Shown in pieces: positions 1 through 57,400 of a stretch of 57,400 nt of DNA. Position numbers and translations under genes: made by a program. The notes below the pieces were generated by a model. The model worked only from the letters and a program-made list of their open reading frames with translations, was not told where the DNA came from and did no database searches. Source of the stretch: a virus. How positions within the stretch are numbered: the stretch's first letter is position 1; each line of letters starts with the position of its first letter. Location: the IMG/VR virus record IMGVR_UViG_3300007516_000002; one strand, 5' to 3'.

Positions 1-123
1 AGTACTAGAAGCGACGACGACAATTATATCGCCATGTGCCACAGCCGAATAAAAGAGATGTTTGTTCGTATTGAAAACGATCCTGAATTTGTGACAAGTC
101 TCGGCAGCGACTTCCGCAGGGTC
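1..123. repeat. Window-end duplication, identical to 57278..57400. It marks circular closure or terminal redundancy of a 57,277-bp unit.
   Basis: Read directly: agtactagaagcgacgacgacaattatatcgcc...cttccgcagggtc is present at both ends, 123/123 identical. Confidence 0.95.
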
Positions 124-321
124 AACGTGCCAAGCCTCGGTATTACCAGGGTGGAGATTAAGAGATTCAAGCTGCGTTCGTTCATCAGGCGCAACAAGGC
201 CGCCGCATATGTCTGCGACCGAGAGCTGGACTCGCTGGTGGAAGAGAAGATATTGCTTTGCAACCAGGAAATTGCGCATGGCAAAACTACTACATATTAT
301 TCACTTATTGGCAGACTCTAG
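1..321 (+). CDS. 3' end of the primase-helicase-like ORF that starts near 54950 and runs through the duplicated junction
   Basis: Listed ORF 34..321 is in the same frame as the open frame leaving at 57400 once the 123-bp duplication is collapsed. Stop TAG at 319-321. Confidence 0.8.
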   Translation, partial: STRSDDDNYIAMCHSRIKEMFVRIENDPEFVTSLGSDFRRVNVPSLGITRVEIKRFKLRSFIRRNKAAAYVCDRELDSLVEEKILLCNQEIAHGKTTTYYSLIGRL

Positions 322-410
322 TATTGTTTTCGAGTTTTAATGCGAAAATATCAGCGCGAAGCCTAGATGAGCTGGCCGCCGAGGGAAAATTATCCAAATA
401 AATCAAATGG

Positions 411-890
411 TTGTCTGACGACTACTGACGACTACAATTCGCACGCTGCCAGTACCCTTTGATTTCATTGGATAAGTTGCCTTTTCGGGGGTCTGACGAC
501 TAGGGGGGGAGTTGTCAGAAGCCTTTGATAACACAAGGAAATACTCTGACTATCCGCTTTTTGCCCTGTAAATGAAAAAGGGGTGGCAACTGACAAAACT
601 GAACGCACAAATAAAATATCAAGAATATTGGAAAAGTCAAACACTTGTTAATATAATAAACGCAGGGCAGGTAATCTCAAACCTGAAATCCGCAGGTCTT
701 GGAAAAGGGTAGTCGTCAAGTCGTCAGCGGTATTGTGTTGTGTTTTCAAACACTTCTGACAACTCTACCCCTAGTCGTCAGCTATTTGGATTTATTTCAT
801 ATTATGTAAGGAAATCAAAGGTTTAGGGTAAATTAGTTGGCGACTAGGGGGGGAGTTGTCAGAAGTGTTTGATTTCTTTGGATAATTTAA
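411..890. repeat. Iteron-like array of about 10-12 copies of half-site CTGAC(G/A)ACT. Three pairs form 26-bp inverted repeats with a G7 (or C-rich) spacer. A 21-bp box also occurs twice.
   Basis: Half-sites at 415-423, 425-433, 493-501, 510-518(rc), 711-719(rc, 8/9), 719-727(rc), 756-764, 773-781(rc), 837-845(7/9), 854-862(rc). Long units at 493-518, 756-781 (inverted) and 837-862. Box tttgatttc[a/t]ttggataa[g/t]tt at 458-478 and 868-888. Confidence 0.85.
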
Positions 891-1020
891 GTTTGGCGTA
901 TAAAATATCATGATATTATTTAATTATTTGGTTATTATTACTCAATTCTTTGATATTTTAGCAGTAATATTACCTGATTTGAGATTAGTTGGGGCTTGTT
1001 ATTAAGAATATTGCGATATT
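891..1020. other. Extremely AT-rich tract flanking the iteron array (possible DNA-unwinding element)
   Basis: Line 901-960 has only 8 G/C in 60 nt. No credible ORF. Confidence 0.5.
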
Positions 1021-1072
1021 TTATTGAAAGGCTTGGGATTCACTCTCAAAGTGGCAATAATACGGAAGAAGC

Positions 1073-1100
1073 TTGCAAAACCAGCAGGCTTTGGTAATGA
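1073..1100 (+). promoter_or_regulatory. Possible sigma70-like promoter for the 1125 gene
   Basis: TTGCAA(1073-1078)-N16-TAATGA(1095-1100), followed by RBS AAAGGAG. Confidence 0.3.
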
Positions 1101-1124
1101 GGATCCAGGAAAAGGAGTACGACC

Positions 1125-1958
1125 ATGGTAATGGGAAGAAAGCTGCGCGCACGAAAGACGGATCGCTGGGGAACGGTCGAGGAGATGACATTTGCCACAC
1201 CGGAGAGTCCAGCGGCGACCACGGAGGCAATAGCTCGAGTGGTGACCAGGTTCGCTGACTGGAGCCTAGAGGAGGCGCTGGAGGATTCGATTTTCGCGAT
1301 GCCCGAAAAGAAGTACAACGAGGAGTTTCCTTTTCGTGTCAAGCACGTGAAGCAGGCCATCCGCGCAGAGGAGCGAGCGCTGCTGGCCATCTTCGGAGCA
1401 GCCTCTGGATGCGCAACAGTTGTCGACGCACGGCGGCGGACCTTCTTTATCCTTGGCCGAGAGCACAACATCGACGCGTGCTACATCAACTGGGCTTCGA
1501 CACACAATCTGCGCAACAACGATCAATGGGCGGACGCAGCACTGGGATCCGGAAAGCGCGTGACTTGGATGGCGCACGAGGCAGAGTTGGCTGCGCGGAA
1601 CGCGCTGTTCGGGAAGGGCACGATCAATGTGCTCAAACCCGCTGATCAGCAGGACTCGCATATCTATCGCGCACAAATTGCTGCGCGGATTGGTCGGCCG
1701 CGGTTGCGTCACTTCGTGGCGGAGAAGTTTCCTGACCTACGTGTCCGTGGCGATCAGGATGCAAAGGACGAGGTCGTTCTGCGCAGCCGCAGGAGCCTTG
1801 GACCATTCGGAGGCATGATCATCGGCGGCGCAGTTTGGGATCGCGAGCACTACGCGTTTGGCATGCATGTGGTGGAGGCTTTAGGCCATGCGCTACGGCG
1901 CAATCCGCTTCCGAGCGGCGCTGATTCCGGCGGTGGGCGCTGGTGGGATCCCGAGTAG
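1125..1958 (+). CDS. Hypothetical protein (277 aa), no family recognised
   Basis: Long ORF. RBS AAAGGAG lies 7 nt before ATG 1125. GC-rich hairpin CAGGGGC..GCCCCTG downstream. Confidence 0.6.
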   Translation: MVMGRKLRARKTDRWGTVEEMTFATPESPAATTEAIARVVTRFADWSLEEALEDSIFAMPEKKYNEEFPFRVKHVKQAIRAEERALLAIFGAASGCATVVDARRRTFFILGREHNIDACYINWASTHNLRNNDQWADAALGSGKRVTWMAHEAELAARNALFGKGTINVLKPADQQDSHIYRAQIAARIGRPRLRHFVAEKFPDLRVRGDQDAKDEVVLRSRRSLGPFGGMIIGGAVWDREHYAFGMHVVEALGHALRRNPLPSGADSGGGRWWDPE

Positions 1959-2149
1959 CCCCGCGATGCCGCCAAAAGGGCCAAAACGTGGGCCACACAG
2001 CGCGATGGCGGGGTTTCATGGGGGGTTGGCAGTCCCAGGGGCTTTGCGCGCCCCTGTGCCCCCTGTGTGCGAATTTACGTAGCTGTTGCATGCCGCGCTT
2101 ATTTGTGCCAAACATTGATTGAAACTGATTACGGTTATAGGGTAATGAA

Positions 2150-2845
2150 ATGGGACGCGGAAATCGAGATTTACATATTCAACGGTACGGTAAACGATAT
2201 ATTTGCTTTGGTCAAATCGGTGGCGCATGTGTTTATTGCGGAGATGTAGCATCGCATATGGATCATCGTCCACCGATTAGCATTGCAGATGACGAAAGAT
2301 CTTTAGTACACATGCTGGTACCTTCCTGCGCTGAGTGTAACTCACTTCTTGGCGATAAACCACTGTTCACAATTAATGAGGCGAGATCAGCTCTTGTGGT
2401 ACTGGTTACCTTGCGGCACGGAAGTCTTTTATCAAGCTACCAAGAAAACGCGTACGATCAGCTACTTCAGACAAGAGTTTTATCCCGCGTAGGTCATCTT
2501 GCGTTAAATACTTCCCAGCCGTCGCCAATTCGAGATGTATCTTCTGATACAGTAGCCAAGTGTACAGCACGACGCGGAAAAAGAAAGCTTATTGATCATT
2601 TTGGTATAACGTATCACGATGCATTGATCGACAAACAGACGTGGCCAACGGAAGACATTGTTTTGTGGTTAAATAGAAACGGATACGCGACAAAGACGGG
2701 GCTTCCCTGGACTTTTCCTCGTTTTATGAACTGTCTGCACCATAAGGGTAGGCTATCATGGAAACCCCATAGCTTATACGCAGGGGCCGATTATGGCCTG
2801 TGTGGCGCAGGTTTGGCGGAGTACGGAAAAGGGCCACCCGGTTAG
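2150..2845 (+). CDS. HNH endonuclease (free-standing, homing-type)
   Basis: CVYCGD...HMDHRPP...CAECNSLLG gives the Cys pair / His / Asn / Cys pair pattern of HNH nucleases. The gene is visibly lower in GC than its surroundings. Confidence 0.65.
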   Translation: MGRGNRDLHIQRYGKRYICFGQIGGACVYCGDVASHMDHRPPISIADDERSLVHMLVPSCAECNSLLGDKPLFTINEARSALVVLVTLRHGSLLSSYQENAYDQLLQTRVLSRVGHLALNTSQPSPIRDVSSDTVAKCTARRGKRKLIDHFGITYHDALIDKQTWPTEDIVLWLNRNGYATKTGLPWTFPRFMNCLHHKGRLSWKPHSLYAGADYGLCGAGLAEYGKGPPG

Positions 2846-2879
2846 GATGGCCCTCATGTGGCTGGCGGTTGGTGGAGGT

Positions 2880-3092
2880 TTAAATCATACCAGTCACTAC
2901 CAGAAGTGATTCAGCAAACGATTTCCCGTTGACCATGCATTCGTTAATGCTGATGTGGGCGTTGGCGTCATCAAACTCGGTGCGAAACACAGCGTTGGTG
3001 GTTTGAAAAAGATTGTCCGTGATGTCACGTGCCGCAGTGGCGTTCAAAGCAATGGCGTAGAGACCTTCTGTGGTGTAGATGCCGTAAAACAT
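2880..3092 (-). CDS. Hypothetical protein (70 aa), last gene of the early-left operon
   Basis: RBS AAGGAGACAACA precedes ATG 3092. Co-oriented and tightly packed. Confidence 0.6.
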   Translation of the reverse strand: MFYGIYTTEGLYAIALNATAARDITDNLFQTTNAVFRTEFDDANAHISINECMVNGKSFAESLLVVTGMI

Positions 3093-3123
3093 TGTTGTCT
3101 CCTTGGTTGGTGGTTGGTGCGTG

Positions 3124-3339
3124 TCATGTTTCGATCCCGTCGATTACAGCCTGCACATGCACTATCCGAACCTCGGCAGGATTGAATTTGCTGACGTCTA
3201 TGTGCGTGACGCCTTCTATCATATAATCAATCCCGTCGATGCTGACGAAAAGCTGCAAACGACCATACTCTACCACGCGCACTTGAAGGCTCAACATTTT
3301 GCTGTGCATCATTCCCGTTCCTTTGCTGTCGTCTGCCAT
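3124..3339 (-). CDS. Hypothetical protein (71 aa)
   Basis: ORF starts 2 nt after the stop of an SD-bearing micro-ORF (3342..3389). Confidence 0.55.
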   Translation of the reverse strand: MADDSKGTGMMHSKMLSLQVRVVEYGRLQLFVSIDGIDYMIEGVTHIDVSKFNPAEVRIVHVQAVIDGIET

Positions 3340-3341
3340 GC

Positions 3342-3389
3342 TTAGACCCCATTCCCTCGCGCCAGATGCATTCTCTTGAATGCGTTCAT
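3342..3389 (-). CDS. 15-codon leader micro-ORF (MNAFKRMHLARGNGV)
   Basis: AAGGAGA lies 6 nt before ATG 3389. The stop is 2 nt before ATG 3339 of the next gene, which has a weak RBS of its own. Confidence 0.3.
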   Translation of the reverse strand: MNAFKRMHLARGNGV

Positions 3390-3414
3390 GCCAGTCTCCT
3401 TGTTGATGGTTGGT

Positions 3415-3432
3415 GCGACCCCGAAGGGTCGC
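3415..3432 (-). terminator. Stem-loop GCGACCC-cgaa-GGGTCGC after gene 3443..3610 (weak terminator or RNA-stability element)
   Basis: 7-bp GC stem with a tetraloop. No U-run follows on the minus strand. Confidence 0.3.
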
Positions 3433-3442
3433 TGGTTAGTGG

Positions 3443-3610
3443 TCAGTCCTTGGTGCATCGTACCAGCTGCTGGGTTTCAGTGTAGTACTCTCCTGCCATG
3501 CTGTCCCAAACCTTGATGGTGGCGTTCCGCCCGTCGATGTGTGTGATGGTGCCGTACTCCTCGGTCCCGCCGCTCTTGAATGTTACTCTGTCGCCAATCT
3601 TGAGGGTCAT
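3443..3610 (-). CDS. Hypothetical protein (55 aa)
   Basis: AAGGATAACGACA precedes ATG 3610. The longer listed ORF (to 3646) lacks an RBS. Confidence 0.6.
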   Translation of the reverse strand: MTLKIGDRVTFKSGGTEEYGTITHIDGRNATIKVWDSMAGEYYTETQQLVRCTKD

Positions 3611-3645
3611 TGTCGTTATCCTTGGTTCGCGTTGCTGTTGAACCA

Positions 3646-3674
3646 TCTCTAATCAGTCTTGCATGAGAGTTCAA
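3646..3674 (-). promoter_or_regulatory. Early promoter copy A (TTGAAC-N17-TAGAGA) inside the 47-bp repeat 3635-3681
   Basis: On the minus strand, -35 is the rc of 3669-3674 and -10 is the rc of 3646-3651, with a 17-nt spacer. The repeat matches 3986-4032 at 45/47 positions. Confidence 0.55.
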
Positions 3675-3707
3675 CCAGAATCTCGCGATCCTGGTTGCAA
3701 TTCGCTG

Positions 3708-3962
3708 TCAGTGGCTGCGGATGCAGTTGGTGAGAAGAAACTCGCGCGCCTCTGTGGGAGTCATCTTTTCAGCCTGCATGCGGATCCTGCGTGCAATGTC
3801 CAGTGCGCCAATCCGGCTGCGTGTCCTGCCCTTGAAGAAGTAGCTGGTCGCGAGGAGTCCGTAGCGCGGGTGGGCTTCCGCGTGGTACATGTGAATCTCG
3901 GGAGTGTAGATTCCCTGACGTGTGGCGGAGGCGCAGGCGGTGATCTGGTTCGGATGGGGCAT
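3708..3962 (-). CDS. Hypothetical protein (84 aa)
   Basis: GGGAGACAAGACC precedes ATG 3962. The longer listed ORF start (4025) lies inside the promoter repeat. Confidence 0.6.
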   Translation of the reverse strand: MPHPNQITACASATRQGIYTPEIHMYHAEAHPRYGLLATSYFFKGRTRSRIGALDIARRIRMQAEKMTPTEAREFLLTNCIRSH

Positions 3963-3996
3963 GGTCTTGTCTCCCGTGTGAGTTTCTGCTGAACCA

Positions 3997-4025
3997 TCTC
4001 TAATCAGTCTTGCATGAGAGTGCAA
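3997..4025 (-). promoter_or_regulatory. Early promoter copy B (TTGCAC-N17-TAGAGA) inside the 47-bp repeat 3986-4032
   Basis: Same geometry and near-identical sequence as copy A. Confidence 0.55.
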
Positions 4026-4033
4026 CCAGAATA

Positions 4034-4240
4034 TCAGGCGTCACAGTCCTTGCGTTCGTATTTCAACGTTGCGTCCAGGTCAGTTAATACCGCCCACCCA
4101 TTTACGTCAGGCCAGCATCGAGCACCACAGTTTGAGCAGTACATCGGCATCCGGTGGTTCACATGACAAAGCAGCGAATGGCAGCACTGCATGCTAAGCA
4201 GTCTGAAGGGTATGCGTTCCGTTACATTCTTACTTTTCAT
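4034..4240 (-). CDS. Hypothetical Cys-rich small protein (start uncertain; may begin at MPMYCSNCG, about 4150)
   Basis: ORF only. No convincing RBS at 4240. Confidence 0.35.
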   Translation of the reverse strand: MKSKNVTERIPFRLLSMQCCHSLLCHVNHRMPMYCSNCGARCWPDVNGWAVLTDLDATLKYERKDCDA

Positions 4241-4259
4241 GATGCGTGCTTTATGAGGA

Positions 4260-4613
4260 TCATGGAGTCACCGAAAACTTGGGCTTTGCTGCCTGCTTGG
4301 CGCGTATCTTTTCAACCTTCGTCCAGCATCGTTCGATCTCGATTTCGCCAGCTTCAATCATGTCTATATCGTGGGCAATGCACAGGGCCGCGAGGGTGTT
4401 CATCACTCCGCCGACTTCCTGCCGAGTCTCTCCAACGTCGCGACCATACACATAGTCGACCAGCTGCAACGCCTCTGCTTTGGTGCATCCAGTGGATTGC
4501 ACGAGTTCAAGGCTCTCCTCAAGAAAGCGATGATTGCGCTCAACTTTGTCGCGTGCGATTTCCAACCCAAAACACGCGAGCAGCCAACGGTCAACGCTAT
4601 TTTGAAACCTCAT
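4260..4613 (-). CDS. MazG-like nucleotide pyrophosphohydrolase (putative)
   Basis: FLEESLELVQ ... EVGGVMNTLAALC ... DIDMIEAGE resembles all-alpha MazG-type NTP-PPases. GAGGAG precedes ATG 4613; alternative start at 4691. Confidence 0.45.
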   Translation of the reverse strand: MRFQNSVDRWLLACFGLEIARDKVERNHRFLEESLELVQSTGCTKAEALQLVDYVYGRDVGETRQEVGGVMNTLAALCIAHDIDMIEAGEIEIERCWTKVEKIRAKQAAKPKFSVTP

Positions 4614-4730
4614 TCTTTGCTCCTCTGCGGAGGGCGCTGCTGGAGGGTCTTGGTCCAGTGCTCGGGGCGTGGGCGCGGGCGATGTGGTCATCCAGGTCGA
4701 TCATCGTTCAGTCTCCTTTGTTGTGCCTAC

Positions 4731-4961
4731 CTAGTGGGCGGTGACCTTCGCGCCGGAAAAGCATGCGTAGCGAGGCTTGCCCTGCGATTGGCCGTTGATC
4801 ATCATCGGCGCGCCCGTCGAGTCGGTCTTGAAGAACTCGTAGCCAGCCTTGGCCCAGTCGGCGCGGTGCTTGTCCTTGACCTGGATCGACTTGGTGTATG
4901 TGGTGATGCAGACCGTCTTGTTGGCGTCCAGGGCGGCGTTGATTTGCTCGATCAGGGTCAT
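4731..4961 (-). CDS. Hypothetical protein (76 aa)
   Basis: ATG 4961 overlaps the stop of the upstream gene (ATGA coupling). Confidence 0.6.
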   Translation of the reverse strand: MTLIEQINAALDANKTVCITTYTKSIQVKDKHRADWAKAGYEFFKTDSTGAPMMINGQSQGKPRYACFSGAKVTAH

Positions 4962-5161
4962 GACGCGTACTTTCTTGTTCCCGCTTCGATTGCTTTGCTG
5001 CGCATGTTTTCAGCAGCTTCGCGGCTTGTCAGTGTCTTGTGATCAAGCATGCGCCAATCAGCGTCATGCAGCCAGAATGTTCCGTTATTGCCCGCGTCGA
5101 TCATAATAGACGGAAAGCGACCCGCTTTGATTTCGTTCCTGACGTATGCTGCGAGTTTCAT
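4958..5161 (-). CDS. Hypothetical protein (67 aa)
   Basis: ATG 5161 (MKLAAYV...) is preceded by CCAGGAAGACACTAGG. The upstream part of the listed ORF covers promoter copy C. Confidence 0.6.
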   Translation of the reverse strand: MKLAAYVRNEIKAGRFPSIMIDAGNNGTFWLHDADWRMLDHKTLTSREAAENMRSKAIEAGTRKYAS

Positions 5162-5196
5162 CCTAGTGTCTTCCTGGTTCGCGTTGCGTTGGTACA

Positions 5197-5225
5197 GTTC
5201 TAATCGAAGTCGCAGTACGTTGCCA
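5197..5225 (-). promoter_or_regulatory. Early promoter copy C (TGGCAA-N17-TAGAAC)
   Basis: The rc of 5197-5202 is TAGAAC and the rc of 5220-5225 is TGGCAA. It shares the GATTAGA core and the CAACGCAACGCGAACCAGGAAG leader with copy A. Confidence 0.45.
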
Positions 5226-5429
5226 GTCTTAATTGACCAGCTTCTCAAGATAGTAGGTCGCCACCCTTCGGCGGCGACCTGGTTGTTTTCTGGCTAGGTT
5301 ACGTCCACCCAGCTCATGCAGGTCTGCTGGAGCTTGTCAGCGTGTCATGTTTTGTCCTTTCTTGGTTGCCTGTCATCATCAGTGGTGGGCGGCACCCCAA
5401 CCAGACCGGCTTGTGACCGGTTTCGACTC

Positions 5430-5621
5430 TCAGCGATTGTTCCACTCCGCGGCTTCGCGCGTTTCGGCGCACCAGTCTGCGTTGGCGGCGTCCCATTCAG
5501 CCTGTGCGCTGTCCCATTCGGCCTGGTTGTTGGCTTCGCTGCGCCGCTCTGCTGCTTGGTCGCAGCGTACGCGGGCGGCTTCTTGGCGGCGAGTGTTGGC
5601 TTGCTGTGCGGGAGTGTTCAT
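5430..5621 (-). CDS. Hypothetical protein (63 aa, Ala/Glu/Trp-rich)
   Basis: AGGAGAAACGACC precedes ATG 5621. Confidence 0.6.
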   Translation of the reverse strand: MNTPAQQANTRRQEAARVRCDQAAERRSEANNQAEWDSAQAEWDAANADWCAETREAAEWNNR

Positions 5622-5657
5622 GGTCGTTTCTCCTAGGCTTGTGCTTCCGTTGGACCA

Positions 5658-5686
5658 TTTCTAATCACTCTCACCGAGGTTCGCAA
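5658..5686 (-). promoter_or_regulatory. Early promoter copy D (TTGCGA-N17-TAGAAA)
   Basis: The rc of 5658-5663 is TAGAAA and the rc of 5681-5686 is TTGCGA, with a GATTAGA core. Confidence 0.5.
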
Positions 5687-5689
5687 GAG

Positions 5690-5715
5690 AAAACATCGCG
5701 CAAAAGCGATGTTTT
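5690..5715 (-). terminator. Intrinsic terminator after gene 5722..5946
   Basis: AAAACATCGC-gcaaaa-GCGATGTTTT forms a 10-bp stem whose arms supply A/T runs on both strands. Confidence 0.7.
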
Positions 5716-5721
5716 GTCGCG

Positions 5722-5946
5722 TCAGAACGGGATCGTATCGTCATCCTTTGTGGCGATCAGGGTGAAGTCAACTATACGGAAGGCCGAAAAGTGCGTGCGG
5801 TTAACTGTCGTACCTTCCAGCGTGGCATGGGAGTTTCCGCCAATGGCAAAGTCGTTAACAAACGACTTTGCCTGCCAGTCCGCCTTTTCAGCCTCGAGCA
5901 GCGTGACCCATTGGCCGGTGCGGTTGTGGAATCCTTCGATTTTCAT
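5722..5946 (-). CDS. Hypothetical early protein (74 aa) ending in an SSB-like tip ...KDDDTIPF
   Basis: ORF is translationally coupled to the upstream gene. The C-terminus is read directly from the ORF track. Confidence 0.6.
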   Translation of the reverse strand: MKIEGFHNRTGQWVTLLEAEKADWQAKSFVNDFAIGGNSHATLEGTTVNRTHFSAFRIVDFTLIATKDDDTIPF

Positions 5947-6131
5947 CAGATTAATCCTTTTTCAAGTGCTAGGTGTTCGGGCAGGGTAACAGTCCAGATC
6001 GGATGCTTACACTCGACCTCGATCTGGGAGAGAGGAAGCCATTCTGCGTTGGCGCGGTTCCCGTCCGTGGAAAACAGGATCGCCTTCTCCGTCGTGCGGT
6101 GAACCATGCCTTCGATGTCGATGATTCGCAT
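5946..6131 (-). CDS. Hypothetical protein (61 aa)
   Basis: AAAGGAGAACGACTA precedes ATG 6131 (MRIIDIEG...). Confidence 0.6.
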   Translation of the reverse strand: MRIIDIEGMVHRTTEKAILFSTDGNRANAEWLPLSQIEVECKHPIWTVTLPEHLALEKGLI

Positions 6132-6145
6132 TAGTCGTTCTCCTT

Positions 6146-6337
6146 TCAGCTCAACATGAAGAGCAGGTTCTCTGCGCCCTCGACCCTGCGTGCGCCGCAC
6201 ACGTCGCATTCATACTCGGAGGCATCAGGCTCGCAGCCATCAGCCTCTTCGCCACACGCGAGGCAGAAACCGAGGTGTTCGTCCGCTTCGACAGCCTCCA
6301 TGACTCGGTCGAGGGTGATTGATTCGTGGATCTTCAT
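6146..6337 (-). CDS. Small acidic Cys-pair (zinc-ribbon-like) protein (63 aa)
   Basis: CLACG...CDVCG. AAGGAGAACCGGA precedes ATG 6337. Confidence 0.6.
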   Translation of the reverse strand: MKIHESITLDRVMEAVEADEHLGFCLACGEEADGCEPDASEYECDVCGARRVEGAENLLFMLS

Positions 6338-6377
6338 TCCGGTTCTCCTTGGCCGCGTTGGTGCGGCAGTGCTTTAC

Positions 6378-6674
6378 CTATTCGCATCCTTTAAGGTTAA
6401 TGTCCAGAATCTCTTTCGGAGTCATGAACGCCAATCCTGAGTATACTCGAACAGTGGTTAAAATAAGACGCGTGCGGATTTCAAGAGCCACGTCCTCCTG
6501 CTCCAGTATCAGTCGTTGTGCAGCACTGATAGGCATGCCCGCGTCACGCATAATCGCAATAGCCTCGATCAGGCGTGCGACCCACCTGCACGACTCAACT
6601 TCACTCATCGCATTGGCAGGGGATGCAAAAATAGTGACCACCATGACAGCTGCGCGGATGTTGGATATCCTCAC
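6378..6674 (-). CDS. Small putative secreted protein (98 aa, signal-peptide-like N-terminus ...IFASPANA)
   Basis: GTG start overlaps the NADAR stop (GTGA). Hydrophobic N-terminus with an A-x-A site. Confidence 0.5.
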   Translation of the reverse strand: MRISNIRAAVMVVTIFASPANAMSEVESCRWVARLIEAIAIMRDAGMPISAAQRLILEQEDVALEIRTRLILTTVRVYSGLAFMTPKEILDINLKGCE

Positions 6675-7201
6675 TTGGTGCGCCTCTTTACTGTGGAGGC
6701 CACATTAAGCGTGCCTCGGATTTCCATCAGCATCGAGCCTAGTGCGTTTCGACCCTCCCATCGCGTTGATCCTGGACGACGCACTACTCCCCACACGCGA
6801 TCCTCCCATGTAGTGCCTTCGAAGATCAAGCGGTCATTGCTCTGCAGCAACGCTTTGCATGCCTCAGGATGCTGGCCAAACTTATGCTGCAAAACATGCC
6901 ACATCACGCGGAACTTGATGTCCTCCCAGCTGCTCTTGAGATTGCATGCGCGACCCAGACCCTTTGCGTGCGCTGGGGTAGGAGCTTTTCGGATGTTTTC
7001 TGCCAATCGCGGTGAATTTGTCTTGGCGGCTGCAAATGCGTGCTCGCTGGTCGGGTAGACCTTCCTGCCCCAGCCAATGTCTACCTCGATGGGCAGCGGC
7101 GCGAAGTTGTCTAGGATGGACCACTCGCCGTCGAATATCCACATGATGTCGTCCGGTTTCGGGTCAACGACCAGCATCGGGTAGTCAGCGATTGTTTTCA
7201 T
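6671..7201 (-). CDS. NADAR (YbiA/DUF1768) family protein
   Basis: LDNFAPLPIEVD..YPTSEHAFAAAK..WEDIKFRVMWHVLQHKFGQHPEACKALLQS..GRNALGSMLMEIRG aligns by eye along its whole length with E. coli YbiA. AAGGAGA RBS. Confidence 0.8.
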   Translation of the reverse strand: MKTIADYPMLVVDPKPDDIMWIFDGEWSILDNFAPLPIEVDIGWGRKVYPTSEHAFAAAKTNSPRLAENIRKAPTPAHAKGLGRACNLKSSWEDIKFRVMWHVLQHKFGQHPEACKALLQSNDRLIFEGTTWEDRVWGVVRRPGSTRWEGRNALGSMLMEIRGTLNVASTVKRRTK

Positions 7202-7246
7202 TCAGGTTCTCCTTGTTGGGAAGCGCATCACGCAATCCTGGTTTTG

Positions 7247-7426
7247 TCATTCGTAACTGACGTCGATAATAGTAGCTTCGACACCACGGTCATTAAAAAT
7301 GGCGCAAGTGATCTCTCCCGCCTTCGAAAGGCTCTCGCACCAGATGGCAGTGCCATCGGGATCCAACACCAGCAGGTTTGTCGGTTCGTTGACCCACTTC
7401 CTGATTTCAATTCCGCAAATAATCAT
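7247..7426 (-). CDS. Hypothetical protein (59 aa; below the ORF-track cutoff)
   Basis: My own translation is MIICGIEIRKWVNEPTNLLVLDPDGTAIWCESLSKAGEITCAIFNDRGVEATIIDVSYE. AAGGAGCACTAAA precedes ATG 7426. Confidence 0.55.
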   Translation of the reverse strand: MIICGIEIRKWVNEPTNLLVLDPDGTAIWCESLSKAGEITCAIFNDRGVEATIIDVSYE

Positions 7427-7443
7427 TTTAGTGCTCCTTGGTT

Positions 7444-7740
7444 TCAGACGATTTCAAACGCTGGCCCGTGCGTGGTGGCAATCTGCTGGCCAGAAAACTG
7501 GTGGATGATGCGAAGCTGCCGCACGTAGATGAGGTAGCCGACCGCCACCGAAACGTGGTGGTTGCAGCCGTTGTGCGTGAAGCTCTCGTTCAGCTTGCCG
7601 CGCATGATCTCCGCGTTGGCGTCCGTCGGCTTGCCGTGCGCTGTGACGTTGGCGCTGCCGCGAACGTTCCAGTTGATGGCGTGCCATCCGGACTGGTCCT
7701 GGTATTCTGCGCGGTAGGTCGGGGTGATGATGCGTCCCAT
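7444..7740 (-). CDS. Hypothetical protein (98 aa), first gene of the early-left operon
   Basis: AAGAGGAGAGCAGGCTAT precedes ATG 7740. The remainder of the listed 251-aa ORF is antisense to the resolvase-like gene. Confidence 0.6.
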   Translation of the reverse strand: MGRIITPTYRAEYQDQSGWHAINWNVRGSANVTAHGKPTDANAEIMRGKLNESFTHNGCNHHVSVAVGYLIYVRQLRIIHQFSGQQIATTHGPAFEIV

Positions 7741-7773
7741 ATAGCCTGCTCTCCTCTTGGTTGCGGTAGTTAT

Positions 7774-7802
7774 CGTATAGGTTATGCGCGTCGTCTTATC
7801 AA
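7774..7802 (-). promoter_or_regulatory. Leftward promoter of the early-left operon (TTGATA-N17-TATACG)
   Basis: The rc of 7797-7802 is TTGATA and the rc of 7774-7779 is TATACG. It lies in the divergent intergenic region 7741-7870. Confidence 0.45.
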
Positions 7803-7870
7803 CATCAAAAGACGAGCTTGCCGTTTTATTTGCGTTAGGGCAAGTAAGTCGAATATGCTGGGGAGTCAAT

Positions 7871-8290
7871 ATGCTAGGACCGCGCGGAGCGAAGGCCAAG
7901 GGCGCTACTGCCGAACGCGAGCTGGCAGCGATCCTCACTGAGTGGGCGACCACGGCCGGCATCTCCATCGACCTGATGCGCAACCTGGAACAGACCCGAT
8001 CCGGCGGCCACGACTTGGTCGGTACCGAGCCATACGGCATCGCCATCGAGGTCAAACGAGTCGAGGCCTTGGCGATGCCCGCGTGGTGGCGACAGGCCAC
8101 GCGACAAGCGGAGGCGATTGGCTGCTCTCCCGTCCTAGCGTGGCGACAGAACAGAAAGCCTTGGCGGTTTCGCGTCTTGGCGTTTGTCTGGCCATGCAAC
8201 GATCAGCTCGTCCTGGACATGGACGGCGCAGAGTTCAGGAAATGGTTTTTAAGCAAGCTAGTAGTTGCGACGTCGACGTTTAAGGAGTAG
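7871..8290 (+). CDS. PD-(D/E)xK nuclease, Holliday-junction-resolvase-like
   Basis: KGATAERELA ... GGHDLVG ... IAIEVKR supplies the E / D / E-x-K motif set. GGGGAG lies 6 nt before ATG 7871. Confidence 0.5.
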   Translation: MLGPRGAKAKGATAERELAAILTEWATTAGISIDLMRNLEQTRSGGHDLVGTEPYGIAIEVKRVEALAMPAWWRQATRQAEAIGCSPVLAWRQNRKPWRFRVLAFVWPCNDQLVLDMDGAEFRKWFLSKLVVATSTFKE

Positions 8291-8320
8291 TGATGCGCCA
8301 TCGAAAACAAGGAGACCACA

Positions 8321-8632
8321 ATGAACAACGCTTGGACTGACATCGACGCCGCAGGATATCTTCCTGAGATCATCAGCGACCGCGATCCACGACCTGTTCG
8401 CCAGCAGATTGAGAGCAATTACGCACACGGCGGCGGATGGAATCCCCTGAGCGGCTTCAGCCTGCACTTGAACCAGGGAATCGGTTGCGCAAAGCTCCTC
8501 TACCCCGGCGATCCTGCCATGCATGAATGCTCACGGACGCACATCCGCGATGAGCTCGTAATCTTGTTCGAATGCGACTGGGTGGCCGTGGTGCAGAACG
8601 ACGGATCATTTGCAGCAACGAGGATGGATTAG
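8321..8632 (+). CDS. Conserved phage hypothetical protein (103 aa)
   Basis: AAGGAGACCACA precedes ATG 8321. Confidence 0.65.
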   Translation: MNNAWTDIDAAGYLPEIISDRDPRPVRQQIESNYAHGGGWNPLSGFSLHLNQGIGCAKLLYPGDPAMHECSRTHIRDELVILFECDWVAVVQNDGSFAATRMD

Positions 8633-8634
8633 AC

Positions 8635-8721
8635 ATGGCCGCTGGCACACCAATCACATCAGCAGCAATCCAAGCTGCATTCGCTGCGCTGCCTCCGGAT
8701 GCGCTGCCGGTGAAGCCATGA
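8635..8721 (+). CDS. 28-codon micro-ORF (MAAGTPITSAAIQAAFAALPPDALPVKP)
   Basis: It fills the gap between 8632 and 8718. Its stop overlaps the next start (ATGA at 8718-8721). Confidence 0.3.
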   Translation: MAAGTPITSAAIQAAFAALPPDALPVKP

Positions 8722-8906
8722 CCGACCGGTGCCCGGTATCAACAAAGGACTGCCCCAATGACGACACCTGCGACGGGTGCCTCGAGTTCATGAACACCTG
8801 TGATCAGTGCCTTGGGGCAGGTCACGTCGACTCCGACGGTTGGAACGAGGGGCGCGATGGGAAAACGCTATGCAATGCATGCTTTGACAAACTGGAGACG
8901 TCATGA
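8718..8906 (+). CDS. Cys-rich small protein (62 aa)
   Basis: MTDRCPVSTKDCPNDDTCDGCLEFMNTCDQCLG...CNAC. ATG at 8718. Confidence 0.55.
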   Translation: MTDRCPVSTKDCPNDDTCDGCLEFMNTCDQCLGAGHVDSDGWNEGRDGKTLCNACFDKLETS

Positions 8907-9124
8907 TTACTTTTTACTTGGATGCCGACAAGTTTGACGCCTTTCGCGGCGTTCTTATAGTATGGCTTAGGGATAATCGACTGACGGCTGGGATGCACGT
9001 CTTTCCGAATGACAACGTCATTCGCGTAACTGGCGGCGGATGCCCGAGAGCGACCATCGATGACCTTGTGCAGGACGCTGTTGTGGATCCGAAAACGATG
9101 GTGTATGTGATTGAAGACAAATGA
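8903..9124 (+). CDS. Hypothetical protein (73 aa)
   Basis: GGAGACGTC precedes ATG 8903, which overlaps the previous stop. Confidence 0.6.
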   Translation: MITFYLDADKFDAFRGVLIVWLRDNRLTAGMHVFPNDNVIRVTGGGCPRATIDDLVQDAVVDPKTMVYVIEDK

Positions 9125-9390
9125 CGTACTACCACGCCAAGAAGGCTCTCGCGCTGGCCGCGGGAGCTCCTTACGCAACGCACTTTGAAGTGCGCGCAGA
9201 GCTGGAGCCAAACAATGGATGGGTTCTTGTGCTGTCCCCGGTCTACAAGGATGTGTTCGACTACCCACTCGGACCCCTGCTCGCCGTGGCAGAGATTGAT
9301 CTTTCAAACCACGCACGACTGCATCGCCGACCGGAAAGCCATAAGAAAATACAGCATTTGGCGTCGTCGGATAAACCTTGGATGAAGTAG
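9121..9390 (+). CDS. Hypothetical protein (89 aa)
   Basis: ATGA overlap with the previous gene. Confidence 0.6.
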   Translation: MTYYHAKKALALAAGAPYATHFEVRAELEPNNGWVLVLSPVYKDVFDYPLGPLLAVAEIDLSNHARLHRRPESHKKIQHLASSDKPWMK

Positions 9391-9419
9391 TTGACTGTGA
9401 TGGTGTAACTGCTTAGAAA
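9391..9419 (+). promoter_or_regulatory. Promoter of the TTGnnn-N17-TAGAnn class (TTGACT-N17-TAGAAA)
   Basis: TTGACT at 9391-9396, 17-nt spacer, TAGAAA at 9414-9419. It lies upstream of the DUF3489-like gene. Confidence 0.45.
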
Positions 9420-9467
9420 ACGAGTCAGGGCAAACCTGCCGCAACCAACGCAGAAGGAACCACGAAC

Positions 9468-10049
9468 ATGCAACTCACCGACACGCAGCTGATCATCCTG
9501 ACCCGCGCATCGCAGCACCCTGAGCTGATCGCCATGCCTTTGCCTGCCAATCTCCGCGGCGGCGCGGCCACCAAGACGGTGGCATCGATGATGGCCAAGG
9601 GCTTGCTGATCGAGGTCGAGGCCAACCTGCGGGTTGGCGATCCGATGTGGCGCGAGACCGGCGACGGCCACGGGGTTACGCTGATGGCCACTGCAGCCGG
9701 GATGGCTGCTATCGGGATCGAGCCGGAAGCCCCTGCTGACGCCCCAGAAAGCGCACCACAGGCGCCTCTGGCGGATCCCACGCACGACGCTGCCAGCCCA
9801 TCCCTGGATGCAGCCCCTGCGCCAGCAGAAACGCCTGTCAAGGCCAAGCCTGCCAAGGCCAAGAACAGCAAGCAGGCTGCGCTGATCGAGATGCTGGTTG
9901 CCGGAACGACAGCCGCTGAGGCTGCCGCCGGTCTGGGCTGGGAAATCCACACAGTGCGCGGCGCGATCTTCGGAGCCATCAAAAAGGCTGGTTACATCAT
10001 CACATCAGAAAAGGTGGATGGTCGCGGACGGGTCTACCGGACTTCCTGA
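9468..10049 (+). CDS. DUF3489-like winged-helix DNA-binding protein
   Basis: The C-terminal SKQAALIEML..GWEIHTVRGAIFGAIKKAGYIITSEKVDGRGRVYR matches the DUF3489 signature as I remember it. Pro/Ala-rich linker. Confidence 0.6.
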   Translation: MQLTDTQLIILTRASQHPELIAMPLPANLRGGAATKTVASMMAKGLLIEVEANLRVGDPMWRETGDGHGVTLMATAAGMAAIGIEPEAPADAPESAPQAPLADPTHDAASPSLDAAPAPAETPVKAKPAKAKNSKQAALIEMLVAGTTAAEAAAGLGWEIHTVRGAIFGAIKKAGYIITSEKVDGRGRVYRTS

Positions 10050-10100
10050 ACAGCAGCTTGCCATCGGGGTGGGATTCAGCTAACGCTGGAGCTTGCCCTG

Positions 10101-10748
10101 ATGGAGGTGTTCATGGTCGATGTGTGGCAGATACTAAACGTCAAGCCCTACGCAGCCACATTTCAGCTAGTGGAAAAGATAACAGGTTGCGTTGTCGACC
10201 TTCCTGGACCACGCAAGGGGCGTCCGCTGGTTACCTTTCCGCAAGACGCACCAGCCGCTTGGACACCTGTCACGTCAAGCAGATACAGACTTCCCCGAAC
10301 AAGCAAGTACATCGAACGAATGCAACTTATGCTGGGCGGTGTCGTCTTTGTGGATCCTGAAATCGCGGACCAGCTTGTCATGAGTGCACTGCGCGGGGAA
10401 ACTATCCTCGGAGGCAAGTACGTGAAGGTGGAGCACTTCATGGTGAACGACCACGTGTGCCTTGTGGCGGAGCAGGAGCTGGCACACATGCGTGCAATTG
10501 AAAGATCCTCCTGGGAAAAACGAGCAAAAACCGACAAGCATGGGCTTCCGAAGCTCAAACCAGGCGACAAGGTGACCATAAAAAGCAGCGTGCTGGGATT
10601 GCACGGAACGGTCAACCGTGTTTCAGGGGACCAAATAAAGGTCACACTTGCCAACGGCGTGCTTCAATCTGCCGTGGTTTCGCGTTTAATGCTTGACTTA
10701 ATCCCTGTGGCAGGCAATTTGTCGACTCAATCAGCTGTTGCGCGCTAA
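10101..10748 (+). CDS. Hypothetical protein (215 aa; alternative start 10113)
   Basis: Long ORF in the rightward operon. Confidence 0.6.
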   Translation: MEVFMVDVWQILNVKPYAATFQLVEKITGCVVDLPGPRKGRPLVTFPQDAPAAWTPVTSSRYRLPRTSKYIERMQLMLGGVVFVDPEIADQLVMSALRGETILGGKYVKVEHFMVNDHVCLVAEQELAHMRAIERSSWEKRAKTDKHGLPKLKPGDKVTIKSSVLGLHGTVNRVSGDQIKVTLANGVLQSAVVSRLMLDLIPVAGNLSTQSAVAR

Positions 10749-10766
10749 GCACGACGCGATTAGATC
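10738..10766 (+). promoter_or_regulatory. Promoter of the TTGnnn-N17-TAGAnn class upstream of terS (TTGCGC-N17-TAGATC, with GATTAGA core)
   Basis: TTGCGC at 10738-10743, 17-nt spacer, TAGATC at 10761-10766. Confidence 0.45.
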
Positions 10767-10813
10767 AAGCTGGGGATGGCCCACGCGAGAGGGAGTTTGC
10801 CGAAAGGGCGGAT

Positions 10814-11329
10814 ATGCGCATGAACAGCACGAAGGCTTGGCGCAATCTCTCCAACGGATCCCACCCATTCACCACAGCCGCCGAGCTACTCGCGGCAGCG
10901 ACTGAGTACTTCCAGTGGTGTGATGATCATCCGCTCCTCGAGGAGGACGTGGCAGTCTACCAAGGTGACGTGACACGCTTCGACAAGAAAAAGGTGCGGC
11001 CGTACACGCTGCGCGGATTGGCCATTTACCTTAACATTGGCATCGGAAGGCTGGAACGCTATCGCACAGACGTTGCTGACTTTGGTGCCGCCATGGAGCT
11101 TATCGACCAAGTTATCTACACGCAGAAGTTTGAGCACGCCGCCGTAGGACTCATGAACGCGAGCCTTATCAGTCGCGATTTGGGACTGGCAGACAAGCAA
11201 GAGCTCACTGGCGCGAACGGAGGCGCGATCAGAACACTTGATCTCGCTTCCGAGGCGCACATCCTAGACGAGGCGCGCAGACTTGGTATTGACGTGACCG
11301 CGCTTGGATTTGGTGTTGGGAAAACATAA
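10814..11329 (+). CDS. terS: Terminase small subunit
   Basis: ELLAAATEYFQWCDDHPL...RPYTLRGLAIYLNI is typical of small-terminase HTH families. It lies directly upstream of terL. Confidence 0.7.
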   Translation: MRMNSTKAWRNLSNGSHPFTTAAELLAAATEYFQWCDDHPLLEEDVAVYQGDVTRFDKKKVRPYTLRGLAIYLNIGIGRLERYRTDVADFGAAMELIDQVIYTQKFEHAAVGLMNASLISRDLGLADKQELTGANGGAIRTLDLASEAHILDEARRLGIDVTALGFGVGKT

Positions 11330-12827
11330 CGCCATCGATAGCGCCGCTGCGCTTCAATTGCTCGCATCGGCCGTAGCGCTTCGAAAAAGCCGGGAGCTGG
11401 GGCCGAGCGGAACGCTTCTGCCGTTCATGAGGTGGTACTTTACAGAACGAGAGGGTCTGGATCTTATCGTCGGTCCGCACCACCATATAATCACGAACAC
11501 TCTTGACCGCGTGTATTCAGGGGAAATTACACGCCTGATCATCACAATGCCTCCAGGATACACCAAGACCGAGTCTGCTGTGGTCAACTTTATCGCCAAG
11601 GGGTTTCAGATTAATCCGGCCGCGAGATTTATTCACGCGACTTTTTCAGACCAGCTTGCTGGTGAAAACAGCGAAAAGATACGAAACTTTGTCTCGCTCG
11701 ACAGCTACCAAGCGATGGCGGAGCCAAAGTTCACGGTCAAGACAGACAGCAAGGCCAAGGATCGCTGGCAGACAACCTCCGGCGGCGGTGTGCTGGCCAA
11801 AGCAGCCGGCGGACCAATTACAGGCTTCCGCGCTGGCTACATGGACAAGACCAAGTTCACTGGTGCGCTGGTTATTGACGATCCGCTGAAGCCTGACGAC
11901 GCGTTCAGCCCGAACAAACGGCTGCAGGTCAATCGCAGGGCAACAAACACATTCCGCAACCGACTGGCACATGAGGGCGTGCCGATCATTGTGGACATGC
12001 AGCGACTGCACAACGACGACTTTGTTGGGCATCTGCTCCGAGGCGGATCCGGCGACTATTGGCACCATCTTGATCTGCCTGTTATCATCGAGAGCACAGA
12101 CGTCGAGTATCCTAGGGAGTGGACGCACGGGATTCCAATTCCGCACAACCTGCCCGTCGGTCCGCTATGGGAAGAAAAGCACAGCCTCGAGCAAATCGAG
12201 GTTCTGAAGGTCGACGCGTACACATACAACAGCCAGTACCGCCAGCGACCTACGAGCATCGAGGGGGCGCTTTTCGACATGGACTGCTTCAGGGAGTGGC
12301 ACGAGCTTCCTGAAATGGACTATTTCGGGATGTACGGTGACACAGCGCTTAAGACTGGCGAACGCAACGACTTCAGCGTATTCCAGCTTTGGGGCAAGGC
12401 CAAGAACCGCTCTGGCATCTACCTGGTCGACCAGCTGCGTGGAAAATGGGAAGCCCCGGACCTAGAGAAGAATGCATTGTTCTTCTACAACAGATACCGG
12501 ACAATGGGTATTCACCCTCGCGGCTTCAAGATAGAGGACAAGGCCAGTGGCACAGGCTTGATTCAGGGGCTCAAGCGTAAGGGCGTGCCCGTCCAAGCCA
12601 TCCCGCGCGAGAGGGACAAATATACGCGAGGCCTGGATGCAGCGCCTTGGGTTTCCTCGGGAATGGTATGGCTACCCAAGAATGCGCCATGGATTAACCA
12701 CCTCCGATCCGAACTTGCGACCTTCGACGGGCTTGGCAGCGGCCACGATGACCAAGTCGACCCGATGATGGACGCGATAAACGACATGCTTTCCGGCAAT
12801 GACCGGATCAACCTGGACAACCTTTGA
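11304..12827 (+). CDS. terL: Terminase large subunit (non-ATG start likely; start uncertain)
   Basis: PPGYTKTE (Walker-A-like), LVIDDPLKPDD (Walker B) and a C-terminal nuclease-like GHDDQVD. Overlaps the terS end. Confidence 0.85.
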   Translation: MDLVLGKHNAIDSAAALQLLASAVALRKSRELGPSGTLLPFMRWYFTEREGLDLIVGPHHHIITNTLDRVYSGEITRLIITMPPGYTKTESAVVNFIAKGFQINPAARFIHATFSDQLAGENSEKIRNFVSLDSYQAMAEPKFTVKTDSKAKDRWQTTSGGGVLAKAAGGPITGFRAGYMDKTKFTGALVIDDPLKPDDAFSPNKRLQVNRRATNTFRNRLAHEGVPIIVDMQRLHNDDFVGHLLRGGSGDYWHHLDLPVIIESTDVEYPREWTHGIPIPHNLPVGPLWEEKHSLEQIEVLKVDAYTYNSQYRQRPTSIEGALFDMDCFREWHELPEMDYFGMYGDTALKTGERNDFSVFQLWGKAKNRSGIYLVDQLRGKWEAPDLEKNALFFYNRYRTMGIHPRGFKIEDKASGTGLIQGLKRKGVPVQAIPRERDKYTRGLDAAPWVSSGMVWLPKNAPWINHLRSELATFDGLGSGHDDQVDPMMDAINDMLSGNDRINLDNL

Positions 12828-12828
12828 C

Positions 12829-15800
12829 ATGAATAAGCCTACTGCCTTTTCAGACGGACTGGAGAGCCTCACAGCGTCTCTCGGAACAGCACGTGATAAG
12901 GCGACGTCTGTTGCGTACGTCGAGAAGTACATCGACGATCAGCAGCTGACGGCGGCATACAAAACGTCGTGGCTGGCCAAGAAGATCATCGACATTCCAG
13001 CCAGCGACACGTTTCGCCGCTGGCGCGACTGGCAGGCAGAAGAAGACCAGATCGAGAAGCTGGAGGAGCTTGAGAAGAAGCTTGCCATCAAAGAGAAGAT
13101 GCTGCGCGCGTATAAGTTGGCGCGCCTGTACGGATGCTGCTACGTCTACTTTGATCTCGGCGATGATCCATCCCAACCGGTCGATCCAACAAAGGTAAAA
13201 CTCGGGGGCATTCGGTTTGCAACTGTGCTGACGCACAGGCAGCTGAGTCCAGGCGAGATTGAGCAGGATGCACTGTCAGATCTATTCGGAAAACCGAAGT
13301 GGTTTGACGTGGTTGGTCCGACAACGGCTGGCATCGTGCGCATTCATCCTTCCCGCATTATTGTTCTGCTGGGCGCGGAAAGCCCCGATGAGAACCTGCT
13401 GATCGGAAGCCGTGAAGGATTCGGATTTCGTCTCGGAACAAGCGTGCTGTCCGCGGCACTGCCTGCGGTTAAGCACTTCGATTCCGTTGCGGCTAACATT
13501 GCGTCTCTGGTGTTCGAGGCCAAGATCGACGTGATCAAGGTCAAGGGATTGATGCAGATCGCAGGCAATCCTTACGAGGAACGCAAGCTGCTGGCGCGCT
13601 ACGCTCTTGCTGCAACCGCCAAGGGCAACAACGGCATGCTGATCCTTGATGGTGACACGGAGGAATACGAACAGAAGACGTACAGCTTCGCAGGCTTGCC
13701 CGACATCATGGACCGGTACAGCCAGAATGCATGCGGCGCTGGCGATGTTCCAATGTCGCGACTGTTCGGCAAAGCGCACAGCGGAATCGGAGCTACTGGG
13801 GCCGGTGAAAACGACACGCGCAATTACTACGACCATTTGTCCGCGAATCAGGAGCTTAACGTCACACCCGCAATGGCAACGTTTGACGAATGCCTGCTTT
13901 ATGCAGCGCTAGGCTCACGCCCTCCCGAGGTGCATTATCTCTGGGCGAGCCTGTGGCAGAACAGCGACAAGGAGCGGTCGGAGCTTGGTAGGATAGGCGT
14001 AGCCACCATTAAGACCCTCAAGGATACTGGGCTGATCCCTGATGAGGTGCTCTCTCGCGGAGCCGTCAACATGCTCACTCAGGCTGGCGTTATCCCCGGC
14101 TTGGAGGCAGAGTATGACGCGTACTTCGAAGAAGGCGGCGAAGCTCCATGGGACATGGACGAAGAGGGCGAGGACGGTACTGCGGAGGCGATGGTTCCGC
14201 CGAAGAAGCCCGCAGCGCAGAAGGTAGCCGACGAGCAACCGCGGGTACCAGCTGGAAGCCCTGAGGGTGGGCAGTTTGGTAAAGGGAGTGGACGTGCGCT
14301 TCCTATTCTGACAAAGGAGGACATAAACGGCAATGACAGGGACGCGTTTATCTCCGTGCGGCGATGGTCGGCGTCGTATAGCACTCAAATACGCGAGGGA
14401 TATCATCGCTTTTACAAGGACGGGGAATGGGATGCGCCTGCAGAGGTTCGCAACGCCGGTCCATTCGAGGAAGACTTTGGTTACAAGGCTGCCAAAGAAC
14501 TACATTCGAATGTCTTTGAAAAGTACACAGGTAACCACAGTGGTGATACGGCTGTTCGCGTCATCGACTTCGCTTCCGATGACGCGGCTTTTTCACGCAT
14601 GGCGTCGTTGAAACCAGGGGATACGTTTTCCGACACCGCTCCGTCGTCTTGGGCAAAAGACTCGTCCGGACTGGCCAACTACTACGGATCAAAGAACAAT
14701 ATTGTGTTTGAAATCACGGGCGGCACACCCAGGGCAACGTTTGATGTTGGACAAGCTGCATCCGTGGTCAAAGAAAGAGAGCTTTTAATTGGTCCAGGCG
14801 CTAAGTTTACCGTGGTAAGCAATAAGCATGTAAAAGCCTACCAGATCGGATCAGAAGAGCATGGATTTAACCGTGCTGACGCACAAGTGATTACGCTTCG
14901 TTCTGTCGCAGAAGACGTTATTGGCGACGGCTACATGGAACAGCCTCGCGTGCCCAAAGGCAACCCGACCGGAGGCGAGTGGGGATCCGAGAGCAGCACA
15001 TGGTCTGGTGGCGGTTGGACGCCAAAGGCAAAGTCTGAAAAGTCGCTGTCAGCTATTCTGGCTGAGGTGAAGGCAGAGACCAAGGTCAAGGAAACATCGC
15101 CAAAGCCTGACAACAAAGCCAATGCCACGGCAGAGAATACGGATGCCATCAATGCGTACGCGCAAGGAAAGATTACCAAGTCAGAGCTTGACGCTATCCT
15201 GATCGCAAATCTACCGCCGACGAAGAATGCCACAGCGGTAGAGACACAGGCCAGTATAAACAACAAGTCCGCCGCTGCTGAAGACGAAGCCTTCGCGGCG
15301 TATGGACAGGGCAAGATTACCAAATCTGAATTCGACGCTATCCTGATGGCAAACGAACAACTGACCGCCGCACCGACGCCGAAAGTCAAGAATCTCACGC
15401 CGAAGCAGAAGGCGCTAAACGCGCTTAATTCGCACAAGGCGAAGCTGGAGGCGCAGAAGGCTGCTCTTGGCACGACAGCTGCGGCGCCTGATCCGAGTAA
15501 CGCGCAGGTTGGATCCTCGTCGATAACATCCGCGTCACTACTGGCTGGAAACTGGAACTGGGACGCCGTGGAGAAGAACTTCGGTAAAGAGCCTCCGCCG
15601 CTAACAGCACAAACAGCAAGTCAAAAGCTGGCCGCCGATCACGCGCCCCTCTCCGCTGGTGAAAAGATGTTTACCACGGATTACACTGGTAGCGAGTACT
15701 CACATATCAACTACGCGCTTAGAAGTGGGCAAGATCACTACAAGATGTCGGAAATTGACTCCGCCATTGCGAAAAGCTCCGCGAAGAAGGACTTGGTGGT

Positions 15801-16110
15801 TGCGCGCGGCATTAGTCGCGCGGCAATGATAAAGATTGTGGCGAACGCAGGTGGCGAAATAAAGATTGGCGATGTGATTACCGACAAAGGCTATGCCTCC
15901 ACAACGCGCCGCGCAAGCACTGCAGCCAGCTTCGCGGGCGGCCAAGGTTACGGACTTAAGATAAGCATCCCAAAGGGTGCTCGTGCACTACCCGTCAAGG
16001 AGTTCAGCAATCATCCAGACGAGGACGAGTTTCTTTTGCCTCGTGGGTCGTCCTTCCGAGTGACACGCATCGTGGGTAACATAATCTCTGTTGATTTGGT
16101 CATCAATTAA
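12829..16110 (+). CDS. Portal protein (DUF1073-type, about the first 470 aa) continuing in frame into two ADP-ribosyltransferase-like modules (polyvalent virion protein, 1093 aa)
   Basis: ATG 12829 lies 1 nt after the terL stop and the N-terminal half is portal-like. ART module 1 has AVRVIDF / FSDTAPSSWA / KERELLIGPGAKFTV. ART module 2 has YSHINYALRS / VVARGIS / GYASTT / DEDEFLLPRGSSFRV. Confidence 0.75.
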   Translation: MNKPTAFSDGLESLTASLGTARDKATSVAYVEKYIDDQQLTAAYKTSWLAKKIIDIPASDTFRRWRDWQAEEDQIEKLEELEKKLAIKEKMLRAYKLARLYGCCYVYFDLGDDPSQPVDPTKVKLGGIRFATVLTHRQLSPGEIEQDALSDLFGKPKWFDVVGPTTAGIVRIHPSRIIVLLGAESPDENLLIGSREGFGFRLGTSVLSAALPAVKHFDSVAANIASLVFEAKIDVIKVKGLMQIAGNPYEERKLLARYALAATAKGNNGMLILDGDTEEYEQKTYSFAGLPDIMDRYSQNACGAGDVPMSRLFGKAHSGIGATGAGENDTRNYYDHLSANQELNVTPAMATFDECLLYAALGSRPPEVHYLWASLWQNSDKERSELGRIGVATIKTLKDTGLIPDEVLSRGAVNMLTQAGVIPGLEAEYDAYFEEGGEAPWDMDEEGEDGTAEAMVPPKKPAAQKVADEQPRVPAGSPEGGQFGKGSGRALPILTKEDINGNDRDAFISVRRWSASYSTQIREGYHRFYKDGEWDAPAEVRNAGPFEEDFGYKAAKELHSNVFEKYTGNHSGDTAVRVIDFASDDAAFSRMASLKPGDTFSDTAPSSWAKDSSGLANYYGSKNNIVFEITGGTPRATFDVGQAASVVKERELLIGPGAKFTVVSNKHVKAYQIGSEEHGFNRADAQVITLRSVAEDVIGDGYMEQPRVPKGNPTGGEWGSESSTWSGGGWTPKAKSEKSLSAILAEVKAETKVKETSPKPDNKANATAENTDAINAYAQGKITKSELDAILIANLPPTKNATAVETQASINNKSAAAEDEAFAAYGQGKITKSEFDAILMANEQLTAAPTPKVKNLTPKQKALNALNSHKAKLEAQKAALGTTAAAPDPSNAQVGSSSITSASLLAGNWNWDAVEKNFGKEPPPLTAQTASQKLAADHAPLSAGEKMFTTDYTGSEYSHINYALRSGQDHYKMSEIDSAIAKSSAKKDLVVARGISRAAMIKIVANAGGEIKIGDVITDKGYASTTRRASTAASFAGGQGYGLKISIPKGARALPVKEFSNHPDEDEFLLPRGSSFRVTRIVGNIISVDLVIN
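15141..15354 (+). repeat. Two copies of a coding repeat, 145 bp apart, within the portal-ART ORF (DAINAYAQGKITKSELDAILIAN / EAFAAYGQGKITKSEFDAILMAN)
   Basis: Two roughly 69-nt copies at about 15141-15209 and 15286-15354. Confidence 0.8.
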
Positions 16111-16140
16111 CAGTATGCTTTGTTTAAAGGAGTACGTCAC

Positions 16141-16305
16141 ATGGGCAAGTTTGACTGGCAGGAAGACGACACGGTGGGCATCACTGTGGTAAATCCGATG
16201 AGTACAGCAGAGCTGGATGAAGCAATTGATCGCGTAAACGCGTTGATCCGAGATGCAGAATTTGAAGCCCTGCTGGTCTCGCGGGGGCAGGACAAGGAAG
16301 ACTAA
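16141..16305 (+). CDS. Hypothetical small acidic protein (54 aa)
   Basis: AAAGGAGTACGTCAC precedes ATG 16141. Confidence 0.55.
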   Translation: MGKFDWQEDDTVGITVVNPMSTAELDEAIDRVNALIRDAEFEALLVSRGQDKED

Positions 16306-16306
16306 C

Positions 16307-17422
16307 GTGCACTTTTCAGACAACGCACCAGTAACCTCGATGCGTCGGACGGCGAACGGCTACCTGACAGGCTCTGTCCGTTGTGCGCGCACCGGGGTTC
16401 AGGACTACCTTCGTACTGAGCTTGGCCTCGAAGGCGACGGCATGATCGCGGTCTACCGGCCTGAGATGGCCGTGTTCGACAAGGCCAGCATCGCGACATA
16501 CGCGGGAAAGCCAATCACGCTGGGCCACCCCAACGGTGGCGTGGTCGACTCAGCCAACTGGAAGAAACTCGCAATCGGGACTGTTGGATCGAATGTTCTT
16601 CGTGACGGAGAAACGGTTGTCGTAGACTTCTCAATCATGGACGCCGACGCAGTACAGGGCATTGAGGCTGGCACGCGGCAAGTGAGCATGGGCTACACGA
16701 CGCCAATGGTGCTGCAGGACGGCATTGCACACGACGGCACCCCCTACCAAGCGGTGCAGACCGGACCAATCAACATCAACCACCTCGCTGTCGTCCATGT
16801 GGCGCGCGGCGGTAAAGAACTTCGCATCGGTGACGCTGCGATCAACTGGGGGGCAACCCCTATTCACCATGGTGACAAGGAGACAACCATGTCAACGAAA
16901 AGTGTGGTGCTTGGGGATGCAGCAGTGATCCTGCCCATTGCCGACGCCAATATTGTTGAGGTGTTCAAGGCCTCGATGACCAAGCAGCTCGCCGATGCGA
17001 TGTTCGAGAAGAAGAAATCGGACGACGAGAAGGATGAGGAAATCGGCAAACTCAAAGCCGAAAAGAAGAAGGTGGAGGATGCTGCAATCACTCCAGCCAA
17101 GCTCTCTGTAATGATTGCCGACCGTGTCGCTCTTGAGCAGCAGGTCAAGCTGATCGACGCCAAGATCGTTTGCGACAGTGTCGCCGACGCCGATCTTCGG
17201 CGCGCGGCAGTCGTGTCGGTGCTTGGCGATGAATCCGTCAAGGATGCTTCAGCTGCAGAGATCTCGGGAATGTTCAAGGCGGTCACTGCCGCCAAGCAGA
17301 CAGCCCCGAATGATTCCGTGCGCTCCGCTCTCGGGTCGCAGAAATTCATCGACGCCGGAACTCAGGGTTGGGGCGATGCTGTCGCCAAAGCCGCTGGCGT
17401 CAAGTTCCGGAAAGGGGCATAA
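16307..17422 (+). CDS. DUF2213-like head scaffolding/maturation protein
   Basis: GTG 16307 follows AAGGAAG. The N-terminal half has ANGYLTG..ARTGVQDY..GKPITLGHP..NINHLAVV..RGG. The C-terminal half is a Lys/Glu-rich coiled coil. Confidence 0.65.
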   Translation: MHFSDNAPVTSMRRTANGYLTGSVRCARTGVQDYLRTELGLEGDGMIAVYRPEMAVFDKASIATYAGKPITLGHPNGGVVDSANWKKLAIGTVGSNVLRDGETVVVDFSIMDADAVQGIEAGTRQVSMGYTTPMVLQDGIAHDGTPYQAVQTGPININHLAVVHVARGGKELRIGDAAINWGATPIHHGDKETTMSTKSVVLGDAAVILPIADANIVEVFKASMTKQLADAMFEKKKSDDEKDEEIGKLKAEKKKVEDAAITPAKLSVMIADRVALEQQVKLIDAKIVCDSVADADLRRAAVVSVLGDESVKDASAAEISGMFKAVTAAKQTAPNDSVRSALGSQKFIDAGTQGWGDAVAKAAGVKFRKGA

Positions 17423-17425
17423 GCC

Positions 17426-18064
17426 ATGACTATTGTCACAATGCGAGATGGCAATGCCAACTATCTCGTCTCCGAGGCGAACGGCATGTACCGCTCGCGC
17501 GATGAAGCCGACGTCATCGGTCACGCAACACTGATCCTGGCCGTGGGAACGGTTCTTGGCCGTGTCACTACGGGCGCTGCCGCCGCGGTCGCACAAGTTG
17601 GCAACACAGGCAACGCCACTTCCAGTGCGGTCACGGTCACTTCTGAAGCGAAAGTCGGAACTTACGTGGTCGAGTTTCTGACCGCCACGACCTTCAGCGT
17701 TGCACTTCCTGGTGGTGCTTTGCTGGCCAACGGTGCAACTGGCGTCGCCTACGCGCAAGGCGGCATCGGCTTCACGCTGACTGTTGGCGCAACGCCGATG
17801 ATCGCTGGTGACGGCTTCAATATCGCTGTCACGCAAGCACCGGGCGACTTTGCTCGGCACCTGCTGGGTGCGTCAGACGGCACAGAAACCGTCGCTGGCA
17901 TCCTCTATGAGGAAGTTCCACCGGCTGTCACCGTTCCACGGACCATCACTCGTCGTGACTGCGAGGTCAACGGCGCTCACCTGATCTACTCGGCGGCTGC
18001 TTCCGCTGCGCAGATCGCCACTGCGAACGCCGCGCTTCTTGCGCTCGGCATCGTCGTCCGATAA
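17426..18064 (+). CDS. Head decoration protein (lambda gpD-like)
   Basis: It lies between the scaffold and major capsid genes. YLVSEANG..SRDE at the N-terminus and ..RDCEVNGAHLIY..LGIVVR at the C-terminus. Confidence 0.6.
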   Translation: MTIVTMRDGNANYLVSEANGMYRSRDEADVIGHATLILAVGTVLGRVTTGAAAAVAQVGNTGNATSSAVTVTSEAKVGTYVVEFLTATTFSVALPGGALLANGATGVAYAQGGIGFTLTVGATPMIAGDGFNIAVTQAPGDFARHLLGASDGTETVAGILYEEVPPAVTVPRTITRRDCEVNGAHLIYSAAASAAQIATANAALLALGIVVR

Positions 18065-18079
18065 CAAGGAGTTTCAGCA

Positions 18080-19096
18080 ATGGCTGGCATGGACGTCTTC
18101 AACAACAATGCCTTCTCCATGACGTCCCTGACAGGCGTCGTTGAGAAGATCGACTTCGTTCCGCAAACACTCGGACAGCTGGGTATCTTCTCGCCCATGC
18201 CTGTCCGGACGCGGAATCTGTTCATTGACCGTCGTGATGGGTTCCTGACTCTGATCGGCACTTCCGCCTTGGGCTCTCCTCCAGAGGAGCTTATCAAGGA
18301 CGACCGCGATGCGGTTGCCTTCAAGACCACTCGCTTGGCGAAGGGCTTTACGATGTACGCGCACGAGGTCGAGGGCATCCGTGCCTTCGGTTCCGAGACC
18401 GAGTTCATGCAGGTTCAGGCCGAATATCTTCGTCGCATGGCGCGTGTCCGGACTGACATGGAGCTGACTCACGAGTATCATCGACTTGGCGCGCTTCAGG
18501 GTTTGCTGCTCGACGCCGACGGCACTTCTGTGATTTACGATTACTTCACTGAATTTGGCGTGACACCGCCCACAGTCATCGACTTCAACCTCGACAACGC
18601 GGCCACCAACGTCCGCCAAATCCTTACCGATCTGGCGCGTTCGCTGGTGCGAGGCTCTCGCGGTGCCGTAACCGGCGTTGCGCAGATTCACGCTCTTGTT
18701 GGCGATGCTTTCTATGACGCTCTGATCGATCACCCGACGATCCGGACGACCTATCTGAACTACGTCGCTGCCGCAGAACTTCGCACTGCAACGGCGTTCG
18801 GTGACTTTGTCTACGGCGGCGTTACGTTCCACAACTATCGCGGGACGGACGACAATTCCGTCGTGGCCATCAAGACAGATGAAGCGAAGTTCTTCCCGGT
18901 CGGCGCACCAGACGTGTTCAAGAAAGCGATGGCTCCTGCGGAGTTCGGACCTTTCATCAACACGCCGGGTCAAGACACCTACGCGATGAACATTCTTGAT
19001 CTGCAACGGCAGGCTTGGACGCGCGGTGAGCTCTACAGCTATCCGCTGTACTTCTGCCAGCGTCCAGAGGCTCTGCGTACTGGTCGCCGGACGTAA
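18080..19096 (+). CDS. Major capsid protein (lambda gpE-like)
   Basis: MDVFNNNAFSMTSLTGVVEKIDFVPQTLGQLGIFSP... is characteristic of the gpE family. 338 aa. Confidence 0.8.
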   Translation: MAGMDVFNNNAFSMTSLTGVVEKIDFVPQTLGQLGIFSPMPVRTRNLFIDRRDGFLTLIGTSALGSPPEELIKDDRDAVAFKTTRLAKGFTMYAHEVEGIRAFGSETEFMQVQAEYLRRMARVRTDMELTHEYHRLGALQGLLLDADGTSVIYDYFTEFGVTPPTVIDFNLDNAATNVRQILTDLARSLVRGSRGAVTGVAQIHALVGDAFYDALIDHPTIRTTYLNYVAAAELRTATAFGDFVYGGVTFHNYRGTDDNSVVAIKTDEAKFFPVGAPDVFKKAMAPAEFGPFINTPGQDTYAMNILDLQRQAWTRGELYSYPLYFCQRPEALRTGRRT

Positions 19097-19109
19097 GTCT
19101 GATAAACAA

Positions 19110-19135
19110 GGCTCTGGCGAACTTTCGCCAGAGCC
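19110..19135 (+). terminator. Strong hairpin just after the capsid gene (attenuator or partial terminator)
   Basis: GGCTCTGGCGA-actt-TCGCCAGAGCC forms an 11-bp perfect stem. No clear T-run follows. Confidence 0.5.
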
Positions 19136-19160
19136 AAACCTTGAGAACCGGGAAAAAGAA

Positions 19161-19502
19161 ATGAAGTTCAACGTCAAGAATGACAGCCACAGATCAAGGG
19201 CTCTCAGCGCGGCAGCCGGTGGAATGGTTATCGTTCCGCCGAATTCTGAAGATGTTTACGATCTCGACACCAGTGCGCAATTCAAATCGGGCTCTGACTT
19301 GGCCATCACAAACATCATGCCAACTGCGGAGGCCATTCGCACGCAACCAGTCACTTTACAAGCGCAGCTGACCCCCCAAACAGCCCCGCCAAAGGCCAAT
19401 GCGCCAAAGCCAGCGCACACACTGCCCACGCAGCCACCACAGGCCACACTGCCAGCGAACGAGCCAGCCCCGTGGCAGCGGGGGCTTGAGGCACCGAAAT
19501 GA
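19161..19502 (+). CDS. Hypothetical Pro/Ala/Gln-rich protein (113 aa)
   Basis: GGGAAAAAGAA precedes ATG 19161. Confidence 0.5.
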   Translation: MKFNVKNDSHRSRALSAAAGGMVIVPPNSEDVYDLDTSAQFKSGSDLAITNIMPTAEAIRTQPVTLQAQLTPQTAPPKANAPKPAHTLPTQPPQATLPANEPAPWQRGLEAPK

Positions 19503-20026
19503 TTTTCTACGGCACGCTCATCGACGCAACGGCATACCACGTCTTGATGGGGAATGATGCGTGGGCCTCATTGACGTACAGCGATGTACAACGTGAATCG
19601 GCTATGCGGCGCGGGACGCGTGCGCTTGATGGTCGATATGCGGGCCAGTTGAGTGGGATAAAACTCGCGTCTGGACAGGCGTTGCAGTTTCCCCGCGTCG
19701 ACCTATACGACAACTGCTCGCAGTCTGCTGTTGCTGACGGCACGACTCCAGACGCAATTATAAACGCCAGTTACGAATTGGCGCTGCTTGAGCTGGTATC
19801 TCCAAACAGCCTGTCACCAACGGTGGCATCGCTCGGAAGATTGACTCAGAGCGAGGCTGTGAGCGGAGCTGTATCGCGTTCATTCTTCAGCCCCAAAGAC
19901 CTAGCATTCTTGCTTGGGCCGGGAAGCCCGCTCAATGCTTTTCGGCCAAACGTCCTCATTGTTGAGGACTTCATGTGGTGCTACTTGAACCTGGCAGGTC
20001 GTCGCTGGGCTGCGACGGTCGTTTGA
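19499..20026 (+). CDS. Head-tail connector/adaptor protein (putative)
   Basis: Position after the capsid genes and ATGA coupling. The family call is weak. Confidence 0.45.
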   Translation: MIFYGTLIDATAYHVLMGNDAWASLTYSDVQRESAMRRGTRALDGRYAGQLSGIKLASGQALQFPRVDLYDNCSQSAVADGTTPDAIINASYELALLELVSPNSLSPTVASLGRLTQSEAVSGAVSRSFFSPKDLAFLLGPGSPLNAFRPNVLIVEDFMWCYLNLAGRRWAATVV

Positions 20027-20027
20027 T

Positions 20028-20405
20028 ATGTCATTCTACGATGAAATGGCACTGGTCACGGCTGAGTTGCTTTCCCCGTCCGTGCTTGGGCAAGGTGTTG
20101 TCGTGCTAGCAAGAACAACATCGGGGGTGCCAACGCCGGAAACACCTTGGCTGGCTGTGGCACCTGTAGTCCTGACTGAGACCTTGAAAGCCGCAGTTTC
20201 TGGCGCGGGAAAATATGCGGATGGCGTAACAATCCTCGCCACAGACCTTCGCGTCGTTGCTGCTATCCCCGTCATTGATTGGCGGATGAATTCTGACGTA
20301 ACCATGACAATAAGCGTTGACGGAAAGACGCTGCAGGTCTTGCAGACGAAAGGTTTGCCAGCAGCCGGAACACCATCCGCTATCGAGATCATGGCGAGGG
20401 TCTAA
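20028..20405 (+). CDS. Structural hypothetical protein (125 aa)
   Basis: Tightly packed ORF in the head-tail joining block. Confidence 0.5.
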   Translation: MSFYDEMALVTAELLSPSVLGQGVVVLARTTSGVPTPETPWLAVAPVVLTETLKAAVSGAGKYADGVTILATDLRVVAAIPVIDWRMNSDVTMTISVDGKTLQVLQTKGLPAAGTPSAIEIMARV

Positions 20406-21439
20406 TGACCGCCACAAACAAGCAGACAAAACTCTTTCGTGCGCTTGTAGCAAAGCTGGAGCCAGAGCTTCGCAAAGCGTTCCTGCTCGCGGTTCAGGGC
20501 ATCAAAGATCGTGTTGTCTGGAAAGATCTGATTGCTGCCCTTACTGCACTGGACGTTCAGGCGGCTATAGAGGCGCTAGGAATAACCAAGGAAGCCTTCT
20601 ACGCGTATCAGACCACTGTGGCAGCTATATACGCGCAAGGCGGTGCGGCAACTGCGGCTGGCATCAAAGGACCGCGAGGCGGAGCGATAAACTTCCTTTT
20701 CGATATGGCCAACCCGCGCGCTGAGTCGTGGCTTTCTTTGAATGGTGGGGAAAAGATAACGCACCTTCTGCTTCCTGGTTTGCGCGAGTCAATCACAGGT
20801 AAGATCTTAGAAAGCTACGAGAAAGGGAATCACCCTTTTACGATAGCCAGATCTTTGATCGGGAATGTTTCCAATGGCAAGCGGACCGGCGGGCTGCTCG
20901 GTTTGTCAAGACCGCAGATGAGCTACGTCGAATCAATGCGAGCAAGGCTTCAAAACGGTTCAGCCTCTGAGATACAAAAGATACTGAGTGGAATGACGCT
21001 GCGGGACAAACGATTCGACAAGCTCCTCGTAAGAGTGCAGCATGGAAAAGCTACCCTGACCGCGAAAAACATAGAAGATATGATTAGCGGTTACACAAAC
21101 AAGCTCCTAAAGCGCAGAGGCGAAGACGTGGCTCGCACGGAGACGGGCATGGCTGTCATGGCATCCCGCAAAGAATCAATGCAGCAGGTACTTCAGAAGC
21201 TAAGCTATCCAGATAACGCAGTTATCAAAACTTGGCGGCATGGTGGCGGACCAGCCGATCCTCGCCCGCATCATGTAGCTGCGAACAACAAGCAAGTTCG
21301 AGGCTTGAACACACCTTTCGTTCTCGAAAACGGTGCAGTCTTGCAGCACGCACTTGACCCGGACGGTGGCGCGGAAGAAGTCGTAAACTGCACCTGTGAC
21401 ACTACAATGCGGATTGACCATAGTTGGAACCTGACATGA
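20405..21439 (+). CDS. Phage Mu F / SPP1 gp7-like head morphogenesis protein
   Basis: C-terminal ...PRPHHVAANNKQV..PF....NCTCD signature. Confidence 0.7.
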   Translation: MTATNKQTKLFRALVAKLEPELRKAFLLAVQGIKDRVVWKDLIAALTALDVQAAIEALGITKEAFYAYQTTVAAIYAQGGAATAAGIKGPRGGAINFLFDMANPRAESWLSLNGGEKITHLLLPGLRESITGKILESYEKGNHPFTIARSLIGNVSNGKRTGGLLGLSRPQMSYVESMRARLQNGSASEIQKILSGMTLRDKRFDKLLVRVQHGKATLTAKNIEDMISGYTNKLLKRRGEDVARTETGMAVMASRKESMQQVLQKLSYPDNAVIKTWRHGGGPADPRPHHVAANNKQVRGLNTPFVLENGAVLQHALDPDGGAEEVVNCTCDTTMRIDHSWNLT

Positions 21440-21564
21440 CATGCACACCATGCGAAGAACGTCGCCGCAAGATGCTTGATGCACTGTGGGAACTCAAGAT
21501 GGCTGATGCGCTTAAACAGGCAGCTATCGGGGTGGCGGAGGTTGTTCTTGGGCAAGTTCGCTGA
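21436..21564 (+). CDS. 42-codon small ORF (MTCTPCEERRRKMLDALWELKMADALKQAAIGVAEVVLGQVR)
   Basis: ATG 21436 overlaps the MuF stop (ATGA). Confidence 0.35.
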   Translation: MTCTPCEERRRKMLDALWELKMADALKQAAIGVAEVVLGQVR

Positions 21565-22000
21565 TCTGGTTGGGGACTGGGCGAACGAAACCGAAGCCAG
21601 ATTGACTGCCGTATGGCGCGGATCTATCGATATGCTAGCTGATGAGATGACTACGACAAGAGCTAACGGGGGACGGTTGCCTATCCTTACCGGTAATCTG
21701 ATGCGCTCGTTGCTTGCCTCGACGTCAGCCATGCCAGACACCGGCGCAGCGGATGCGCAGTACGTTGGGCAGGACATTGGAAGCGTCACGGCAAGCCTGA
21801 CTACAGATCAGACGGTATGGCTAGGTTATCAAGCCATATACGCTCGTCGCCAGAACTACGGGTTTGTTGGCGAAGATAGCCTCGGTCGAACGTACAACCA
21901 AGAAGGCGCACATTTCGTTGAGGCTGCTGTGGCTGTCTGGCCAACAATAGTAGAACTTGTGGCGGAAGACATCAAAGCCAAGGTCATGGCGCGGGGATAG
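21548..22000 (+). CDS. HK97 gp10-family tail-completion/connector protein (TTG start inferred)
   Basis: ANGGRLPILTGNLMRSL motif. GGAGG (21537-21541) lies 6 nt before TTG 21548. The listed ATG 21476 lacks an RBS. Confidence 0.55.
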   Translation: MGKFADLVGDWANETEARLTAVWRGSIDMLADEMTTTRANGGRLPILTGNLMRSLLASTSAMPDTGAADAQYVGQDIGSVTASLTTDQTVWLGYQAIYARRQNYGFVGEDSLGRTYNQEGAHFVEAAVAVWPTIVELVAEDIKAKVMARG

Positions 22001-22003
22001 GCA

Positions 22004-22408
22004 ATGCCGGGGATTGAGACAAAGATATGGCTGGCGCTGAAATCCCGCATTCAGTCCCTACCCGGTGGACTGGCCATTGCTTACCCGGCTTCGGTCTACT
22101 CTCCCGGCGGAGCTGCTTACATCGCAGTAAGCCGCATCACAGTGGCTCCCAAGCGCGTTTACGTGGCAAAGGGTAAGCATGATCGAACTGGCACACTGAC
22201 TCTGGCTCACGTTTCTCCGCTCGGACAGGACGTGGCAGTCTACGAGGAAGCTGCTGCTGCAATCGCCGCTCATTTTCCAGAGGATGAGTGCTTAATCTTT
22301 CAGGATATTCGAGTTCGCGTTGTGGCAGCGCCGCACGTTGTGGAAGGCTTTCGCGACAAGGTTTGGTGGCGCACACCAGTGAATATTGCTTGGCGTTGCT
22401 CAGCATAA
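22004..22408 (+). CDS. Tail terminator-like protein (putative)
   Basis: Position immediately upstream of the tail tube gene; 134 aa. Confidence 0.4.
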   Translation: MPGIETKIWLALKSRIQSLPGGLAIAYPASVYSPGGAAYIAVSRITVAPKRVYVAKGKHDRTGTLTLAHVSPLGQDVAVYEEAAAAIAAHFPEDECLIFQDIRVRVVAAPHVVEGFRDKVWWRTPVNIAWRCSA

Positions 22409-22471
22409 TCAATCCGGCCCCGCCGGTTCAACTGCTCCCTTTCGCGGGAGCTCAACTAAATGGAGTCATTT

Positions 22472-23188
22472 ATGACATCTCTGAAAAAAGTGGCGGGATC
22501 GAAGATCTTCATCGGTTCGCGCGTACCATACAAATCCGTCGTAACGCTGGCCGATTTTGCCGGTCAAACCTGGACGGAGATCGACAACTGGGCTGAAACT
22601 GGCGATCTTGGGGTCGAGCAAGAACTTTTGACCCAAAAGCTGATCAACCAGAACGTCTCGATCTATTTGAAAGGAATAATCAGCTTCCCGATCACGGAAG
22701 GGCGGTTTGTTCCGGAAGTCGACGACGCCGGACAAGTTGCTATGCGCAACGCGCAACTTTCTTGTCGCCCGTTTGCTTTCAAGATTGAATGGGGCGCTGA
22801 CTGCGCGGATGTGAGTGTTGTGACCATGACAATTGCAACACCGGGGGTGCTCACTTGGGCAGCGCACGGGCTTGCTGCAGGAACAGCGGTCGTACTCGCA
22901 ACTACGGGGGCGCTGCCTACAGGACTTATAGCCGGTACGATTTACTACGTTTCGGCCAGTCCCGCGCCAACGGCGAATACGTTTTCGCTTTCTGCAACTG
23001 CTGGCGGAGCAGCCATCACCACAAGCGGCGCACAAAGTGGCGTCCACACTGCTACTGCACAACCCGCAGGGGATACCGATCTGTTCTTCGGGTTTGCCAT
23101 GCGCGGTGTGAAATCTGGCGGCGATGCTTCCGCAACGCGCATGATCAGCTTCCCGATCCAGCGGATTGCAGAAGAAATAAGCTTCTAG
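22472..23188 (+). CDS. Major tail (tube) protein with an Ala/Thr/Gly-rich insertion
   Basis: GGAG lies 7 nt before ATG 22472. It lies before the G/GT chaperone pair. Confidence 0.6.
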   Translation: MTSLKKVAGSKIFIGSRVPYKSVVTLADFAGQTWTEIDNWAETGDLGVEQELLTQKLINQNVSIYLKGIISFPITEGRFVPEVDDAGQVAMRNAQLSCRPFAFKIEWGADCADVSVVTMTIATPGVLTWAAHGLAAGTAVVLATTGALPTGLIAGTIYYVSASPAPTANTFSLSATAGGAAITTSGAQSGVHTATAQPAGDTDLFFGFAMRGVKSGGDASATRMISFPIQRIAEEISF

Positions 23189-23281
23189 ACCAAAGCCCCA
23201 CAACAAAAGTGAGGCCTAGTCGGGGCAGTGGATTGGTTCACTACTGTCCCGGCGCTTTGAACCAGAACCGAGGAAAATGCA

Positions 23282-23701
23282 ATGTTTAATGTAGACGAAA
23301 TGGACAAGCCTGTCGACATCGCTGGCGGTGAGTGGGTTTCTGATATTCCAAACCATCCGGGTGTCCGGTTTAAAGTGCGCAGCCGCAACTTTAAACCATT
23401 CAGCGTGGGACACGACGCGTTGTTGCGGTCGTTTGGCAAGAAGGCTACTCAGGCGCACAACAGCCCGCTCTATCAAAAGGCGGCTGGCACCTTGCTGGCA
23501 AAGCATATCCTCTTGGACTGGGAGAACGCAGTGCAAGAAAAGGGCAAGGCTGCAAAATACACCCCAGAACTTGCACTTCAGATATTGACGTCGGTTGACA
23601 ACCGCGCGATGGGGCAGACGTTCCGCGATGCTGTTGCTTATGCGGCTGGCATCGTCGCTGACGGTTATCTCGAAATTGCTGAGGATATCTCGGGAAACTG
23701 A
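23282..23701 (+). CDS. Tail assembly chaperone (gpG analogue)
   Basis: It lies between the tube and tape-measure genes and ends with slip site GGGAAAC immediately before TGA. Confidence 0.7.
   Translation: MFNVDEMDKPVDIAGGEWVSDIPNHPGVRFKVRSRNFKPFSVGHDALLRSFGKKATQAHNSPLYQKAAGTLLAKHILLDWENAVQEKGKAAKYTPELALQILTSVDNRAMGQTFRDAVAYAAGIVADGYLEIAEDISGN
23692..23698 (+). promoter_or_regulatory. -1 programmed ribosomal frameshift heptamer G_GGA_AAC
   Basis: The X_XXY_YYZ heptamer is in the correct zero frame (tcG GGA AAC TGA). The -1 frame reads GKLIEALLWVLD..., continuous with ORF 23710..24066. Confidence 0.7.
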
Positions 23702-24066
23702 TCGAGGCGTTGCTGTGGGTTTTGGACAATCCGGGGGCTGCAGCACGCGTAAAAATTTTAGAGGGCCGAGGGCTTCGTGTTCCCGATAAGCTTCATCCTC
23801 CTGAAATAAATCCCGGCGCTATCCAATGGCTCGACGACTTTTTCGAACTTGGCACTGACAGGCAGTTGACGGGCTATGGTTCCGGCCCAATTCCGGCGCG
23901 TAGCATAGCTAGGCATACGGCAGGCTGGGAAGACAGCGAATCTTCTATGTTTACTCACGTCATCCGTGCCTTGGATGACGTTTGGCTTAAAATGCAATCC
24001 CCAGATTCAGACGCGCCGGAAAGCGACAACCCTGCGCGTGATGCGTTCAGAACCAGGAAGGGCTGA
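23692..24066 (+). CDS. -1 frame extension giving the gpGT-like fusion chaperone (23282..23698 joined to 23698..24066)
   Basis: The -1 frame is open from the slip site to TGA 24064-24066. The next gene is the tape measure. Confidence 0.65.
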   Translation, partial: GKLIEALLWVLDNPGAAARVKILEGRGLRVPDKLHPPEINPGAIQWLDDFFELGTDRQLTGYGSGPIPARSIARHTAGWEDSESSMFTHVIRALDDVWLKMQSPDSDAPESDNPARDAFRTRKG

Positions 24067-24068
24067 GA

Positions 24069-26924
24069 ATGACATTGGCTGCACTTGGGATTGAAGCATC
24101 CACAAAAGGCGTTGCTACCGCAATAGATCAACTGACTGAACTGACCACTGCCGCAGCCAAGGCAGAGGCTGCGGCAGAGCGGTTATCCCCGACAACACGT
24201 AAAGCTGGCGAAGCTGCCGAAGATTTGGCTGACGCTGCGGAAGAAGCGGCTGACGCCACAAGGGGCCTAGGCGAAGAGACGCGCACCACAGAGGGCGCGT
24301 TGGCGCGGCTTGCAGCCCGCGTTGGAACCGCCGTAGGCGCGCTCGCAGCTATGGCGGGGGTCGCACTGTCTGTTCAAGGCTACATTAGAATGGCAGACTC
24401 TTGGTCTGACATGCGTAGCCAAATAGGGGCAGCCACGGGCGACATGGAAAACGCCGGCGTTATGATGCAGCGCATGACTGATATCGCCAATGCTTCCTAC
24501 GCGCCATTGAACCAGACGGTGCAGACATACGCTAGGAACGTTTCGGTTTTGCGCGACCTTGGAATCAGCGCGTCTGGGGCGGCTGATTTTACCGAATCGT
24601 TAAACCACATGCTCGTAATTACGGCCACCAAAGGTGAGCGTGCAGCGTCGGTTCAAAACGCGCTCACGAAGGCTATGGCAGTTGGGAGACTGCAGGCAGA
24701 AGGCTTGGAGACTGTTCTTGCGCACGGAGGACGTGTCGCGGAAGCTTTGGCTGATGAACTTGGCACCACCGTTTCTGGTCTCCGTGCATTTGCCTCCGAA
24801 GGTAAGATCACAGGTAGGGTGATAGCTGATAGCTTGATCAAGCCGCTTCAAGAAGTGCGCGATGTTGCCGCCGAAATGCCCGCCACTATGGGGGACGCAT
24901 TCGTAAGAATCGGTACCGGGGTTACAGCTCTCGTAGGATCTTTTGATCAGGCTTTCAACATCTCTGGGCGGTTGGCGCTTTCGTTGGTCTCTGTCGGGGA
25001 TGCCCTCCGTGACATGGCACAAACCGACTTTGCTTCTTGGGCCAATTCACTAACAGACGCCCTGATTGGTCTTTCTCAGATAGTTGTAATCTTGGCCGCT
25101 ACGCAAATTCCAAGGCTTGTAATGTCGATTAATGCTGCGGCCATCGGGAGTGCGCTAGGCACCGCTGCGGCTTGGCTTTACATCGCCGCTCTTCGTGCTT
25201 TGGCGCTTGCTTCGCGCTCTGTTATTCTCCTAGGCGGACCTTTGGGTATTGCTGCTGGTGTATTGGCAGCGTTAAGCTTTACGTACATAAACAACAAGCG
25301 CAACTTGGACGAGCTCCGCGTTTCGACGGGCTTGATGACAGAAGCTCAGGAAGAACTGGAAGAAGTCACAACGCGCTTTTACAATAAAATGACGCAGGCC
25401 AATTTAGATGCGATGCGAATAGCGGCTGAAAATAATTTGCAGGCAGTGAAGGATTCGCTGGAAGCTGCCAAGCAAGTCGCTGATTCTTATATAATTCCCA
25501 GCTTCATTCCTGGTGTAACCGGCCCATCGGACGCAGAGATGCTTGCAACAAAGGCTGCGCAACGCGCGGAAGTTGAAAAGCTGGTTGCAAAACTTATCGA
25601 GGCCGAATCCCGCATGAGTGCGGTGGATCATGCAGCGTCCAACTTTGCTTTACGCATAAAGGAAGGTGCGGCAGGCGTAACTGCTTTGAATGATGAGCAA
25701 CAAAAAGCTCTTTTGACCGCCAACGATCTTGCGGCTTCTTATGAGCGTCGTGCCGAGTTGGCGCGCGTAGAGTTTCAGCACGGCAAGGACAGCGCGCAAT
25801 TCTTGGAGACGCAACTCAACCAGGAACGTCAGATCACCTTCGCTAAAATTAACGCACTTGATGTCAGCAACCAGCAAAAGGAAGCTGCTCGCCAATCGTA
25901 CGACCTTATGGTTATTCTTGAGTCCAAGACCAGCGGTTGGAACGTAGAACTGGGCAACGTAAACGGAAGCCTTTCTGCGGCGTACCAAGCGTTGATAAAA
26001 ATACGGGACACGCAACCGGGCGACGGCTGGCTATCTACCGCTATAAGCAAAGCTGCCGGACTAGCCTTGACGCTTTGGGACGCCGTGGCTGCGCAGGGTG
26101 CGCTGTCGAGGTTGTCTGTGTCAGGCAACGGCGCGCCAAAGGTTTATGGTGAAGTTGGGGCGCGCGGCGATCCAAGATTGGCAGTCGCTGGTTCAAGCAA
26201 CACTTTCGACAGGCCGAACTTTGCAATCCCCGACGCTGGCGGCGGTGACGGCGGTGGCGGCGATTCGGATGGGGCGCTTCAAGCTCTGATAACGGAGATA
26301 TCCACAGAGCGGGAATTGCTGACTGTTTGGTACGAAGAAAAACTCGCTCTGGTGCAGTCGTTTACTGACCTTGAGCTTGAAGCGGTTGGTGGACGCCACG
26401 GAGCTCTTGAGCGGATCGAGGCTGAGCACCAAGAACGTCTGCACGCGCTTGGTGCGAATGCGCAAGAACAGCGCCTGCAGGACGCGGCAGGCTTCTTCAG
26501 CGGCATGGCTGAACTTGCGCGGTCAGGCGGAGAGCGGTCTCTGAAATTGGCACAGGGATTTGCTGCTGCGCAGGGCGTAATCAACAGCTACCTAGCGTTT
26601 ACTGAAGTCCTAAAAGACCCATCGTTTGTTGGTAGGCCCTTGGCGCGAATTGGCGCAGCTGCTGCTGCTTTGGCACAGGGGTTGGCTGCTGTACGTTCTA
26701 TAAAAAGTGCATCGGTTGGAGGAGGAACTAGCGGAAGCGTCGGAGGGGCGGGCGGCAGCGGAACTGGAGGTTCTCAATCCGGTACACCAGAAGCTCCGCT
26801 ACGCGTAACACTCGACACAATCGATCCAGCATCAATGTTCAGCGGTGCGGCCATTATTGCCATGTTTGAATCTATACAAAAGGAAGCTGGCAACCGAGGC
26901 ATAATTTGGGTTCCTGCGGGGTGA
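24069..26924 (+). CDS. Tape measure protein (951 aa)
   Basis: Length, Ala/Leu/Glu-rich helical composition, hydrophobic central segments, a Gly-rich C-terminus, and position. Confidence 0.85.
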   Translation: MTLAALGIEASTKGVATAIDQLTELTTAAAKAEAAAERLSPTTRKAGEAAEDLADAAEEAADATRGLGEETRTTEGALARLAARVGTAVGALAAMAGVALSVQGYIRMADSWSDMRSQIGAATGDMENAGVMMQRMTDIANASYAPLNQTVQTYARNVSVLRDLGISASGAADFTESLNHMLVITATKGERAASVQNALTKAMAVGRLQAEGLETVLAHGGRVAEALADELGTTVSGLRAFASEGKITGRVIADSLIKPLQEVRDVAAEMPATMGDAFVRIGTGVTALVGSFDQAFNISGRLALSLVSVGDALRDMAQTDFASWANSLTDALIGLSQIVVILAATQIPRLVMSINAAAIGSALGTAAAWLYIAALRALALASRSVILLGGPLGIAAGVLAALSFTYINNKRNLDELRVSTGLMTEAQEELEEVTTRFYNKMTQANLDAMRIAAENNLQAVKDSLEAAKQVADSYIIPSFIPGVTGPSDAEMLATKAAQRAEVEKLVAKLIEAESRMSAVDHAASNFALRIKEGAAGVTALNDEQQKALLTANDLAASYERRAELARVEFQHGKDSAQFLETQLNQERQITFAKINALDVSNQQKEAARQSYDLMVILESKTSGWNVELGNVNGSLSAAYQALIKIRDTQPGDGWLSTAISKAAGLALTLWDAVAAQGALSRLSVSGNGAPKVYGEVGARGDPRLAVAGSSNTFDRPNFAIPDAGGGDGGGGDSDGALQALITEISTERELLTVWYEEKLALVQSFTDLELEAVGGRHGALERIEAEHQERLHALGANAQEQRLQDAAGFFSGMAELARSGGERSLKLAQGFAAAQGVINSYLAFTEVLKDPSFVGRPLARIGAAAAALAQGLAAVRSIKSASVGGGTSGSVGGAGGSGTGGSQSGTPEAPLRVTLDTIDPASMFSGAAIIAMFESIQKEAGNRGIIWVPAG

Positions 26925-26928
26925 CGCG

Positions 26929-27711
26929 ATGATACATAAGGAAAACTCCGCAACATCGCTTAACGAGGCAATGGTTCTTTACCGTAACGTGCTGGCGGAA
27001 GGTACTTTGGCTTGGTCGAGTCAAACAGTTGACGGTGCGGCAGCCAACGCTTTAGGTCCGCAGACATACGACTTCTGGACACCCGCATCACTTCCCGCGA
27101 CACTTTCTACGACCCTCGCATCGCCCACTGTGTGTGACGCTTGCGCAATCATTGGGCATACGTTGGGAAGCAAGGGCGCAACTGTGCTGGTTGAATGGTG
27201 GAACGGATCGGTATGGGTTATCGCGCAGACTTTGATTCCTGCCGATGATCGCGACTTGCTGCTGATCTTTGGTGAACAAACGTCAGCACAGTGGCGCATC
27301 AGAATCACTGGCACTCTGGTGCCAAGCATTGCGGTTGTTATGATAGGGTCGCGTTTGCTAATCCCCGGCGGCGTTCAGGCCGACTATGTGCCAATTAATT
27401 TGTCGCTTGACATTGAGTTGGCCCCCTCGATAACCGTTCGCGGGCAGTATGTTGGCACCTTCCTCAAACGCTCAGGCGCATCGACCGGCCTTGCGTTGGC
27501 GCTACAGGAGCGACTTTGGATCGAGACTGAGGCTTCTCCGTTCATCGCCCATTACAACGCTGGGCAACCGTTCATCTGGGCATCATGCCCAGACCTACTG
27601 CCCGAGGACATGGCTTATTGCTGGCGCGCGGGCAACACTTTGCGCGCGGAATACGGAGCGGGAGCAGTGTACGGAAGCTTAGCACTAGAGGTGCAGGCAT
27701 ATGTCGGCTAG
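26929..27711 (+). CDS. Distal tail / tail tip protein
   Basis: First ORF after the tape measure. Confidence 0.5.
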   Translation: MIHKENSATSLNEAMVLYRNVLAEGTLAWSSQTVDGAAANALGPQTYDFWTPASLPATLSTTLASPTVCDACAIIGHTLGSKGATVLVEWWNGSVWVIAQTLIPADDRDLLLIFGEQTSAQWRIRITGTLVPSIAVVMIGSRLLIPGGVQADYVPINLSLDIELAPSITVRGQYVGTFLKRSGASTGLALALQERLWIETEASPFIAHYNAGQPFIWASCPDLLPEDMAYCWRAGNTLRAEYGAGAVYGSLALEVQAYVG

Positions 27712-29476
27712 GGAAGCATTCTCTTGGATCGAGATTGATGTGGACGGCTGCTCGCGCGTATTCGGCGTGGCCGGATGCACAGCGGCGCTGGGCGTAGACG
27801 GAGTTACGAGAAAGTGTTTCAATACGTTTAACACCTGCCGCAAAACTGCCGTCTACAATCACTTGCCTATTTTCCGGACGCTACGCTACTGCCAGCCGCG
27901 CAGCAGTATTCCGAAGGGCGCGACGTTCTTTCCTGTTTTGATTGGGGAGCCATCCGAGTTTTCCGCCACAGTCAACATTGCAGGATCAGATGGAGACCTA
28001 TCCGCGTTTGGGCGGCGTGCCACTATAAGTGCACGCTTTATGGATTTTCCCGACCATGACAGATACACTGATCCATACCAACAAGAGAGATTAAGCGGGG
28101 ACGCGCAGGCGGACGGCGTTGGCTACCCGCCCTTCGAAAGAGGAACGCACTTCGCCAAACTTAAATCGCGGTGGCCGTTTTATGCGGGCCGCGCCATGCG
28201 CAGGCATGATGGCTTTATTGAAAACGGTGCAATCGTTGACGTGACCATCCGGCACTATGTCCTTACAAATATGAGTGGTCCAGGTGACAACGCACACGTA
28301 ACAGTCGAGGGCAGCGACGTGTTGGATTTTGCCGACGACAAACGAACACGCGTACCGTCCGCATCCCGAGGGCAGCTGCTTGAAGACATTGGCCTTGGAC
28401 CTTCGTCGTTTACCTTGACACCAGCAGGGATTGGTAACATAGACTACCCAGTCGCCGGACGTGCGAGAATTGGGTCGGAATTTGCCGACTACACTAGAAC
28501 TGCCGACGAAATTACGCTGACGAGTCGAGGTGTTTCGCAAACAGTCGAAGCAACTCATAGGGCAAAAGACACGTTTCAAATCGTATTGTCTTACGACGGC
28601 GCGCGAATTGACGATGTGGTGTCCGAGTTGCTTCTGGAGGCGGGCGTCCCGGCAGCGTTTCTTCCTCTCGCTGATTGGGCGGCAGAGATAAACCGATGGA
28701 TGTCAGGTACGCAAGTGACTCGCGACATTGGTGAACCAACTGGCGTCAAGGCACTAATATCATCACTTGTCCCGCTCGGATTCTCGTTGTGGTGGGACGC
28801 GGCGGTCCAGAAGATCAAGCTGAAAGCCAACCGCCCGGTTGACGGGGACATGATATGGGACTTGTCAGACTTCTCTACAAATCTTGATATTGAAATCGCT
28901 GAGGACGATAAAAAGCGCGTGGCAGAGGTACTGTTCTGGACTGTCCAGAAAACACCCGCTGGGTCAGCCACAGACACCAACAACTACGACCGCACTTGGG
29001 TAGCTTCAGACCCATCCGCACGCGAGGAATGGCGGTATCGAACAGGTCAAGTTAAATCGTACGTATGTCCTTGGCTTAATGGCGGCTCTGACGCAGTCGT
29101 GAGGGTTGCCGCCCGGAGGTTGTTGAAGCGGTTTGATACGTCTCCTATGTACGCAAAAATAACACTAGATGCGATGTGGTCAGCAATACAACTGACCGAC
29201 GTCGTTAGGCTTCGCACCAGCGGATTGCAGGATGACACAGGCGCTGAACGAACTGCGCTATTTCAGGTGATACAAAGATCAGAGCCAAGCGCGGGGCAGC
29301 TGATACAAATCGTAGTTCAATCTTACCAGTTTGCTGGGAGATTTGCGTTTGCTACGCCCAACGATTCGCCGGATTATGATGCCGCGACCAGTGCGCAGCG
29401 CGACCCCGGAATGTTCGCCTGTGACCCAATAACGCTTCTAATGCCAAACGGTAACCCCCCATACGAGGCCATATAA
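27701..29476 (+). CDS. Tail tip/hub protein (591 aa) with N-terminal Cys motif C..CFNTFNTC
   Basis: Position and size. Overlaps the previous gene. Confidence 0.5.
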   Translation: MSAREAFSWIEIDVDGCSRVFGVAGCTAALGVDGVTRKCFNTFNTCRKTAVYNHLPIFRTLRYCQPRSSIPKGATFFPVLIGEPSEFSATVNIAGSDGDLSAFGRRATISARFMDFPDHDRYTDPYQQERLSGDAQADGVGYPPFERGTHFAKLKSRWPFYAGRAMRRHDGFIENGAIVDVTIRHYVLTNMSGPGDNAHVTVEGSDVLDFADDKRTRVPSASRGQLLEDIGLGPSSFTLTPAGIGNIDYPVAGRARIGSEFADYTRTADEITLTSRGVSQTVEATHRAKDTFQIVLSYDGARIDDVVSELLLEAGVPAAFLPLADWAAEINRWMSGTQVTRDIGEPTGVKALISSLVPLGFSLWWDAAVQKIKLKANRPVDGDMIWDLSDFSTNLDIEIAEDDKKRVAEVLFWTVQKTPAGSATDTNNYDRTWVASDPSAREEWRYRTGQVKSYVCPWLNGGSDAVVRVAARRLLKRFDTSPMYAKITLDAMWSAIQLTDVVRLRTSGLQDDTGAERTALFQVIQRSEPSAGQLIQIVVQSYQFAGRFAFATPNDSPDYDAATSAQRDPGMFACDPITLLMPNGNPPYEAI

Positions 29477-30012
29477 TGCCCTTTTCGATTACCGACTGGA
29501 ACGACTGGACACCTACGGAATACGAAGTTGGTGCGCCTGCAACATCACTTCATTTTGAACGGTGGTTCAGAAATGCAGTGGCTCTGGCGCAGGGATCAGC
29601 CGGTGCGCCAAGGATTGTCGGCGCTGCACTTGATACGCATATTGGGGGGTTTTTGCTTGTATCAGCAACACCGCTCACTCTGACAGATCTTGACCGGCAT
29701 AAAACAATCGTGATGGATGCTATGCATACGGGCATCGGTTCGAGTGCATTACTTTATGTGGAATACTCAAATAATAACGGGAGTTCATTTGCTACTTCGC
29801 AATATCTTGGGTCCTACCCTTTTCTAAGCTATACAAAATTAAGGTTTGATTTGGTTACAGGATTATTCAAGGCTTTCAGAGCCCGAACGGCAACAGTTGA
29901 TGGCGGAGTTGAGTCGTTGACGCTCACAGTCCCGGCAAATGTCAACGCCATGCGAATTTCAACGAGCCAGAACGTAGAGCTAGACATTTACTGTTTCGGC
30001 GGCGTTCCGTGA
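29476..30012 (+). CDS. Tail-associated hypothetical protein (178 aa) containing a low-GC patch (about 29740-29880)
   Basis: ATGA-type coupling; position. Confidence 0.45.
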   Translation: MPFSITDWNDWTPTEYEVGAPATSLHFERWFRNAVALAQGSAGAPRIVGAALDTHIGGFLLVSATPLTLTDLDRHKTIVMDAMHTGIGSSALLYVEYSNNNGSSFATSQYLGSYPFLSYTKLRFDLVTGLFKAFRARTATVDGGVESLTLTVPANVNAMRISTSQNVELDIYCFGGVP

Positions 30013-30326
30013 TCTATAACGCAAAAACAAGGGTGCTGTATTTAGACGGTGTTGCCGGAAAGAACGACCCGGCGCGCGTTTTAAATCACAGGCGCACGCA
30101 TATGGTGGTCAGTCGGCGTCAGGCGCGGCTTGCCTTGGGTGAAGAAAGGTCCGCCTTGCTAGACGCGGCTTCCGACGACATTGCCCTGCCTTGGCCGATG
30201 CGCGATGCGATCAAGTCAAGCCACGAATGGCACAGGACAGCGCCAGAAGTTGACGAGCTTGCGTGGTTGCTTGGGTTAAGCAGTGACGATATTGACCAGC
30301 TTTTTACAGCGGCGATGTTGCTTTAG
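30009..30326 (+). CDS. Hypothetical protein (105 aa)
   Basis: Overlapping start; position in the tail block. Confidence 0.45.
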   Translation: MIYNAKTRVLYLDGVAGKNDPARVLNHRRTHMVVSRRQARLALGEERSALLDAASDDIALPWPMRDAIKSSHEWHRTAPEVDELAWLLGLSSDDIDQLFTAAMLL

Positions 30327-30343
30327 GAATAGGGAAGCAGAGA

Positions 30344-33241
30344 ATGACGCTTACAACATCAATCATAACCGGTCGCGTCCCGCTCCCGAGCGATGACCAT
30401 ATTGTTTACGCGGAGTTGACGTTCACGCTGTCAGGTTTCGACACGCAGGGCATCAACGTGCTGTTACCCGGCGTCGCAAAACGCGCTATTCTGGTCGAAA
30501 GCGTAATGCCTTCCGGGTTTGATCTCTGGCGCAACACTGAAGGTGAGCGTGGCACTTACTACGAAGTAATGGCGCGTTGGACCGTAAAGGACCGCGACGG
30601 CACGCGCGATCTTTTCGCCAAGCTGCCAGATATTCAGATTGGAGCGTCGGCGACATACGAACTGACAGCTTTGTTCAACGCGTCCCCATTCCCTCTTCCA
30701 ACAAACACGTTCTGGATGAGCATAACTCCGGCTGAGTACAACGCTGCCATCGAAGCAGTCGCTGCCGCAGCGGCATCAGCAGCTGCGGCAGCTGCATCAG
30801 AGGGCAGCATCGTGGAGCGGATACCAAAGCTGGTATCCTTCCGGGGCGACGGAATCATCAACACTATAGTGTTTTCCGGCGTCTACACAAACCGCAAGGC
30901 GTTCATGGTGTTCATCGGGAGCGTGTTTCAAACCAGCATTGCGCCGGTCGGTGAGCCAGAGCGTTTTGCGGTTACAAACGATGGCGTCAACACAACGCTG
31001 ACCTTTGACGAACCTTTCCCGGACGGTGTGATGGTCCATGGTCAAGCGCAGACGCAGATTTCGATTCCAATAGCTGACCCGTCTCTTATCACCATGCCAG
31101 ATGGGTCTGACGCGCTGGATCTGTGGGGGCAATCCAAGGTTTTCGCCAGCCGTGCCGCTGCGGTGGCGTGGCGCGCGGCTAACACGCCCCCTGCGAACAT
31201 GCAGGCCAGTTTCGACGGCGTGGATGTGCGCTATAACGGCGGCGATGCTGCGGCTTCCTTGCCCGCACTTCTGGGCTTTCGTCCAAAGAACGACGTTCTG
31301 AATCTGCTGCAAGCGGGCAGCGCGTCCGATCTTGCCGCCGATTTCGCGGGCATCTTCGCCGAGGCTATTGCCGACGCAGCGGCCCGGAACTGGAAGCTGC
31401 TTGTTCCGCAAGGGAATTGGCTCACCAATCCAATTAGTTACGACTTCCCGGCAGCGGGCAAATTGGACATGGAATTTGCGCAGGGGGCGAAACTGATCGG
31501 CCCCGCACACTTCCAGCATTTTGCAGGCAATGGGGTGCTGACCGCCTTTACCCTGACCACATGGGCGACGGCTTCGACCGATGAGCTTACGGGGATGAAG
31601 GTTTCTGCGTCCAACGTCGAAACGGTCCTTACCCTTGGCGATGCGGTGAATGGTTTCACGCGTGTCGGCGCGGTGGTAACGGTGGGTAGCAGTGTCACGA
31701 TTGCGACGGGTGAGACGCTTGTAATTTCCTCCATCAATGCAATTCTGAAAATAACCGGCGAGAATGGCGACGTGGGGCTGCGCTTTCGTGGCGGGCATTT
31801 TGACAATGGCCTCATGGGCTATGTCGGGCAGCAAGCATCCGGTACTTGCGTGAGCCTCACCACTATCAGACGCCTCGAATGGGATGGTGCACCAACTTTT
31901 GAAAATAGCACCGGAAAGAGTTGGGCTGACCCACCATTAGAGCGACGTGGAGACAGCGGCTTGGTATTGGCTAACGTCGAGCGGGCGAACGTCTACAGCC
32001 CGCTGTTTCTTCACCAGCCCGACCTGGGGAACTATACAACCGGGCTTGCGCGCGGGTCGCCCCCCGAAACCTATTACATTGACGACGGACGGTTCATAAA
32101 CTTTTTTGGGGCGCACTCGTTTAATTGCAACACAGCAATGCGAACTTCCCGCAATGGCGGCGGCTACGGAATGTATGGGGCTTCCGCCGATCAATGCAGT
32201 ACCGGCTTTCTGGCGGACAATGTTTCATCAGATGGCCTTGGCCCGGCGCGAAACATCATTATCCAAGGATTTACAGGGCGCAAGCTGGGCCGTGAAATGC
32301 TGGATATTCGTGAAGTAGACTCTTGCGTTATAAATGGGCTTTGCGTCGAGGATTGGGGCCGCAATCCTGACGGAACAGAAGTAGCCACTGGCATTAACGG
32401 TTTGTTCGCGTTCCGACAAGTAAAGCATTTGGACGCAACAGGCATCGTCATTCGGTATGAAGAATGGTCGCCAGTGGCTTCGCCGCATCCCATTATTGTG
32501 TTTTCCAATGGACGGACGATTGTTGATAGGTTCAACGCTCGCATTGAGGTTCCTCATTCGGCGGTTGGAAACGGGTCTGTAGGAGTGAACGTAACTGGCG
32601 CTCTTGGATCGACCAGTCTAGTGAATATGGAGTTGACCACGATCAACATCGACACGCCGATTACACTCCCCGCCGACACCGTGGCGGAAGTCATGTCGGC
32701 CCGCGTGACCAAGATCGTTAAAAATGGCGACACCATGGTTTCCACGGAAAAGTGGCGGCAGGCTAAAGGTCGCGTCATTCCGATGACAACGGATGTGCCA
32801 GATGAAAGCACCGGCACCTTTGTTCCGACGCTGGTATTTCAGACGCCAAACGGCGCGACGGTCACGGCGGGAACAGGGAACTTCGGCAAATTCATGCGGC
32901 GCGGCAATTTTATTACAGTCAGCCTTAGCCTGCGGGTTAATGTGGTCTGGGGTGGCAGCGCACCATCCGGCACCGCGCGGATTTCATGGACTGCGGGCAC
33001 TGCACCAGATTTTGGCGAACCGTTCGGCAGGCATATAAGCTTTTGGAACGACACAAATCCTACCATTGCAGCGACGATAGACCTCAGCGCGTTCAGAAGC
33101 GGGGTCAACCTTTTGACGCTGACAAAACTGAATGAGGATAGGACGCGAACGACCTTCGACGCGGCTTCATTCTACGACACCACAAACACGTACTTCCGGG
33201 TCGATATGACCTTTAGCTATGCTCTTGATGGAGTGATGTGA
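30344..33241 (+). CDS. Large tail fibre / tailspike-like protein (965 aa)
   Basis: Size and position. It has a poly-Ala hinge (AVAAAAASAAAAAAS) and repetitive beta-rich sequence. Confidence 0.6.
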   Translation: MTLTTSIITGRVPLPSDDHIVYAELTFTLSGFDTQGINVLLPGVAKRAILVESVMPSGFDLWRNTEGERGTYYEVMARWTVKDRDGTRDLFAKLPDIQIGASATYELTALFNASPFPLPTNTFWMSITPAEYNAAIEAVAAAAASAAAAAASEGSIVERIPKLVSFRGDGIINTIVFSGVYTNRKAFMVFIGSVFQTSIAPVGEPERFAVTNDGVNTTLTFDEPFPDGVMVHGQAQTQISIPIADPSLITMPDGSDALDLWGQSKVFASRAAAVAWRAANTPPANMQASFDGVDVRYNGGDAAASLPALLGFRPKNDVLNLLQAGSASDLAADFAGIFAEAIADAAARNWKLLVPQGNWLTNPISYDFPAAGKLDMEFAQGAKLIGPAHFQHFAGNGVLTAFTLTTWATASTDELTGMKVSASNVETVLTLGDAVNGFTRVGAVVTVGSSVTIATGETLVISSINAILKITGENGDVGLRFRGGHFDNGLMGYVGQQASGTCVSLTTIRRLEWDGAPTFENSTGKSWADPPLERRGDSGLVLANVERANVYSPLFLHQPDLGNYTTGLARGSPPETYYIDDGRFINFFGAHSFNCNTAMRTSRNGGGYGMYGASADQCSTGFLADNVSSDGLGPARNIIIQGFTGRKLGREMLDIREVDSCVINGLCVEDWGRNPDGTEVATGINGLFAFRQVKHLDATGIVIRYEEWSPVASPHPIIVFSNGRTIVDRFNARIEVPHSAVGNGSVGVNVTGALGSTSLVNMELTTINIDTPITLPADTVAEVMSARVTKIVKNGDTMVSTEKWRQAKGRVIPMTTDVPDESTGTFVPTLVFQTPNGATVTAGTGNFGKFMRRGNFITVSLSLRVNVVWGGSAPSGTARISWTAGTAPDFGEPFGRHISFWNDTNPTIAATIDLSAFRSGVNLLTLTKLNEDRTRTTFDAASFYDTTNTYFRVDMTFSYALDGVM

Positions 33242-33242
33242 T

Positions 33243-34163
33243 ATGACACTTGACCTTATCCCGAGTGCATTCATAGCCGAAAATGCGCTCTTTGCCAGCG
33301 AAGCCGCTGTGATCGCGGCCAATCCTGTTGCTCCCGGATCAAACATGATTACCGTCTTAAGGGCTGGCAGATATGTTCTTTACCGCCGTTTGGCGGGAGC
33401 GACTGATCTGATCGGAGGCGATCTGTCAACGTGGCAGATCGCCGATATTACGATCGACGACATGACCGCACTGGCGGGTGACTTGGTTGCGCTGGCCGGT
33501 TCTGTCGTGCAACAGTCCGGTTCATGGACGCCGGGGCTTGTCTGGTCGGGCGGTAGCGGTTCATTCACCTACGGCACCCGCGAAGGGCTTTGGCAGCGTG
33601 TGGGCGCTTTTATGGAATTGCGGGCCAACCTGACCGTCACGATAGGATCAGGCGGGCTGGGCAACTTGCAACTGAACGGCCTTCCTCTGGCTACGCGGGC
33701 GGGCGACTTCAAAAACACCCTAGAGGTAGATTTCGACACGACGGGTTTTCAGGCACCATACGGCGGCGGCAACTGGAAGGTGCGACTTGCGGGCGGGCAA
33801 ACTTCAGGGCCGTTCACGTTCGACGCTGGGACAAACTTTGCTTCGTATTTTGTGGAAGGTCTTACTGCTGTACCGATTCCAAACGGTTCGATCGTGGAGC
33901 TGGGCGCGACGACACAGACGGCGCAGATCGTTGGCTTTTACGGCATTCCAGGATTCCCGACAAAAGGCATGGTGTCCCTGTCCAACCGCTACGCAGAAGT
34001 CACAGAGGGCATGACGCTCAACGGAGTGGGTTGGTCTGGTGTAGCGACCTTGTTGACGAACACATGGTTCGGCGCGGGGGCTGGCACCAGTTTCTTGGCC
34101 ACCGCGCAGGTCAAGCGGGATACTGAACTGACTCTTGAAATCAGCGGGCGAGTGCTGATATGA
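33243..34163 (+). CDS. Tail fibre-associated protein (306 aa)
   Basis: Starts 1 nt after the previous stop. Gly/Thr-rich. Confidence 0.45.
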   Translation: MTLDLIPSAFIAENALFASEAAVIAANPVAPGSNMITVLRAGRYVLYRRLAGATDLIGGDLSTWQIADITIDDMTALAGDLVALAGSVVQQSGSWTPGLVWSGGSGSFTYGTREGLWQRVGAFMELRANLTVTIGSGGLGNLQLNGLPLATRAGDFKNTLEVDFDTTGFQAPYGGGNWKVRLAGGQTSGPFTFDAGTNFASYFVEGLTAVPIPNGSIVELGATTQTAQIVGFYGIPGFPTKGMVSLSNRYAEVTEGMTLNGVGWSGVATLLTNTWFGAGAGTSFLATAQVKRDTELTLEISGRVLI

Positions 34164-36028
34164 CGCAAATCACCAACACGCCCTGCACAATGACCGTCAA
34201 CGGGCAGTTGATTACCGGGCGTGAATGGCTCGTGGATGCGCCCATGCCTCATGCAGGTGAAGTAGCCGCCACGTACCGGACACGGAACACTGGCAAGACG
34301 CGGGTGTGCTATACCTTTCTCGGGGTGCCTTGTGCCGTTACGCCGCGCTTTCTGCCGTCCGTCAAAGCGGCACCGACTGGCCCGATCGACGCCAGCAAAT
34401 TCGGTCTGGTGGCACCACAAGGCTACAGCCAAGAGGGGTTTGACACCGGGCGGGGGCGCAGTGATCTGGGGCTGTCCCGTGGCCTGTCCGCATGGGCGGC
34501 GTTGGGCACGCGCGAAGGCGAAGGGCCGGCACGGCTGAACTTCTACAGCCCGACGCTGAACCCCGCAGCGGGCCTACCTGTGGTGCTGCACCTGCACGGC
34601 GGCGGCAGCAATTACCTGTCAGCCTGCGACGACCGCATGAGTCCGCACCGTGGCGTGCTTTACGGCTACATCGTGGCGCGGCTGAAATACCGTCTTGGTA
34701 ACTTAGGCCACTATTTCCTGCCGGGTATGGCCGGGGAGGGCACCTACGTTGGCGTGAACTTCTCGATCAGCGATGTGTTCGCCGCGTTCATTTTCCTGCA
34801 GGATCACGTCGCAGATATGGGCGGCGACCCTGACAACATCACGATCATGGGCGGGTCTGCGGGCGGCAACATGTGCCACGTCCTGCTAGCGGACCCCGCT
34901 GCGCGCCCGTATTTTCACAAAGTCTGGTCGTCGTCGGCCAGCGCCGGAGTAAATACCCGCTGGCAGATGGAGCCGAAAGAAAACACTTGGGATTACGAAG
35001 AACTGTTTGGCAAACGGCGACAGCTTGCAGACGTTTGCGGAAAATATCAGCGCAGCACGCAAAACAATCTCAAGACATTGGCGAATATCAAGGCCGATCT
35101 TGTGGCAGGCGGCGCGACGCAAGACGAAGCGTACCGCACAGTGATGCGGGAACACATCAGCTTGTCCAACTTCATGTCGTTTGACGAGGGGGCGACCGGG
35201 CGTCAGCTTTACTACGAGGGTTATCAGGCAACGCGGTCGCTCACGATCATGCGTGACGGCGAGACGTGCTTCCACGACAGTAACTTGGACTTCGCACTTT
35301 CCGGCGACGTGCCATGGACGCACAACTGCGTGTTCGTCGTCTGCGAAAACGAAGGCAGTATCGTGTCGAATGGTCAGATTGATTTCATCGACTACGGACA
35401 GGAGATGCAGGACCTTGCCAACGCGACGTTGAAGCAGTGGGCCGACAGTCCTGTGTTCAATACGGAGTGGAATGGCGCGACGGCATCACCGCTTTGGGGC
35501 ACCGTCAGCGCGGCGTTCCCGATATACCCGTGGAGTACTGCGACGGAGCCGAACCGGATGCTGTTCAACCACGGCTACCAGTACCCTGCGTACTGCATGG
35601 CGCGGGCGGTGGAGGCGGCGGGCGCACAGGCCGATCTGGTCTGGTGCAACGTCAAGGCACTGTCAGGTGGGCGCGTGGACCATACAGCAGACGAACCGAT
35701 CTGGTTTGGCAACACACATTGGCTGTACCCCGAAGGCGGCGACGAACAAATTACTGAGGCGATGATCCAATACGTCGATGGCTGCGCGCGGGCTTTTGCC
35801 AACTTCGTGAAGCACGGCAACACTGCAACGCCTTATGTCAGCGCGTGGGATTTCGACCTGTTCGCGGCGCCGACTGTGTTCAGCTTTACCGCGTTCGATC
35901 CGGCCAGCAAGAACTGGAATGTGATGGGTAATGGTAACCGCAGCGGGTCGACCAGTCTGACGATCACTAACACGCCAGAGTTTTGGGGCCACGCCTGGGA
36001 CTGGTATGACCAAAGGCGGGGACTGTAA
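34160..36028 (+). CDS. Type-B carboxylesterase / alpha-beta hydrolase (622 aa) with a roughly 110-aa N-terminal extension
   Basis: VVLHLHGGGSNYLS (oxyanion HGGG), VARLKYRLGNLGHYF and MGGDPDNITIMGGSAGGNMCH (nucleophile elbow G-x-S-x-G). ATGA overlap with the preceding tail gene. Confidence 0.7.
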   Translation: MTQITNTPCTMTVNGQLITGREWLVDAPMPHAGEVAATYRTRNTGKTRVCYTFLGVPCAVTPRFLPSVKAAPTGPIDASKFGLVAPQGYSQEGFDTGRGRSDLGLSRGLSAWAALGTREGEGPARLNFYSPTLNPAAGLPVVLHLHGGGSNYLSACDDRMSPHRGVLYGYIVARLKYRLGNLGHYFLPGMAGEGTYVGVNFSISDVFAAFIFLQDHVADMGGDPDNITIMGGSAGGNMCHVLLADPAARPYFHKVWSSSASAGVNTRWQMEPKENTWDYEELFGKRRQLADVCGKYQRSTQNNLKTLANIKADLVAGGATQDEAYRTVMREHISLSNFMSFDEGATGRQLYYEGYQATRSLTIMRDGETCFHDSNLDFALSGDVPWTHNCVFVVCENEGSIVSNGQIDFIDYGQEMQDLANATLKQWADSPVFNTEWNGATASPLWGTVSAAFPIYPWSTATEPNRMLFNHGYQYPAYCMARAVEAAGAQADLVWCNVKALSGGRVDHTADEPIWFGNTHWLYPEGGDEQITEAMIQYVDGCARAFANFVKHGNTATPYVSAWDFDLFAAPTVFSFTAFDPASKNWNVMGNGNRSGSTSLTITNTPEFWGHAWDWYDQRRGL

Positions 36029-36052
36029 CGATGGGAAAAGTAAGGAAATTCT

Positions 36053-36379
36053 ATGGACTTAGTGCAACCAGAAAGCTGGATCGTGTCGCCGCAGTGGGTG
36101 ATAGGGTTTGTCATATCGCTGGCATTGGCGGTTTGGACTGCCCGCGCCGCGTATAGCCAGATTATGTCCAAGCTTGAGGTTTTAAGGCAGGATATTGAGG
36201 GCATGAAAGCGCGAAACCTTGTGGCTGACCACGAAAACGAAGTGGTGAAAGAGGAACAGTCGCGGCAGCGAACCGTCATGGCCGTGATAGACGAGAGGCA
36301 GCGCACGCAGAGCCTGACTTTGGAACGAATTGAGTCCGTGCTAAACCGCATGGCGGAAAAGATGGAGAAGAGACTGTGA
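36053..36379 (+). CDS. Membrane-anchored coiled-coil protein (holin/antiholin or lysis accessory)
   Basis: One N-terminal TM segment (WVIGFVISLALAVWTARAAY) followed by a charged helix. It overlaps the endolysin start. Confidence 0.45.
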   Translation: MDLVQPESWIVSPQWVIGFVISLALAVWTARAAYSQIMSKLEVLRQDIEGMKARNLVADHENEVVKEEQSRQRTVMAVIDERQRTQSLTLERIESVLNRMAEKMEKRL

Positions 36380-37281
36380 CAGTAGAAAACCTGCTCGCAT
36401 TTATTCGCAAGCCCGAAAGCCGGGGTGATTACAACATCGTGTGGAGCGAAATCAAGGCAATCCATCGCCCGCCGCGCCGACTGGTGGATATGACCATCGG
36501 GGATGTGCTGTCATGGCAGGACAGTATTGACCATCTCTACATGAGCGAGGCGGCAGGTGCGTACCAATTCATGGAGGACACTTTGCGCGGGCTGTATTCC
36601 GAAGCCGGTCTGCGGATTGGCGACATGATGAATGTGCAGAACCAAGACGCGCTGGCGGTGCAGCTTCTCAAGCGCCGGGGTCTGGTGAAATATCAGCGCG
36701 GTGAAATATCGGCCGAGACGTTTGCGAACAACCTTGCGATGGAATGGGCAAGCCTGCCGGTGGTGACGCGCGTGAAGCGCACAGCCAAGGGTCGGACGTG
36801 GACCGTGCAGCCCGGCGCTTCGTATTATGCTGGTGACGGGCGCAACGCGGCGCACGTGACTGTTGACGCCTTCATGGCGGCTGTGCGGGCTGTGAGGGCC
36901 ACGGATGCCCCGCCCGCACCATCCGCGCCCGAAACGCAACCCGGCCGCTGGGCGCGCTGGTGCTGGTCGCGCTTTTCCGCAGATAACATTCCCCAAAAAG
37001 GGGTATCGCCCGCCCGAGCGTCACCGGGCAACTGGACAAGGAGCCAGAACGCAATGACACAAGTAGATAGCGCTTCCGACGACCGCACGGCCAACAATGC
37101 TGTGCGCCACACATATCGCATTTTGACCGATGCCGAAAAGCAAAGCATGGTTGAACTGAAAGACCTCGGCGCAGCGTTCATTGCCAAGTGTGACGCCATC
37201 GGCGGAAGCCGTGAATTGTCGCTGGCAAAGACCAACGCAGAGCAGGCCGTCATGTGGGCAGTCAAGCACGTCACAGCATAA
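36376..37281 (+). CDS. Endolysin, lambda R-like lytic transglycosylase domain (about the first 170 aa). It continues in frame through a low-complexity linker into an Acb2/Tad1-like C-terminal domain.
   Basis: PESRGDYN..AGAYQFMEDT..QDALAVQLLKRRG..MEWASLP parallels lambda R (SEGTD..AGRYQLLS..QDAVALQQIKERG..IWASLP). There is no stop until 37281. Confidence 0.7.
   Translation: MTVENLLAFIRKPESRGDYNIVWSEIKAIHRPPRRLVDMTIGDVLSWQDSIDHLYMSEAAGAYQFMEDTLRGLYSEAGLRIGDMMNVQNQDALAVQLLKRRGLVKYQRGEISAETFANNLAMEWASLPVVTRVKRTAKGRTWTVQPGASYYAGDGRNAAHVTVDAFMAAVRAVRATDAPPAPSAPETQPGRWARWCWSRFSADNIPQKGVSPARASPGNWTRSQNAMTQVDSASDDRTANNAVRHTYRILTDAEKQSMVELKDLGAAFIAKCDAIGGSRELSLAKTNAEQAVMWAVKHVTA
37054..37281 (+). CDS. 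Possible nested in-frame gene: a 75-aa Acb2/Tad1-like protein (cyclic-nucleotide sponge candidate)
   Basis: AAGGAG (37038-37043) lies 10 nt before ATG 37054. The sequence HTYRILTDAEKQSMVELK...GGSRELSLAKTNAEQAVMWAVKHV matches the xYHxP...SREKSLAxTxLEEAVMWAN signature as I recall it. Confidence 0.4.
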   Translation: MTQVDSASDDRTANNAVRHTYRILTDAEKQSMVELKDLGAAFIAKCDAIGGSRELSLAKTNAEQAVMWAVKHVTA

Positions 37282-37332
37282 TGCAACCGGCGGGCGGCTT
37301 CGGTCGCCCCGCCACACCAAAAGGATCAAGTG

Positions 37333-37512
37333 ATGGACTTTTTCCCAATCGCGCGGATCGTTCTGCGCTACGGCGTGGGCTATGTAATCGGCTCCGAAGC
37401 GGGCGCTGCGCTGGCGCTGGATCAGGACGTGGTTGTGATGCTGGCGCTTGGCATCGGGGCACTGGTTGAGGTCGGCTATGCCTATGCCAAAGCGCGGGGG
37501 GGCAAGACGTGA
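37333..37512 (+). CDS. Holin-like protein (two TM segments, 59 aa)
   Basis: AAGGA lies 7 nt before ATG 37333. FFPIARIVLRYGVGYVIGS and VVVMLALGIGALVEVGYAYA. Confidence 0.55.
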   Translation: MDFFPIARIVLRYGVGYVIGSEAGAALALDQDVVVMLALGIGALVEVGYAYAKARGGKT

Positions 37513-37712
37513 TCGAGGCATGGCTCGCTGGGCTGGCCGCGCTGATTGCAGCGTTGGCAGCGGTCTGGTTCAGCGGCAGGCGGTCCGGCACTGACAAGGC
37601 AAAGCAGGCCGCTGAAAAGCGGAGCATCAAAAGAAAAGAGGCCATGCAAGATGTGGAAAACGGTAATGACCCTGACGCTGCTCGCCGCTGGCTGCGGGAA
37701 CGTGGGGAGTGA
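37509..37712 (+). CDS. i-spanin (Rz-like)
   Basis: GTG start overlaps the previous stop. N-terminal TM AWLAGLAALIAALAAVWF is followed by a charged helix. Confidence 0.6.
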   Translation: MIEAWLAGLAALIAALAAVWFSGRRSGTDKAKQAAEKRSIKRKEAMQDVENGNDPDAARRWLRERGE

Positions 37713-37845
37713 CGCGGCGATCTGCACAGGGTCGGCGCAGGCGTTGGCAGCACATGCGGCGGCGCTTGCAGCGGATGGCGGGGATAGGTCGGTCGTATCT
37801 GGGGCTTACCTGATCCGACTGATAGACGCGGGGTGTGGGCGATGA
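37651..37845 (+). CDS. o-spanin (Rz1-like lipoprotein), overlapping the i-spanin end in another frame
   Basis: MWKTVMTLTLLAAGCGN is a lipobox L-A-A-G-C. ATG at 37651. Confidence 0.65.
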   Translation: MWKTVMTLTLLAAGCGNVGSDAAICTGSAQALAAHAAALAADGGDRSVVSGAYLIRLIDAGCGR

Positions 37846-38042
37846 TCATCCTCGCCGCCACGATCTGCCTGCGGCTGGACTTGCTGACGGTGGAATGTCA
37901 GACGGCTGTAGTCAGGACGGAGCGCACGCCCGACGCATGTGTTGCGATGATCAGCCCGGTTGAGGCATGGATCGCAGAGGATGCGGCCGGACTGCCTGTC
38001 GTGTTCATCGCGGCGGCATGTAAGCGGGGTGATGTGCTTTAG
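37842..38042 (+). CDS. Small membrane/secreted hypothetical protein (66 aa)
   Basis: ATG 37842 overlaps the o-spanin stop (ATGA). Hydrophobic N-terminus MIILAATICL. Confidence 0.45.
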   Translation: MIILAATICLRLDLLTVECQTAVVRTERTPDACVAMISPVEAWIAEDAAGLPVVFIAAACKRGDVL

Positions 38043-38210
38043 TCATCCGGCGGGTGTGCCGGGTTGACGCAATGCGCGCGGCGGGGTATGTTTATGACTT
38101 CCGGGATAGCACAAGCAGTGCGGCAGATTTGTAATCTGATGGTGGGCGATGCATCGCTTAGGGTTAAATTCCCCCTCTCGGCCAACCCGCCTTTTCTGGC
38201 GGTGCATCAT
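38043..38210 (-). CDS. Possible 55-aa basic His/Cys-rich protein (MMHRQKRRVGREGEFNPKRCIAHHQITNLPHCLCYPGSHKH...)
   Basis: Its ATG overlaps the stop of an SD-bearing micro-ORF (ATGA at 38207-38210). It has no independent RBS. Confidence 0.3.
   Translation of the reverse strand: MMHRQKRRVGREGEFNPKRCIAHHQITNLPHCLCYPGSHKHTPPRALRQPGTPAG
38064..38092 (+). promoter_or_regulatory. Possible sigma70-like promoter facing the 38358 terminator (TTGACG-N17-TATGTT)
   Basis: TTGACG at 38064-38069, 17-nt spacer, TATGTT at 38087-38092. Confidence 0.3.
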
Positions 38211-38254
38211 CGGCGGAGCACTTGCACCGTTGCAGCGCGAAAGCGAAGTCGCAT
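38207..38254 (-). CDS. 15-codon micro-ORF (MRLRFRAATVQVLRR) behind a perfect SD
   Basis: AGGAGGTG (rc of 38263-38270) lies 8 nt before ATG 38254. Confidence 0.3.
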   Translation of the reverse strand: MRLRFRAATVQVLRR

Positions 38255-38348
38255 GTATGACGCACCTCCTGAGACGCGGCGGCGCAAAGAAGCTGGGGTG
38301 TATGTGCAAGGCCCCTTGCGCGGGGAATGAGTTTAACCAGCCCGCGTC

Positions 38349-38732
38349 TCAATCATCAGCCCCCGGTATCACAGCCGGGGGCTTTTGCGTTTCAGGGCTT
38401 GCGCAAAACCGCCAACAGATCACCGGACGCCCGTGCCATGCGCGCCCCACTGGATCGGCCCAGATTGCCCATGCGCCGAGAGCCATGAGCGTGAAGATGG
38501 CCCCGGCGATGATCAGGACGACAGGAAAGCCCCGTCCGTCCTCCACCATGTCGCCTTCGCGCAGATTGGCGAAGCGGGGCAGGTCGTAGAGGAGCTTGAC
38601 GCGGGCCGCCTGAACTGCCCGAATGTCTGCCGGATCGGTGCTTTCGGAAAGGATTTCGCAGGCCGCGATTGCAATCTCACGCGAGGGGCTGTTGATGTGG
38701 CGGCGAGCTACGGCGAAATTGTTGTTGGTCAT
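38349..38732 (-). CDS. Membrane-anchored hypothetical protein (127 aa)
   Basis: TM segment FPVVLIIAGAIFTLMALGAWAIW. ATGA coupling to the upstream gene. Confidence 0.55.
   Translation of the reverse strand: MTNNNFAVARRHINSPSREIAIAACEILSESTDPADIRAVQAARVKLLYDLPRFANLREGDMVEDGRGFPVVLIIAGAIFTLMALGAWAIWADPVGRAWHGRPVICWRFCASPETQKPPAVIPGADD
38358..38392 (+). terminator. Rho-independent terminator of rightward (late) transcription
   Basis: AGCCCCCGG-tatcacag-CCGGGGGCT is followed by TTTGCGTTT. The T-run is on the + strand only. It overlaps the last codons of minus-strand gene 38349..38732. Confidence 0.75.
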
Positions 38733-39268
38733 TTTATCGCCTCTTCATACGCTTTGCGCAGGTCAGGGTCGCCGCCGGACATGGTGGCGATCAAGGCGTG
38801 GGCTGCCGACAATGCAATCACAGTGTCGGATGGGAATGTGAAAAAATCACGTTGCCGCTCTATCAGGTTTGGCGCGGGCGCTGGCTTGGCGCGGTAAGTG
38901 CCTCCCCCGCCAAAATTCAAACATTCATGCCACAACAAACCGTCAAACCAAAGCCACCCATGCCGCCATTCCCGCAACGCCGCCTGCGTTTCCGCGTGTA
39001 GCAGCCCAAGCGGGCGTGACAGTGCCGTCAGGTCCATTTCATCAGCCGGGCGCATGAACGCTGGCAGGGCTTCTGTTCCGAGGCGGATGCGGTAGGCGAT
39101 CAAGTCAGCCCAAATGGGGACCCCGTGGACGACACCGGCCCACCCTTTTACCGGATGATAATGAAAATCCACCTTTGCACCAGCCAAGTGTTGACGTTGT
39201 ATTTCCGCCTTTGTGGCATCGTCCACTTGCCGCCACGCAACGCGCGCTTCATTGTGAATATCAATCAT
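38729..39268 (-). CDS. Hypothetical protein (179 aa, Trp/His-rich)
   Basis: ORF with overlapping start and stop in a GC-rich operon. Confidence 0.55.
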   Translation of the reverse strand: MIDIHNEARVAWRQVDDATKAEIQRQHLAGAKVDFHYHPVKGWAGVVHGVPIWADLIAYRIRLGTEALPAFMRPADEMDLTALSRPLGLLHAETQAALREWRHGWLWFDGLLWHECLNFGGGGTYRAKPAPAPNLIERQRDFFTFPSDTVIALSAAHALIATMSGGDPDLRKAYEEAIK

Positions 39269-39525
39269 GGCTTGTACCTCTCTTGCTTGCCGGTGAAATC
39301 ACGCGGCCAGTGCATTCCTTCGTCGGCATCAATCTCCGCATTGCCGCCTCCAAGATAAACAGCAAGGCTCGCCAATTCCAAGGCCATATCCGCCTGTGTG
39401 AGGTGGCCCGAGTCTCCGGCGCAAGGCAGATGAACGGCTATTGCAGCCAAGCATTGCTCGCGGAAGAAGTCGCGTACTTCTGCCTTATGCTTCGTGGCCC
39501 ATTCTTCGTCTGATGTGCGTGTCAT
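39265..39525 (-). CDS. Hypothetical protein (86 aa)
   Basis: Coupled ORF. Confidence 0.55.
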   Translation of the reverse strand: MTRTSDEEWATKHKAEVRDFFREQCLAAIAVHLPCAGDSGHLTQADMALELASLAVYLGGGNAEIDADEGMHWPRDFTGKQERYKP

Positions 39526-39526
39526 G

Positions 39527-39856
39527 TCATTGATCCTTACTGCGATCAGGCCCTATGCCCATTGCATCCATAATACGGATTGTCTCGGGGTCAGTCTGAG
39601 CCCGCGCCCATTCCTCGCTTTCAGCCAGTGTTGCGTCAAACTCCCCATCAGCGACACGGGCTGCGAATTTGTCAAAGCCGAAACGCTTCAGTTCGCCATG
39701 CAGCGCAGTCGGGCCACAAACGTGAACATCGGAGTAATCATCAAACTCACCTGTTGCCGCGCGAACAGCCAACTTTTCGTATTCGGCGGCGCGCACAGGC
39801 TTTACGCCTTCCGCAACCTTGCGCAGTTCTGCCGCCAATCTTTCGCGGGTACTCAT
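39527..39856 (-). CDS. Hypothetical protein (109 aa) with an internal GEFDD/GEFDA repeat
   Basis: Coupled ORF. Confidence 0.55.
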   Translation of the reverse strand: MSTRERLAAELRKVAEGVKPVRAAEYEKLAVRAATGEFDDYSDVHVCGPTALHGELKRFGFDKFAARVADGEFDATLAESEEWARAQTDPETIRIMDAMGIGPDRSKDQ

Positions 39857-40044
39857 GTCCGTTCCTCCGTTCCCGCCCGCAGCGCCTTTGCAGGGCGCTT
39901 TCCGGGATGTGTTATTGGTTGAATTTCCTCGGGCGAGTCATTCATGGATGCGATCAACGCCCGCCCGAAGTGTTCTGGCTGGTACGCGGCAGCGCGCTTG
40001 GCGGCGGCTGCGATGTAGGGCGCGCCATAGTGCAGGTGGGTCAT
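39853..40044 (-). CDS. Hypothetical protein (63 aa)
   Basis: Coupled ORF. Confidence 0.5.
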   Translation of the reverse strand: MTHLHYGAPYIAAAAKRAAAYQPEHFGRALIASMNDSPEEIQPITHPGKRPAKALRAGTEERT

Positions 40045-40364
40045 GGCTTCACCGACAGGGCCGCGCGGGCACGCTTGCCAGCATCATCGCCGCCGCAAAA
40101 GACGATCCCATCGACTTCACTCGGCGCGTAAAACTTAAGCGCATCCCGCAGCGCCGATTCACGCGCAAGGGCGGCGGTCAGTTCGCGCTCCACGGCTGGC
40201 ACTCGTATCATTCGGCGCTTATCGGCCGCTTTCTGCGGATCATATTCGCCAAAATCATCTTCAAGGTAAAACTCCCCTACTTGGGATTCCCACCAGTGAT
40301 CTTCCGTCCCTATATTACGGTCGGCCTGCATGTCGCGCAGGATGCTTTGTGCTGTCTCGGTCAT
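40041..40364 (-). CDS. Hypothetical acidic protein (107 aa)
   Basis: Coupled ORF. Confidence 0.55.
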   Translation of the reverse strand: MTETAQSILRDMQADRNIGTEDHWWESQVGEFYLEDDFGEYDPQKAADKRRMIRVPAVERELTAALARESALRDALKFYAPSEVDGIVFCGGDDAGKRARAALSVKP

Positions 40365-40445
40365 GTCGCATCCTCAGCAATGGGAGCCTGCAGTACGCAC
40401 AACCATACTGCGTACCTCGAGCAGTATCAAGTACTAACTAGTGTG

Positions 40446-40754
40446 CTAACGCGTGATTTTCGTGCTACTAATGTAGCTCAAGAAGGAGTTAATAATCGCA
40501 GCCGTCGCTCTCGTGCCCGCGCGGGTATTGTTGAAAACAGGCGTATCGTTAATCACTTCGTACGAAATTACGGCATCGCCTGGTCGGGTGTTCCATGTGT
40601 CGCGCAGTGCGCTGCCCACGTGGTGTCCGTCCATAAAGCAAAAAGATGCGTCTCCGTTCGCAAGGCGAACCCGCAGCTCAGGATGCAGCGCGCCTACCTT
40701 CGTGGGCACCATTGCACAGCCGCAAAAAGGACATGGAAGCCACACGATACTCAA
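40446..40754 (-). CDS. Lar-family restriction-alleviation-like protein
   Basis: N-terminal LPCPFCG and a later ..ALRDTWNTRP, the two landmarks of the Lar family as I recall them. The second Cys pair is degenerate and the C-terminal tail is low-GC. Confidence 0.5.
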   Translation of the reverse strand: MSIVWLPCPFCGCAMVPTKVGALHPELRVRLANGDASFCFMDGHHVGSALRDTWNTRPGDAVISYEVINDTPVFNNTRAGTRATAAIINSFLSYISSTKITR

Positions 40755-42745
40755 TCAGCGTCTCCCCAGTTATCGCCCATGGACAAGTCCATTCTAACCG
40801 GAACACGCATACTCGGAATTGCGTTTTCCATGACTCTTTTAAACTCTGTCCAGTGCGATCCTCTGCAGCTATCATCAACTTCAAAGTCAAGCTCATCGTG
40901 CACAGTGAGAAGCGGAATCCCGCAGGCATCTTCAGCAAATAATCCTGCCTCATACGCGTCAACCATGGCTTTTTTCATAGCATCAGCTGCACCGCCCTGG
41001 AGTTTTCGATTAAGCGCTTTATGCAGCATCGCGCGCTCAATGTTAAAGGATCCCCACTTCGCGCAGGCTGCGTCATGGCTAAGAGCGGTTCTTTTCGGAT
41101 CGTAAGTTTTCGAAGACCAGCTATCAAAGTCTGACCTGCGCCCAAGGATAGTTTCTACGTAGCCAAGCTCGCGGACTTCGTCTGCAGCTGCATCCATGGT
41201 CGCTTTGGCAAAGGGAGCTGCCGCATGGTACTTGATAAACAGCGCCTTACCATCAGCCTTTGATAATCCAAGGTTGGCCACAAGTTTAGGTTCCTGCATT
41301 CCATATATAAGTCCGAAGTTGATACCCTTGATTTCCTTTCTTGGTAGTAGCAGACCTGTTAGATTTTGAACAAGCTCGATAGTTAGGTCGTGGTAGTCTG
41401 TATCCGGATCAGAGTTGTACGAAAGTCTAAGCTCCTCTGCTCCTGGACCGACTGCGTGGTGCGCCAGCATCCTATACTCGATCTGGCTGAAATCCCACTT
41501 CGCCCACTTCTTTCCCTTTTGCGCTACAAACGCGCGACGGACTCGCCTACCCATTTCTGTTCGAATTGGGATGTTCTGTAAGTTAGGATCAGAACTTGAA
41601 AGTCGCCCGGATCGCGTACCGTTCTTTTCGCCTTTAAGTGGATGAAACGTGCAGTGTACGCGCCCGTTTACGTTCTTGTCGATTATATAAGACTTAATGA
41701 ACGTGTCGCGCACCTTGGCAGTTTGCCGGTACTCGAGTATCTTATCGCACAGCGGATGTGCAATCTTCTCAAGAAGTGGCGCGGCAAAAGAAACCTTTGT
41801 GCCGCCGTTCTTTTTGTCGACCACCAGGGGAACAGGAATCCCCAGTCGCACAAAAGCGGCGTGTATGCTTTCGCCGGCGTTCGGATTAACATCGGAACCG
41901 GTGATAGCACGTAGTTCAGCACCGATTCTAAGTAAATCCACACCGAGCTCATCGTATATCTGATCCGCCATGTCAACATCAGCAGGCGCACCCTTCATAC
42001 GCATGTCAACAAGAAGCGGAATAAGTCGGCATTCCAGATGAAAAAGATCAAGCACACCGCGGTTCGAAAGACGCGCCCACTGCGCCTCCATTATCTTAAT
42101 CGGAAGTGCTGCGTCGGCTTCGGCGTACGGTCCCACCAAGGACGGCGGTGCGCGCCACAGGCTCGCCCGCTGGCGGCCGTCAGGCTTTCCTCCCAACCAG
42201 GCTGCCAGCCACGCGTAGACCCCCGCTGTGGCCTTCCCCACGCCCAGGTAGCGATTCGCTAAACCATCCAAACTGACGTCCGGAGTTTCCGAGTTGAGCA
42301 GTGCCTCAGCAAACTGTACATCGTAAAGCATGCCGCCGACATTAACTCCCTCGTGGCGCAGCCATCCGACGTCGTAGATCAAGTTAGCGCCAATCTTCGG
42401 CCTGCTGTCTGCGAGAACGTGCTGGCAGTATCGAAGAACCTGATCTGGATCCATGTTGGTCTCGGGCTGCGTCTCGTGGCGCATCGGGAAGTACCAGCTG
42501 GTTCTGTCTGCCACAGCCAAAGACACTCCAATCACGTGCCCAGCGTTTCTTCCCCATCCTGGACCGGCAGACGTAAGCTCGAGATCTTTTGTCTCAGTGT
42601 CGAGTCCGATGACCTTGGCGGAGGACAAGTTCGGGAACTCCGGTGCACGCCATGAGCTTGCCGGAATCGGAGGCATCTCCCTCTGAGCTAAAGATGCACG
42701 AGTTGTTTTGTGCGGAGGCGCGACGTCCTCCCAAAACAAACCCAT
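40751..42745 (-). CDS. DNA polymerase, family A, with a 3'-5' exonuclease domain
   Basis: IGLDTETKDL (Exo I), DFSQIEYRMLAH (motif A), KGINFGLIYGM (motif B), LTVHDELDFEV (motif C). ATG 42745 overlaps the clamp-gene stop. Confidence 0.9.
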   Translation of the reverse strand: MGLFWEDVAPPHKTTRASLAQREMPPIPASSWRAPEFPNLSSAKVIGLDTETKDLELTSAGPGWGRNAGHVIGVSLAVADRTSWYFPMRHETQPETNMDPDQVLRYCQHVLADSRPKIGANLIYDVGWLRHEGVNVGGMLYDVQFAEALLNSETPDVSLDGLANRYLGVGKATAGVYAWLAAWLGGKPDGRQRASLWRAPPSLVGPYAEADAALPIKIMEAQWARLSNRGVLDLFHLECRLIPLLVDMRMKGAPADVDMADQIYDELGVDLLRIGAELRAITGSDVNPNAGESIHAAFVRLGIPVPLVVDKKNGGTKVSFAAPLLEKIAHPLCDKILEYRQTAKVRDTFIKSYIIDKNVNGRVHCTFHPLKGEKNGTRSGRLSSSDPNLQNIPIRTEMGRRVRRAFVAQKGKKWAKWDFSQIEYRMLAHHAVGPGAEELRLSYNSDPDTDYHDLTIELVQNLTGLLLPRKEIKGINFGLIYGMQEPKLVANLGLSKADGKALFIKYHAAAPFAKATMDAAADEVRELGYVETILGRRSDFDSWSSKTYDPKRTALSHDAACAKWGSFNIERAMLHKALNRKLQGGAADAMKKAMVDAYEAGLFAEDACGIPLLTVHDELDFEVDDSCRGSHWTEFKRVMENAIPSMRVPVRMDLSMGDNWGDAD

Positions 42746-43707
42746 CACGATGTTAGGCCAATAATCACACCCCGACAATTTGCACCGCGAAAGCTCGATG
42801 GCTTTGGGTACGCTGCAAAATCAATTTCTTCCGCGAAATCACGAAGTAGGAATAGGTTTTTGCCGTTAAAAACTGGCCCTTCGCGGAGCCCTTCAACCAA
42901 GCATTCGGCACCAGTAAAGTTGTCGCCAGTCGTTAATCTGCCATCCTTGAAATATACGGCTGAGCTATTTGCCGGAGTAAACGGCATAATCATTTCAAGT
43001 ACGTCAAACAGATTAAACGGAACAGGTGCCATCTCGTTTGAAACTGGTGCGTCAAGAATACGATTGACATGCGCGCTGGGCCATGTTTCCGAAGATCTCT
43101 GCGTACGCAGCCATCTACCATCAGAGTAGTGAAATGTTACGCTCGACCCGGATACCTGAACGTGCGTAGGGTCTTCTCCAATCCTGACCACCTCTTGTGC
43201 TGCGTCACGAATGATATCAAACGGCGGTGTTTCGAAGCCGACCCAGCTCTGAAGTACAACAGCGTTATTGGTCACTGTAAGGCACCCGTTTTCAGCTTGA
43301 ATAACACCCGCCCAGGCTGCAGCATTGCCCTTTGGCACCACGGGAAAGACTTGTCTGCATGCGTTGGTAAATCCACCGGGGAGTGGAAATGTATCGCCCT
43401 CGGGGACAGCGTTGTACATCGCAGACTGCGCCAAGCAAGGTACGTGCGCGGAAAATCCACCCGATTTGACGTGAAGAATCCCGTTGTCGGCCAGCGTTAA
43501 TGAAATGTCATCGCCACATGACTGTATAGTCTTGTGGAATATCTCAGCCTTTGGGCTGACCTCAAAGTCAACGTCAATTGGACTGCTGATCGCGATTACA
43601 CCGTTGAAACTTGTTATACGGCCTCCGCTGATCTGGTAGTACGCCATTTCAGGAGACGTTCCATTTTCTTTGACCGCCCCTTTGGTAAAACGAAGTGCGC
43701 TGCGCAT
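42745..43707 (-). CDS. DnaN-like sliding clamp (putative, 320 aa)
   Basis: Three-fold repetitive beta-rich pattern. ...LRTQRSSETWPSAHVNRILD resembles the clamp ..LIDGxFPDYxxVIP segment. Coupled to polA. Confidence 0.45.
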   Translation of the reverse strand: MRSALRFTKGAVKENGTSPEMAYYQISGGRITSFNGVIAISSPIDVDFEVSPKAEIFHKTIQSCGDDISLTLADNGILHVKSGGFSAHVPCLAQSAMYNAVPEGDTFPLPGGFTNACRQVFPVVPKGNAAAWAGVIQAENGCLTVTNNAVVLQSWVGFETPPFDIIRDAAQEVVRIGEDPTHVQVSGSSVTFHYSDGRWLRTQRSSETWPSAHVNRILDAPVSNEMAPVPFNLFDVLEMIMPFTPANSSAVYFKDGRLTTGDNFTGAECLVEGLREGPVFNGKNLFLLRDFAEEIDFAAYPKPSSFRGANCRGVIIGLTS

Positions 43708-43740
43708 TATGGTCTGTCCTCTGGCTGCTACAATTGACTA

Positions 43741-43769
43741 CCTATACGACGCGTGCAAGTAATGGTCAA
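43741..43769 (-). promoter_or_regulatory. Promoter for the clamp-polymerase unit (TTGACC-N17-TATAGG)
   Basis: The rc of 43764-43769 is TTGACC and the rc of 43741-43746 is TATAGG. Confidence 0.45.
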
Positions 43770-43776
43770 GACAAAG

Positions 43777-43811
43777 AATGCGGGCGCTCAGTTGACCTGA
43801 ACGCCCGCATT
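43777..43811 (-). terminator. Intrinsic terminator after gene 43839..44393
   Basis: AATGCGGGCG-15 nt-CGCCCGCATT, followed on the minus strand by CTTTGTCTT. Confidence 0.6.
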
Positions 43812-43838
43812 AGCACTCGCCGCGCTTTCAACGAAGAA

Positions 43839-44393
43839 TCAGCCGATGGTCCCGAGGTTGAAATTGTCAGGCAGCTTGTTCCAGTTCACGGCCGCGCGGG
43901 CTTCCTCTGCTGCGCGAAGCGCGCTCGCTTCAGCGACGGTCTTTTCGACATCTTTGGCTACCTTGGCAGCTGCCTTTTCAGCAACCTTGGCCGCCTTGGC
44001 AGCTTCCTTCTCAACAACCTTGGCGGCAGTCTTGGCTGCGCGATCACCGGCCTTCGGATCCAGGTTGACACGCAGTGCTTTTCGCATTTCCTTGGTCACA
44101 CCATAGAACGTGCACCAACGTGTGTACTGCGCGCCGATGGTGCCCTGCCCGATTTCAAGACCGTCGGCCTCGATCTTTGCGATCACTTCGTTGAGCAGTG
44201 CTGGACGCTGGTTTGCCTGCGAAATCGCGCTGGCCACTTCCCAAATCTGAGCTGCCTTTTCCGCAGTCGGAGGCGTCACGACAGCAACTTTCTTGGGCAC
44301 ATCCGGCGCAGATGCTGCTGGAACGACCGCCGGAGACGCCTGCGGCGATTCCTGCGACAGGTCAAAAGAAATGGGATTTTCGTTTTCGGTCAT
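43839..44393 (-). CDS. Hypothetical protein with a Lys/Ala-rich histone-H1-like C-terminal half (possible DNA-binding protein)
   Basis: AAKTAAKVVEKEAAKAAKVAEKAAAKVAKDVEK. Confidence 0.55.
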   Translation of the reverse strand: MTENENPISFDLSQESPQASPAVVPAASAPDVPKKVAVVTPPTAEKAAQIWEVASAISQANQRPALLNEVIAKIEADGLEIGQGTIGAQYTRWCTFYGVTKEMRKALRVNLDPKAGDRAAKTAAKVVEKEAAKAAKVAEKAAAKVAKDVEKTVAEASALRAAEEARAAVNWNKLPDNFNLGTIG

Positions 44394-44491
44394 TACAAGC
44401 TCCTACGCTTTTATGGCTAAAGTAAGCACGATGCGTGTCGTTTAACATATGGAACCAAACTGGTCAACAGAAAACAGCACATCACCGCAGA

Positions 44492-44686
44492 TTAAAACGG
44501 GGGTGCCTCCGTGTACTCGCCGCAGCTTGTGGCGATAACACGCGCGGGCGGTCTTCCGCCGTTCGCCTTTTCGCAGCCTTCCGTGACCTCCGTAAAATAC
44601 GCACAGCTTACGCACGACCTGTGCAGCTGCGCGCGTTGTAAAAGCGAAAAAATGGCGTTCTGCACTTCGTTTTCGTCCTGGTTCAC
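44492..44686 (-). CDS. Small Cys-rich protein (64 aa) ending ...EYTEAPPF
   Basis: TAGGAGA lies 6 nt before GTG 44686, directly after the helicase stop. Confidence 0.5.
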   Translation of the reverse strand: MNQDENEVQNAIFSLLQRAQLHRSCVSCAYFTEVTEGCEKANGGRPPARVIATSCGEYTEAPPF

Positions 44687-44696
44687 ACTGAGTCTC

Positions 44697-46538
44697 CTAA
44701 AATGGGATGTCGTCATCGGTGTAGTCGTTCGACAAGCCCATTGCGGCTAGAGCTTGCTCCCTACTACGAGTTGGCTCTGCCACTATAATGGGACGATACT
44801 TCTCAGGATCCTGCAACGGCGGACCCCCGGCGGATGGCGGAAGCTCAAACCGCGTGCCCTCGAAGTCGTACGCAATCACGTCCGGCGGCTGAGAGCTAAT
44901 CAAAACCTTGATGAACTTCGGTCGCCGCATATCTTTTGCGGCCTCCAACGCTGATAGCACATCGACAGGTGGTGGCGCAAATGCCTCGTGCTTGCGCCAC
45001 CACCTGACTGCATACTTATACGCAAACGAGTCGTGATCAGCGTCGAAGCTGATGAAGCTGCTTACCCGGCGGGAGTTTGACGTGTAGTCAACACGCAGCG
45101 TGTCAGCCTTGCCCTTCTTGCCAAGATTTCGCGAGTACGCAATGAGCGAGACGTCCATCACCTCAAACTCTTTCGGCGGCGGCTGCAGGTTAAGATCGAT
45201 GCGCTCTTCCCTTGTGGCGACGATATTTACCTCGCTGGGCTTGGCGTGTATCTTTTCCTTAATCGGAAATACAAAGCCGCATTCCTCGCAGCAACGCTTG
45301 CTGATGTGGTTGTACGTATTACAATCAGGACAAAGTCGCACAGGAGCATCCCCACCCCCCTTTCCCTTCTTTCTGGGAAGATTAGGATAGTTGATGGGAC
45401 CGAGACGTTCTGTGTTGCCAGTAAAGTCGAGCACAGTGGTGGATTTCTTAATGCTGGCTGCAATAGCTGCGAGACGCCCGGCCTTGGTATTAATATCGTA
45501 GCCATCAGCGAATAGTGGACGCGTACCGCGACCGATCATCTGCACGTGGAGTCCAGGGGATCTGGTAAGACGCAGCATGCATATCAGGTCGATGCTATGT
45601 TGGTCAAAACCTGTTGTCAACTTTCCCATGTTACAAACCGCACGGAGCTCGCCGCTCTTAAATCGGGCAAGAACGTCGTCTCCGTCATTTCTCTCGCTGT
45701 GGACAGCCTCAGCGGGATATCCTTTTACAGTCATCATGTCGGCCACCAGCTCAGTATGCTCGATTGACTGGTTAAACACCAGCCATGAACGCCGCCCCTC
45801 TGCCTCCGCGACAGCAATTGTTTTGTCGACTGCGCGCTCAAGGATGCCTTGACTAATCATTTCATCCGCTGCGTCTCGTGCGTCAAATTCACCAGCTACA
45901 ATCTTAACTTTGTCCGCGTCAAGCTCAAATCCAGGGAACCTTGGTACTGGCCGAATCAGGTACCCGTTGTCGATCATCCAGACAAAAGCTTCGCCATCGC
46001 TCATATCAAACGCGATGGAGTCAAACAGCTTTCCGTCGGTCAGGGATCCTGATCCAGTTCTGAATGGCGTGGCTGTAAATCCGATAACCACCAGGTTTGG
46101 ATTAGCGAGACGAAGTCCAGCGATAAACTTTCCGTACGAGGAGTTATCCTTGTCGCTGATTAAGTGCGCCTCGTCCACCAGAAGGAAGTCGATGTGGCCA
46201 AAAGACTGCGGCCGCTTGGCAACGGAGGCGATGCCGACAAACGTCACTTGCGCGTGAACGTCTCTTCGCTTGAGTCCAGCACTGAAAATACCAGCTGGTG
46301 CCATGGGAAAGACTTTGATCAATGTGTTGTAGTTATTTTCAATCAGCTCCTTGACATGTGTGGCCATCACGATTCGCGTCTTCGGGTACGTGGCCACCAT
46401 CTGCCAAATGAACATAGCCAGCAGCAAGCTTTTGCCTCCGCCTGTTGGAATTACGATCAGCGGATTGTCATGCAGTTTCTGGTGCACGTGACTCCAGAGT
46501 GCCTCTGCGGATGCGATCTGGTAGTCTCGCGGCTGCAT
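44697..46538 (-). CDS. SF2 (DEAH) DNA helicase with an internal zinc ribbon and an SSB-like C-terminal tip ...DYTDDDIPF
   Basis: PTGGGKS (Walker A), LLVDEAHLIS (DEAH), TATPFR, QMIGRGTR (motif VI), CPDC..CCEEC. The C-terminus is read directly. Confidence 0.85.
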   Translation of the reverse strand: MQPRDYQIASAEALWSHVHQKLHDNPLIVIPTGGGKSLLLAMFIWQMVATYPKTRIVMATHVKELIENNYNTLIKVFPMAPAGIFSAGLKRRDVHAQVTFVGIASVAKRPQSFGHIDFLLVDEAHLISDKDNSSYGKFIAGLRLANPNLVVIGFTATPFRTGSGSLTDGKLFDSIAFDMSDGEAFVWMIDNGYLIRPVPRFPGFELDADKVKIVAGEFDARDAADEMISQGILERAVDKTIAVAEAEGRRSWLVFNQSIEHTELVADMMTVKGYPAEAVHSERNDGDDVLARFKSGELRAVCNMGKLTTGFDQHSIDLICMLRLTRSPGLHVQMIGRGTRPLFADGYDINTKAGRLAAIAASIKKSTTVLDFTGNTERLGPINYPNLPRKKGKGGGDAPVRLCPDCNTYNHISKRCCEECGFVFPIKEKIHAKPSEVNIVATREERIDLNLQPPPKEFEVMDVSLIAYSRNLGKKGKADTLRVDYTSNSRRVSSFISFDADHDSFAYKYAVRWWRKHEAFAPPPVDVLSALEAAKDMRRPKFIKVLISSQPPDVIAYDFEGTRFELPPSAGGPPLQDPEKYRPIIVAEPTRSREQALAAMGLSNDYTDDDIPF

Positions 46539-47236
46539 CAGGTCACAACCTGGAAGAGTTTCTCGACGCGCTTAGTGGCGTTTCCCTTGTTAACCCGCGT
46601 GCTGTGCTCTATCCGTAAGACCTCCTTTACGTCGGGAGGTGCGTTATATTCGCTGACAAAGACAGTATGCCCTTCCGCAACACGCTCGCGACACCACTTC
46701 CAGAATTGAAGCGAATTGAACGACTTGTCGCTGTACCCAACGGTTCCTGCGTATGGCGGATCGCAGTAAATCAGACTTGGCGTGTTTGCCGAGATTGGCA
46801 TGTCCGAGTAGGACATGCACGTGAAGTGAACACCCTCAAGCTTCTTTCCCTGCTTAACAATTGAACGCGACGGACCGCCCGCGCAGTTTGTGCCATTTGG
46901 CGGTCTCGCGTAGCTGCCCCAGTACGTGGCTCCGAAGCTGCATTGAACGGAAACAAAACCCACAACAGCCGGATGGTAGAGGCTTTGGTTGTTCCGCACG
47001 TGGTTGTACTGCGCCTCGGACACGTAGTCCGGAGGCACCCATCCATCTCGCGCAGCAGTCAGCAGCGCCAGCTGGTTGAAGCTCAAATCGTTGCCCCACC
47101 TCTGGTTTTCCACATGCTCAATCATGTTTCCGCCACCCACGAATGGCTCTATCCAAGGCTGTCCTGGCTTTCGCGCAGCCAGCATAAGCGGAAGGATGTG
47201 TTTGACCATAGCACGCTTGCTGCCCATGTACTTCAT
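46538..47236 (-). CDS. DNA adenine methyltransferase (Dam/D12 class)
   Basis: KYMGSKR, EPFVGGG (motif I), IYCDPPY (motif IV). Start taken at MKYMGSK (47236) after AGGAAAG. Confidence 0.85.
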   Translation of the reverse strand: MKYMGSKRAMVKHILPLMLAARKPGQPWIEPFVGGGNMIEHVENQRWGNDLSFNQLALLTAARDGWVPPDYVSEAQYNHVRNNQSLYHPAVVGFVSVQCSFGATYWGSYARPPNGTNCAGGPSRSIVKQGKKLEGVHFTCMSYSDMPISANTPSLIYCDPPYAGTVGYSDKSFNSLQFWKWCRERVAEGHTVFVSEYNAPPDVKEVLRIEHSTRVNKGNATKRVEKLFQVVT

Positions 47237-47258
47237 CTGTGCACTTTCCTGCTGCTGC

Positions 47259-47510
47259 CTACGCTTTGATATCTGTATCCGATCGAAAAGGGAAGCAAAG
47301 ACTTCGGAGAAGATCTTCGCTGGGCGCTTCATCAAATTCGACATCGACACTTTCGTATGGATCTGCTGTCGGAAGGTCTGCCACCAACCTTATCCTTCCG
47401 GGAATCGTGGCGTGCATAGAGTAGTCGTCGAACTCTGTAAATCCCCCACTCGCAAGAATGGAGGCTTCAAGTTTAGCAAAGTCCGCGTGAACAAACCGAT
47501 TGATCTTCAT
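47259..47510 (-). CDS. Hypothetical protein (83 aa)
   Basis: Coupled ORF. Confidence 0.5.
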   Translation of the reverse strand: MKINRFVHADFAKLEASILASGGFTEFDDYSMHATIPGRIRLVADLPTADPYESVDVEFDEAPSEDLLRSLCFPFRSDTDIKA

Positions 47511-47692
47511 GCTGCTGCCTCCATGACCTGTGCGTGCGTCCAGATCCGCTGAGTGCCGTTGTCAGCCACCTTATAGCCGCGCGTTCCGCTGGCCATCGGG
47601 AGATCGCTGTCCCCAGGAATCACCGTGGTGCCAGTGATCTGAATGAATCGGAAGTTCAGCTTCGCAAGTGTGGCTTTTGAAAAGTCCCGCAT
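47507..47692 (-). CDS. Hypothetical protein (61 aa; longer alternative start 47722)
   Basis: GGAGG lies 8 nt before ATG 47692. Confidence 0.5.
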   Translation of the reverse strand: MRDFSKATLAKLNFRFIQITGTTVIPGDSDLPMASGTRGYKVADNGTQRIWTHAQVMEAAA

Positions 47693-47777
47693 CGTCTCGC
47701 CCTCCAGGCTGCGCTCGACCATCGAGTCGCTGTAAGCTCAGTGGTACCCATATTGATGTTGATGGTCAACATTAATC

Positions 47778-48551
47778 TCACCGCCAAACCGTATCGTCGC
47801 CCCACCATCTCTCCATAACGCGGCAGTAAAGAAGCTGCGCAATCTGAAAAACAACTGGCACCACTACGCCATTTCCTATTTGCGTAAGGCGGTGTGCCCG
47901 ATCGGCCATCCCATCATCCACTCTGCGAAGGAGGGGTCTAGGCCAACCGGTTCCTGGTACAAAAGGGCTGTCGGCGATAGACTGCAAATCCGCTTGCCCG
48001 CACCAGTTCCATTGTCGAGATTCGCAAGGACGAAAGGCCTCGACCAGTCCTTGCCCTCCCGCGCACTTACGGTAGGCAATAATGTAGATGCGCTCGCGTT
48101 TATGGGGAGCACCAATGGCGGAAGCAGGCAGAGTGTACCATTCCGCATCATACCCTGCTTCGGAAAGCCCGTGTAGGACAACGTCGAGACCCCTATCTTT
48201 AAGAGCAGCCACGTTCTCGATTAGAACGCCGCGCGGATTTGTCTGCTGTATAGCACACAGCATTCGAAACCACAACCCGGATCGCGCGCCGGAAAGTCCA
48301 GCCCCCGTACCGGCCACACTCAAATCCTGGCATGGAAATCCTCCGGAGACAATGTCCGCTGCGGGGAAAGCGCATATCTTTGTGATATCGCCAAGGTTAG
48401 GAATGCTCGGAAAACGTCTTTTCAGCGTAGCTGCTGCGTGTTTGTTGATTTCAGAAAACGCGATTGTCCGGAACGTACCCGTTCTTTCCATCGCCATGTG
48501 AACGCCACCAGCGCCGGAAAAAAGGTCCAGCACGGACAGTATCTTTGTCAC
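47778..48551 (-). CDS. DNA cytosine-5 methyltransferase (compact, 257 aa)
   Basis: DLFSGAGG (I), GFPCQDLS (IV), ENV (VI), HKRERIYI (VIII), GNGVVVPV (X). Confidence 0.9.
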   Translation of the reverse strand: MTKILSVLDLFSGAGGVHMAMERTGTFRTIAFSEINKHAAATLKRRFPSIPNLGDITKICAFPAADIVSGGFPCQDLSVAGTGAGLSGARSGLWFRMLCAIQQTNPRGVLIENVAALKDRGLDVVLHGLSEAGYDAEWYTLPASAIGAPHKRERIYIIAYRKCAGGQGLVEAFRPCESRQWNWCGQADLQSIADSPFVPGTGWPRPLLRRVDDGMADRAHRLTQIGNGVVVPVVFQIAQLLYCRVMERWWGDDTVWR

Positions 48552-49504
48552 TTAATCGGATCCCATCCCGCGCATCCCTTGGGGATGAAGTCGTCCGGAA
48601 GGATGCTGTTGAATTTGTTGCAATGCCATTTACCGTCGTCAGCTGTCTCCGCAAACGTACAAGATCGGCAGTTCTTTTCAGGGCTGGTTTGGTAGTGGCA
48701 GATCTCGCGGAACGCGCAAAACTTGCACTCGAACCAGCTGGGATCATCTGTGATCCGCATCGGAGGCAATCGCGACTCCACCACCTTCTTGGCGTTGTCG
48801 ATGTGGTATAGCGCCACCTCTTTCTTGTAGTGGACAATCTCTGCGTAGAGCTCGTCGTCGTTTTTATTGACAGCTATGTACAGCGTCCAGTTCAATCCAA
48901 AGTAATGCATGTAAATCTGCATCTGAACGTAGTGGACAGGCTTGCTTGTCAGCACGCCGCCCTTGACCAAACTCTTGAACGACTTGTCCGAGTGCGTCTT
49001 TTCCTCCAGCCCACCCCATCCTTCGGGGAGTCCGGGACCGCGGATCATGCCGTCGCTGGATCCAGCGAAGTGCCCCCGATGATCTTTGAAGCCCCACTGC
49101 TTCGGACCTTTGCCAGCATCAGCGGCAAGTGCGATGTGCGCAGCGTCGTTGCTGACGTCAGTGTAGTGTACTGGTACATCTTCGTGCCAAGGAACACACC
49201 TGTACAGGTAGTCGGATCCCGCGTCCGCTTGCGTGGGCGAGTAGCAGAGACGTTCCGAATAATCCAGCACTTCGAAACCGGCCGCGCGGAGATACCGATT
49301 AAAGCGGAACTCCTCCTCGTGGCCGCGATCAAAAAGACGCCGGACTCGACCTAGGTGGTTTTCCTCGTATGCCCAGCGAAATCCATACCAAGCTTGGCGA
49401 AGGCATCGACCACCAATGGAGCTGGCACCAAGATGGCCGCGACGTTTTTCACCAACGGTTTCTCTACGCGCTTTGTCGATGGCGGCTACAATGGCACTGC
49501 CCAA
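48548..49504 (-). CDS. PD-(D/E)xK exonuclease, Cas4/RecB-like, with a Cys cluster
   Basis: GASSIGGRCLRQAWYGFRW at the N-terminus and CKFCAFREIC (CxxCx5C) near the C-terminus, plus an extra CRSC..HC. Confidence 0.65.
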   Translation of the reverse strand: MGSAIVAAIDKARRETVGEKRRGHLGASSIGGRCLRQAWYGFRWAYEENHLGRVRRLFDRGHEEEFRFNRYLRAAGFEVLDYSERLCYSPTQADAGSDYLYRCVPWHEDVPVHYTDVSNDAAHIALAADAGKGPKQWGFKDHRGHFAGSSDGMIRGPGLPEGWGGLEEKTHSDKSFKSLVKGGVLTSKPVHYVQMQIYMHYFGLNWTLYIAVNKNDDELYAEIVHYKKEVALYHIDNAKKVVESRLPPMRITDDPSWFECKFCAFREICHYQTSPEKNCRSCTFAETADDGKWHCNKFNSILPDDFIPKGCAGWDPIK

Positions 49505-49507
49505 TTG

Positions 49508-50383
49508 TTACGTCTCCTTGTTTTCAATAATGGGTAGTTGCACATACTCTTCCTTGTCTTGCAACTCAGAATGTCCTGCGAACCACTCCTGCCCACTAAA
49601 AAGGGTACCACTTCTGGCCACTCTGGCGTCCTGGATTCGTTTTTCTGATATTGCGAAAAAGTCTGGATCAAGCTCAATGCCGATGAAATTGCGATCCAGT
49701 AGGACACACGCGATTCCGGTAGTTCCGCTGCCCATAAACGGGTCGAGCACAGTGTCACCAGTGTTCGACCAGGACATTATGTGATCCCTTGCGATACTCG
49801 ATGGAAACACAGCCGGATGCCCGTGTTCATTTTCGACCTCTGGCTGTACAGGCCACCAGTTATTTCGTCTGCCGAACTCTTTGCTGGCTTTTCGAATTTC
49901 AAGTTTAAGATCGCCTGTCGGCTTTCTTCTTCCCTTTTGCGCACCGCCGAATGAAATATAACGATTGCGCCGGTCACGTATAAGGTTCACTCGGCTGGGC
50001 GAGCCCTTTGCCATAACAAACATGTACTCAAAGTTCTGCGTGTAGCACAAGGTACTTCCCACAGCTCCGCCGCCTTCTTTTGTCCAAATCATGGTGTCGT
50101 GAAGATTAAATCCGCACTCCATCGCAAACAGTGCCTGCTTGAAGCTGGTCCCAGTCTCGCTGCCGTTGATGGTCGCGTCTGAGACTACCCAGACGACAAC
50201 GCCGCCGTCAGCAGTCACGCGGAAGAGCTCCGTGAGCACAGTTTTCCATACGTCGTCGTTCCAGAGATCGTTGTTGCCGTTGTACGTGCGAAGGTTGTCA
50301 TACGGCGGAGACGTGACGGTCAAGTTAATTGAACCATCCGCCAGCTCGCGCAGACGTTCCGCGCAGTTACCAAGCATCAGCAT
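49508..50383 (-). CDS. DNA N6-adenine/N4-cytosine methyltransferase (beta class)
   Basis: VTSPPYDNLRTY (motif IV S-P-P-Y) precedes DPFMGSGTTGIA (motif I). Confidence 0.85.
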   Translation of the reverse strand: MLMLGNCAERLRELADGSINLTVTSPPYDNLRTYNGNNDLWNDDVWKTVLTELFRVTADGGVVVWVVSDATINGSETGTSFKQALFAMECGFNLHDTMIWTKEGGGAVGSTLCYTQNFEYMFVMAKGSPSRVNLIRDRRNRYISFGGAQKGRRKPTGDLKLEIRKASKEFGRRNNWWPVQPEVENEHGHPAVFPSSIARDHIMSWSNTGDTVLDPFMGSGTTGIACVLLDRNFIGIELDPDFFAISEKRIQDARVARSGTLFSGQEWFAGHSELQDKEEYVQLPIIENKET

Positions 50384-50401
50384 TTCTGCACCGCGACATC
50401 A

Positions 50402-50884
50402 CTATCCCCGAATAACCACGTCATGCTTTCCCTTTCGCGCATCTTGCTGCGCCCTGCGCGCGTTGACGTCAGCCCAGTTGTTTACCCACGTGGCTGAGTC
50501 CTTGATGACTCCGTGCCCCTTGACATGCCGCCCAATCGTAACCACGCCACGCATGCCATGGCTCTGAATTCCGGCCGCCCAAATACCAAGCAGTCTTGTG
50601 TTTTTGTGTGTTCCGTTTGCCAGACCAACCACTACAAGACAATCGCTGCGGATAAGAACGTGTGTCGCACCATTCTGCGTTGCTAGCCATACGCCGTTCA
50701 GCGCTGCGTATACTTCCGCTACGGTATTGTCCGGCACACGCGCCTTGATGGATCCGTATCCCTTGACCGCCACGCCGCTGTCGCACTTTACCCAAGCCGC
50801 CCATCCTGCGTATGTTACGCGAGTCTTGGCGCATCTGTAAAAGCTGGCATCGCAAATTACTGTTGCCCGCACGTTGACATCCAC
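50402..50884 (-). CDS. RNase H-like nuclease
   Basis: ICDAS (D), NTVAEVYAALNG (E), LIRSDC (D), HVKGH..NNWADVNARRA (H/D), all in RNase HI order. Confidence 0.6.
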   Translation of the reverse strand: MDVNVRATVICDASFYRCAKTRVTYAGWAAWVKCDSGVAVKGYGSIKARVPDNTVAEVYAALNGVWLATQNGATHVLIRSDCLVVVGLANGTHKNTRLLGIWAAGIQSHGMRGVVTIGRHVKGHGVIKDSATWVNNWADVNARRAQQDARKGKHDVVIRG

Positions 50885-50895
50885 CTGTTGTCAGG

Positions 50896-50921
50896 AAAAG
50901 AGCGGCACTTTCGTGCCGCTC
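50896..50921 (-). terminator. Intrinsic terminator between the DUF669-like gene and the RNase H gene
   Basis: GAGCGGCAC-gaaa-GTGCCGCTC (minus strand) is followed by TTTTCC. Confidence 0.65.
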
Positions 50922-50931
50922 CGTTAAGATG

Positions 50932-51546
50932 TCAAGCGGTCTGCCAAGGCGGTGCTGCACCAGCCGGAGCTGCTGCAGCGGGTTGCGCCCAAGGTGCCGC
51001 GGGCGCAGCTGCAGCTGCTGGTTGCGCCCAAGGCTGGGGTGCCTGAGCTTGCGCTGGCTGCGCCCAGGGTTGGGCTTCAGCGGCAGGAGCGACGGGAGCA
51101 GTGGGCTGAGCCACAGGTGCTGCGAGAGGGGCCACAGCGGCCGCCGCAGTGGGGGCAGGGGGCGCTGCGTTTGGGGCAGCTCCGCCGCCGGCAAACCGAC
51201 CAAGAACAGGCTCGTTACCATGGCTGTCAAAGTAGCCGCGGATCTCGTTGTTGAACTTCGACGGATCGTCCTTCCGCGGCAGCTTTTCAACGCTGGCCTT
51301 GAACGGGCGATTGTGCAGTTGCTGCGAGTCCTCGAGTTTGCCGATGCCGACGACGTGGCAGATCGCGGAAAGTTCGCGGTATGCAATCTCGACCGCCTGT
51401 GGATTCTGGTTCACCAAGTTCAGGCGAATCAAGAGCTTCCTTCCTGCATGCTCAGGATTGAGGCAGTCGAATGTCAGCACAAGCATGGTGCCCGTGGTAT
51501 CCTTCGTCTGCTTGGCCTCTGACTTCGAGATCCTGAAGTCGTACAT
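50932..51546 (-). CDS. DUF669-like phage protein (putative ssDNA-binding partner of Sak4) with a Pro/Ala/Gln-rich PWAQPA-repeat tail
   Basis: The N-terminal 120 aa resemble DUF669 as I recall it. The tail has ...AQPWAQPAQAQAPQPWAQPAAAAAPAAPWAQPA.... Confidence 0.45.
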   Translation of the reverse strand: MYDFRISKSEAKQTKDTTGTMLVLTFDCLNPEHAGRKLLIRLNLVNQNPQAVEIAYRELSAICHVVGIGKLEDSQQLHNRPFKASVEKLPRKDDPSKFNNEIRGYFDSHGNEPVLGRFAGGGAAPNAAPPAPTAAAAVAPLAAPVAQPTAPVAPAAEAQPWAQPAQAQAPQPWAQPAAAAAPAAPWAQPAAAAPAGAAPPWQTA

Positions 51547-51656
51547 ACCGGTTTCAAAAATGTCACCTCCTGTGGATGCAGGATCGTACTTGGTCGGATC
51601 GAATGAAAGTGCAACGATGGCAGTCTCCGATTCTTTTACTTGCGAGGTTCGTTATG

Positions 51657-51893
51657 TTACTCGCGGGTTGAGCTTGCAGGGCAGTCTTTCAGTGGTTCGG
51701 GGTATATGCACTCCTTGTCAAGTTGCTCATGCAGTTCGTGTAGCAATTGAAGAACATCAGCTGCCACGCTTTTGGCGGAAGCTGATGTAGTTTCTGCTTC
51801 TTCAATCAACGTCATTCCTCGCTGCGCGGCAATCACTTTTCCGCGCAGGTTGCCGTGCGTCCAGGCAGCAATGCTGTTCGCACTTCTCTTCAC
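51657..51893 (-). CDS. Hypothetical protein (78 aa)
   Basis: ORF coupled to the upstream gene. Confidence 0.5.
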   Translation of the reverse strand: MKRSANSIAAWTHGNLRGKVIAAQRGMTLIEEAETTSASAKSVAADVLQLLHELHEQLDKECIYPEPLKDCPASSTRE

Positions 51894-52354
51894 TAAATCA
51901 GCTCCAGAACATGTGCTGGAGTGGAGGACACCAGCATTCGAGACACAGCCAAGGCAGCGCCGACCTTGTCCTCGATCTTTCGGAATTCTCGCACTTCAAG
52001 TTCGTACTTGATTCGAAGCAGCTGATCAAATGTCACGCCATCACTATCGTTAACCTTGGCATACTCCTCCCGCGCCATCGCGATCTGCGCTTCATCGATC
52101 TTGCGGTCGATCTTGTGCGTAAGCTTGAGGCTCCTGCCGTTGCTCATATTCCAGTTGTTCACGCCCTCCTTCAGATTGTCGCCAAGCGATGTGACCACGT
52201 TGTTTGCGATGGCTTTGCGCATCGTCATCTCAGTCGCTGCCAGCTTGACGATCTCCGCATCGATATCGGCCGTCAAGCGTTTCTTTTGATCGACAAGATT
52301 GGCGATCTTTACTTTGGTGCCATCCCAATCCTGAACGTACTCTTCGAATGTCAT
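51893..52354 (-). CDS. Hypothetical protein (153 aa)
   Basis: GGGGAG precedes ATG 52354, which overlaps the previous stop (ATGA). Confidence 0.55.
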   Translation of the reverse strand: MTFEEYVQDWDGTKVKIANLVDQKKRLTADIDAEIVKLAATEMTMRKAIANNVVTSLGDNLKEGVNNWNMSNGRSLKLTHKIDRKIDEAQIAMAREEYAKVNDSDGVTFDQLLRIKYELEVREFRKIEDKVGAALAVSRMLVSSTPAHVLELI

Positions 52355-52536
52355 GAGCTCCCCTTTACCAACTGGATCAACGCAGCTTCGTACACCTCGA
52401 TGGTGTCCTCCCGAGGAAGACGTCGCGCGTCGGCGATAAGCTCCGCAAGCCAAAGATCAGGCCGTTGGTGATTTGATCTGTACTCGATCTTGGCCGCCTT
52501 TGCCAAAAGCGCGAGTTTATTTGTGCTGGTGGACAT
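52351..52536 (-). CDS. Hypothetical protein (61 aa)
   Basis: Coupled ORF. Confidence 0.5.
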   Translation of the reverse strand: MSTSTNKLALLAKAAKIEYRSNHQRPDLWLAELIADARRLPREDTIEVYEAALIQLVKGSS

Positions 52537-53366
52537 CAGCGTTTTCCGTTCTTTGGCAGACCGAAGTCGGCGTCGTCCCTAAGCTCTGTCGGACCGAAGT
52601 CGATGTCCTCAAGGACAGCGACAGCATCCACAAAGATCGTAGGCTGCGCGCCTGTAAGGAGTCGTTTTACCGCGTCAAAGCTGCCGCCCAGCTGCTTGCG
52701 ATACGCGTCCAGGCGCTCGTGCACTTCCGACATTGCCAGCTCATGGGCAGCTGATTCCTCCGCCTTGGTGATGCAGTCCAGCGCTCCGAAGTCGACTCGG
52801 CACACCGCATGCTTGAGATCCGCCAGTGCGCATCCAACCGCCGCAGGGGCCACGTTGACCGCCAGAACCTTCACCAATCCGAATGTATCCTTTGTCTGCA
52901 CAACCACCAAGTCGTCAGCTTCAAGATTCAAGCCGATCACGTCCTTGAAGTGGTATCCTCGAATGGTCGCCCCGTCCGGTTGCGGTACCATCTGCGCACC
53001 GAGATACTCCGCGCGGAAGATGGTAGCTCCGTTGGTCAGCTGGATAAGCGCGATGGCTTCCTTGGCGTTCATTGTGTGATTCTCCTTATGCTTGGGTTGA
53101 AGTCCTGTGTTGTAGCAGTCCGCGCAGCCGTGCGGGTTGGCGTAGTTGGCGCTGTACTCGCCGAGGCAGGACGAACATTCCTCGAGGTAGTCCTGCGCGC
53201 ATTCATCACAGTAGTGATGTGCGTAGGTTCCAACCGAGCAGTAGCTACGGCATGCCTGGCACTTGACTACATGGCGGCGCTCGAGAAAGAGAGTGTTGTA
53301 CTTATACTCGACGCTGCCAACTTTTCGACCGCTCGAAAGGCTGAACTTGTCGAACATTTTATCCAT
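52536..53366 (-). CDS. Two-domain ORF. An N-terminal multi-Cys zinc-finger module (about 98 aa) is followed by a 178-aa domain that has its own in-frame SD+ATG at 53072.
   Basis: AGGAGGGATACTG precedes ATG 53366. TAAGGAGA lies 8 nt before the in-frame ATG 53072 (MNAKEAIALIQL...). Confidence 0.55.
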   Translation of the reverse strand: MDKMFDKFSLSSGRKVGSVEYKYNTLFLERRHVVKCQACRSYCSVGTYAHHYCDECAQDYLEECSSCLGEYSANYANPHGCADCYNTGLQPKHKENHTMNAKEAIALIQLTNGATIFRAEYLGAQMVPQPDGATIRGYHFKDVIGLNLEADDLVVVQTKDTFGLVKVLAVNVAPAAVGCALADLKHAVCRVDFGALDCITKAEESAAHELAMSEVHERLDAYRKQLGGSFDAVKRLLTGAQPTIFVDAVAVLEDIDFGPTELRDDADFGLPKNGKR

Positions 53367-53427
53367 CAGTATCCCTCCTAGGCTGTCGTCAGCAGTATCA
53401 AGTAGTCCAGCTAGTCGCAAGTCTGAA

Positions 53428-54186
53428 CTACACGGGCGCTGCCTTTATCTTTGCGATGATGTTTGCGATGTCCGGATACTCAATCTCATCAAGCGCTCCC
53501 GAACGATCCTTGGCGTCCGCGTTAAACGCTGCGTGTGTGCGCAGTGCGTGGTAGACGTTGCCATTCGCGTCCTTGTCGGTGAACGCGTGGAAGACCTCAT
53601 CAAACAGGTATGGCAGCGCTGGTCCGACCTGCTGTCCAGGAGCGGTAGGCGCCGCCTTTTCCATTCCGGTCATCGGATCCTTTCCCACCATTTGCTTGGC
53701 GATGACCAGCACATGAAAGCCCTTGAGATCTCGAAAGTCCTTGACCATCTGAATAGCGCGATCTGCCATTGCACCGTACGCCTGTCGCGGATCCTTGGTC
53801 TTGGATCTTTCGTTAAATAGCACCTTTTCCACGATCTCGCTAATCGAATCCAGCGCGATGGACTCGATTCCTTGCTTGGCAGCGTTGTTGCGACACCACT
53901 CAAGTGCGGCGTCCACCTCGGCGGCACTTGTGACAGTGATGACCGGGATTGACTTGCCTCGCAGCGACAGCAACCCCTGCTCGGCGCTGATGATCAGCGG
54001 CCTCGGCATTGTGCCGCACAAGACAGTCTTGCCCGCACCACTCGCACCATAGACAAGCATCTTAATACCGTGGTCGTTGCTGGCCTTATCGGTGGTGGTG
54101 AAGTTAAGCTCGACCGGCGCTGCCTTCGGCACAGCGGCTACCGGAGCAGCCATGGCGGCCGGTCCCACGGCAAATGGCGTGCTCAT
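53428..54186 (-). CDS. Sak4-like RecA-fold AAA ATPase (recombination mediator)
   Basis: MLVYGASGAGKTVL (Walker A), IALDSISE (Walker B). ATG 54186 overlaps the HD-gene stop. Confidence 0.7.
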   Translation of the reverse strand: MSTPFAVGPAAMAAPVAAVPKAAPVELNFTTTDKASNDHGIKMLVYGASGAGKTVLCGTMPRPLIISAEQGLLSLRGKSIPVITVTSAAEVDAALEWCRNNAAKQGIESIALDSISEIVEKVLFNERSKTKDPRQAYGAMADRAIQMVKDFRDLKGFHVLVIAKQMVGKDPMTGMEKAAPTAPGQQVGPALPYLFDEVFHAFTDKDANGNVYHALRTHAAFNADAKDRSGALDEIEYPDIANIIAKIKAAPV

Positions 54187-54725
54187 CGAAAGGCTCCCTT
54201 GGTGACGGTGCGGAACAGATACAGAAACGCGCGTTCTGCTCGATGGGGCTCCCACGGGTCAATGCCAAACGTAGGAATGTCGACAACCTGATCAACAAAA
54301 GGTTCGCCATGCGGAAAAAGAGCAATCGACTCGTCGTATAAGATGGCGTTGTCCAGCTCCTTGATCATCGCCGCTTTTCTGGCGTCGATAACAACACCGT
54401 ACTTGCTGTTGATCACCTTCATCAGCCGATCTTCCGCCGCTGCGTATCCCGGCATGACCTCCTTAACCGGACGCACAAAGTCAACCAGGAACGCTTCAGA
54501 CGCATCGTGAAGGAGTACCGCCAGCGCGTCTTGATCTCCATAAACGCCTCGCACACGTTCACACATCAGAACGCAGTGCTGTGCCACCGAGTAAAACTCG
54601 CGCGTGTGGCCACCAAAGCGGCACTGCATGGATAGCGCATGCGCAATGTCCTCGATGTCGATGTCGTCCTCGTGCGGGGCAAGCGGGTATACATTGCGTC
54701 CTGTGTACGTTCTAATCCAGGCCAA
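54183..54725 (-). CDS. HD-domain phosphohydrolase (YfbR-like 5'-nucleotidase type)
   Basis: YSVAQHC ... VLLHDASEAF (the H...HD...D pattern). Confidence 0.65.
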   Translation of the reverse strand: MAWIRTYTGRNVYPLAPHEDDIDIEDIAHALSMQCRFGGHTREFYSVAQHCVLMCERVRGVYGDQDALAVLLHDASEAFLVDFVRPVKEVMPGYAAAEDRLMKVINSKYGVVIDARKAAMIKELDNAILYDESIALFPHGEPFVDQVVDIPTFGIDPWEPHRAERAFLYLFRTVTKGAFR

Positions 54726-54766
54726 GGAAAACCTCCATTAATCAGCGAAATCCGCCATTGGAGACG

Positions 54767-54795
54767 ACAGTAGCTCCCACGGGACAAACAGTCAA
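54767..54795 (-). promoter_or_regulatory. Leftward promoter of the replication operon (TTGACT-N17-TACTGT), with the TCCCACGGGA motif inside its spacer
   Basis: The rc of 54790-54795 is TTGACT and the rc of 54767-54772 is TACTGT. Confidence 0.45.
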
Positions 54796-54939
54796 CTGGC
54801 CACATTTGGTGCGTAAGCGAGATTAACTGCACAAAGTGTGGGACTTGCCTTTTTCTACGCTAATGCGCTACAAGGGGACTTCGCTGCGCGCAACGACTGT
54901 TGCTTTGCCTGTGGTGACAACATCAGCTGTCCCACGGGA
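54775..54939. repeat. Two direct copies of AGCT(G)TCCCACGGGA (cores at 54775-54784 and 54930-54939) in the divergent control region
   Basis: The 10-bp cores are identical. One lies in the leftward promoter spacer and the other overlaps the primase RBS (GGGAG). Confidence 0.7.
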
Positions 54940-54949
54940 GTCCGCGCGA

Positions 54950-57400
54950 ATGATTTTACTCTGCCATGGCGTCGGAAGGTTTCAGACACACGCAGGCACA
55001 GGGGTGGCATACGACGGCATCAGCTGGCACCAAGTAGTAGCAATGCTGGACAGCCCACAACGGGTCAAAAAGGAAGACGCCGCCTGGTCCATCGGATCCA
55101 CGTATCGACAAGCGGACGGTAGGGAAGCCGCGGCGCAAAACGCAGCAGGTGAATTCCACTACATGTGGGCGGACCTCGACAAAGGAAACGCCAGCCTCCA
55201 GGACGTGACGTCCGCGATGACGCGCATCTTCCCGACCGGCGAATGGCTGGCGTACTCCACCAAGGGCGCGACACCGGAAAATCGAAAATGGCGCATTCTA
55301 ATCCATCTCGCCATTCCAATTGTAGGACGCGCGTACGCTGCGTACCAGCAGGGGTTGAACGAGGCGCTGACTAAGCTCAGCCTTCATCCAGACTCTTCAT
55401 CTGTTTCAGTCAATCGAATATGCTTCCTGCCAAACGTCGGCGAGCACTACGAGACGCACCACCAGAAAGGCGCAGCAGTTGATCTGGCTGACAGCTGGTT
55501 CACCACGCGCGCCATCGAGATCTACCAAGACTACGTGCTGCGCGACACAGATTACCAAAAGCGGCGCGGGGACACGTCAAGAATAAAGCGCAGCGGGCAC
55601 AACTCGCATATTGATGCATTCCGCGCGGAAAACCCACCCGAGCAGTTGCTTGAGCAGCTCGGCTTTGTGACGCGCAACGGGATATCGTGGCACCATCCGA
55701 AACTGCAGTCCGGCCAGTCGTTCGCCACCGACATCTACCCCGATGGCGGAATCTTCACACTGAGCTCCTCCATCGGCGGTCCAACAGCGGCTGGCGGCCA
55801 CGCCACCAACGGCGGCTGGTATTTCAACGATGGGTACGACCTCGCACGCTACATCTGGTTTGACAAGGGCAAGGAGGGCGACAACCAGATGAAGGCGCAT
55901 GCTGCGCAGATCCGTGACAAACGACAGGACTATTTCCTCGCACACGGCCGCGATCAAGCACAGCGACTCCTACCTGCGATGGAGGTTTCCATCAACGAAA
56001 GGCGAGTAAACAGCCTCAGTTTCGTGCATTGGTCTGTCGAGGCGCAAACAGCCGATCTAGATCGTGCGCAGAAGGAAGCCATCGAATTGGCGGCGCTTCA
56101 AAAGCGTGCCGAGTCAGACCGCATCCGAAACCAGCAACAGCTTTGGGGAGGCGACTGGACCAAGGACGTGCCGTTCGAGTTTTCAGACACCGTCAACGAG
56201 TGGGAGTGGCTCGCGTGGCATGCGCCTGGTGTGCTCGGCAAGCTGGTTCGAGAGAACGCCAGCTTCTCGGCCAAGGCCACGCTGGTGCCCAGCCTCGTCG
56301 GCGCACTCGGAGTCGTCGCGCACAGATGCCAAGGTAAGTTTGTCATGGGGTTTTCAGGCCACATCACACCGCCGTCACTTCCGATGCTGCTCATCGGGAA
56401 CTCGGGAACAGGCAAGGCTGACGCGAACAAGCTGTTCCGCAGGGTCAACAAGTACCACGAGCTCCCAGCCGCCGACTCGCGCCAAGAAGTGCGCATGTTC
56501 GCATCCGGCGCAGCGGTCACCCGCCACCTCTCGCAGTACCCAAACACCATCGTAATCGACAGCGAGTACGGCGCAGGGCAATCCGCGATGAAGGGCAACT
56601 CCAGCGGCGGCCACCACGACGACGAAAGGGCCAAGCTCACAGACGCCATGTCAGCATTCGTTGAAGGGCTCGGAGCGTCCAAGAACTCCGACAGCGGCAA
56701 GTCCACGCCAGCAATCCACAACCCCTGCATCAGCGCCATCCTAAGCTCAACGCCGGAACGCTTCGCCGAGGCATTCTCAGAGCGGGATGCGGAGGGCGGC
56801 TTCCTCGGCCGATTCGTCAGCTTCGCGGTTTCGGATCCGAAGAATCTCCCGAAGAGAGAACGCGGTGTTTTCGCGGGAGACATACCAACAGACGTCAGGC
56901 TCTGGCTTGACTACATGGAGTCCATCGCAGCACCGCAAACCGAACGCCTGCCCAACCCCAAAGACCCGGACGGCGCGCTCGGCATGTCGTGGCGCGGCCA
57001 GTACCGATGCTTTCATATGCTCGTGCCTGACGCTGATGCCGCCGCTGAGCTCGGCGTCCTCATTGCGAAGATGGACCACGCGCGACAAAATGCCTTGGCC
57101 GCCGGAGAGATGACTCGCGCGCACTTAATGAACCGCGGTCCGGAACGCGTCAGCAGGCTGTCGCTCATCGCGGCACTCGCGCAACTTTCGCCAAGTCGGC
57201 CACCAGTTATCACTGTCGACTGCGTGCGCTGGGCGAACAGTATTGTCATGGCGTCAATAAACCATCTCGCTGCCACGAGTACTAGAAGCGACGACGACAA
57301 TTATATCGCCATGTGCCACAGCCGAATAAAAGAGATGTTTGTTCGTATTGAAAACGATCCTGAATTTGTGACAAGTCTCGGCAGCGACTTCCGCAGGGTC
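54950..57400 (+). CDS. Primase-helicase: an AEP/prim-pol-like N-terminal domain plus a P-loop NTPase. It is open at the window end and finishes at 321 after circular closure. Start uncertain.
   Basis: The frame is open from 54827 to the window end. ATG 54950 follows GGGAG; alternatives are 54863 and 55043. Motifs: FHYMWADLD (DxD), LLIGNSGTGKA (Walker A), TIVIDSEY (Walker B). Confidence 0.7.
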   Translation, partial: MILLCHGVGRFQTHAGTGVAYDGISWHQVVAMLDSPQRVKKEDAAWSIGSTYRQADGREAAAQNAAGEFHYMWADLDKGNASLQDVTSAMTRIFPTGEWLAYSTKGATPENRKWRILIHLAIPIVGRAYAAYQQGLNEALTKLSLHPDSSSVSVNRICFLPNVGEHYETHHQKGAAVDLADSWFTTRAIEIYQDYVLRDTDYQKRRGDTSRIKRSGHNSHIDAFRAENPPEQLLEQLGFVTRNGISWHHPKLQSGQSFATDIYPDGGIFTLSSSIGGPTAAGGHATNGGWYFNDGYDLARYIWFDKGKEGDNQMKAHAAQIRDKRQDYFLAHGRDQAQRLLPAMEVSINERRVNSLSFVHWSVEAQTADLDRAQKEAIELAALQKRAESDRIRNQQQLWGGDWTKDVPFEFSDTVNEWEWLAWHAPGVLGKLVRENASFSAKATLVPSLVGALGVVAHRCQGKFVMGFSGHITPPSLPMLLIGNSGTGKADANKLFRRVNKYHELPAADSRQEVRMFASGAAVTRHLSQYPNTIVIDSEYGAGQSAMKGNSSGGHHDDERAKLTDAMSAFVEGLGASKNSDSGKSTPAIHNPCISAILSSTPERFAEAFSERDAEGGFLGRFVSFAVSDPKNLPKRERGVFAGDIPTDVRLWLDYMESIAAPQTERLPNPKDPDGALGMSWRGQYRCFHMLVPDADAAAELGVLIAKMDHARQNALAAGEMTRAHLMNRGPERVSRLSLIAALAQLSPSRPPVITVDCVRWANSIVMASINHLAATSTRSDDDNYIAMCHSRIKEMFVRIENDPEFVTSLGSDFRRV
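57278..57400. repeat. Second copy of the window-end duplication (identical to 1..123)
   Basis: Same 123-nt string as 1..123. Confidence 0.95.

Follow-up and report, generated by a model that had tools for sequence, protein, structure and literature searches.

The gene at 12829..16110 (plus strand) of the window, a 57,400-nt stretch of viral DNA (IMG/VR record IMGVR_UViG_3300007516_000002), almost certainly encodes a PF06381 portal subunit that carries two ADP-ribosyltransferase (ART) cargo cassettes. The portal is the ring through which DNA enters and leaves the head. In closely related portals the position of the cargo varies, being taken by an ART, a Zeta-toxin-like kinase, Acb1 or combinations of these, so that the fusion represents one allele of a polymorphic slot. 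It belongs to a large, little-studied group of portals in which exchangeable enzymes follow a conserved junction motif. The plus-strand frame is uninterrupted and, as was claimed in a previous sequence-only reading, a DUF1073-type portal runs in frame into two ART modules, with no stop within 12829..16110. Translation from the ATG at 12829 gives 1093 aa, and an alternative in-frame ATG upstream, at nt 12799 (12799..16110), gives 1103 aa, the length of the form on record for an identical protein (P0019, JGI).

The portal core (aa 1-441, 12829..14151, plus strand) is of the PF06381/DUF1073/TIGR01555 type, with matches to PF06381 (E 3.8e-86, aa 39-391), phrog_146 (E 6e-103) and TIGR01555. The Pam3 portal (8hds) is its best solved relative, with an E-value of 8e-91 over aa 7-468. 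The core is followed by the acidic run DMDEEGEDGTAE (aa 442-453, nt 14152-14187) and the Lys/Pro-rich linker AMVPPKKPAAQKVAD, together covering 14152..14232 (plus strand), and this acidic-run/linker junction is also kept in relatives, e.g. P0020. The surrounding genes, all on the plus strand, correspond to a head module. The large terminase gene (11304..12827) lies directly upstream of the portal gene, as expected, and a gene for a DUF2213/Pa193_gp24-type head maturation protease or scaffold (PF09979, E 4e-45; phrog_530) is found downstream at 16253..17422, its true start probably being a GTG at ~16307. A cargo-free MuF-like head morphogenesis gene is located at 20405..21439; its phrog_3517 match (E 1.8e-57) bears out the view that the MuF-like protein is encoded separately. 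This gene has no direct Pfam match but shares 30% identity with the syntenic gene annotated as PF04233 in relatives. The same head-module synteny is observed in relatives L003 and L004.

Module 2 (aa 938-1093, 15640..16107, plus strand) is clearly predicted to be a PF03496 ART, with a Pfam E-value of 2e-24 that exceeds the gathering score. Its putative catalytic residues are R993 (nt 15805-15807), S1024-T-T (from nt 15898) and E1065-x-E1067 (nt 16021-16029). The motifs quoted for this module are YSHINYALRS (nt 15697-15726), LVVARGIS (nt 15793-15816), GYASTT (nt 15889-15906) and DEDEFLLPRGSSFRV (nt 16018-16062, including E-D-E at 16021-16029). In a comparison with ExoT (6gnn, E 9e-9) the motifs are in register, and the triad is kept across 26 portal-borne homologs. 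Module 2 is preceded by an Ala/Lys/Ser/Thr-rich linker (14986..15639, plus strand), in which only a sub-threshold VbhA-like match was observed. The 23-aa repeat noticed earlier between the modules was located in this linker, at nt 15145-15213 and 15289-15357 (17/23 aa identical), and it was found in no relative.

Module 1 (aa ~491-697, 14299..14919, plus strand) is a divergent R-S-E ART, an assignment that is indirect but convergent, being based on homology through intermediates, on profile-profile comparison and on a model of high confidence. The module has no direct match in Pfam, PHROG or PDB. Nevertheless, it shares 51-54% identity with a domain carried by MuF in P0002, and library-wide phmmer searches link it to proteins containing Pfam ART domains. 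Comparison with independent ARTs by hhalign gave a probability of 75% (E 2.5e-5), with R, S and ExE in register. An AF2 model reached a pLDDT of 83, and the top 50 Foldseek matches were all R-S-E ARTs, though the fold is possibly biased since the input alignment of the model included recognised ARTs. The catalytic candidates are R577 (nt 14557-14559), S606 (nt 14644-14646) and E649-x-E651 (nt 14773-14781), in the motifs AVRVIDF (nt 14551-14571), FSDTAPSSWA (nt 14626-14655) and KERELLIGPGAKFTV (nt 14770-14814, including E-R-E at 14773-14781). Hence both modules display the ART landmarks R, S and E-x-E in canonical order, as claimed, the middle motif being S-S-W in module 1, and each motif quoted in that reading was found at its position.

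These same data bear on the possibility that module 1 is a degenerate ART fold serving as a spacer, an NAD+- or target-binding module or a decoy, with catalysis performed by module 2 only. The lack of a direct match to ART profiles and structures, S-S-W in place of S-T-S, and V-R-V where an aromatic-R-G is usual would all fit such a loss of activity. Yet R577, S606 and E649-x-E651 match the catalytic positions in 26/26 portal-borne ARTs, the catalytic R, S and second E are kept 29/29, and the confident structural model has an ART-like fold. Furthermore, the P0002 homolog keeps the catalytic residues at 51-54% identity, which implies purifying selection. We therefore consider an inactive module 1 unlikely; it would in any case affect just one part of the protein and does not conflict with the main explanation.

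The same short motif precedes each module, in agreement with the sequence-only reading. Starting with EQPRVP at nt 14233 and 14938, its two copies are EQPRVPAGSPEGGQFG (aa 469-484, 14233..14280, plus strand) and EQPRVPKGNPTGGEWG (aa 704-719, 14938..14985, plus strand). The consensus in the cassettes of the fusion is EQPRVPxGxPxGGx[FW]G, after which each cassette continues with an ART of the arginine type (R-S-E, E-x-E), and the wider junction reads K-Y-x-P-D-QPRVPAG-x-P-x-GGQW. Since only 35/78 nt are identical between the regions of copies 1 and 2, conservation acts at the peptide level and not at that of DNA. We found 62 in-frame viral instances of the motif. Among the 54 motif-bearing ORFs scanned with Pfam, PF04860 portal (18), Mu portal (3), MuF (2) and RNase A-type (9) domains were detected, along with CdiA_C, deaminase, ART and Zeta domains. 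MuF and three families of portal are among the head proteins that carry the motif, which is thus widespread and strongly conserved at the boundary to swappable cargo of the polymorphic-toxin type. Cargo is exchanged at the motif, recombination junctions are found there, and P0045 is a chimera joined within it. As such a junction the QPRVP motif seems to be unreported: no mention of it, of its spread over portal families or of orphan cassettes was found in the polyvalent-protein papers (PMC5512222, PMC9503650).

Among the 120 best relatives, the portal is joined to an ART in 25, to a Zeta kinase in 4 and to Acb1 in about 89. Acb1, an anti-CBASS nuclease (NCBI name 'anti-CBASS protein Acb1 family protein'), is the commonest cargo. 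Portal-Acb1 fusions (PF06381+PF23474), e.g. Pseudomonas phage phiPSA1 gp44 and Synechococcus phage Ssp-JY39, belong to the same portal clade (44-47% identity), place the extension after an acidic run and share the head-module synteny; cultured Pam3 also has a portal of this kind. However, their cargo is a single 2H phosphodiesterase degrading immune signals, not a pair of ARTs, and most of them lack a QPRVP-type motif (2/90 have it). The tandem ART arrangement looks as if two cassettes had been added in succession, the first with relatives in the domain carried by MuF and in module one of P0020, the second with relatives in the single cassettes of P0023 and P0026. An extreme relative, P0011 (2949 aa), has a portal_3 N-terminus and four clear motif copies. 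The suggestion that the portal-ART architecture is undescribed does not hold, as Iyer et al. 2017 (PMC5512222) and Iyer et al. 2022 (PMC9503650) already state that effector domains of several kinds (PBECR RNases, 2H phosphoesterases, Nudix, ARTs) occur fused to portal and MuF domains alike, and close relatives nearly all carry C-terminal cargo. The polyvalent proteins of these two papers likewise combine several effector domains per polypeptide among virion genes, with packaging and injection predicted; those studies and the present one are wholly computational. What differs here is the tandem of R-S-E ARTs on the portal.

It is somewhat probable, by analogy with known systems, that the portal-borne ARTs are packaged, released and ejected to ADP-ribosylate host proteins, taking this chain as a whole. 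The gene fusion suggests that twelve copies of each enzyme would be built into each procapsid as components of the portal ring. Judging from solved relatives, the C-terminus would point into the capsid, leaving the cargo inside the head, above the portal channel. Indeed, the C-terminal barrel of the DUF1073-type portal in E217 is described as 'projecting into the head', with residues 529-765 unseen (PMC10329688), and the Pa193 portal presents the same picture (PMC11456595). A location inside the virion is the part we hold to be quite likely. A head protease would probably then free the cargo at the flexible motif and linker regions, for which phage Mu offers a precedent: its portal gp29 is present in virions without the last 124 residues, a loss attributed to protease gpI (PMC11915804), and removal of this extension by the head protease is thought likely. 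The long C-terminal extensions of Mu gp29 and of the Pbunavirus (E217/Pa193) portal gp19 are absent or invisible in virion structures; neither contains an ART or a QPRVP motif. The DUF2213 protein is a candidate enzyme for processing of the portal extension.

Of the hinge or processing role proposed for the QPRVP motifs in the sequence-only reading, processing is plausible, since Mu gp29 loses its C-terminal residues to the prohead protease. The motif has no other occurrence in the proteome of this phage and hence is not a general head-protease site. A few proteins terminate 2-6 residues past the motif, with nothing left to release, which argues against a pure release-site role. The freed cargo could follow the DNA out by way of the portal and tail. 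The ejected ARTs would then modify host proteins at the earliest stage of infection, as T4 Alt does and as has been proposed for MuF toxins (PMC5512222, PMC9503650, PMC5576092). Release and ejection as active enzyme are conceivable but slightly doubtful. Folded enzymes of 20-25 kDa would need to unfold for passage along the portal/tail channel.

T4 Alt and MuF-toxin fusions had been proposed as functional analogies, and we judge them to be the right ones. T4 Alt is also an R-S-E ART; it travels in the phage head, enters the cell along with the DNA and modifies host RNA polymerase and other proteins. Its N-terminal capsid-targeting sequence directs it to the scaffolding core and is removed by the T4 prohead protease. 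Module 2 weakly matches the Alt-like phrog_802, but Alt is a free internal protein and no member of the portal, and the sequence relationship is limited to the ART fold. MuF toxins (PMC5576092; Bxa, PMC11699363; Apk2) similarly combine a constant head-protein N-terminus with a variable C-terminal toxin, frequently an ART; their genes lie within the packaging module, delivery with DNA has been proposed, and the P0002 domain resembling module 1 is MuF-borne. By contrast, the carrier here is the portal, at 12 copies per virion versus 1-2 MuF per capsid for SPP1 gp7 (PMC5576092), and MuF is separate and without cargo.

The comparison with MuF toxins raises another function, in which portal-borne polymorphic ART toxins would inhibit bacteria devoid of a cognate immunity protein, with roles in inter-strain or inter-phage competition, superinfection control or lysis-lysogeny, the small downstream ORF being the immunity gene. 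We regard this as rather improbable. It agrees with the cargo found behind the motif (CdiA-CT RNase A, CdiA_C, deaminases, Zeta toxin, ART), a repertoire such as polymorphic toxins usually have, and with the MuF-ART toxin Bxa, a bactericidal protein encoded next to two immunity genes (PMC11699363). CdiA/Rhs/MafB loci (Zhang et al. 2012, PMC3482391) also use a short conserved motif (VENN, DPxGL), unrelated in sequence, to divide a constant carrier from a variable toxin, though their carrier is a secreted filament or shell and not a virion portal. Orphan cassettes downstream, which repeat the carrier end and motif and then diverge, and small ORFs behind each toxin are further features of those loci. 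Similarly, orphan cassettes duplicating the conserved portal end and motif occur in some viral loci, and a small ORF abuts each cargo in L020, L041 and L101; however, orphans were seen only in PF04860-type loci, with none in this window. Here, a 61-aa ORF (16120..16305, plus strand) directly 3' of the fusion exactly spans the gap to the DUF2213 gene, a slot taken by the standalone Acb1 gene in relatives and by immunity genes in toxin loci. This ORF has no family match; what weak similarity it shows is to the leader of standalone Acb1 in relatives and not to any known immunity protein. No recognisable immunity gene is present. Moreover, Jamet et al. (PMC5576092) found MuF toxins almost exclusively in temperate phages. 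The present phage encodes a DNA polymerase, a helicase and a recombination module of its own, and a comparison of 20 ORFs with family libraries revealed neither an integrase nor another sign of a temperate lifestyle. The slot of the relatives, finally, holds Acb1, a counter-defence enzyme and not a toxin.

It is less probable still that the fusion or a cleaved product acts late in the producing cell, either modifying host or phage proteins while structural genes are being expressed, much as T4 ModA and ModB act after entry, or blunting defences that sense late proteins. The portal fusion would then merely reflect insertion at a 3' end that tolerates it. In some relatives Acb1 is a standalone gene beside the portal, so physical tethering is not obligatory for this cargo, and the portal 3' end may in part be just an insertion hotspot. 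Cargo genes are thus either portal-fused or separate, just downstream; ejection is a step that we infer; and Iyer et al. 2022 (PMC9503650) mention as an alternative that such ARTs counter immunity aimed at the packaging apparatus. On the other hand, the junction peptide is strongly conserved over three unrelated portal families and MuF and, in this window, as peptide and not as DNA, which speaks for the importance of a physical attachment to head proteins. The module 1 domain is, besides, borne by MuF, another internal head protein (P0002).

It is scarcely credible that the single gene is an assembly or sequencing artefact, with two or three genes merged through an overlooked stop, a frameshift or a chimeric join. 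Although the window is a metagenomic contig and the portal extension has no close match among viral contigs or cultured phages, the acidic-run/linker/motif junction recurs across many independent assemblies, including 25 further portal+ART proteins on record, cultured phages Orisa01-03 and Orimi01 have the portal-ART in one annotated CDS, and the contig is self-closing through a 123-nt terminal repeat. The source is a complete tailed phage of ~57 kb and the fusion is a genuine single gene. In P0020, which was assembled independently, the junction sequence is almost identical to that of the fusion gene.

The gene at 12829-16110 encodes a portal protein that continues in frame into two modules of ADP-ribosyltransferase (ART) fold with intact catalytic residues. 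Its reading frame is unbroken on the plus strand, from 12799/12829 to the stop at 16108-16110, and gives 1093 aa from the ATG at 12829. The sequence-only reading, which had proposed one uninterrupted ORF, was right in this respect: the frame contains no other stop codon. The landmarks it had listed were also in place, namely the acidic run, three motifs of module 1, four motifs of module 2, E-R-E at 14773-14781, E-D-E at 16021-16029 and the EQPRVP motifs at 14233 and 14938. The N-terminal part matches the portal profiles PF06381 (289.5 bits for a cut-off of 33.8, E 3.8e-86), TIGR01555 (228.8 for a cut-off of 196.25) and phrog_146 (E 6e-103), and the Pam3 portal 8hds is its closest relative of solved structure (E 8e-91, aa 7-468). 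With profile scores above curated cut-offs, the protein is assigned to the PF06381/DUF1073/TIGR01555 portals and, as a homolog of the Pam3 and E217 portals, both of solved structure, would form a dodecameric ring at the unique capsid vertex. The gene occupies the position expected for a portal gene. It is preceded by the small terminase gene TerS (10814-11329) and by that of the large terminase TerL (11304-12827), directly upstream of the portal start. It is followed by a DUF2213 gene of the Pa193_gp24 type (head protease or scaffold) and by genes for a lambda-D-like decoration protein, a lambda-E-type capsid protein (18080-19090, plus strand), an adaptor and a head closure protein. A MuF-like head morphogenesis gene comes next, apart from the portal fusion, as had been noted before.

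Module 2 (aa 938-1093) is recognised by the ART profile PF03496 with 86.4 bits for a gathering score of 23.4 (E 2e-24). Its R993, S1024-T-T and E1065-D-E1067 are in register with the catalytic residues of ExoT (6gnn) and also with those of C3-like enzymes, and they are conserved among 26 portal-borne homologs. Module 2 is thereby unambiguously assigned, at the sequence level, to the R-S-E ADP-ribosyltransferases (PF03496; C3/VIP2/ExoS/Alt-like), as its motifs had been read previously.

The support for module 1 (aa ~491-697) is transitive. Alone, this module had zero matches in Pfam, PHROGs and the PDB sequences; a two-sequence profile combining it with its MuF-borne homolog P0002 retrieved nothing from the PDB, and the AlphaFold prediction from the single sequence was unusable (pLDDT 37). 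A phmmer search run exhaustively over 1.84 billion representatives yielded 13 proteins. The best match was P0002, a MuF-domain protein with a 51-54%-identical copy, and P0010, P0013 and P0014 are MuF fusions as well. In P0009 and P0014, the stretch matching module 1 falls within a Pfam-recognised PF03496 domain, and E-values against proteins in which the matched part lies within PF03496 range from 1.5e-6 to 3e-4. Furthermore, five of the eight members of the module 1 family alignment match PF03496, each alone. The candidate catalytic residues of module 1 are R577, S606 and E649-x-E651. Within this alignment, R577 (the Arg of VRV) and E649 (the first Glu of E-R-E) do not vary, and 7/8 members retain E651. 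Comparison by hhalign of module 1 and P0002 with an independent ART alignment gave a probability of 75% (E 2.5e-5) and brought the R, S-x-S and E-x-E positions into line, and module 1 is 30% identical to the first cargo module of P0020, itself an ART (E 1e-18). The AlphaFold (AF2) model obtained with an eight-sequence alignment, which included known ARTs and is to be read with that caveat on the fold, reached pLDDT 83.2 and pTM 0.79. Its best 50 Foldseek matches in the PDB, a check that the sequence-only reading had suggested, are all R-S-E ARTs (probability 1.0, TM up to 0.60), including C2-I, C3, Vis, iota-like, Certhrax, Tre1, ExoS/T, VahC, CDTa and Vip2. We conclude from these sequence and model comparisons that module 1 is a divergent ART.

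An alignment was made of 29 domains: module 1, the P0002 domain, the first ART of P0020 and 26 C-terminal ARTs borne on portals, module 2 among them. The catalytic Arg, Ser and second Glu are present in 29/29, which argues for a maintained, predicted activity. S606 of module 1 shares this full conservation, and the next two positions are S-W, where T-S/T is usual. It is possible that module 1 is inactive, but its catalytic residues are kept in P0002, which is only 51-54% identical. Since E-x-E is present, arginine is the probable target of both modules. They are not a recent duplication, since BLASTP self-comparison of the extension found no similarity between them.

Comparison with related proteins revealed that the cargo slot is polymorphic among close relatives of this portal. 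An identical protein is on record (P0019, JGI, 57,400-bp contig), and C-terminal extensions occur in all of the best 120 relatives: PF06381 is joined to PF03496 in 25 (626-1298 aa), to Zeta_toxin/AAA_33 in 4 and to PF23474 Acb1, an anti-CBASS nuclease, in about 89, the latter named 'anti-CBASS protein Acb1 family protein' by NCBI. One of the 25 ART proteins, P0136, carries both Acb1 and an ART, and in another relative, P0044, the portal and the motif are followed by an unrecognised module. The swapped cargo (ART, Zeta/AAA_33, Acb1 or ART and Acb1) is found on portals whose cores are 44-84% identical. Among cultured phages, the nearest are Pseudomonas phage phiPSA1 and Synechococcus phage Ssp-JY39, both with portal-Acb1 fusions (Pfam E 1.9e-43 and 7e-39), and megablast of the fusion gene against cultured phages gave no match. 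A scan of viral contigs found no relatives of the extension, and a word-indexed search with the whole extension returned a single distant match. In the contigs L003 and L004, where the head module has the same synteny, a separate Acb1 gene lies right after the portal-ART gene. Portal-ART proteins are also present in cultured phages of Pseudomonas syringae, Orisa01-03 and Orimi01, whose 703-aa 'hypothetical protein' is composed of a portal, matching at aa 85-517 the solved E217/Pa193 gp19, and an R-S-E ART. In Orisa03 (L126:2270-4381), an acidic run and a looser motif (DENKHPRSDDGKFG) join the portal to the ART. Many proteins annotated as 'hypothetical' or 'Acb1 family' are really portals with cargo.

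P0020 is organised as portal, motif, ART, motif, linker and Zeta kinase, that is, as the present protein with its last module swapped. Cassette 2 (aa 704-1091: motif, linker and second ART) can be aligned over its full length with the complete cargo of P0023 (469-821, E 1e-33), and cassette 1 (motif and first ART) is related to the MuF-borne domain and to the first module of P0020. The tandem ARTs are best read, from these alignments, as two stacked cassettes.

The QPRVP motif marks the boundary between portal and cargo. In the portal clade of the window it lies at the junction, at aa ~445-496, and occurs in 22/25 of the portal-ART proteins, 3/4 of the portal-Zeta proteins and 2/90 of the remaining relatives. 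Since the two motif regions of the window share 11/16 residues but only 35/78 nt, the peptide itself is under selection here. P0045 is a chimera with the recombination junction inside the motif: its Acb1 is joined there (...QPRAPKGSPNGG|PATLYVSRKV), whereas its near-twin P0044 goes on with ...GGQWVKAGGG and then the unrecognised module, of 170 aa. The search with module 1 also matched query positions 2-23, that is the motif, over and over in very large proteins. P0004 has 4 copies and P0007 (ART-PolyVal and PF03496) has 5, and P0012 is motif-bearing too. In P0011 (2949 aa, L128:6001-14850, on a phage contig of 39.7 kb) the N-terminus is a PF06381 portal and four clear motif copies separate the modules; it is an extreme portal-polyvalent protein.

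The motif extends well beyond this clade. A degenerate DNA pattern for QPRVPAG matched at least 120 viral stretches, and in 62/131 of the matches listed the frame runs on with ..GG.[WFY], which lies outside the search pattern. The extended consensus among the matches listed is K-[YF]-x-P-[DN]-QPRVPAG-[NS]-[PS]-x-GGQW-T-x-x-GG. A Pfam scan of 54 host ORFs from the matches listed identified as carriers 18 PF04860 portals, 3 Mu-type portals, 2 MuF proteins and 1 S78 protease, and as cargo CdiA-CT RNase A (9), CdiA_C (1), deaminases (2), ARTs (3-4), Zeta toxins (2) and a 2H domain (1). At four loci among the matches listed (L020:1-3426, L101:1969-5492, L041:3260-6228 and L014:1-2739, all on viral contigs), orphan cassettes lie downstream of a PF04860-type portal fusion. 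These orphan ORFs share 77-95% DNA identity with the last 60-110 codons of the portal and with the motif, beyond which they diverge, and a small ORF (81-141 aa) abuts each cargo. No orphan cassettes are present in the window. In three viral ORFs among the matches listed (M018 on L038, M055 on L110 and M042 on L086), the motif stands 2-6 residues before the C-terminus; either they have lost their cargo or the motif is functional by itself. The contig L012 (IMGVR_UViG_3300020603_003181) has motif copies at 1448, 3254, 4844 and 6650, spaced by 1.6-1.8 kb, in ORFs composed of the C-terminal half of an HK97-type portal, the motif and cargo; it is either a tandem cassette array or an assembly artefact. 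The standalone ART P0015 (210 aa, NCBI) starts with MNPNHVPAGVPEGGQFDDAGG, a motif variant at the extreme N-terminus of a free cargo, with which a targeting or threading role fits better than that of a release site. Within this phage, the motif has zero occurrences outside the fusion gene, and a general head-protease site is weakened by this confinement.

In profile searches of the fusion protein, neither Pfam nor NCBIfam had a model for the motif, and a literature search for QPRVP, QPRDP, QPRAP and PRVPAGS returned no relevant paper. To all appearances, the motif, its occurrence in several portal families and the orphan cassettes are undescribed so far, and most of the value of the finding lies in these three points. 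The conserved junction motif and the exchange of cassettes at it suggest a modular slot. We tentatively propose, as a reading that we hold to be rather doubtful at present, that K-[YF]-x-P-[DN]-QPRVPAG-x-[PS]-x-GGQ[WF] is the hallmark of an unrecognised, widespread class of portal-borne polymorphic effectors with swappable cassettes, at which exchange and stacking occur and which acts as a release or threading peptide. On this reading, cassettes of ARTs, RNases, deaminases, kinases and Acb1 would be attached at the motif to MuF and to portals from at least three unrelated families; exchange and stacking at the motif may be reflected in the orphan cassettes, in the P0045 chimera and in the two cassettes of the present protein; and the peptide may serve as a release or threading signal, by which twelve copies per enzyme leave the capsid with the DNA. 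If so, the window would offer a natural case, with two cassettes, of a phage portal that has a programmable slot for protein delivery.

Entry of proteins with phage DNA is well understood in only a few models, such as the T4 internal proteins, the P22 ejection proteins and N4 vRNAP. Judging from solved relatives, the C-terminus of a DUF1073-type portal, together with its cargo, would point into the head. Indeed, the C-terminal barrel of the E217 portal is described as 'projecting into the head', with residues 529-765 of 765 unseen (PMC10329688), and the C-terminal part of the Pa193 portal is likewise unseen (PMC11456595). By analogy with the topology of these two portals, the cargo could be packaged in the capsid, and it may be injected. 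A head protease might remove the extension, since Mu gp29 is found in virions without its last 124 residues (PMC11915804). Mu gp29 was rejected as a motif-bearing precedent, its extension having no QPRVP motif. Once released, the cargo would be ejected with the DNA and would ADP-ribosylate host proteins, probably on arginine, as suggested by analogy with T4 Alt and with the MuF toxin hypothesis. The ARTs may instead act late in the producing cell, without ejection, consistent with Acb1 being able to stand unfused next to the portal, but this leaves the conservation of the junction peptide across unrelated head proteins unexplained. The idea that portal-borne ARTs are polymorphic toxins for competition draws on the toxin-type cargo repertoire and on the orphan cassettes and small ORFs downstream of cargo; it is weakened by the lytic-looking replication module of this phage, by Acb1 filling the same slot in relatives and by the fact that no immunity gene could be identified in the window. 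Since relatives and cultured phages carry the same type of fusion, an assembly artefact is, for practical purposes, essentially excluded.

The earlier view that this architecture is undescribed was too strong, since fusions of head proteins to effectors are known from comparative genomics. Iyer et al. 2017 (PMC5512222) described polyvalent proteins with PBECR and 2H domains fused 'to MuF or portal domains', and the present protein, with two ART domains on a portal encoded in the head module, fits this type. It is an unusually elaborate head-protein-borne effector with two stacked R-S-E ART cassettes. MuF polymorphic toxins are covered by Jamet et al. 2017 (PMC5576092), where portal fusions are not described, and Bxa is a bactericidal, arginine-directed MuF-ART with two adjacent immunity genes (PMC11699363). 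We found nothing useful in the literature on Acb1-portal fusions and no experimental study of any portal-borne cargo. As in the polymorphic toxins of Zhang et al. 2012 and the MuF toxins of Jamet et al. 2017, a constant N-terminal carrier is followed by variable C-terminal domains, and the QPRVP motif lies at the constant/variable boundary, like a pre-toxin motif. The orphan cassettes located downstream in such systems have their counterpart in the PF04860 loci L020, L041, L101 and L014, arranged as at cdiA and rhs loci, but not in the window. The ARTs of the window are covalently part of the portal ORF, whereas T4 Alt is a free internal head protein, and their likeness is functional only. Alt has an N-terminal capsid-targeting sequence, which is removed by the prohead protease.

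A portal carrying enzymes would fix their dose at twelve per virion and place them at the exit channel. Two kinds of cargo occupy the slot, first-strike (ARTs, toxins) and counter-defence (Acb1), and a modular portal slot could be used in engineering phages for the delivery of chosen proteins. Such portals are present in several cultured phages: Orisa and Orimi (portal-ART), which offer a tractable experimental system, phiPSA1 and Pam3 (portal-Acb1), and E217 and Pa193, with a 237-aa extension invisible in cryo-EM. The 765-aa DUF1073 portal of Pbunavirus (L127:1204-3501, the same as Pa193/E217 gp19) has a C-terminal domain of ~140 aa, residues 624-765, which is the same in the Pa193 entry 9b41 and is not visible in cryo-EM. 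The domain contains ENPRGS...YGFIKGT...DGDEVD, a pattern that recalls a family-I inorganic pyrophosphatase, a weak match (E 0.34) that leaves this reading statistically unsupported.

Several other features of the genome were observed. Since nt 1-123 are identical to nt 57278-57400, the genome is complete, terminally redundant (or circularly closed) and of about 57.3 kb. A 61-aa ORF (16120-16305, plus strand) takes up the whole interval from the fusion gene to the DUF2213 gene and no more, the slot in which relatives have a standalone Acb1. It had no family match in the profile search, and a two-sequence search showed a weak likeness to the first ~45 residues of these Acb1 proteins (E 5e-5); the ORF may be what is left of a lost Acb1 gene, or it may encode a leader peptide or an immunity-like protein. 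The 23-aa repeat reported between the modules was found at 15145-15213 and 15289-15357, with 17/23 residues and 51/69 nt identical. It reads AYxQGKITKSE[LF]DAIL[IM]AN, has a sub-threshold match to the VbhA antitoxin family (E 0.009) and is absent from every relative examined. A 176-aa gene of the NADAR family of ADP-ribose-processing enzymes (6671-7201, minus strand) is 53% identical to the NADAR of the relative L004, and NADAR also occurs in relatives with a portal-ART; its role as ART-linked self-immunity is unsupported, NADAR being widespread in phages (502 records). The phage also encodes a family-A DNA polymerase, a processivity factor, a helicase, a Cas4-like exonuclease and a Sak4-like annealase. 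With two DNA methyltransferases (46538-47350 and 49508-50383) and the Cas4-domain exonuclease (48548-49504) in its replication module, all on the minus strand, the phage appears well equipped against host defence, portal cargo aside.

Follow-up and report, generated by a model that had tools for sequence, protein, structure and literature searches.

Lysis cassette and the 301-aa open reading frame

The window analyzed here is a 57,400-nt stretch of viral DNA (IMG/VR record IMGVR_UViG_3300007516_000002), and all features of its lysis cassette described below lie on the forward (+) strand. The first gene in this cassette (nt. 36053..36379) encodes a protein of 108 aa that combines a TM segment at its N-terminus with a coiled coil; its role in lysis is suggested by position, the only match being a weak one to Rz-like spanins (E 0.089). 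Its stop codon overlaps the GTG start of the endolysin gene, of which the catalytic domain (aa 1 to ~180; phrog_90, E 3.5e-24) and a Pro/Ala-rich linker (..VRATDAPPAPSAPETQP) occupy nt. 36376..36942. The endolysin has 633 homologues, mostly 185–250 aa in length and some named muramidase, and lambda lysozyme (1AM7) gave a non-significant match only (E 0.15). The closest relatives end at 207–210 aa, and the 119 other homologues listed outside of the query's cluster range from 185 to 297 aa. Among the listed homologues, the Acb2/Tad1 hairpin domain (PF24729) was seen in the query's own cluster only.

In the window, the endolysin frame continues from its GTG start to nt. 37281 (36376..37281) without any in-frame stop, resulting in an ORF of 301 aa. 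Within this frame, a perfect AAGGAG (nt. 37038–37043) forms the Shine-Dalgarno sequence of a second gene, with an ATG 10 nt downstream; given that this ATG (nt. 37054–37056) lies 678 nt, or 226 x 3, from the first position of the ORF, it is in frame with the endolysin (Met227). The original prediction had described both the open frame beyond the endolysin domain and this AAGGAG/ATG pair, and both are present as described. The product of the second start (nt. 37054..37281, stop codon included) is a 75-aa protein (MTQVDSASDDRTANNAVRHTYRILTDAEKQSMVELKDLGAAFIAKCDAIGGSRELSLAKTNAEQAVMWAVKHVTA) with Tyr21 and Lys36 at a spacing of 15 residues, which we assign to the Acb2 family of signal sponges based on PF24729, profile searches of the PDB, hhalign, residue conservation, and AF2 modeling. 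The start region, GACAAGGAGCC-N(7-11)-ATG, is kept in all related cassettes with an Acb2-like cargo, and homologues start at a Met equivalent to Met227, indicating that it is more than a chance occurrence; the claim that the sponge has an RBS of its own is borne out by this conservation of both the RBS and the start codon.

Downstream lie a 60-aa hydrophobic protein (nt. 37330..37512), a 67-aa Rz-like i-spanin (nt. 37509..37712; phrog_1026, E 6.6e-9), and, in an overlapping frame, a 64-aa candidate o-spanin (nt. 37651..37845; MWKTVMTLTLLAAGCGN.., with a putative lipobox). The 60-aa protein displayed no family match in Pfam or PHROG and is considered holin-like, its homologue directly following the endolysin in the closest relative (L003). 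The o-spanin candidate is called as a gene (nt. 756-950) in an identical ENA contig (L006).

Acb2 family membership and candidate ligand residues

Judged from its sequence, the C-terminal 75-aa segment is a clear Acb2-family member. Against PF24729 (curated threshold GA = 27 bits), the 75-aa protein scored 64.9 bits and the 301-aa ORF 62.3 bits, covering profile positions 1–57/58, in agreement with the original assignment of this segment to the Acb2/Tad1-hairpin type. A profile of 44 diverse homologues searched against the PDB placed T4 Vs.4 on top (7UQ2, E 3.6e-4), with PaMx33 Acb2 (8H2J/8IXZ, E 5.1e-4), Acb2_43 (E 0.038), and Tad1 (E 0.056, via the hairpin motif) as the only other matches, and hhalign of the 75-aa family against PaMx33 Acb2 returned a probability of 94.4%. 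The relationship is detectable at the profile level only, as phmmer with the single 75-aa sequence found no relevant match in the PDB and BLASTP produced no alignment with PaMx33 Acb2. AF2 predicted a helical hairpin (residues 26–49 and 53–74, pLDDT ~91–94), a simple two-helix fold which is not discriminating, and Foldseek was therefore uninformative here (nothing in the PDB at E <= 0.001; Vs.4 at rank 12, E 3.2). Of the comparisons with Acb2 and Tad1 that had been proposed for this segment, those using profiles and hhalign were supportive, and the Foldseek search was not discriminating.

Both hhalign and the family-profile alignment pair Y21 of the window protein with Y11 of PaMx33 Acb2, K36 with K26, and L24 with L14, so the predicted correspondence of a Tyr and a Lys 15 residues apart to Y11 and K26 stands. 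In PaMx33 Acb2, Y11 (stacking) and K26 (salt bridge) are cyclic-dinucleotide-binding residues, while R67 and T74 belong to the cyclic-trinucleotide (cA3) pocket, which is variable within the family (PMC10312549; 10.1101/2025.08.24.671296). Y21, L24, and K36 are conserved in at least 90% of a diverse homologue set (A1); R53 and T60 are invariant in a further set (A2) and agree with the A1 majority consensus, SRELSLAKT. The pairing of R53 with R67 and of T60 with T74 came from the hmmsearch alignment only, where it spans a 24-residue gap; hhalign did not recover it. We regard Y21, K36, R53, and T60 as candidate ligand residues of the 75-aa protein.

Like Acb2 (PaMx33 gp26, 8H2J/8IXZ; T4 Vs.4, 7UQ2), the window protein is a small phage protein encoded among late genes and predicted to form two long antiparallel helices. 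It shares with Acb2 an N-terminal Y-R-x-L...K-(D/E)-L-G motif, matching the cyclic-dinucleotide pocket (Y11, L14, K26) in its Tyr/Lys spacing of 15; its second-helix S-R-E-x-S-x-A-K-T motif is placed by a single HMM alignment over the R67 and T74 of the cA3 pocket. Unlike Acb2, it is 75 aa long (vs. 87–94 aa), is read in frame with an endolysin, and has an N-terminal motif of its own (SxSDxRTxNNxVRH) that is highly conserved to invariant in its clade and specific to it; two parts of PaMx33 Acb2, an inter-helix insertion of ~24 residues and the C-terminal P90 segment, are missing from it. Given these missing segments and the clade's own N-terminal motif, its ligand specificity could differ, as is the case for Acb2_43 (9PTQ, 76 aa), a protein of the same size class with a minimal two-helix build, short terminal segments, and an alignable second helix. 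In Acb2_43, the ligand is 3'cADPR and not cGAMP, and the protein acts against type I Thoeris, not CBASS, with its ligand residues located in an N-terminal beta-strand (T4, H5, L6, V7) and at K19 and K55 (10.1101/2025.08.24.671296). The window protein differs from Acb2_43 in having retained the Tyr/Lys motif of the PaMx33 type. Acb2 homologues in general vary in their ligand, and many of those tested had no inhibitory effect on any system assayed (10.1101/2025.08.24.671296); we found no tested members of the present clade in those parts of the supplement of that study that were available. The hairpin motif SRE..A.T..EEA.MW is also common to the C-terminus of Tad1 (7UAV, 8KBB; 120–140 aa), but the window protein does not have the extra N-terminal domain of Tad1 and by its domain content is not a Tad1.

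The sponge gene itself is an unremarkable Acb2-family member, already classifiable with Pfam, from a short and apparently untested clade. Members of this clade abound in phages with Rhodobacteraceae as their nearest cellular relatives. A homologue search with the 75-aa protein returned 1,667 matches, and among the 120 matches listed, all but ~10 are 75–76 aa in length (range 73–101). Across the family, the upstream neighbors are mostly portal, head, and terminase genes.

The leader, the hairpin, and the cargo slot

Upstream of the sponge gene lies a conserved leader of ~45 nt (CATTCCCCAAAAAGGGGTATCGCCCGCCCGAGCGTCACCGGGC, nt. 36987..37031), identified by pattern scans and alignment and translated in the window as ..IPQKGVSPARASPG.. 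within the 301-aa ORF. It contains two short inverted repeats (CCCC/GGGG and GCCCG/CGGGC) and was recovered by pattern scans in 18 further contigs, with the scan pattern itself fixing most leader positions. The phase of the leader differs between loci, both with respect to the preceding stop and with respect to the ATG that follows, indicating that the leader is non-coding. The window holds a single copy (nhmmer, nt. 36988-37030, E 7e-15), no Rfam family was found in nt. 36850-37400, and no sigma-70-like promoter was detected in the leader. The leader pattern had no match in GTDB representative genomes. An nhmmer leader profile likewise had none in 80 viral loci with a gene of this family, from which we conclude that the leader is a property of an endolysin-adjacent slot and not of the sponge family.

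At its 3' boundary, the cassette has a GC-rich hairpin with a UUCG loop (GGCGGGCGGC-TTCG-GTCGCCCCGCC, nt. 37289..37313), after which a terminator scan found no U-tract. In most of the 18 loci examined, the hairpin occurs 8–10 nt past the cargo stop (in L101 it lies farther downstream), with an MFE of -13 to -26 kcal/mol and compensatory changes in 4/7 consensus pairs. Upon comparison with L003, homology to the window was confined to nt. 36376-36973 and 37318-37847, so that an inserted cassette running from the end of the tail through the leader, the RBS, and the sponge gene to the hairpin (nt. 36974..37317) is absent from this closest relative. L003 represents the empty site, where the endolysin is directly followed by the next gene with neither leader nor cargo.

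In other phages, the cargos behind the same leader include Acb2-like proteins, Tad1, Acb4 (PF13876), phrog_6978, and other small genes. The 122-aa cargo of one locus (L089) is a Tad1 homologue (8KBB, E 2.9e-23), and the Acb4 cargo scored 107.8 bits against PF13876 with a PDB match to 9E4W. Different known anti-defence genes are therefore found in the same flanked position, for which an empty site also exists. The slot holds one or occasionally two genes, a phrog_419 protein being seen as the second, and mostly lies right after the endolysin stop. This arrangement is like that of anti-defence hotspots and anti-CRISPR loci, in that a fixed position with conserved flanks carries interchangeable sponge genes (Acb2-like, Tad1, Acb4) together with small genes of unknown function. 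A hotspot in N4-like phages holds Tad2, Tad3, Acb4, and Sequestin (10.64898/2026.06.04.730250); unlike it, the slot described here is inside the lysis cassette and is bounded by the ~45-nt leader and the 3' GC hairpin. We found no description of a nearly invariant ~45-nt leader and 3' GC hairpin bracketing unrelated cargos in the literature searched.

The slot is the most interesting and useful result of this analysis, and at least three of its cargos come from known signal-sponge families. It offers an inexpensive sequence signature by which further anti-defence genes may be sought. The first candidates among the cargos are the 79-aa phrog_6978 protein of L096 and L104, the truncated cargo of L099, and the phrog_419 protein encoded by the second gene in L008 and L104. 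Possible roles of the leader and hairpin themselves include cassette exchange by recombination or the control of expression inside a late operon.

The displaced endolysin stop and the fused frame

By ancestry, the sponge gene is an ordinary stand-alone gene of 75–76 aa. In three loci (L001 (SI2), L007, and L097), the same leader and gene follow other endolysins behind a stop codon, with the sponge gene as a separate ORF, and in another (L095) the endolysin ends ~120 nt upstream of the leader. L007 shares 93.8% DNA identity with the window across the linker, tail, leader, and gene, but its endolysin tail ends in ..ALFK-TGA and its sponge gene is separate. Among the 80 viral loci with this gene family, we noted one genuine N-terminal fusion (L031); long upstream open frames in five others (L022, L026, L061, L076, and L081) were rejected as fusions, being Arg/Pro-rich out-of-frame reads of GC-rich DNA with an own Met in each case. 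The gene separately called for the 75-aa protein in ENA contig L006 was likewise set aside as evidence of separateness, given that this contig begins inside the ORF. The original prediction had considered either a nested gene or a covalent fusion, both of them unusual, which does not agree with homologues that are nearly all stand-alone. It had also allowed for an ordinary separate small gene of another family, exposed by a sequence correction: the gene is indeed separate by ancestry, but it belongs to the Acb2 family and no correction is called for.

The fused frame can be traced to the end of the endolysin. The endolysin region of the window shares 91.6% DNA identity with L003 up to nt. 36973. 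Its C-terminal tail (nt. 36943..36983) reads GRWARWCWSRFSAD in the endolysin frame, while the -1 frame encodes ..PLGALVLVALFRR* and ends in a TAA at the homologous position. This is the same type of hydrophobic-basic tail with which the endolysins of relatives end (..GRWARLFDALAAFFTRSK* in L003, ..GWLARLFAALFK* in L007, and ..GPLAALWRALVALFRR* in L103). Within the final ~10 endolysin codons (~36950-36960), a net +2/-1 shift has thus put the TAA (nt. 36984..36986) out of frame, where it survives as a vestigial stop 2 nt before the leader, as in relatives. In all 20 of the 20 other loci, a stop codon (TAA, TGA, or TAG) occurs 0–6 nt upstream of the leader (ATTCCCC..). The low-complexity stretch originally taken for a linker is in fact the shifted endolysin tail followed by the translated non-coding leader. 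In the AF2 model of the whole 301-aa ORF, which is poor (mean pLDDT 54.6), residues 182-247 have no confident structure and the linker falls below a pLDDT of 50.

The frame would already be altered by a difference of 1–2 nt, and the region has a high GC content, so we considered whether a sequencing or assembly error conceals an in-frame stop in the real genome. Two other JGI assemblies (3300007722 and 3300027983) differ from the window at 0/5106 bases in one case and 1/4259 in the other, an ENA assembly (ERZ27247425) matches it throughout the frameshift zone, and the 301-aa ORF is also encoded by Logan and ENA assemblies, with no more than one substitution. The four assemblies being essentially identical at the frameshift, we take it as a real mutation. 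The site also has no homopolymer run (GCGCGCTGGTGCTGGTC), and the tail departs from those of relatives at many positions, not at one base, making an error almost certainly the wrong explanation.

We consider it likely that the locus carries a stand-alone Acb2-family sponge gene in an inserted cassette, and that a frameshift in the endolysin has created an incidental fused ORF. The sponge gene would have arrived as a compact cassette of ~344 bp (~36974-37317) between the endolysin and the holin-like gene, and the +2/-1 shift could stem from an indel or from patchy recombination between tail variants. With the TAA displaced and the leader happening to be stop-free in that phase, ribosomes would read from the endolysin through the leader into the sponge ORF. 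The free 75-aa sponge would still be made from its own intact AAGGAG/ATG, with the 301-aa endolysin-leader-sponge protein as a by-product devoid of the conserved hydrophobic-basic tail. From homology, we infer that the sponge would form oligomers akin to the interlocked hexamer of Acb2 and sequester CBASS-type cyclic di-, and possibly tri-, nucleotides late in infection, using predicted pockets with Y21/K36 and R53/T60.

An adaptive fusion, in which a bifunctional endolysin-sponge acts alone or co-assembles with the free 75-aa subunit, might raise the late dosage of the sponge or tie lysis to the level of immune signals. All assemblies of the lineage have the open frame, and the domain tolerates N-terminal fusions without a junction Met elsewhere (RyR+Acb2-like P0281, and the P0346/P0309 and P0249/L031 types). 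The endolysin, as read from its sequence, has neither an N-terminal signal nor a SAR segment, so the fusion protein would be cytoplasmic, like the sponge. However, the lineage is near-clonal (0–1 differences per 4–5 kb), so persistence of the open frame says nothing about selection on the fusion. The endolysin lengths in the closest relatives (207–210 aa), the stop codon kept in other carriers of the same cassette, the survival of the original stop out of frame, and the intact separate RBS and ATG all argue against a selected fusion, as do a linker that is homologous to a non-coding leader of variable phase and modeled below a pLDDT of 50, and the loss of a tail conserved across at least five endolysin types. 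An adaptive fusion is therefore quite unlikely, and the covalent fusion, limited to a single near-clonal lineage, is best interpreted as a side effect of the frameshift, not as a conserved architecture. A programmed -1 ribosomal frameshift, restoring the native ending (..LVLVALFRR*) so that endolysin and fusion are both made by design, would explain why the -1 frame encodes a family-typical tail ending at the conserved stop position; we consider it highly improbable, as nt. 36940-36985 contain no canonical X XXY YYZ slippery heptamer, the tail of relatives is encoded in the zero frame, and no conserved stimulatory structure was identified.

The sponge function itself could also be questioned, as the hairpin may be a shared scaffold that in this clade binds, for example, another small molecule or a protein of the host or the virion. 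The prevalence of portal, head, and terminase genes upstream, the invariant N-terminal motif, the missing PaMx33-specific segments, the differing ligands and frequent inactivity of Acb2 homologues (10.1101/2025.08.24.671296), and the lack of a tested clade member in the available parts of that supplement are all compatible with such a role. Against it, the candidate counterparts of the four Acb2 ligand residues are all kept within the family, and the presence of Tad1 and Acb4 in the same leader slot provides strong guilt by association for a signal sponge, leaving a non-sponge role unlikely.

The fused ORF superficially resembles modular endolysins, in which an N-terminal catalytic domain is likewise joined through a Pro/Ala-rich linker to an extra C-terminal domain. 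Unlike in these, the C-terminal domain here is not cell-wall-binding, the junction is a translated intergenic leader of variable phase preceded by a stop in other loci, and relatives do not share the architecture. Were the 301-aa protein functional, its hairpin could co-assemble with free 75-aa subunits into mixed oligomers with a tethered endolysin; this is very unlikely, but would enlarge the sponge capacity late in infection or let the immune cyclic-nucleotide load influence how much endolysin is available and when lysis occurs, and would be a first case of physical coupling between an anti-defence sponge and the machinery of lysis. As a frameshift by-product, the apparent fusion is a cautionary case of how a shift in the last codons and a stop-free leader can yield a convincing fusion ORF.

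Family assignment of the 75-aa protein

The 75-aa protein matches PF24729 in Pfam-A (Acb2/Tad1 hairpin), scoring 64.9 bits (gathering threshold 27) over model positions 1-57/58. While a single-sequence PDB search gave no relevant match, a PDB search with a profile of 44 diverse homologues (set A1) returned T4 Vs.4 (7UQ2, E = 3.6e-4) as the best match and PaMx33 Acb2 (8H2J and 8IXZ, E = 5.1e-4) as the second, followed by Acb2_43 (9PTQ) and then Tad1 (7UAV, 8KB*). Alignment to PaMx33 Acb2 via hhalign (94.4% probability) placed Y21-I49 over Y11-V39, pairing Y21 with Y11, L24 with L14, and K36 with K26. The Acb2/Tad1 assignment made in the original prediction is thus supported by the Pfam score, the profile matches, and the hhalign result, and the Tyr and Lys whose spacing it compared with PaMx33 Tyr11 and Lys26 do align with that pair, to which ligand binding is ascribed (PMC10312549).

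Acb2 requires Y11 and K26 to bind cyclic dinucleotides; cA3 occupies a second pocket, independent of the first, which requires R67 and T74 (PMC10312549; 10.1101/2025.08.24.671296). Y21 and K36 are conserved at 90% or more in set A1. The hmmsearch alignment paired S-R53-E-L-S-L-A-K-T60 with PaMx33 G-R67-W-L-A-I-G-K-T74, in a single alignment that crosses a 24-residue gap and was not reproduced by hhalign; R53 and T60 are invariant in close homologues, within the consensus SRELSLAKT. The structural check proposed alongside the original prediction was run with AlphaFold2, giving a two-helix hairpin (residues 26-49 and 53-74, pLDDT >90) preceded by 20 low-confidence residues, a fold too simple for Foldseek to discriminate.

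Compared to PaMx33 Acb2, the 75-aa protein has neither the inter-helix insertion of ~24 residues nor the C-terminal segment, and carries its own clade-specific invariant motif, SxSDxRTxNNxVRH, ahead of the Tyr. It is similar in size to Acb2_43, which binds 3'cADPR through other residues (10.1101/2025.08.24.671296). It is not a Tad1, since it has no counterpart of the N-terminal domain of Tad1. We have therefore filed the protein as an Acb2-family member with PaMx33-type pocket motifs.

The endolysin-sponge open frame

The open frame containing this protein (36376..37281, + strand) has a GTG start overlapping the stop codon of the preceding 108-aa gene and encodes 301 aa with zero in-frame stops. 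A Shine-Dalgarno sequence (AAGGAG, 37038-37043, + strand) precedes ATG 37054, which lies in frame exactly 226 codons into the ORF; these features and the 75-aa sequence are as originally described. The assembly of JGI sample 3300007722 shows no difference from the window over 5106 bases, and that of sample 3300027983 shows one over 4259 bases; an ENA MEGAHIT contig is identical over the critical stretch, and the 301-aa proteins encoded by Logan and ENA assemblies carry one substitution at most. Given this agreement, the open frame is a real genotype, from an essentially clonal population.

The nearest endolysin relatives, P0002 (95% identical, 210 aa) and P0003 (90%, 207 aa), both end in ..ETQPGRWARLFDALAAFFTRSK followed by a stop. 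In L003, the contig encoding P0002, the gene directly behind the endolysin is homologous to the window's 60-aa gene, and DNA homology with the window is limited to 36376-36973 and 37318-37847; as homology is broken between these blocks, ~344 bp in the window are an insertion relative to L003. The same insertion lies behind different endolysins, always as a separate gene after the stop codon: a GH108 endolysin in contig L007 (DNA 93.8% identical over 36888-37306; tail ending ..GWLARLFAALFK-TGA), a GH19-like endolysin in the phage deposited as Dunaliella viridis virus SI2 (L001; tail ending ..FFSALSRK-TAA), and a PF00959 lysozyme in contig L097.

The window retains a vestigial endolysin stop (TAA, 36984-36986, + strand) 2 nt ahead of the conserved leader, positioned as in relatives. 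It sits in the -1 frame, reading ..PLGALVLVALFRR before the stop, a typical tail (cf. ..GPLAALWRALVALFRR before the stop in contig L103). The endolysin frame matches relatives through GRWAR and then reads WCWSRFSADN. Since the homologous stop is kept in the -1 frame and the tail diverges after GRWAR, a net +2/-1 shift at ~36950-36960 has fused the endolysin and sponge frames. The tail region is a mosaic patch, in which origins by indel and by out-of-register recombination would look the same. The rest of the linker (..IPQKGVSPARASPGNWTRSQNA) is translated leader, and AlphaFold2 of the complete ORF gave pLDDT <50 for residues 182-247. Contig L095 has another scarred junction, where the endolysin stop (513) precedes the leader (637) by ~120 nt and the intervening sequence (L095:514-636) resembles a degenerate remnant of a different endolysin tail, which suggests repeated recombination at the endolysin-leader junction.

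A homologue search gave 1,667 matches; among the 120 listed, which are 82-97% identical and named DUF7681 or Acb2/Tad1 domain protein, all but ~10 are 75-76 aa (range 73-101), pointing to an overwhelmingly stand-alone family. Long upstream open frames in 80 viral homologue loci were rejected as fusions, being GC-rich junk ahead of a gene with its own Met; the exception among the 80 is L031, where the fusion is genuine. Real N-terminal fusions of the hairpin domain elsewhere include the P0281 (RyR domain plus hairpin), P0346, and P0249 types. The original view that either a nested gene or a covalent fusion would be unusual was not supported, the arrangement being a stand-alone family gene joined to the endolysin by a lineage-specific frameshift. 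An endolysin-sponge fusion protein need not be inactive; we saw no sign of selection for it.

The 199-aa homologue P0281 joins a RyR domain (PF02026, 45.8 bits) to an Acb2-like hairpin at a junction lacking a Met, and may be a two-sponge fusion, given that a RyR-related phage protein was recently described as a gcADPR sponge (10.64898/2026.06.04.730250). Another two N-terminal extensions recur, both joined to the hairpin with no internal start and both lacking a Pfam match: one of ~150-210 aa starting ..LTLDVLMDMLLFEDLETANEKL.. (P0346, P0373, P0384, P0309, and P0330), and one of ~90 aa containing ..GLLYWRIAPEI..KFYMRLLISD (P0249 and L031:783-1676). In P0265, P0282, P0344, and P0394, a hydrophobic or lipoprotein-signal-like segment directly follows the hairpin's ..KHITA (e.g., ..AVLLLIVSGCASKEK), which looks like stop codon loss, with translation continuing into a membrane or spanin-like gene downstream and so mirroring the upstream read-through in the window.

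The mechanism we propose builds on what was observed: the protein belongs to the family and keeps the pocket residues, its start signal is independent and conserved, the cassette is an insertion, and a frameshift has left a vestigial stop. Initiation at AAGGAG/ATG 37054 on the late lysis transcript would yield a free 75-aa sponge, which would oligomerise like Acb2 and sequester cyclic di- or tri-nucleotide signals. The link between CBASS signalling and late capsid expression (10.1101/2022.03.30.486325) makes such a sponge in a late operon plausible. Ribosomes starting at the endolysin GTG would also yield the 301-aa read-through protein without its native tail, most likely a tolerated by-product.

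A leader-delimited slot in the lysis cassette

The leader is a nearly invariant ~45-nt element (36987-37031, + strand; ATTCCCCAAGAAGGGGTTTCGCC(C/T)GCCCGAGCGTCAACGGG) that occurs once in the window and carries two short inverted repeats. Scanning for the exact pattern gave 18 additional contigs, viral or from metagenomes, and the element occurs in the window, L089-L106, L001, and L007. It begins 0-6 nt past a stop codon, which in most loci closes an ORF with a hydrophobic-basic or TM-like tail; these ORFs encode endolysins, which fall into at least five catalytic or binding types. In L089, L092, and L106, a 107-117-aa protein lies upstream of the leader and the endolysin follows the cargo. In other loci the leader shifts in phase against the stop ahead of it (0, 1, 2, or 6 nt away) as well as the ATG behind it, and it is therefore non-coding. 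It had no Rfam match, no sigma-70-like promoter was found in it, and it was absent from GTDB representative genomes and, by profile scan, from 80 loci where the gene family adjoins portal, head, or terminase genes. It may serve as a homology arm when cassettes are exchanged, or act on expression within the late operon.

The cargo behind the leader and an RBS varies: it is the Acb2-like gene of 75 aa, a Tad1 homologue of 120-122 aa (E = 2.9e-23 to 8KBB), a PF13876 protein (107.8 bits) whose only PDB match is Acb4 9E4W, a 79-aa phrog_6978 protein with no Pfam or PDB match (L096:1872-2108 and L104:747-983), or a gene cut by the contig end (L099, 9010-9087). PF13876 corresponds to the Acb4 family (10.1101/2024.12.30.630793). 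A second small gene, phrog_419, also occurs in the slot (L008:323-610 and the L104 ORF after the hairpin). Since the slot also holds three known sponge families, the 79-aa, L099, and phrog_419 genes are, by association, candidate new anti-defence proteins.

A GC-rich hairpin with a UUCG-type loop (37289-37313, + strand, in the window) lies 8-10 nt past the cargo stop in most of the 18 loci examined, regardless of cargo family, and farther from the stop in L101. It has no U-tract behind it in these loci and is followed by the RBS of the next gene, often holin-like. The consensus fold shows compensatory changes in four of seven pairs, and the hairpin might mark the cassette boundary, act on the 3' end or stability of the RNA, or serve as a recombination arm. 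N4-like phages are known to have anti-signalling hotspots whose sponges are interchangeable (10.64898/2026.06.04.730250); in contrast, the slot described here is located inside the lysis cassette and has a common leader and hairpin. The sponge gene itself adds a member to a known family; the part worth following up is this leader-delimited slot.

Outside the lysis cassette (loci L009-L088), the 75-aa family is mostly found directly behind portal, head, or terminase genes, lacking the leader, and in the Sinorhizobium phage Aussie it lies between the head-tail adaptor and stopper genes. Given this placement at several late-operon junctions, the family behaves as a moron-like insert.

Endolysin tails and neighbouring genes

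The endolysins share a modular C-terminus (window 36931-36986; L001, L007, L091, L094, L096-L105; P0002-P0006 and P0042), comprising a Pro/Ala-rich linker and a short hydrophobic, aromatic, or TM-like tail, usually with a basic end (..ALFRR, ..AIFKR, or ..LLSWF before the stop). It is common to at least five catalytic or binding types, spanning the window's own type, GH19-like, GH108, PF00959 lysozyme, PG_binding_1-containing, and CHAP-like, the last being our reading of the L095 sequence rather than a database match. Membrane tethering is one possibility for its role. The window's endolysin has lost this tail via the frameshift.

Just ahead of the lysis cassette, a 622-aa ORF (34160-36028) closing the structural module has carboxylesterase/alpha-beta-hydrolase domains (PF00135 COesterase and PF20434 BD-FAE, precomputed matches) and may act as a virion-associated esterase on polysaccharide of the host surface. 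The SI2 record (NC_023841.1 / HQ332136.1) gives an alga as host, yet is classed in Caudoviricetes, and its lysis cassette is of bacterial type and includes this leader and the Acb2-like gene; its true host is therefore probably a bacterium accompanying the algal culture.
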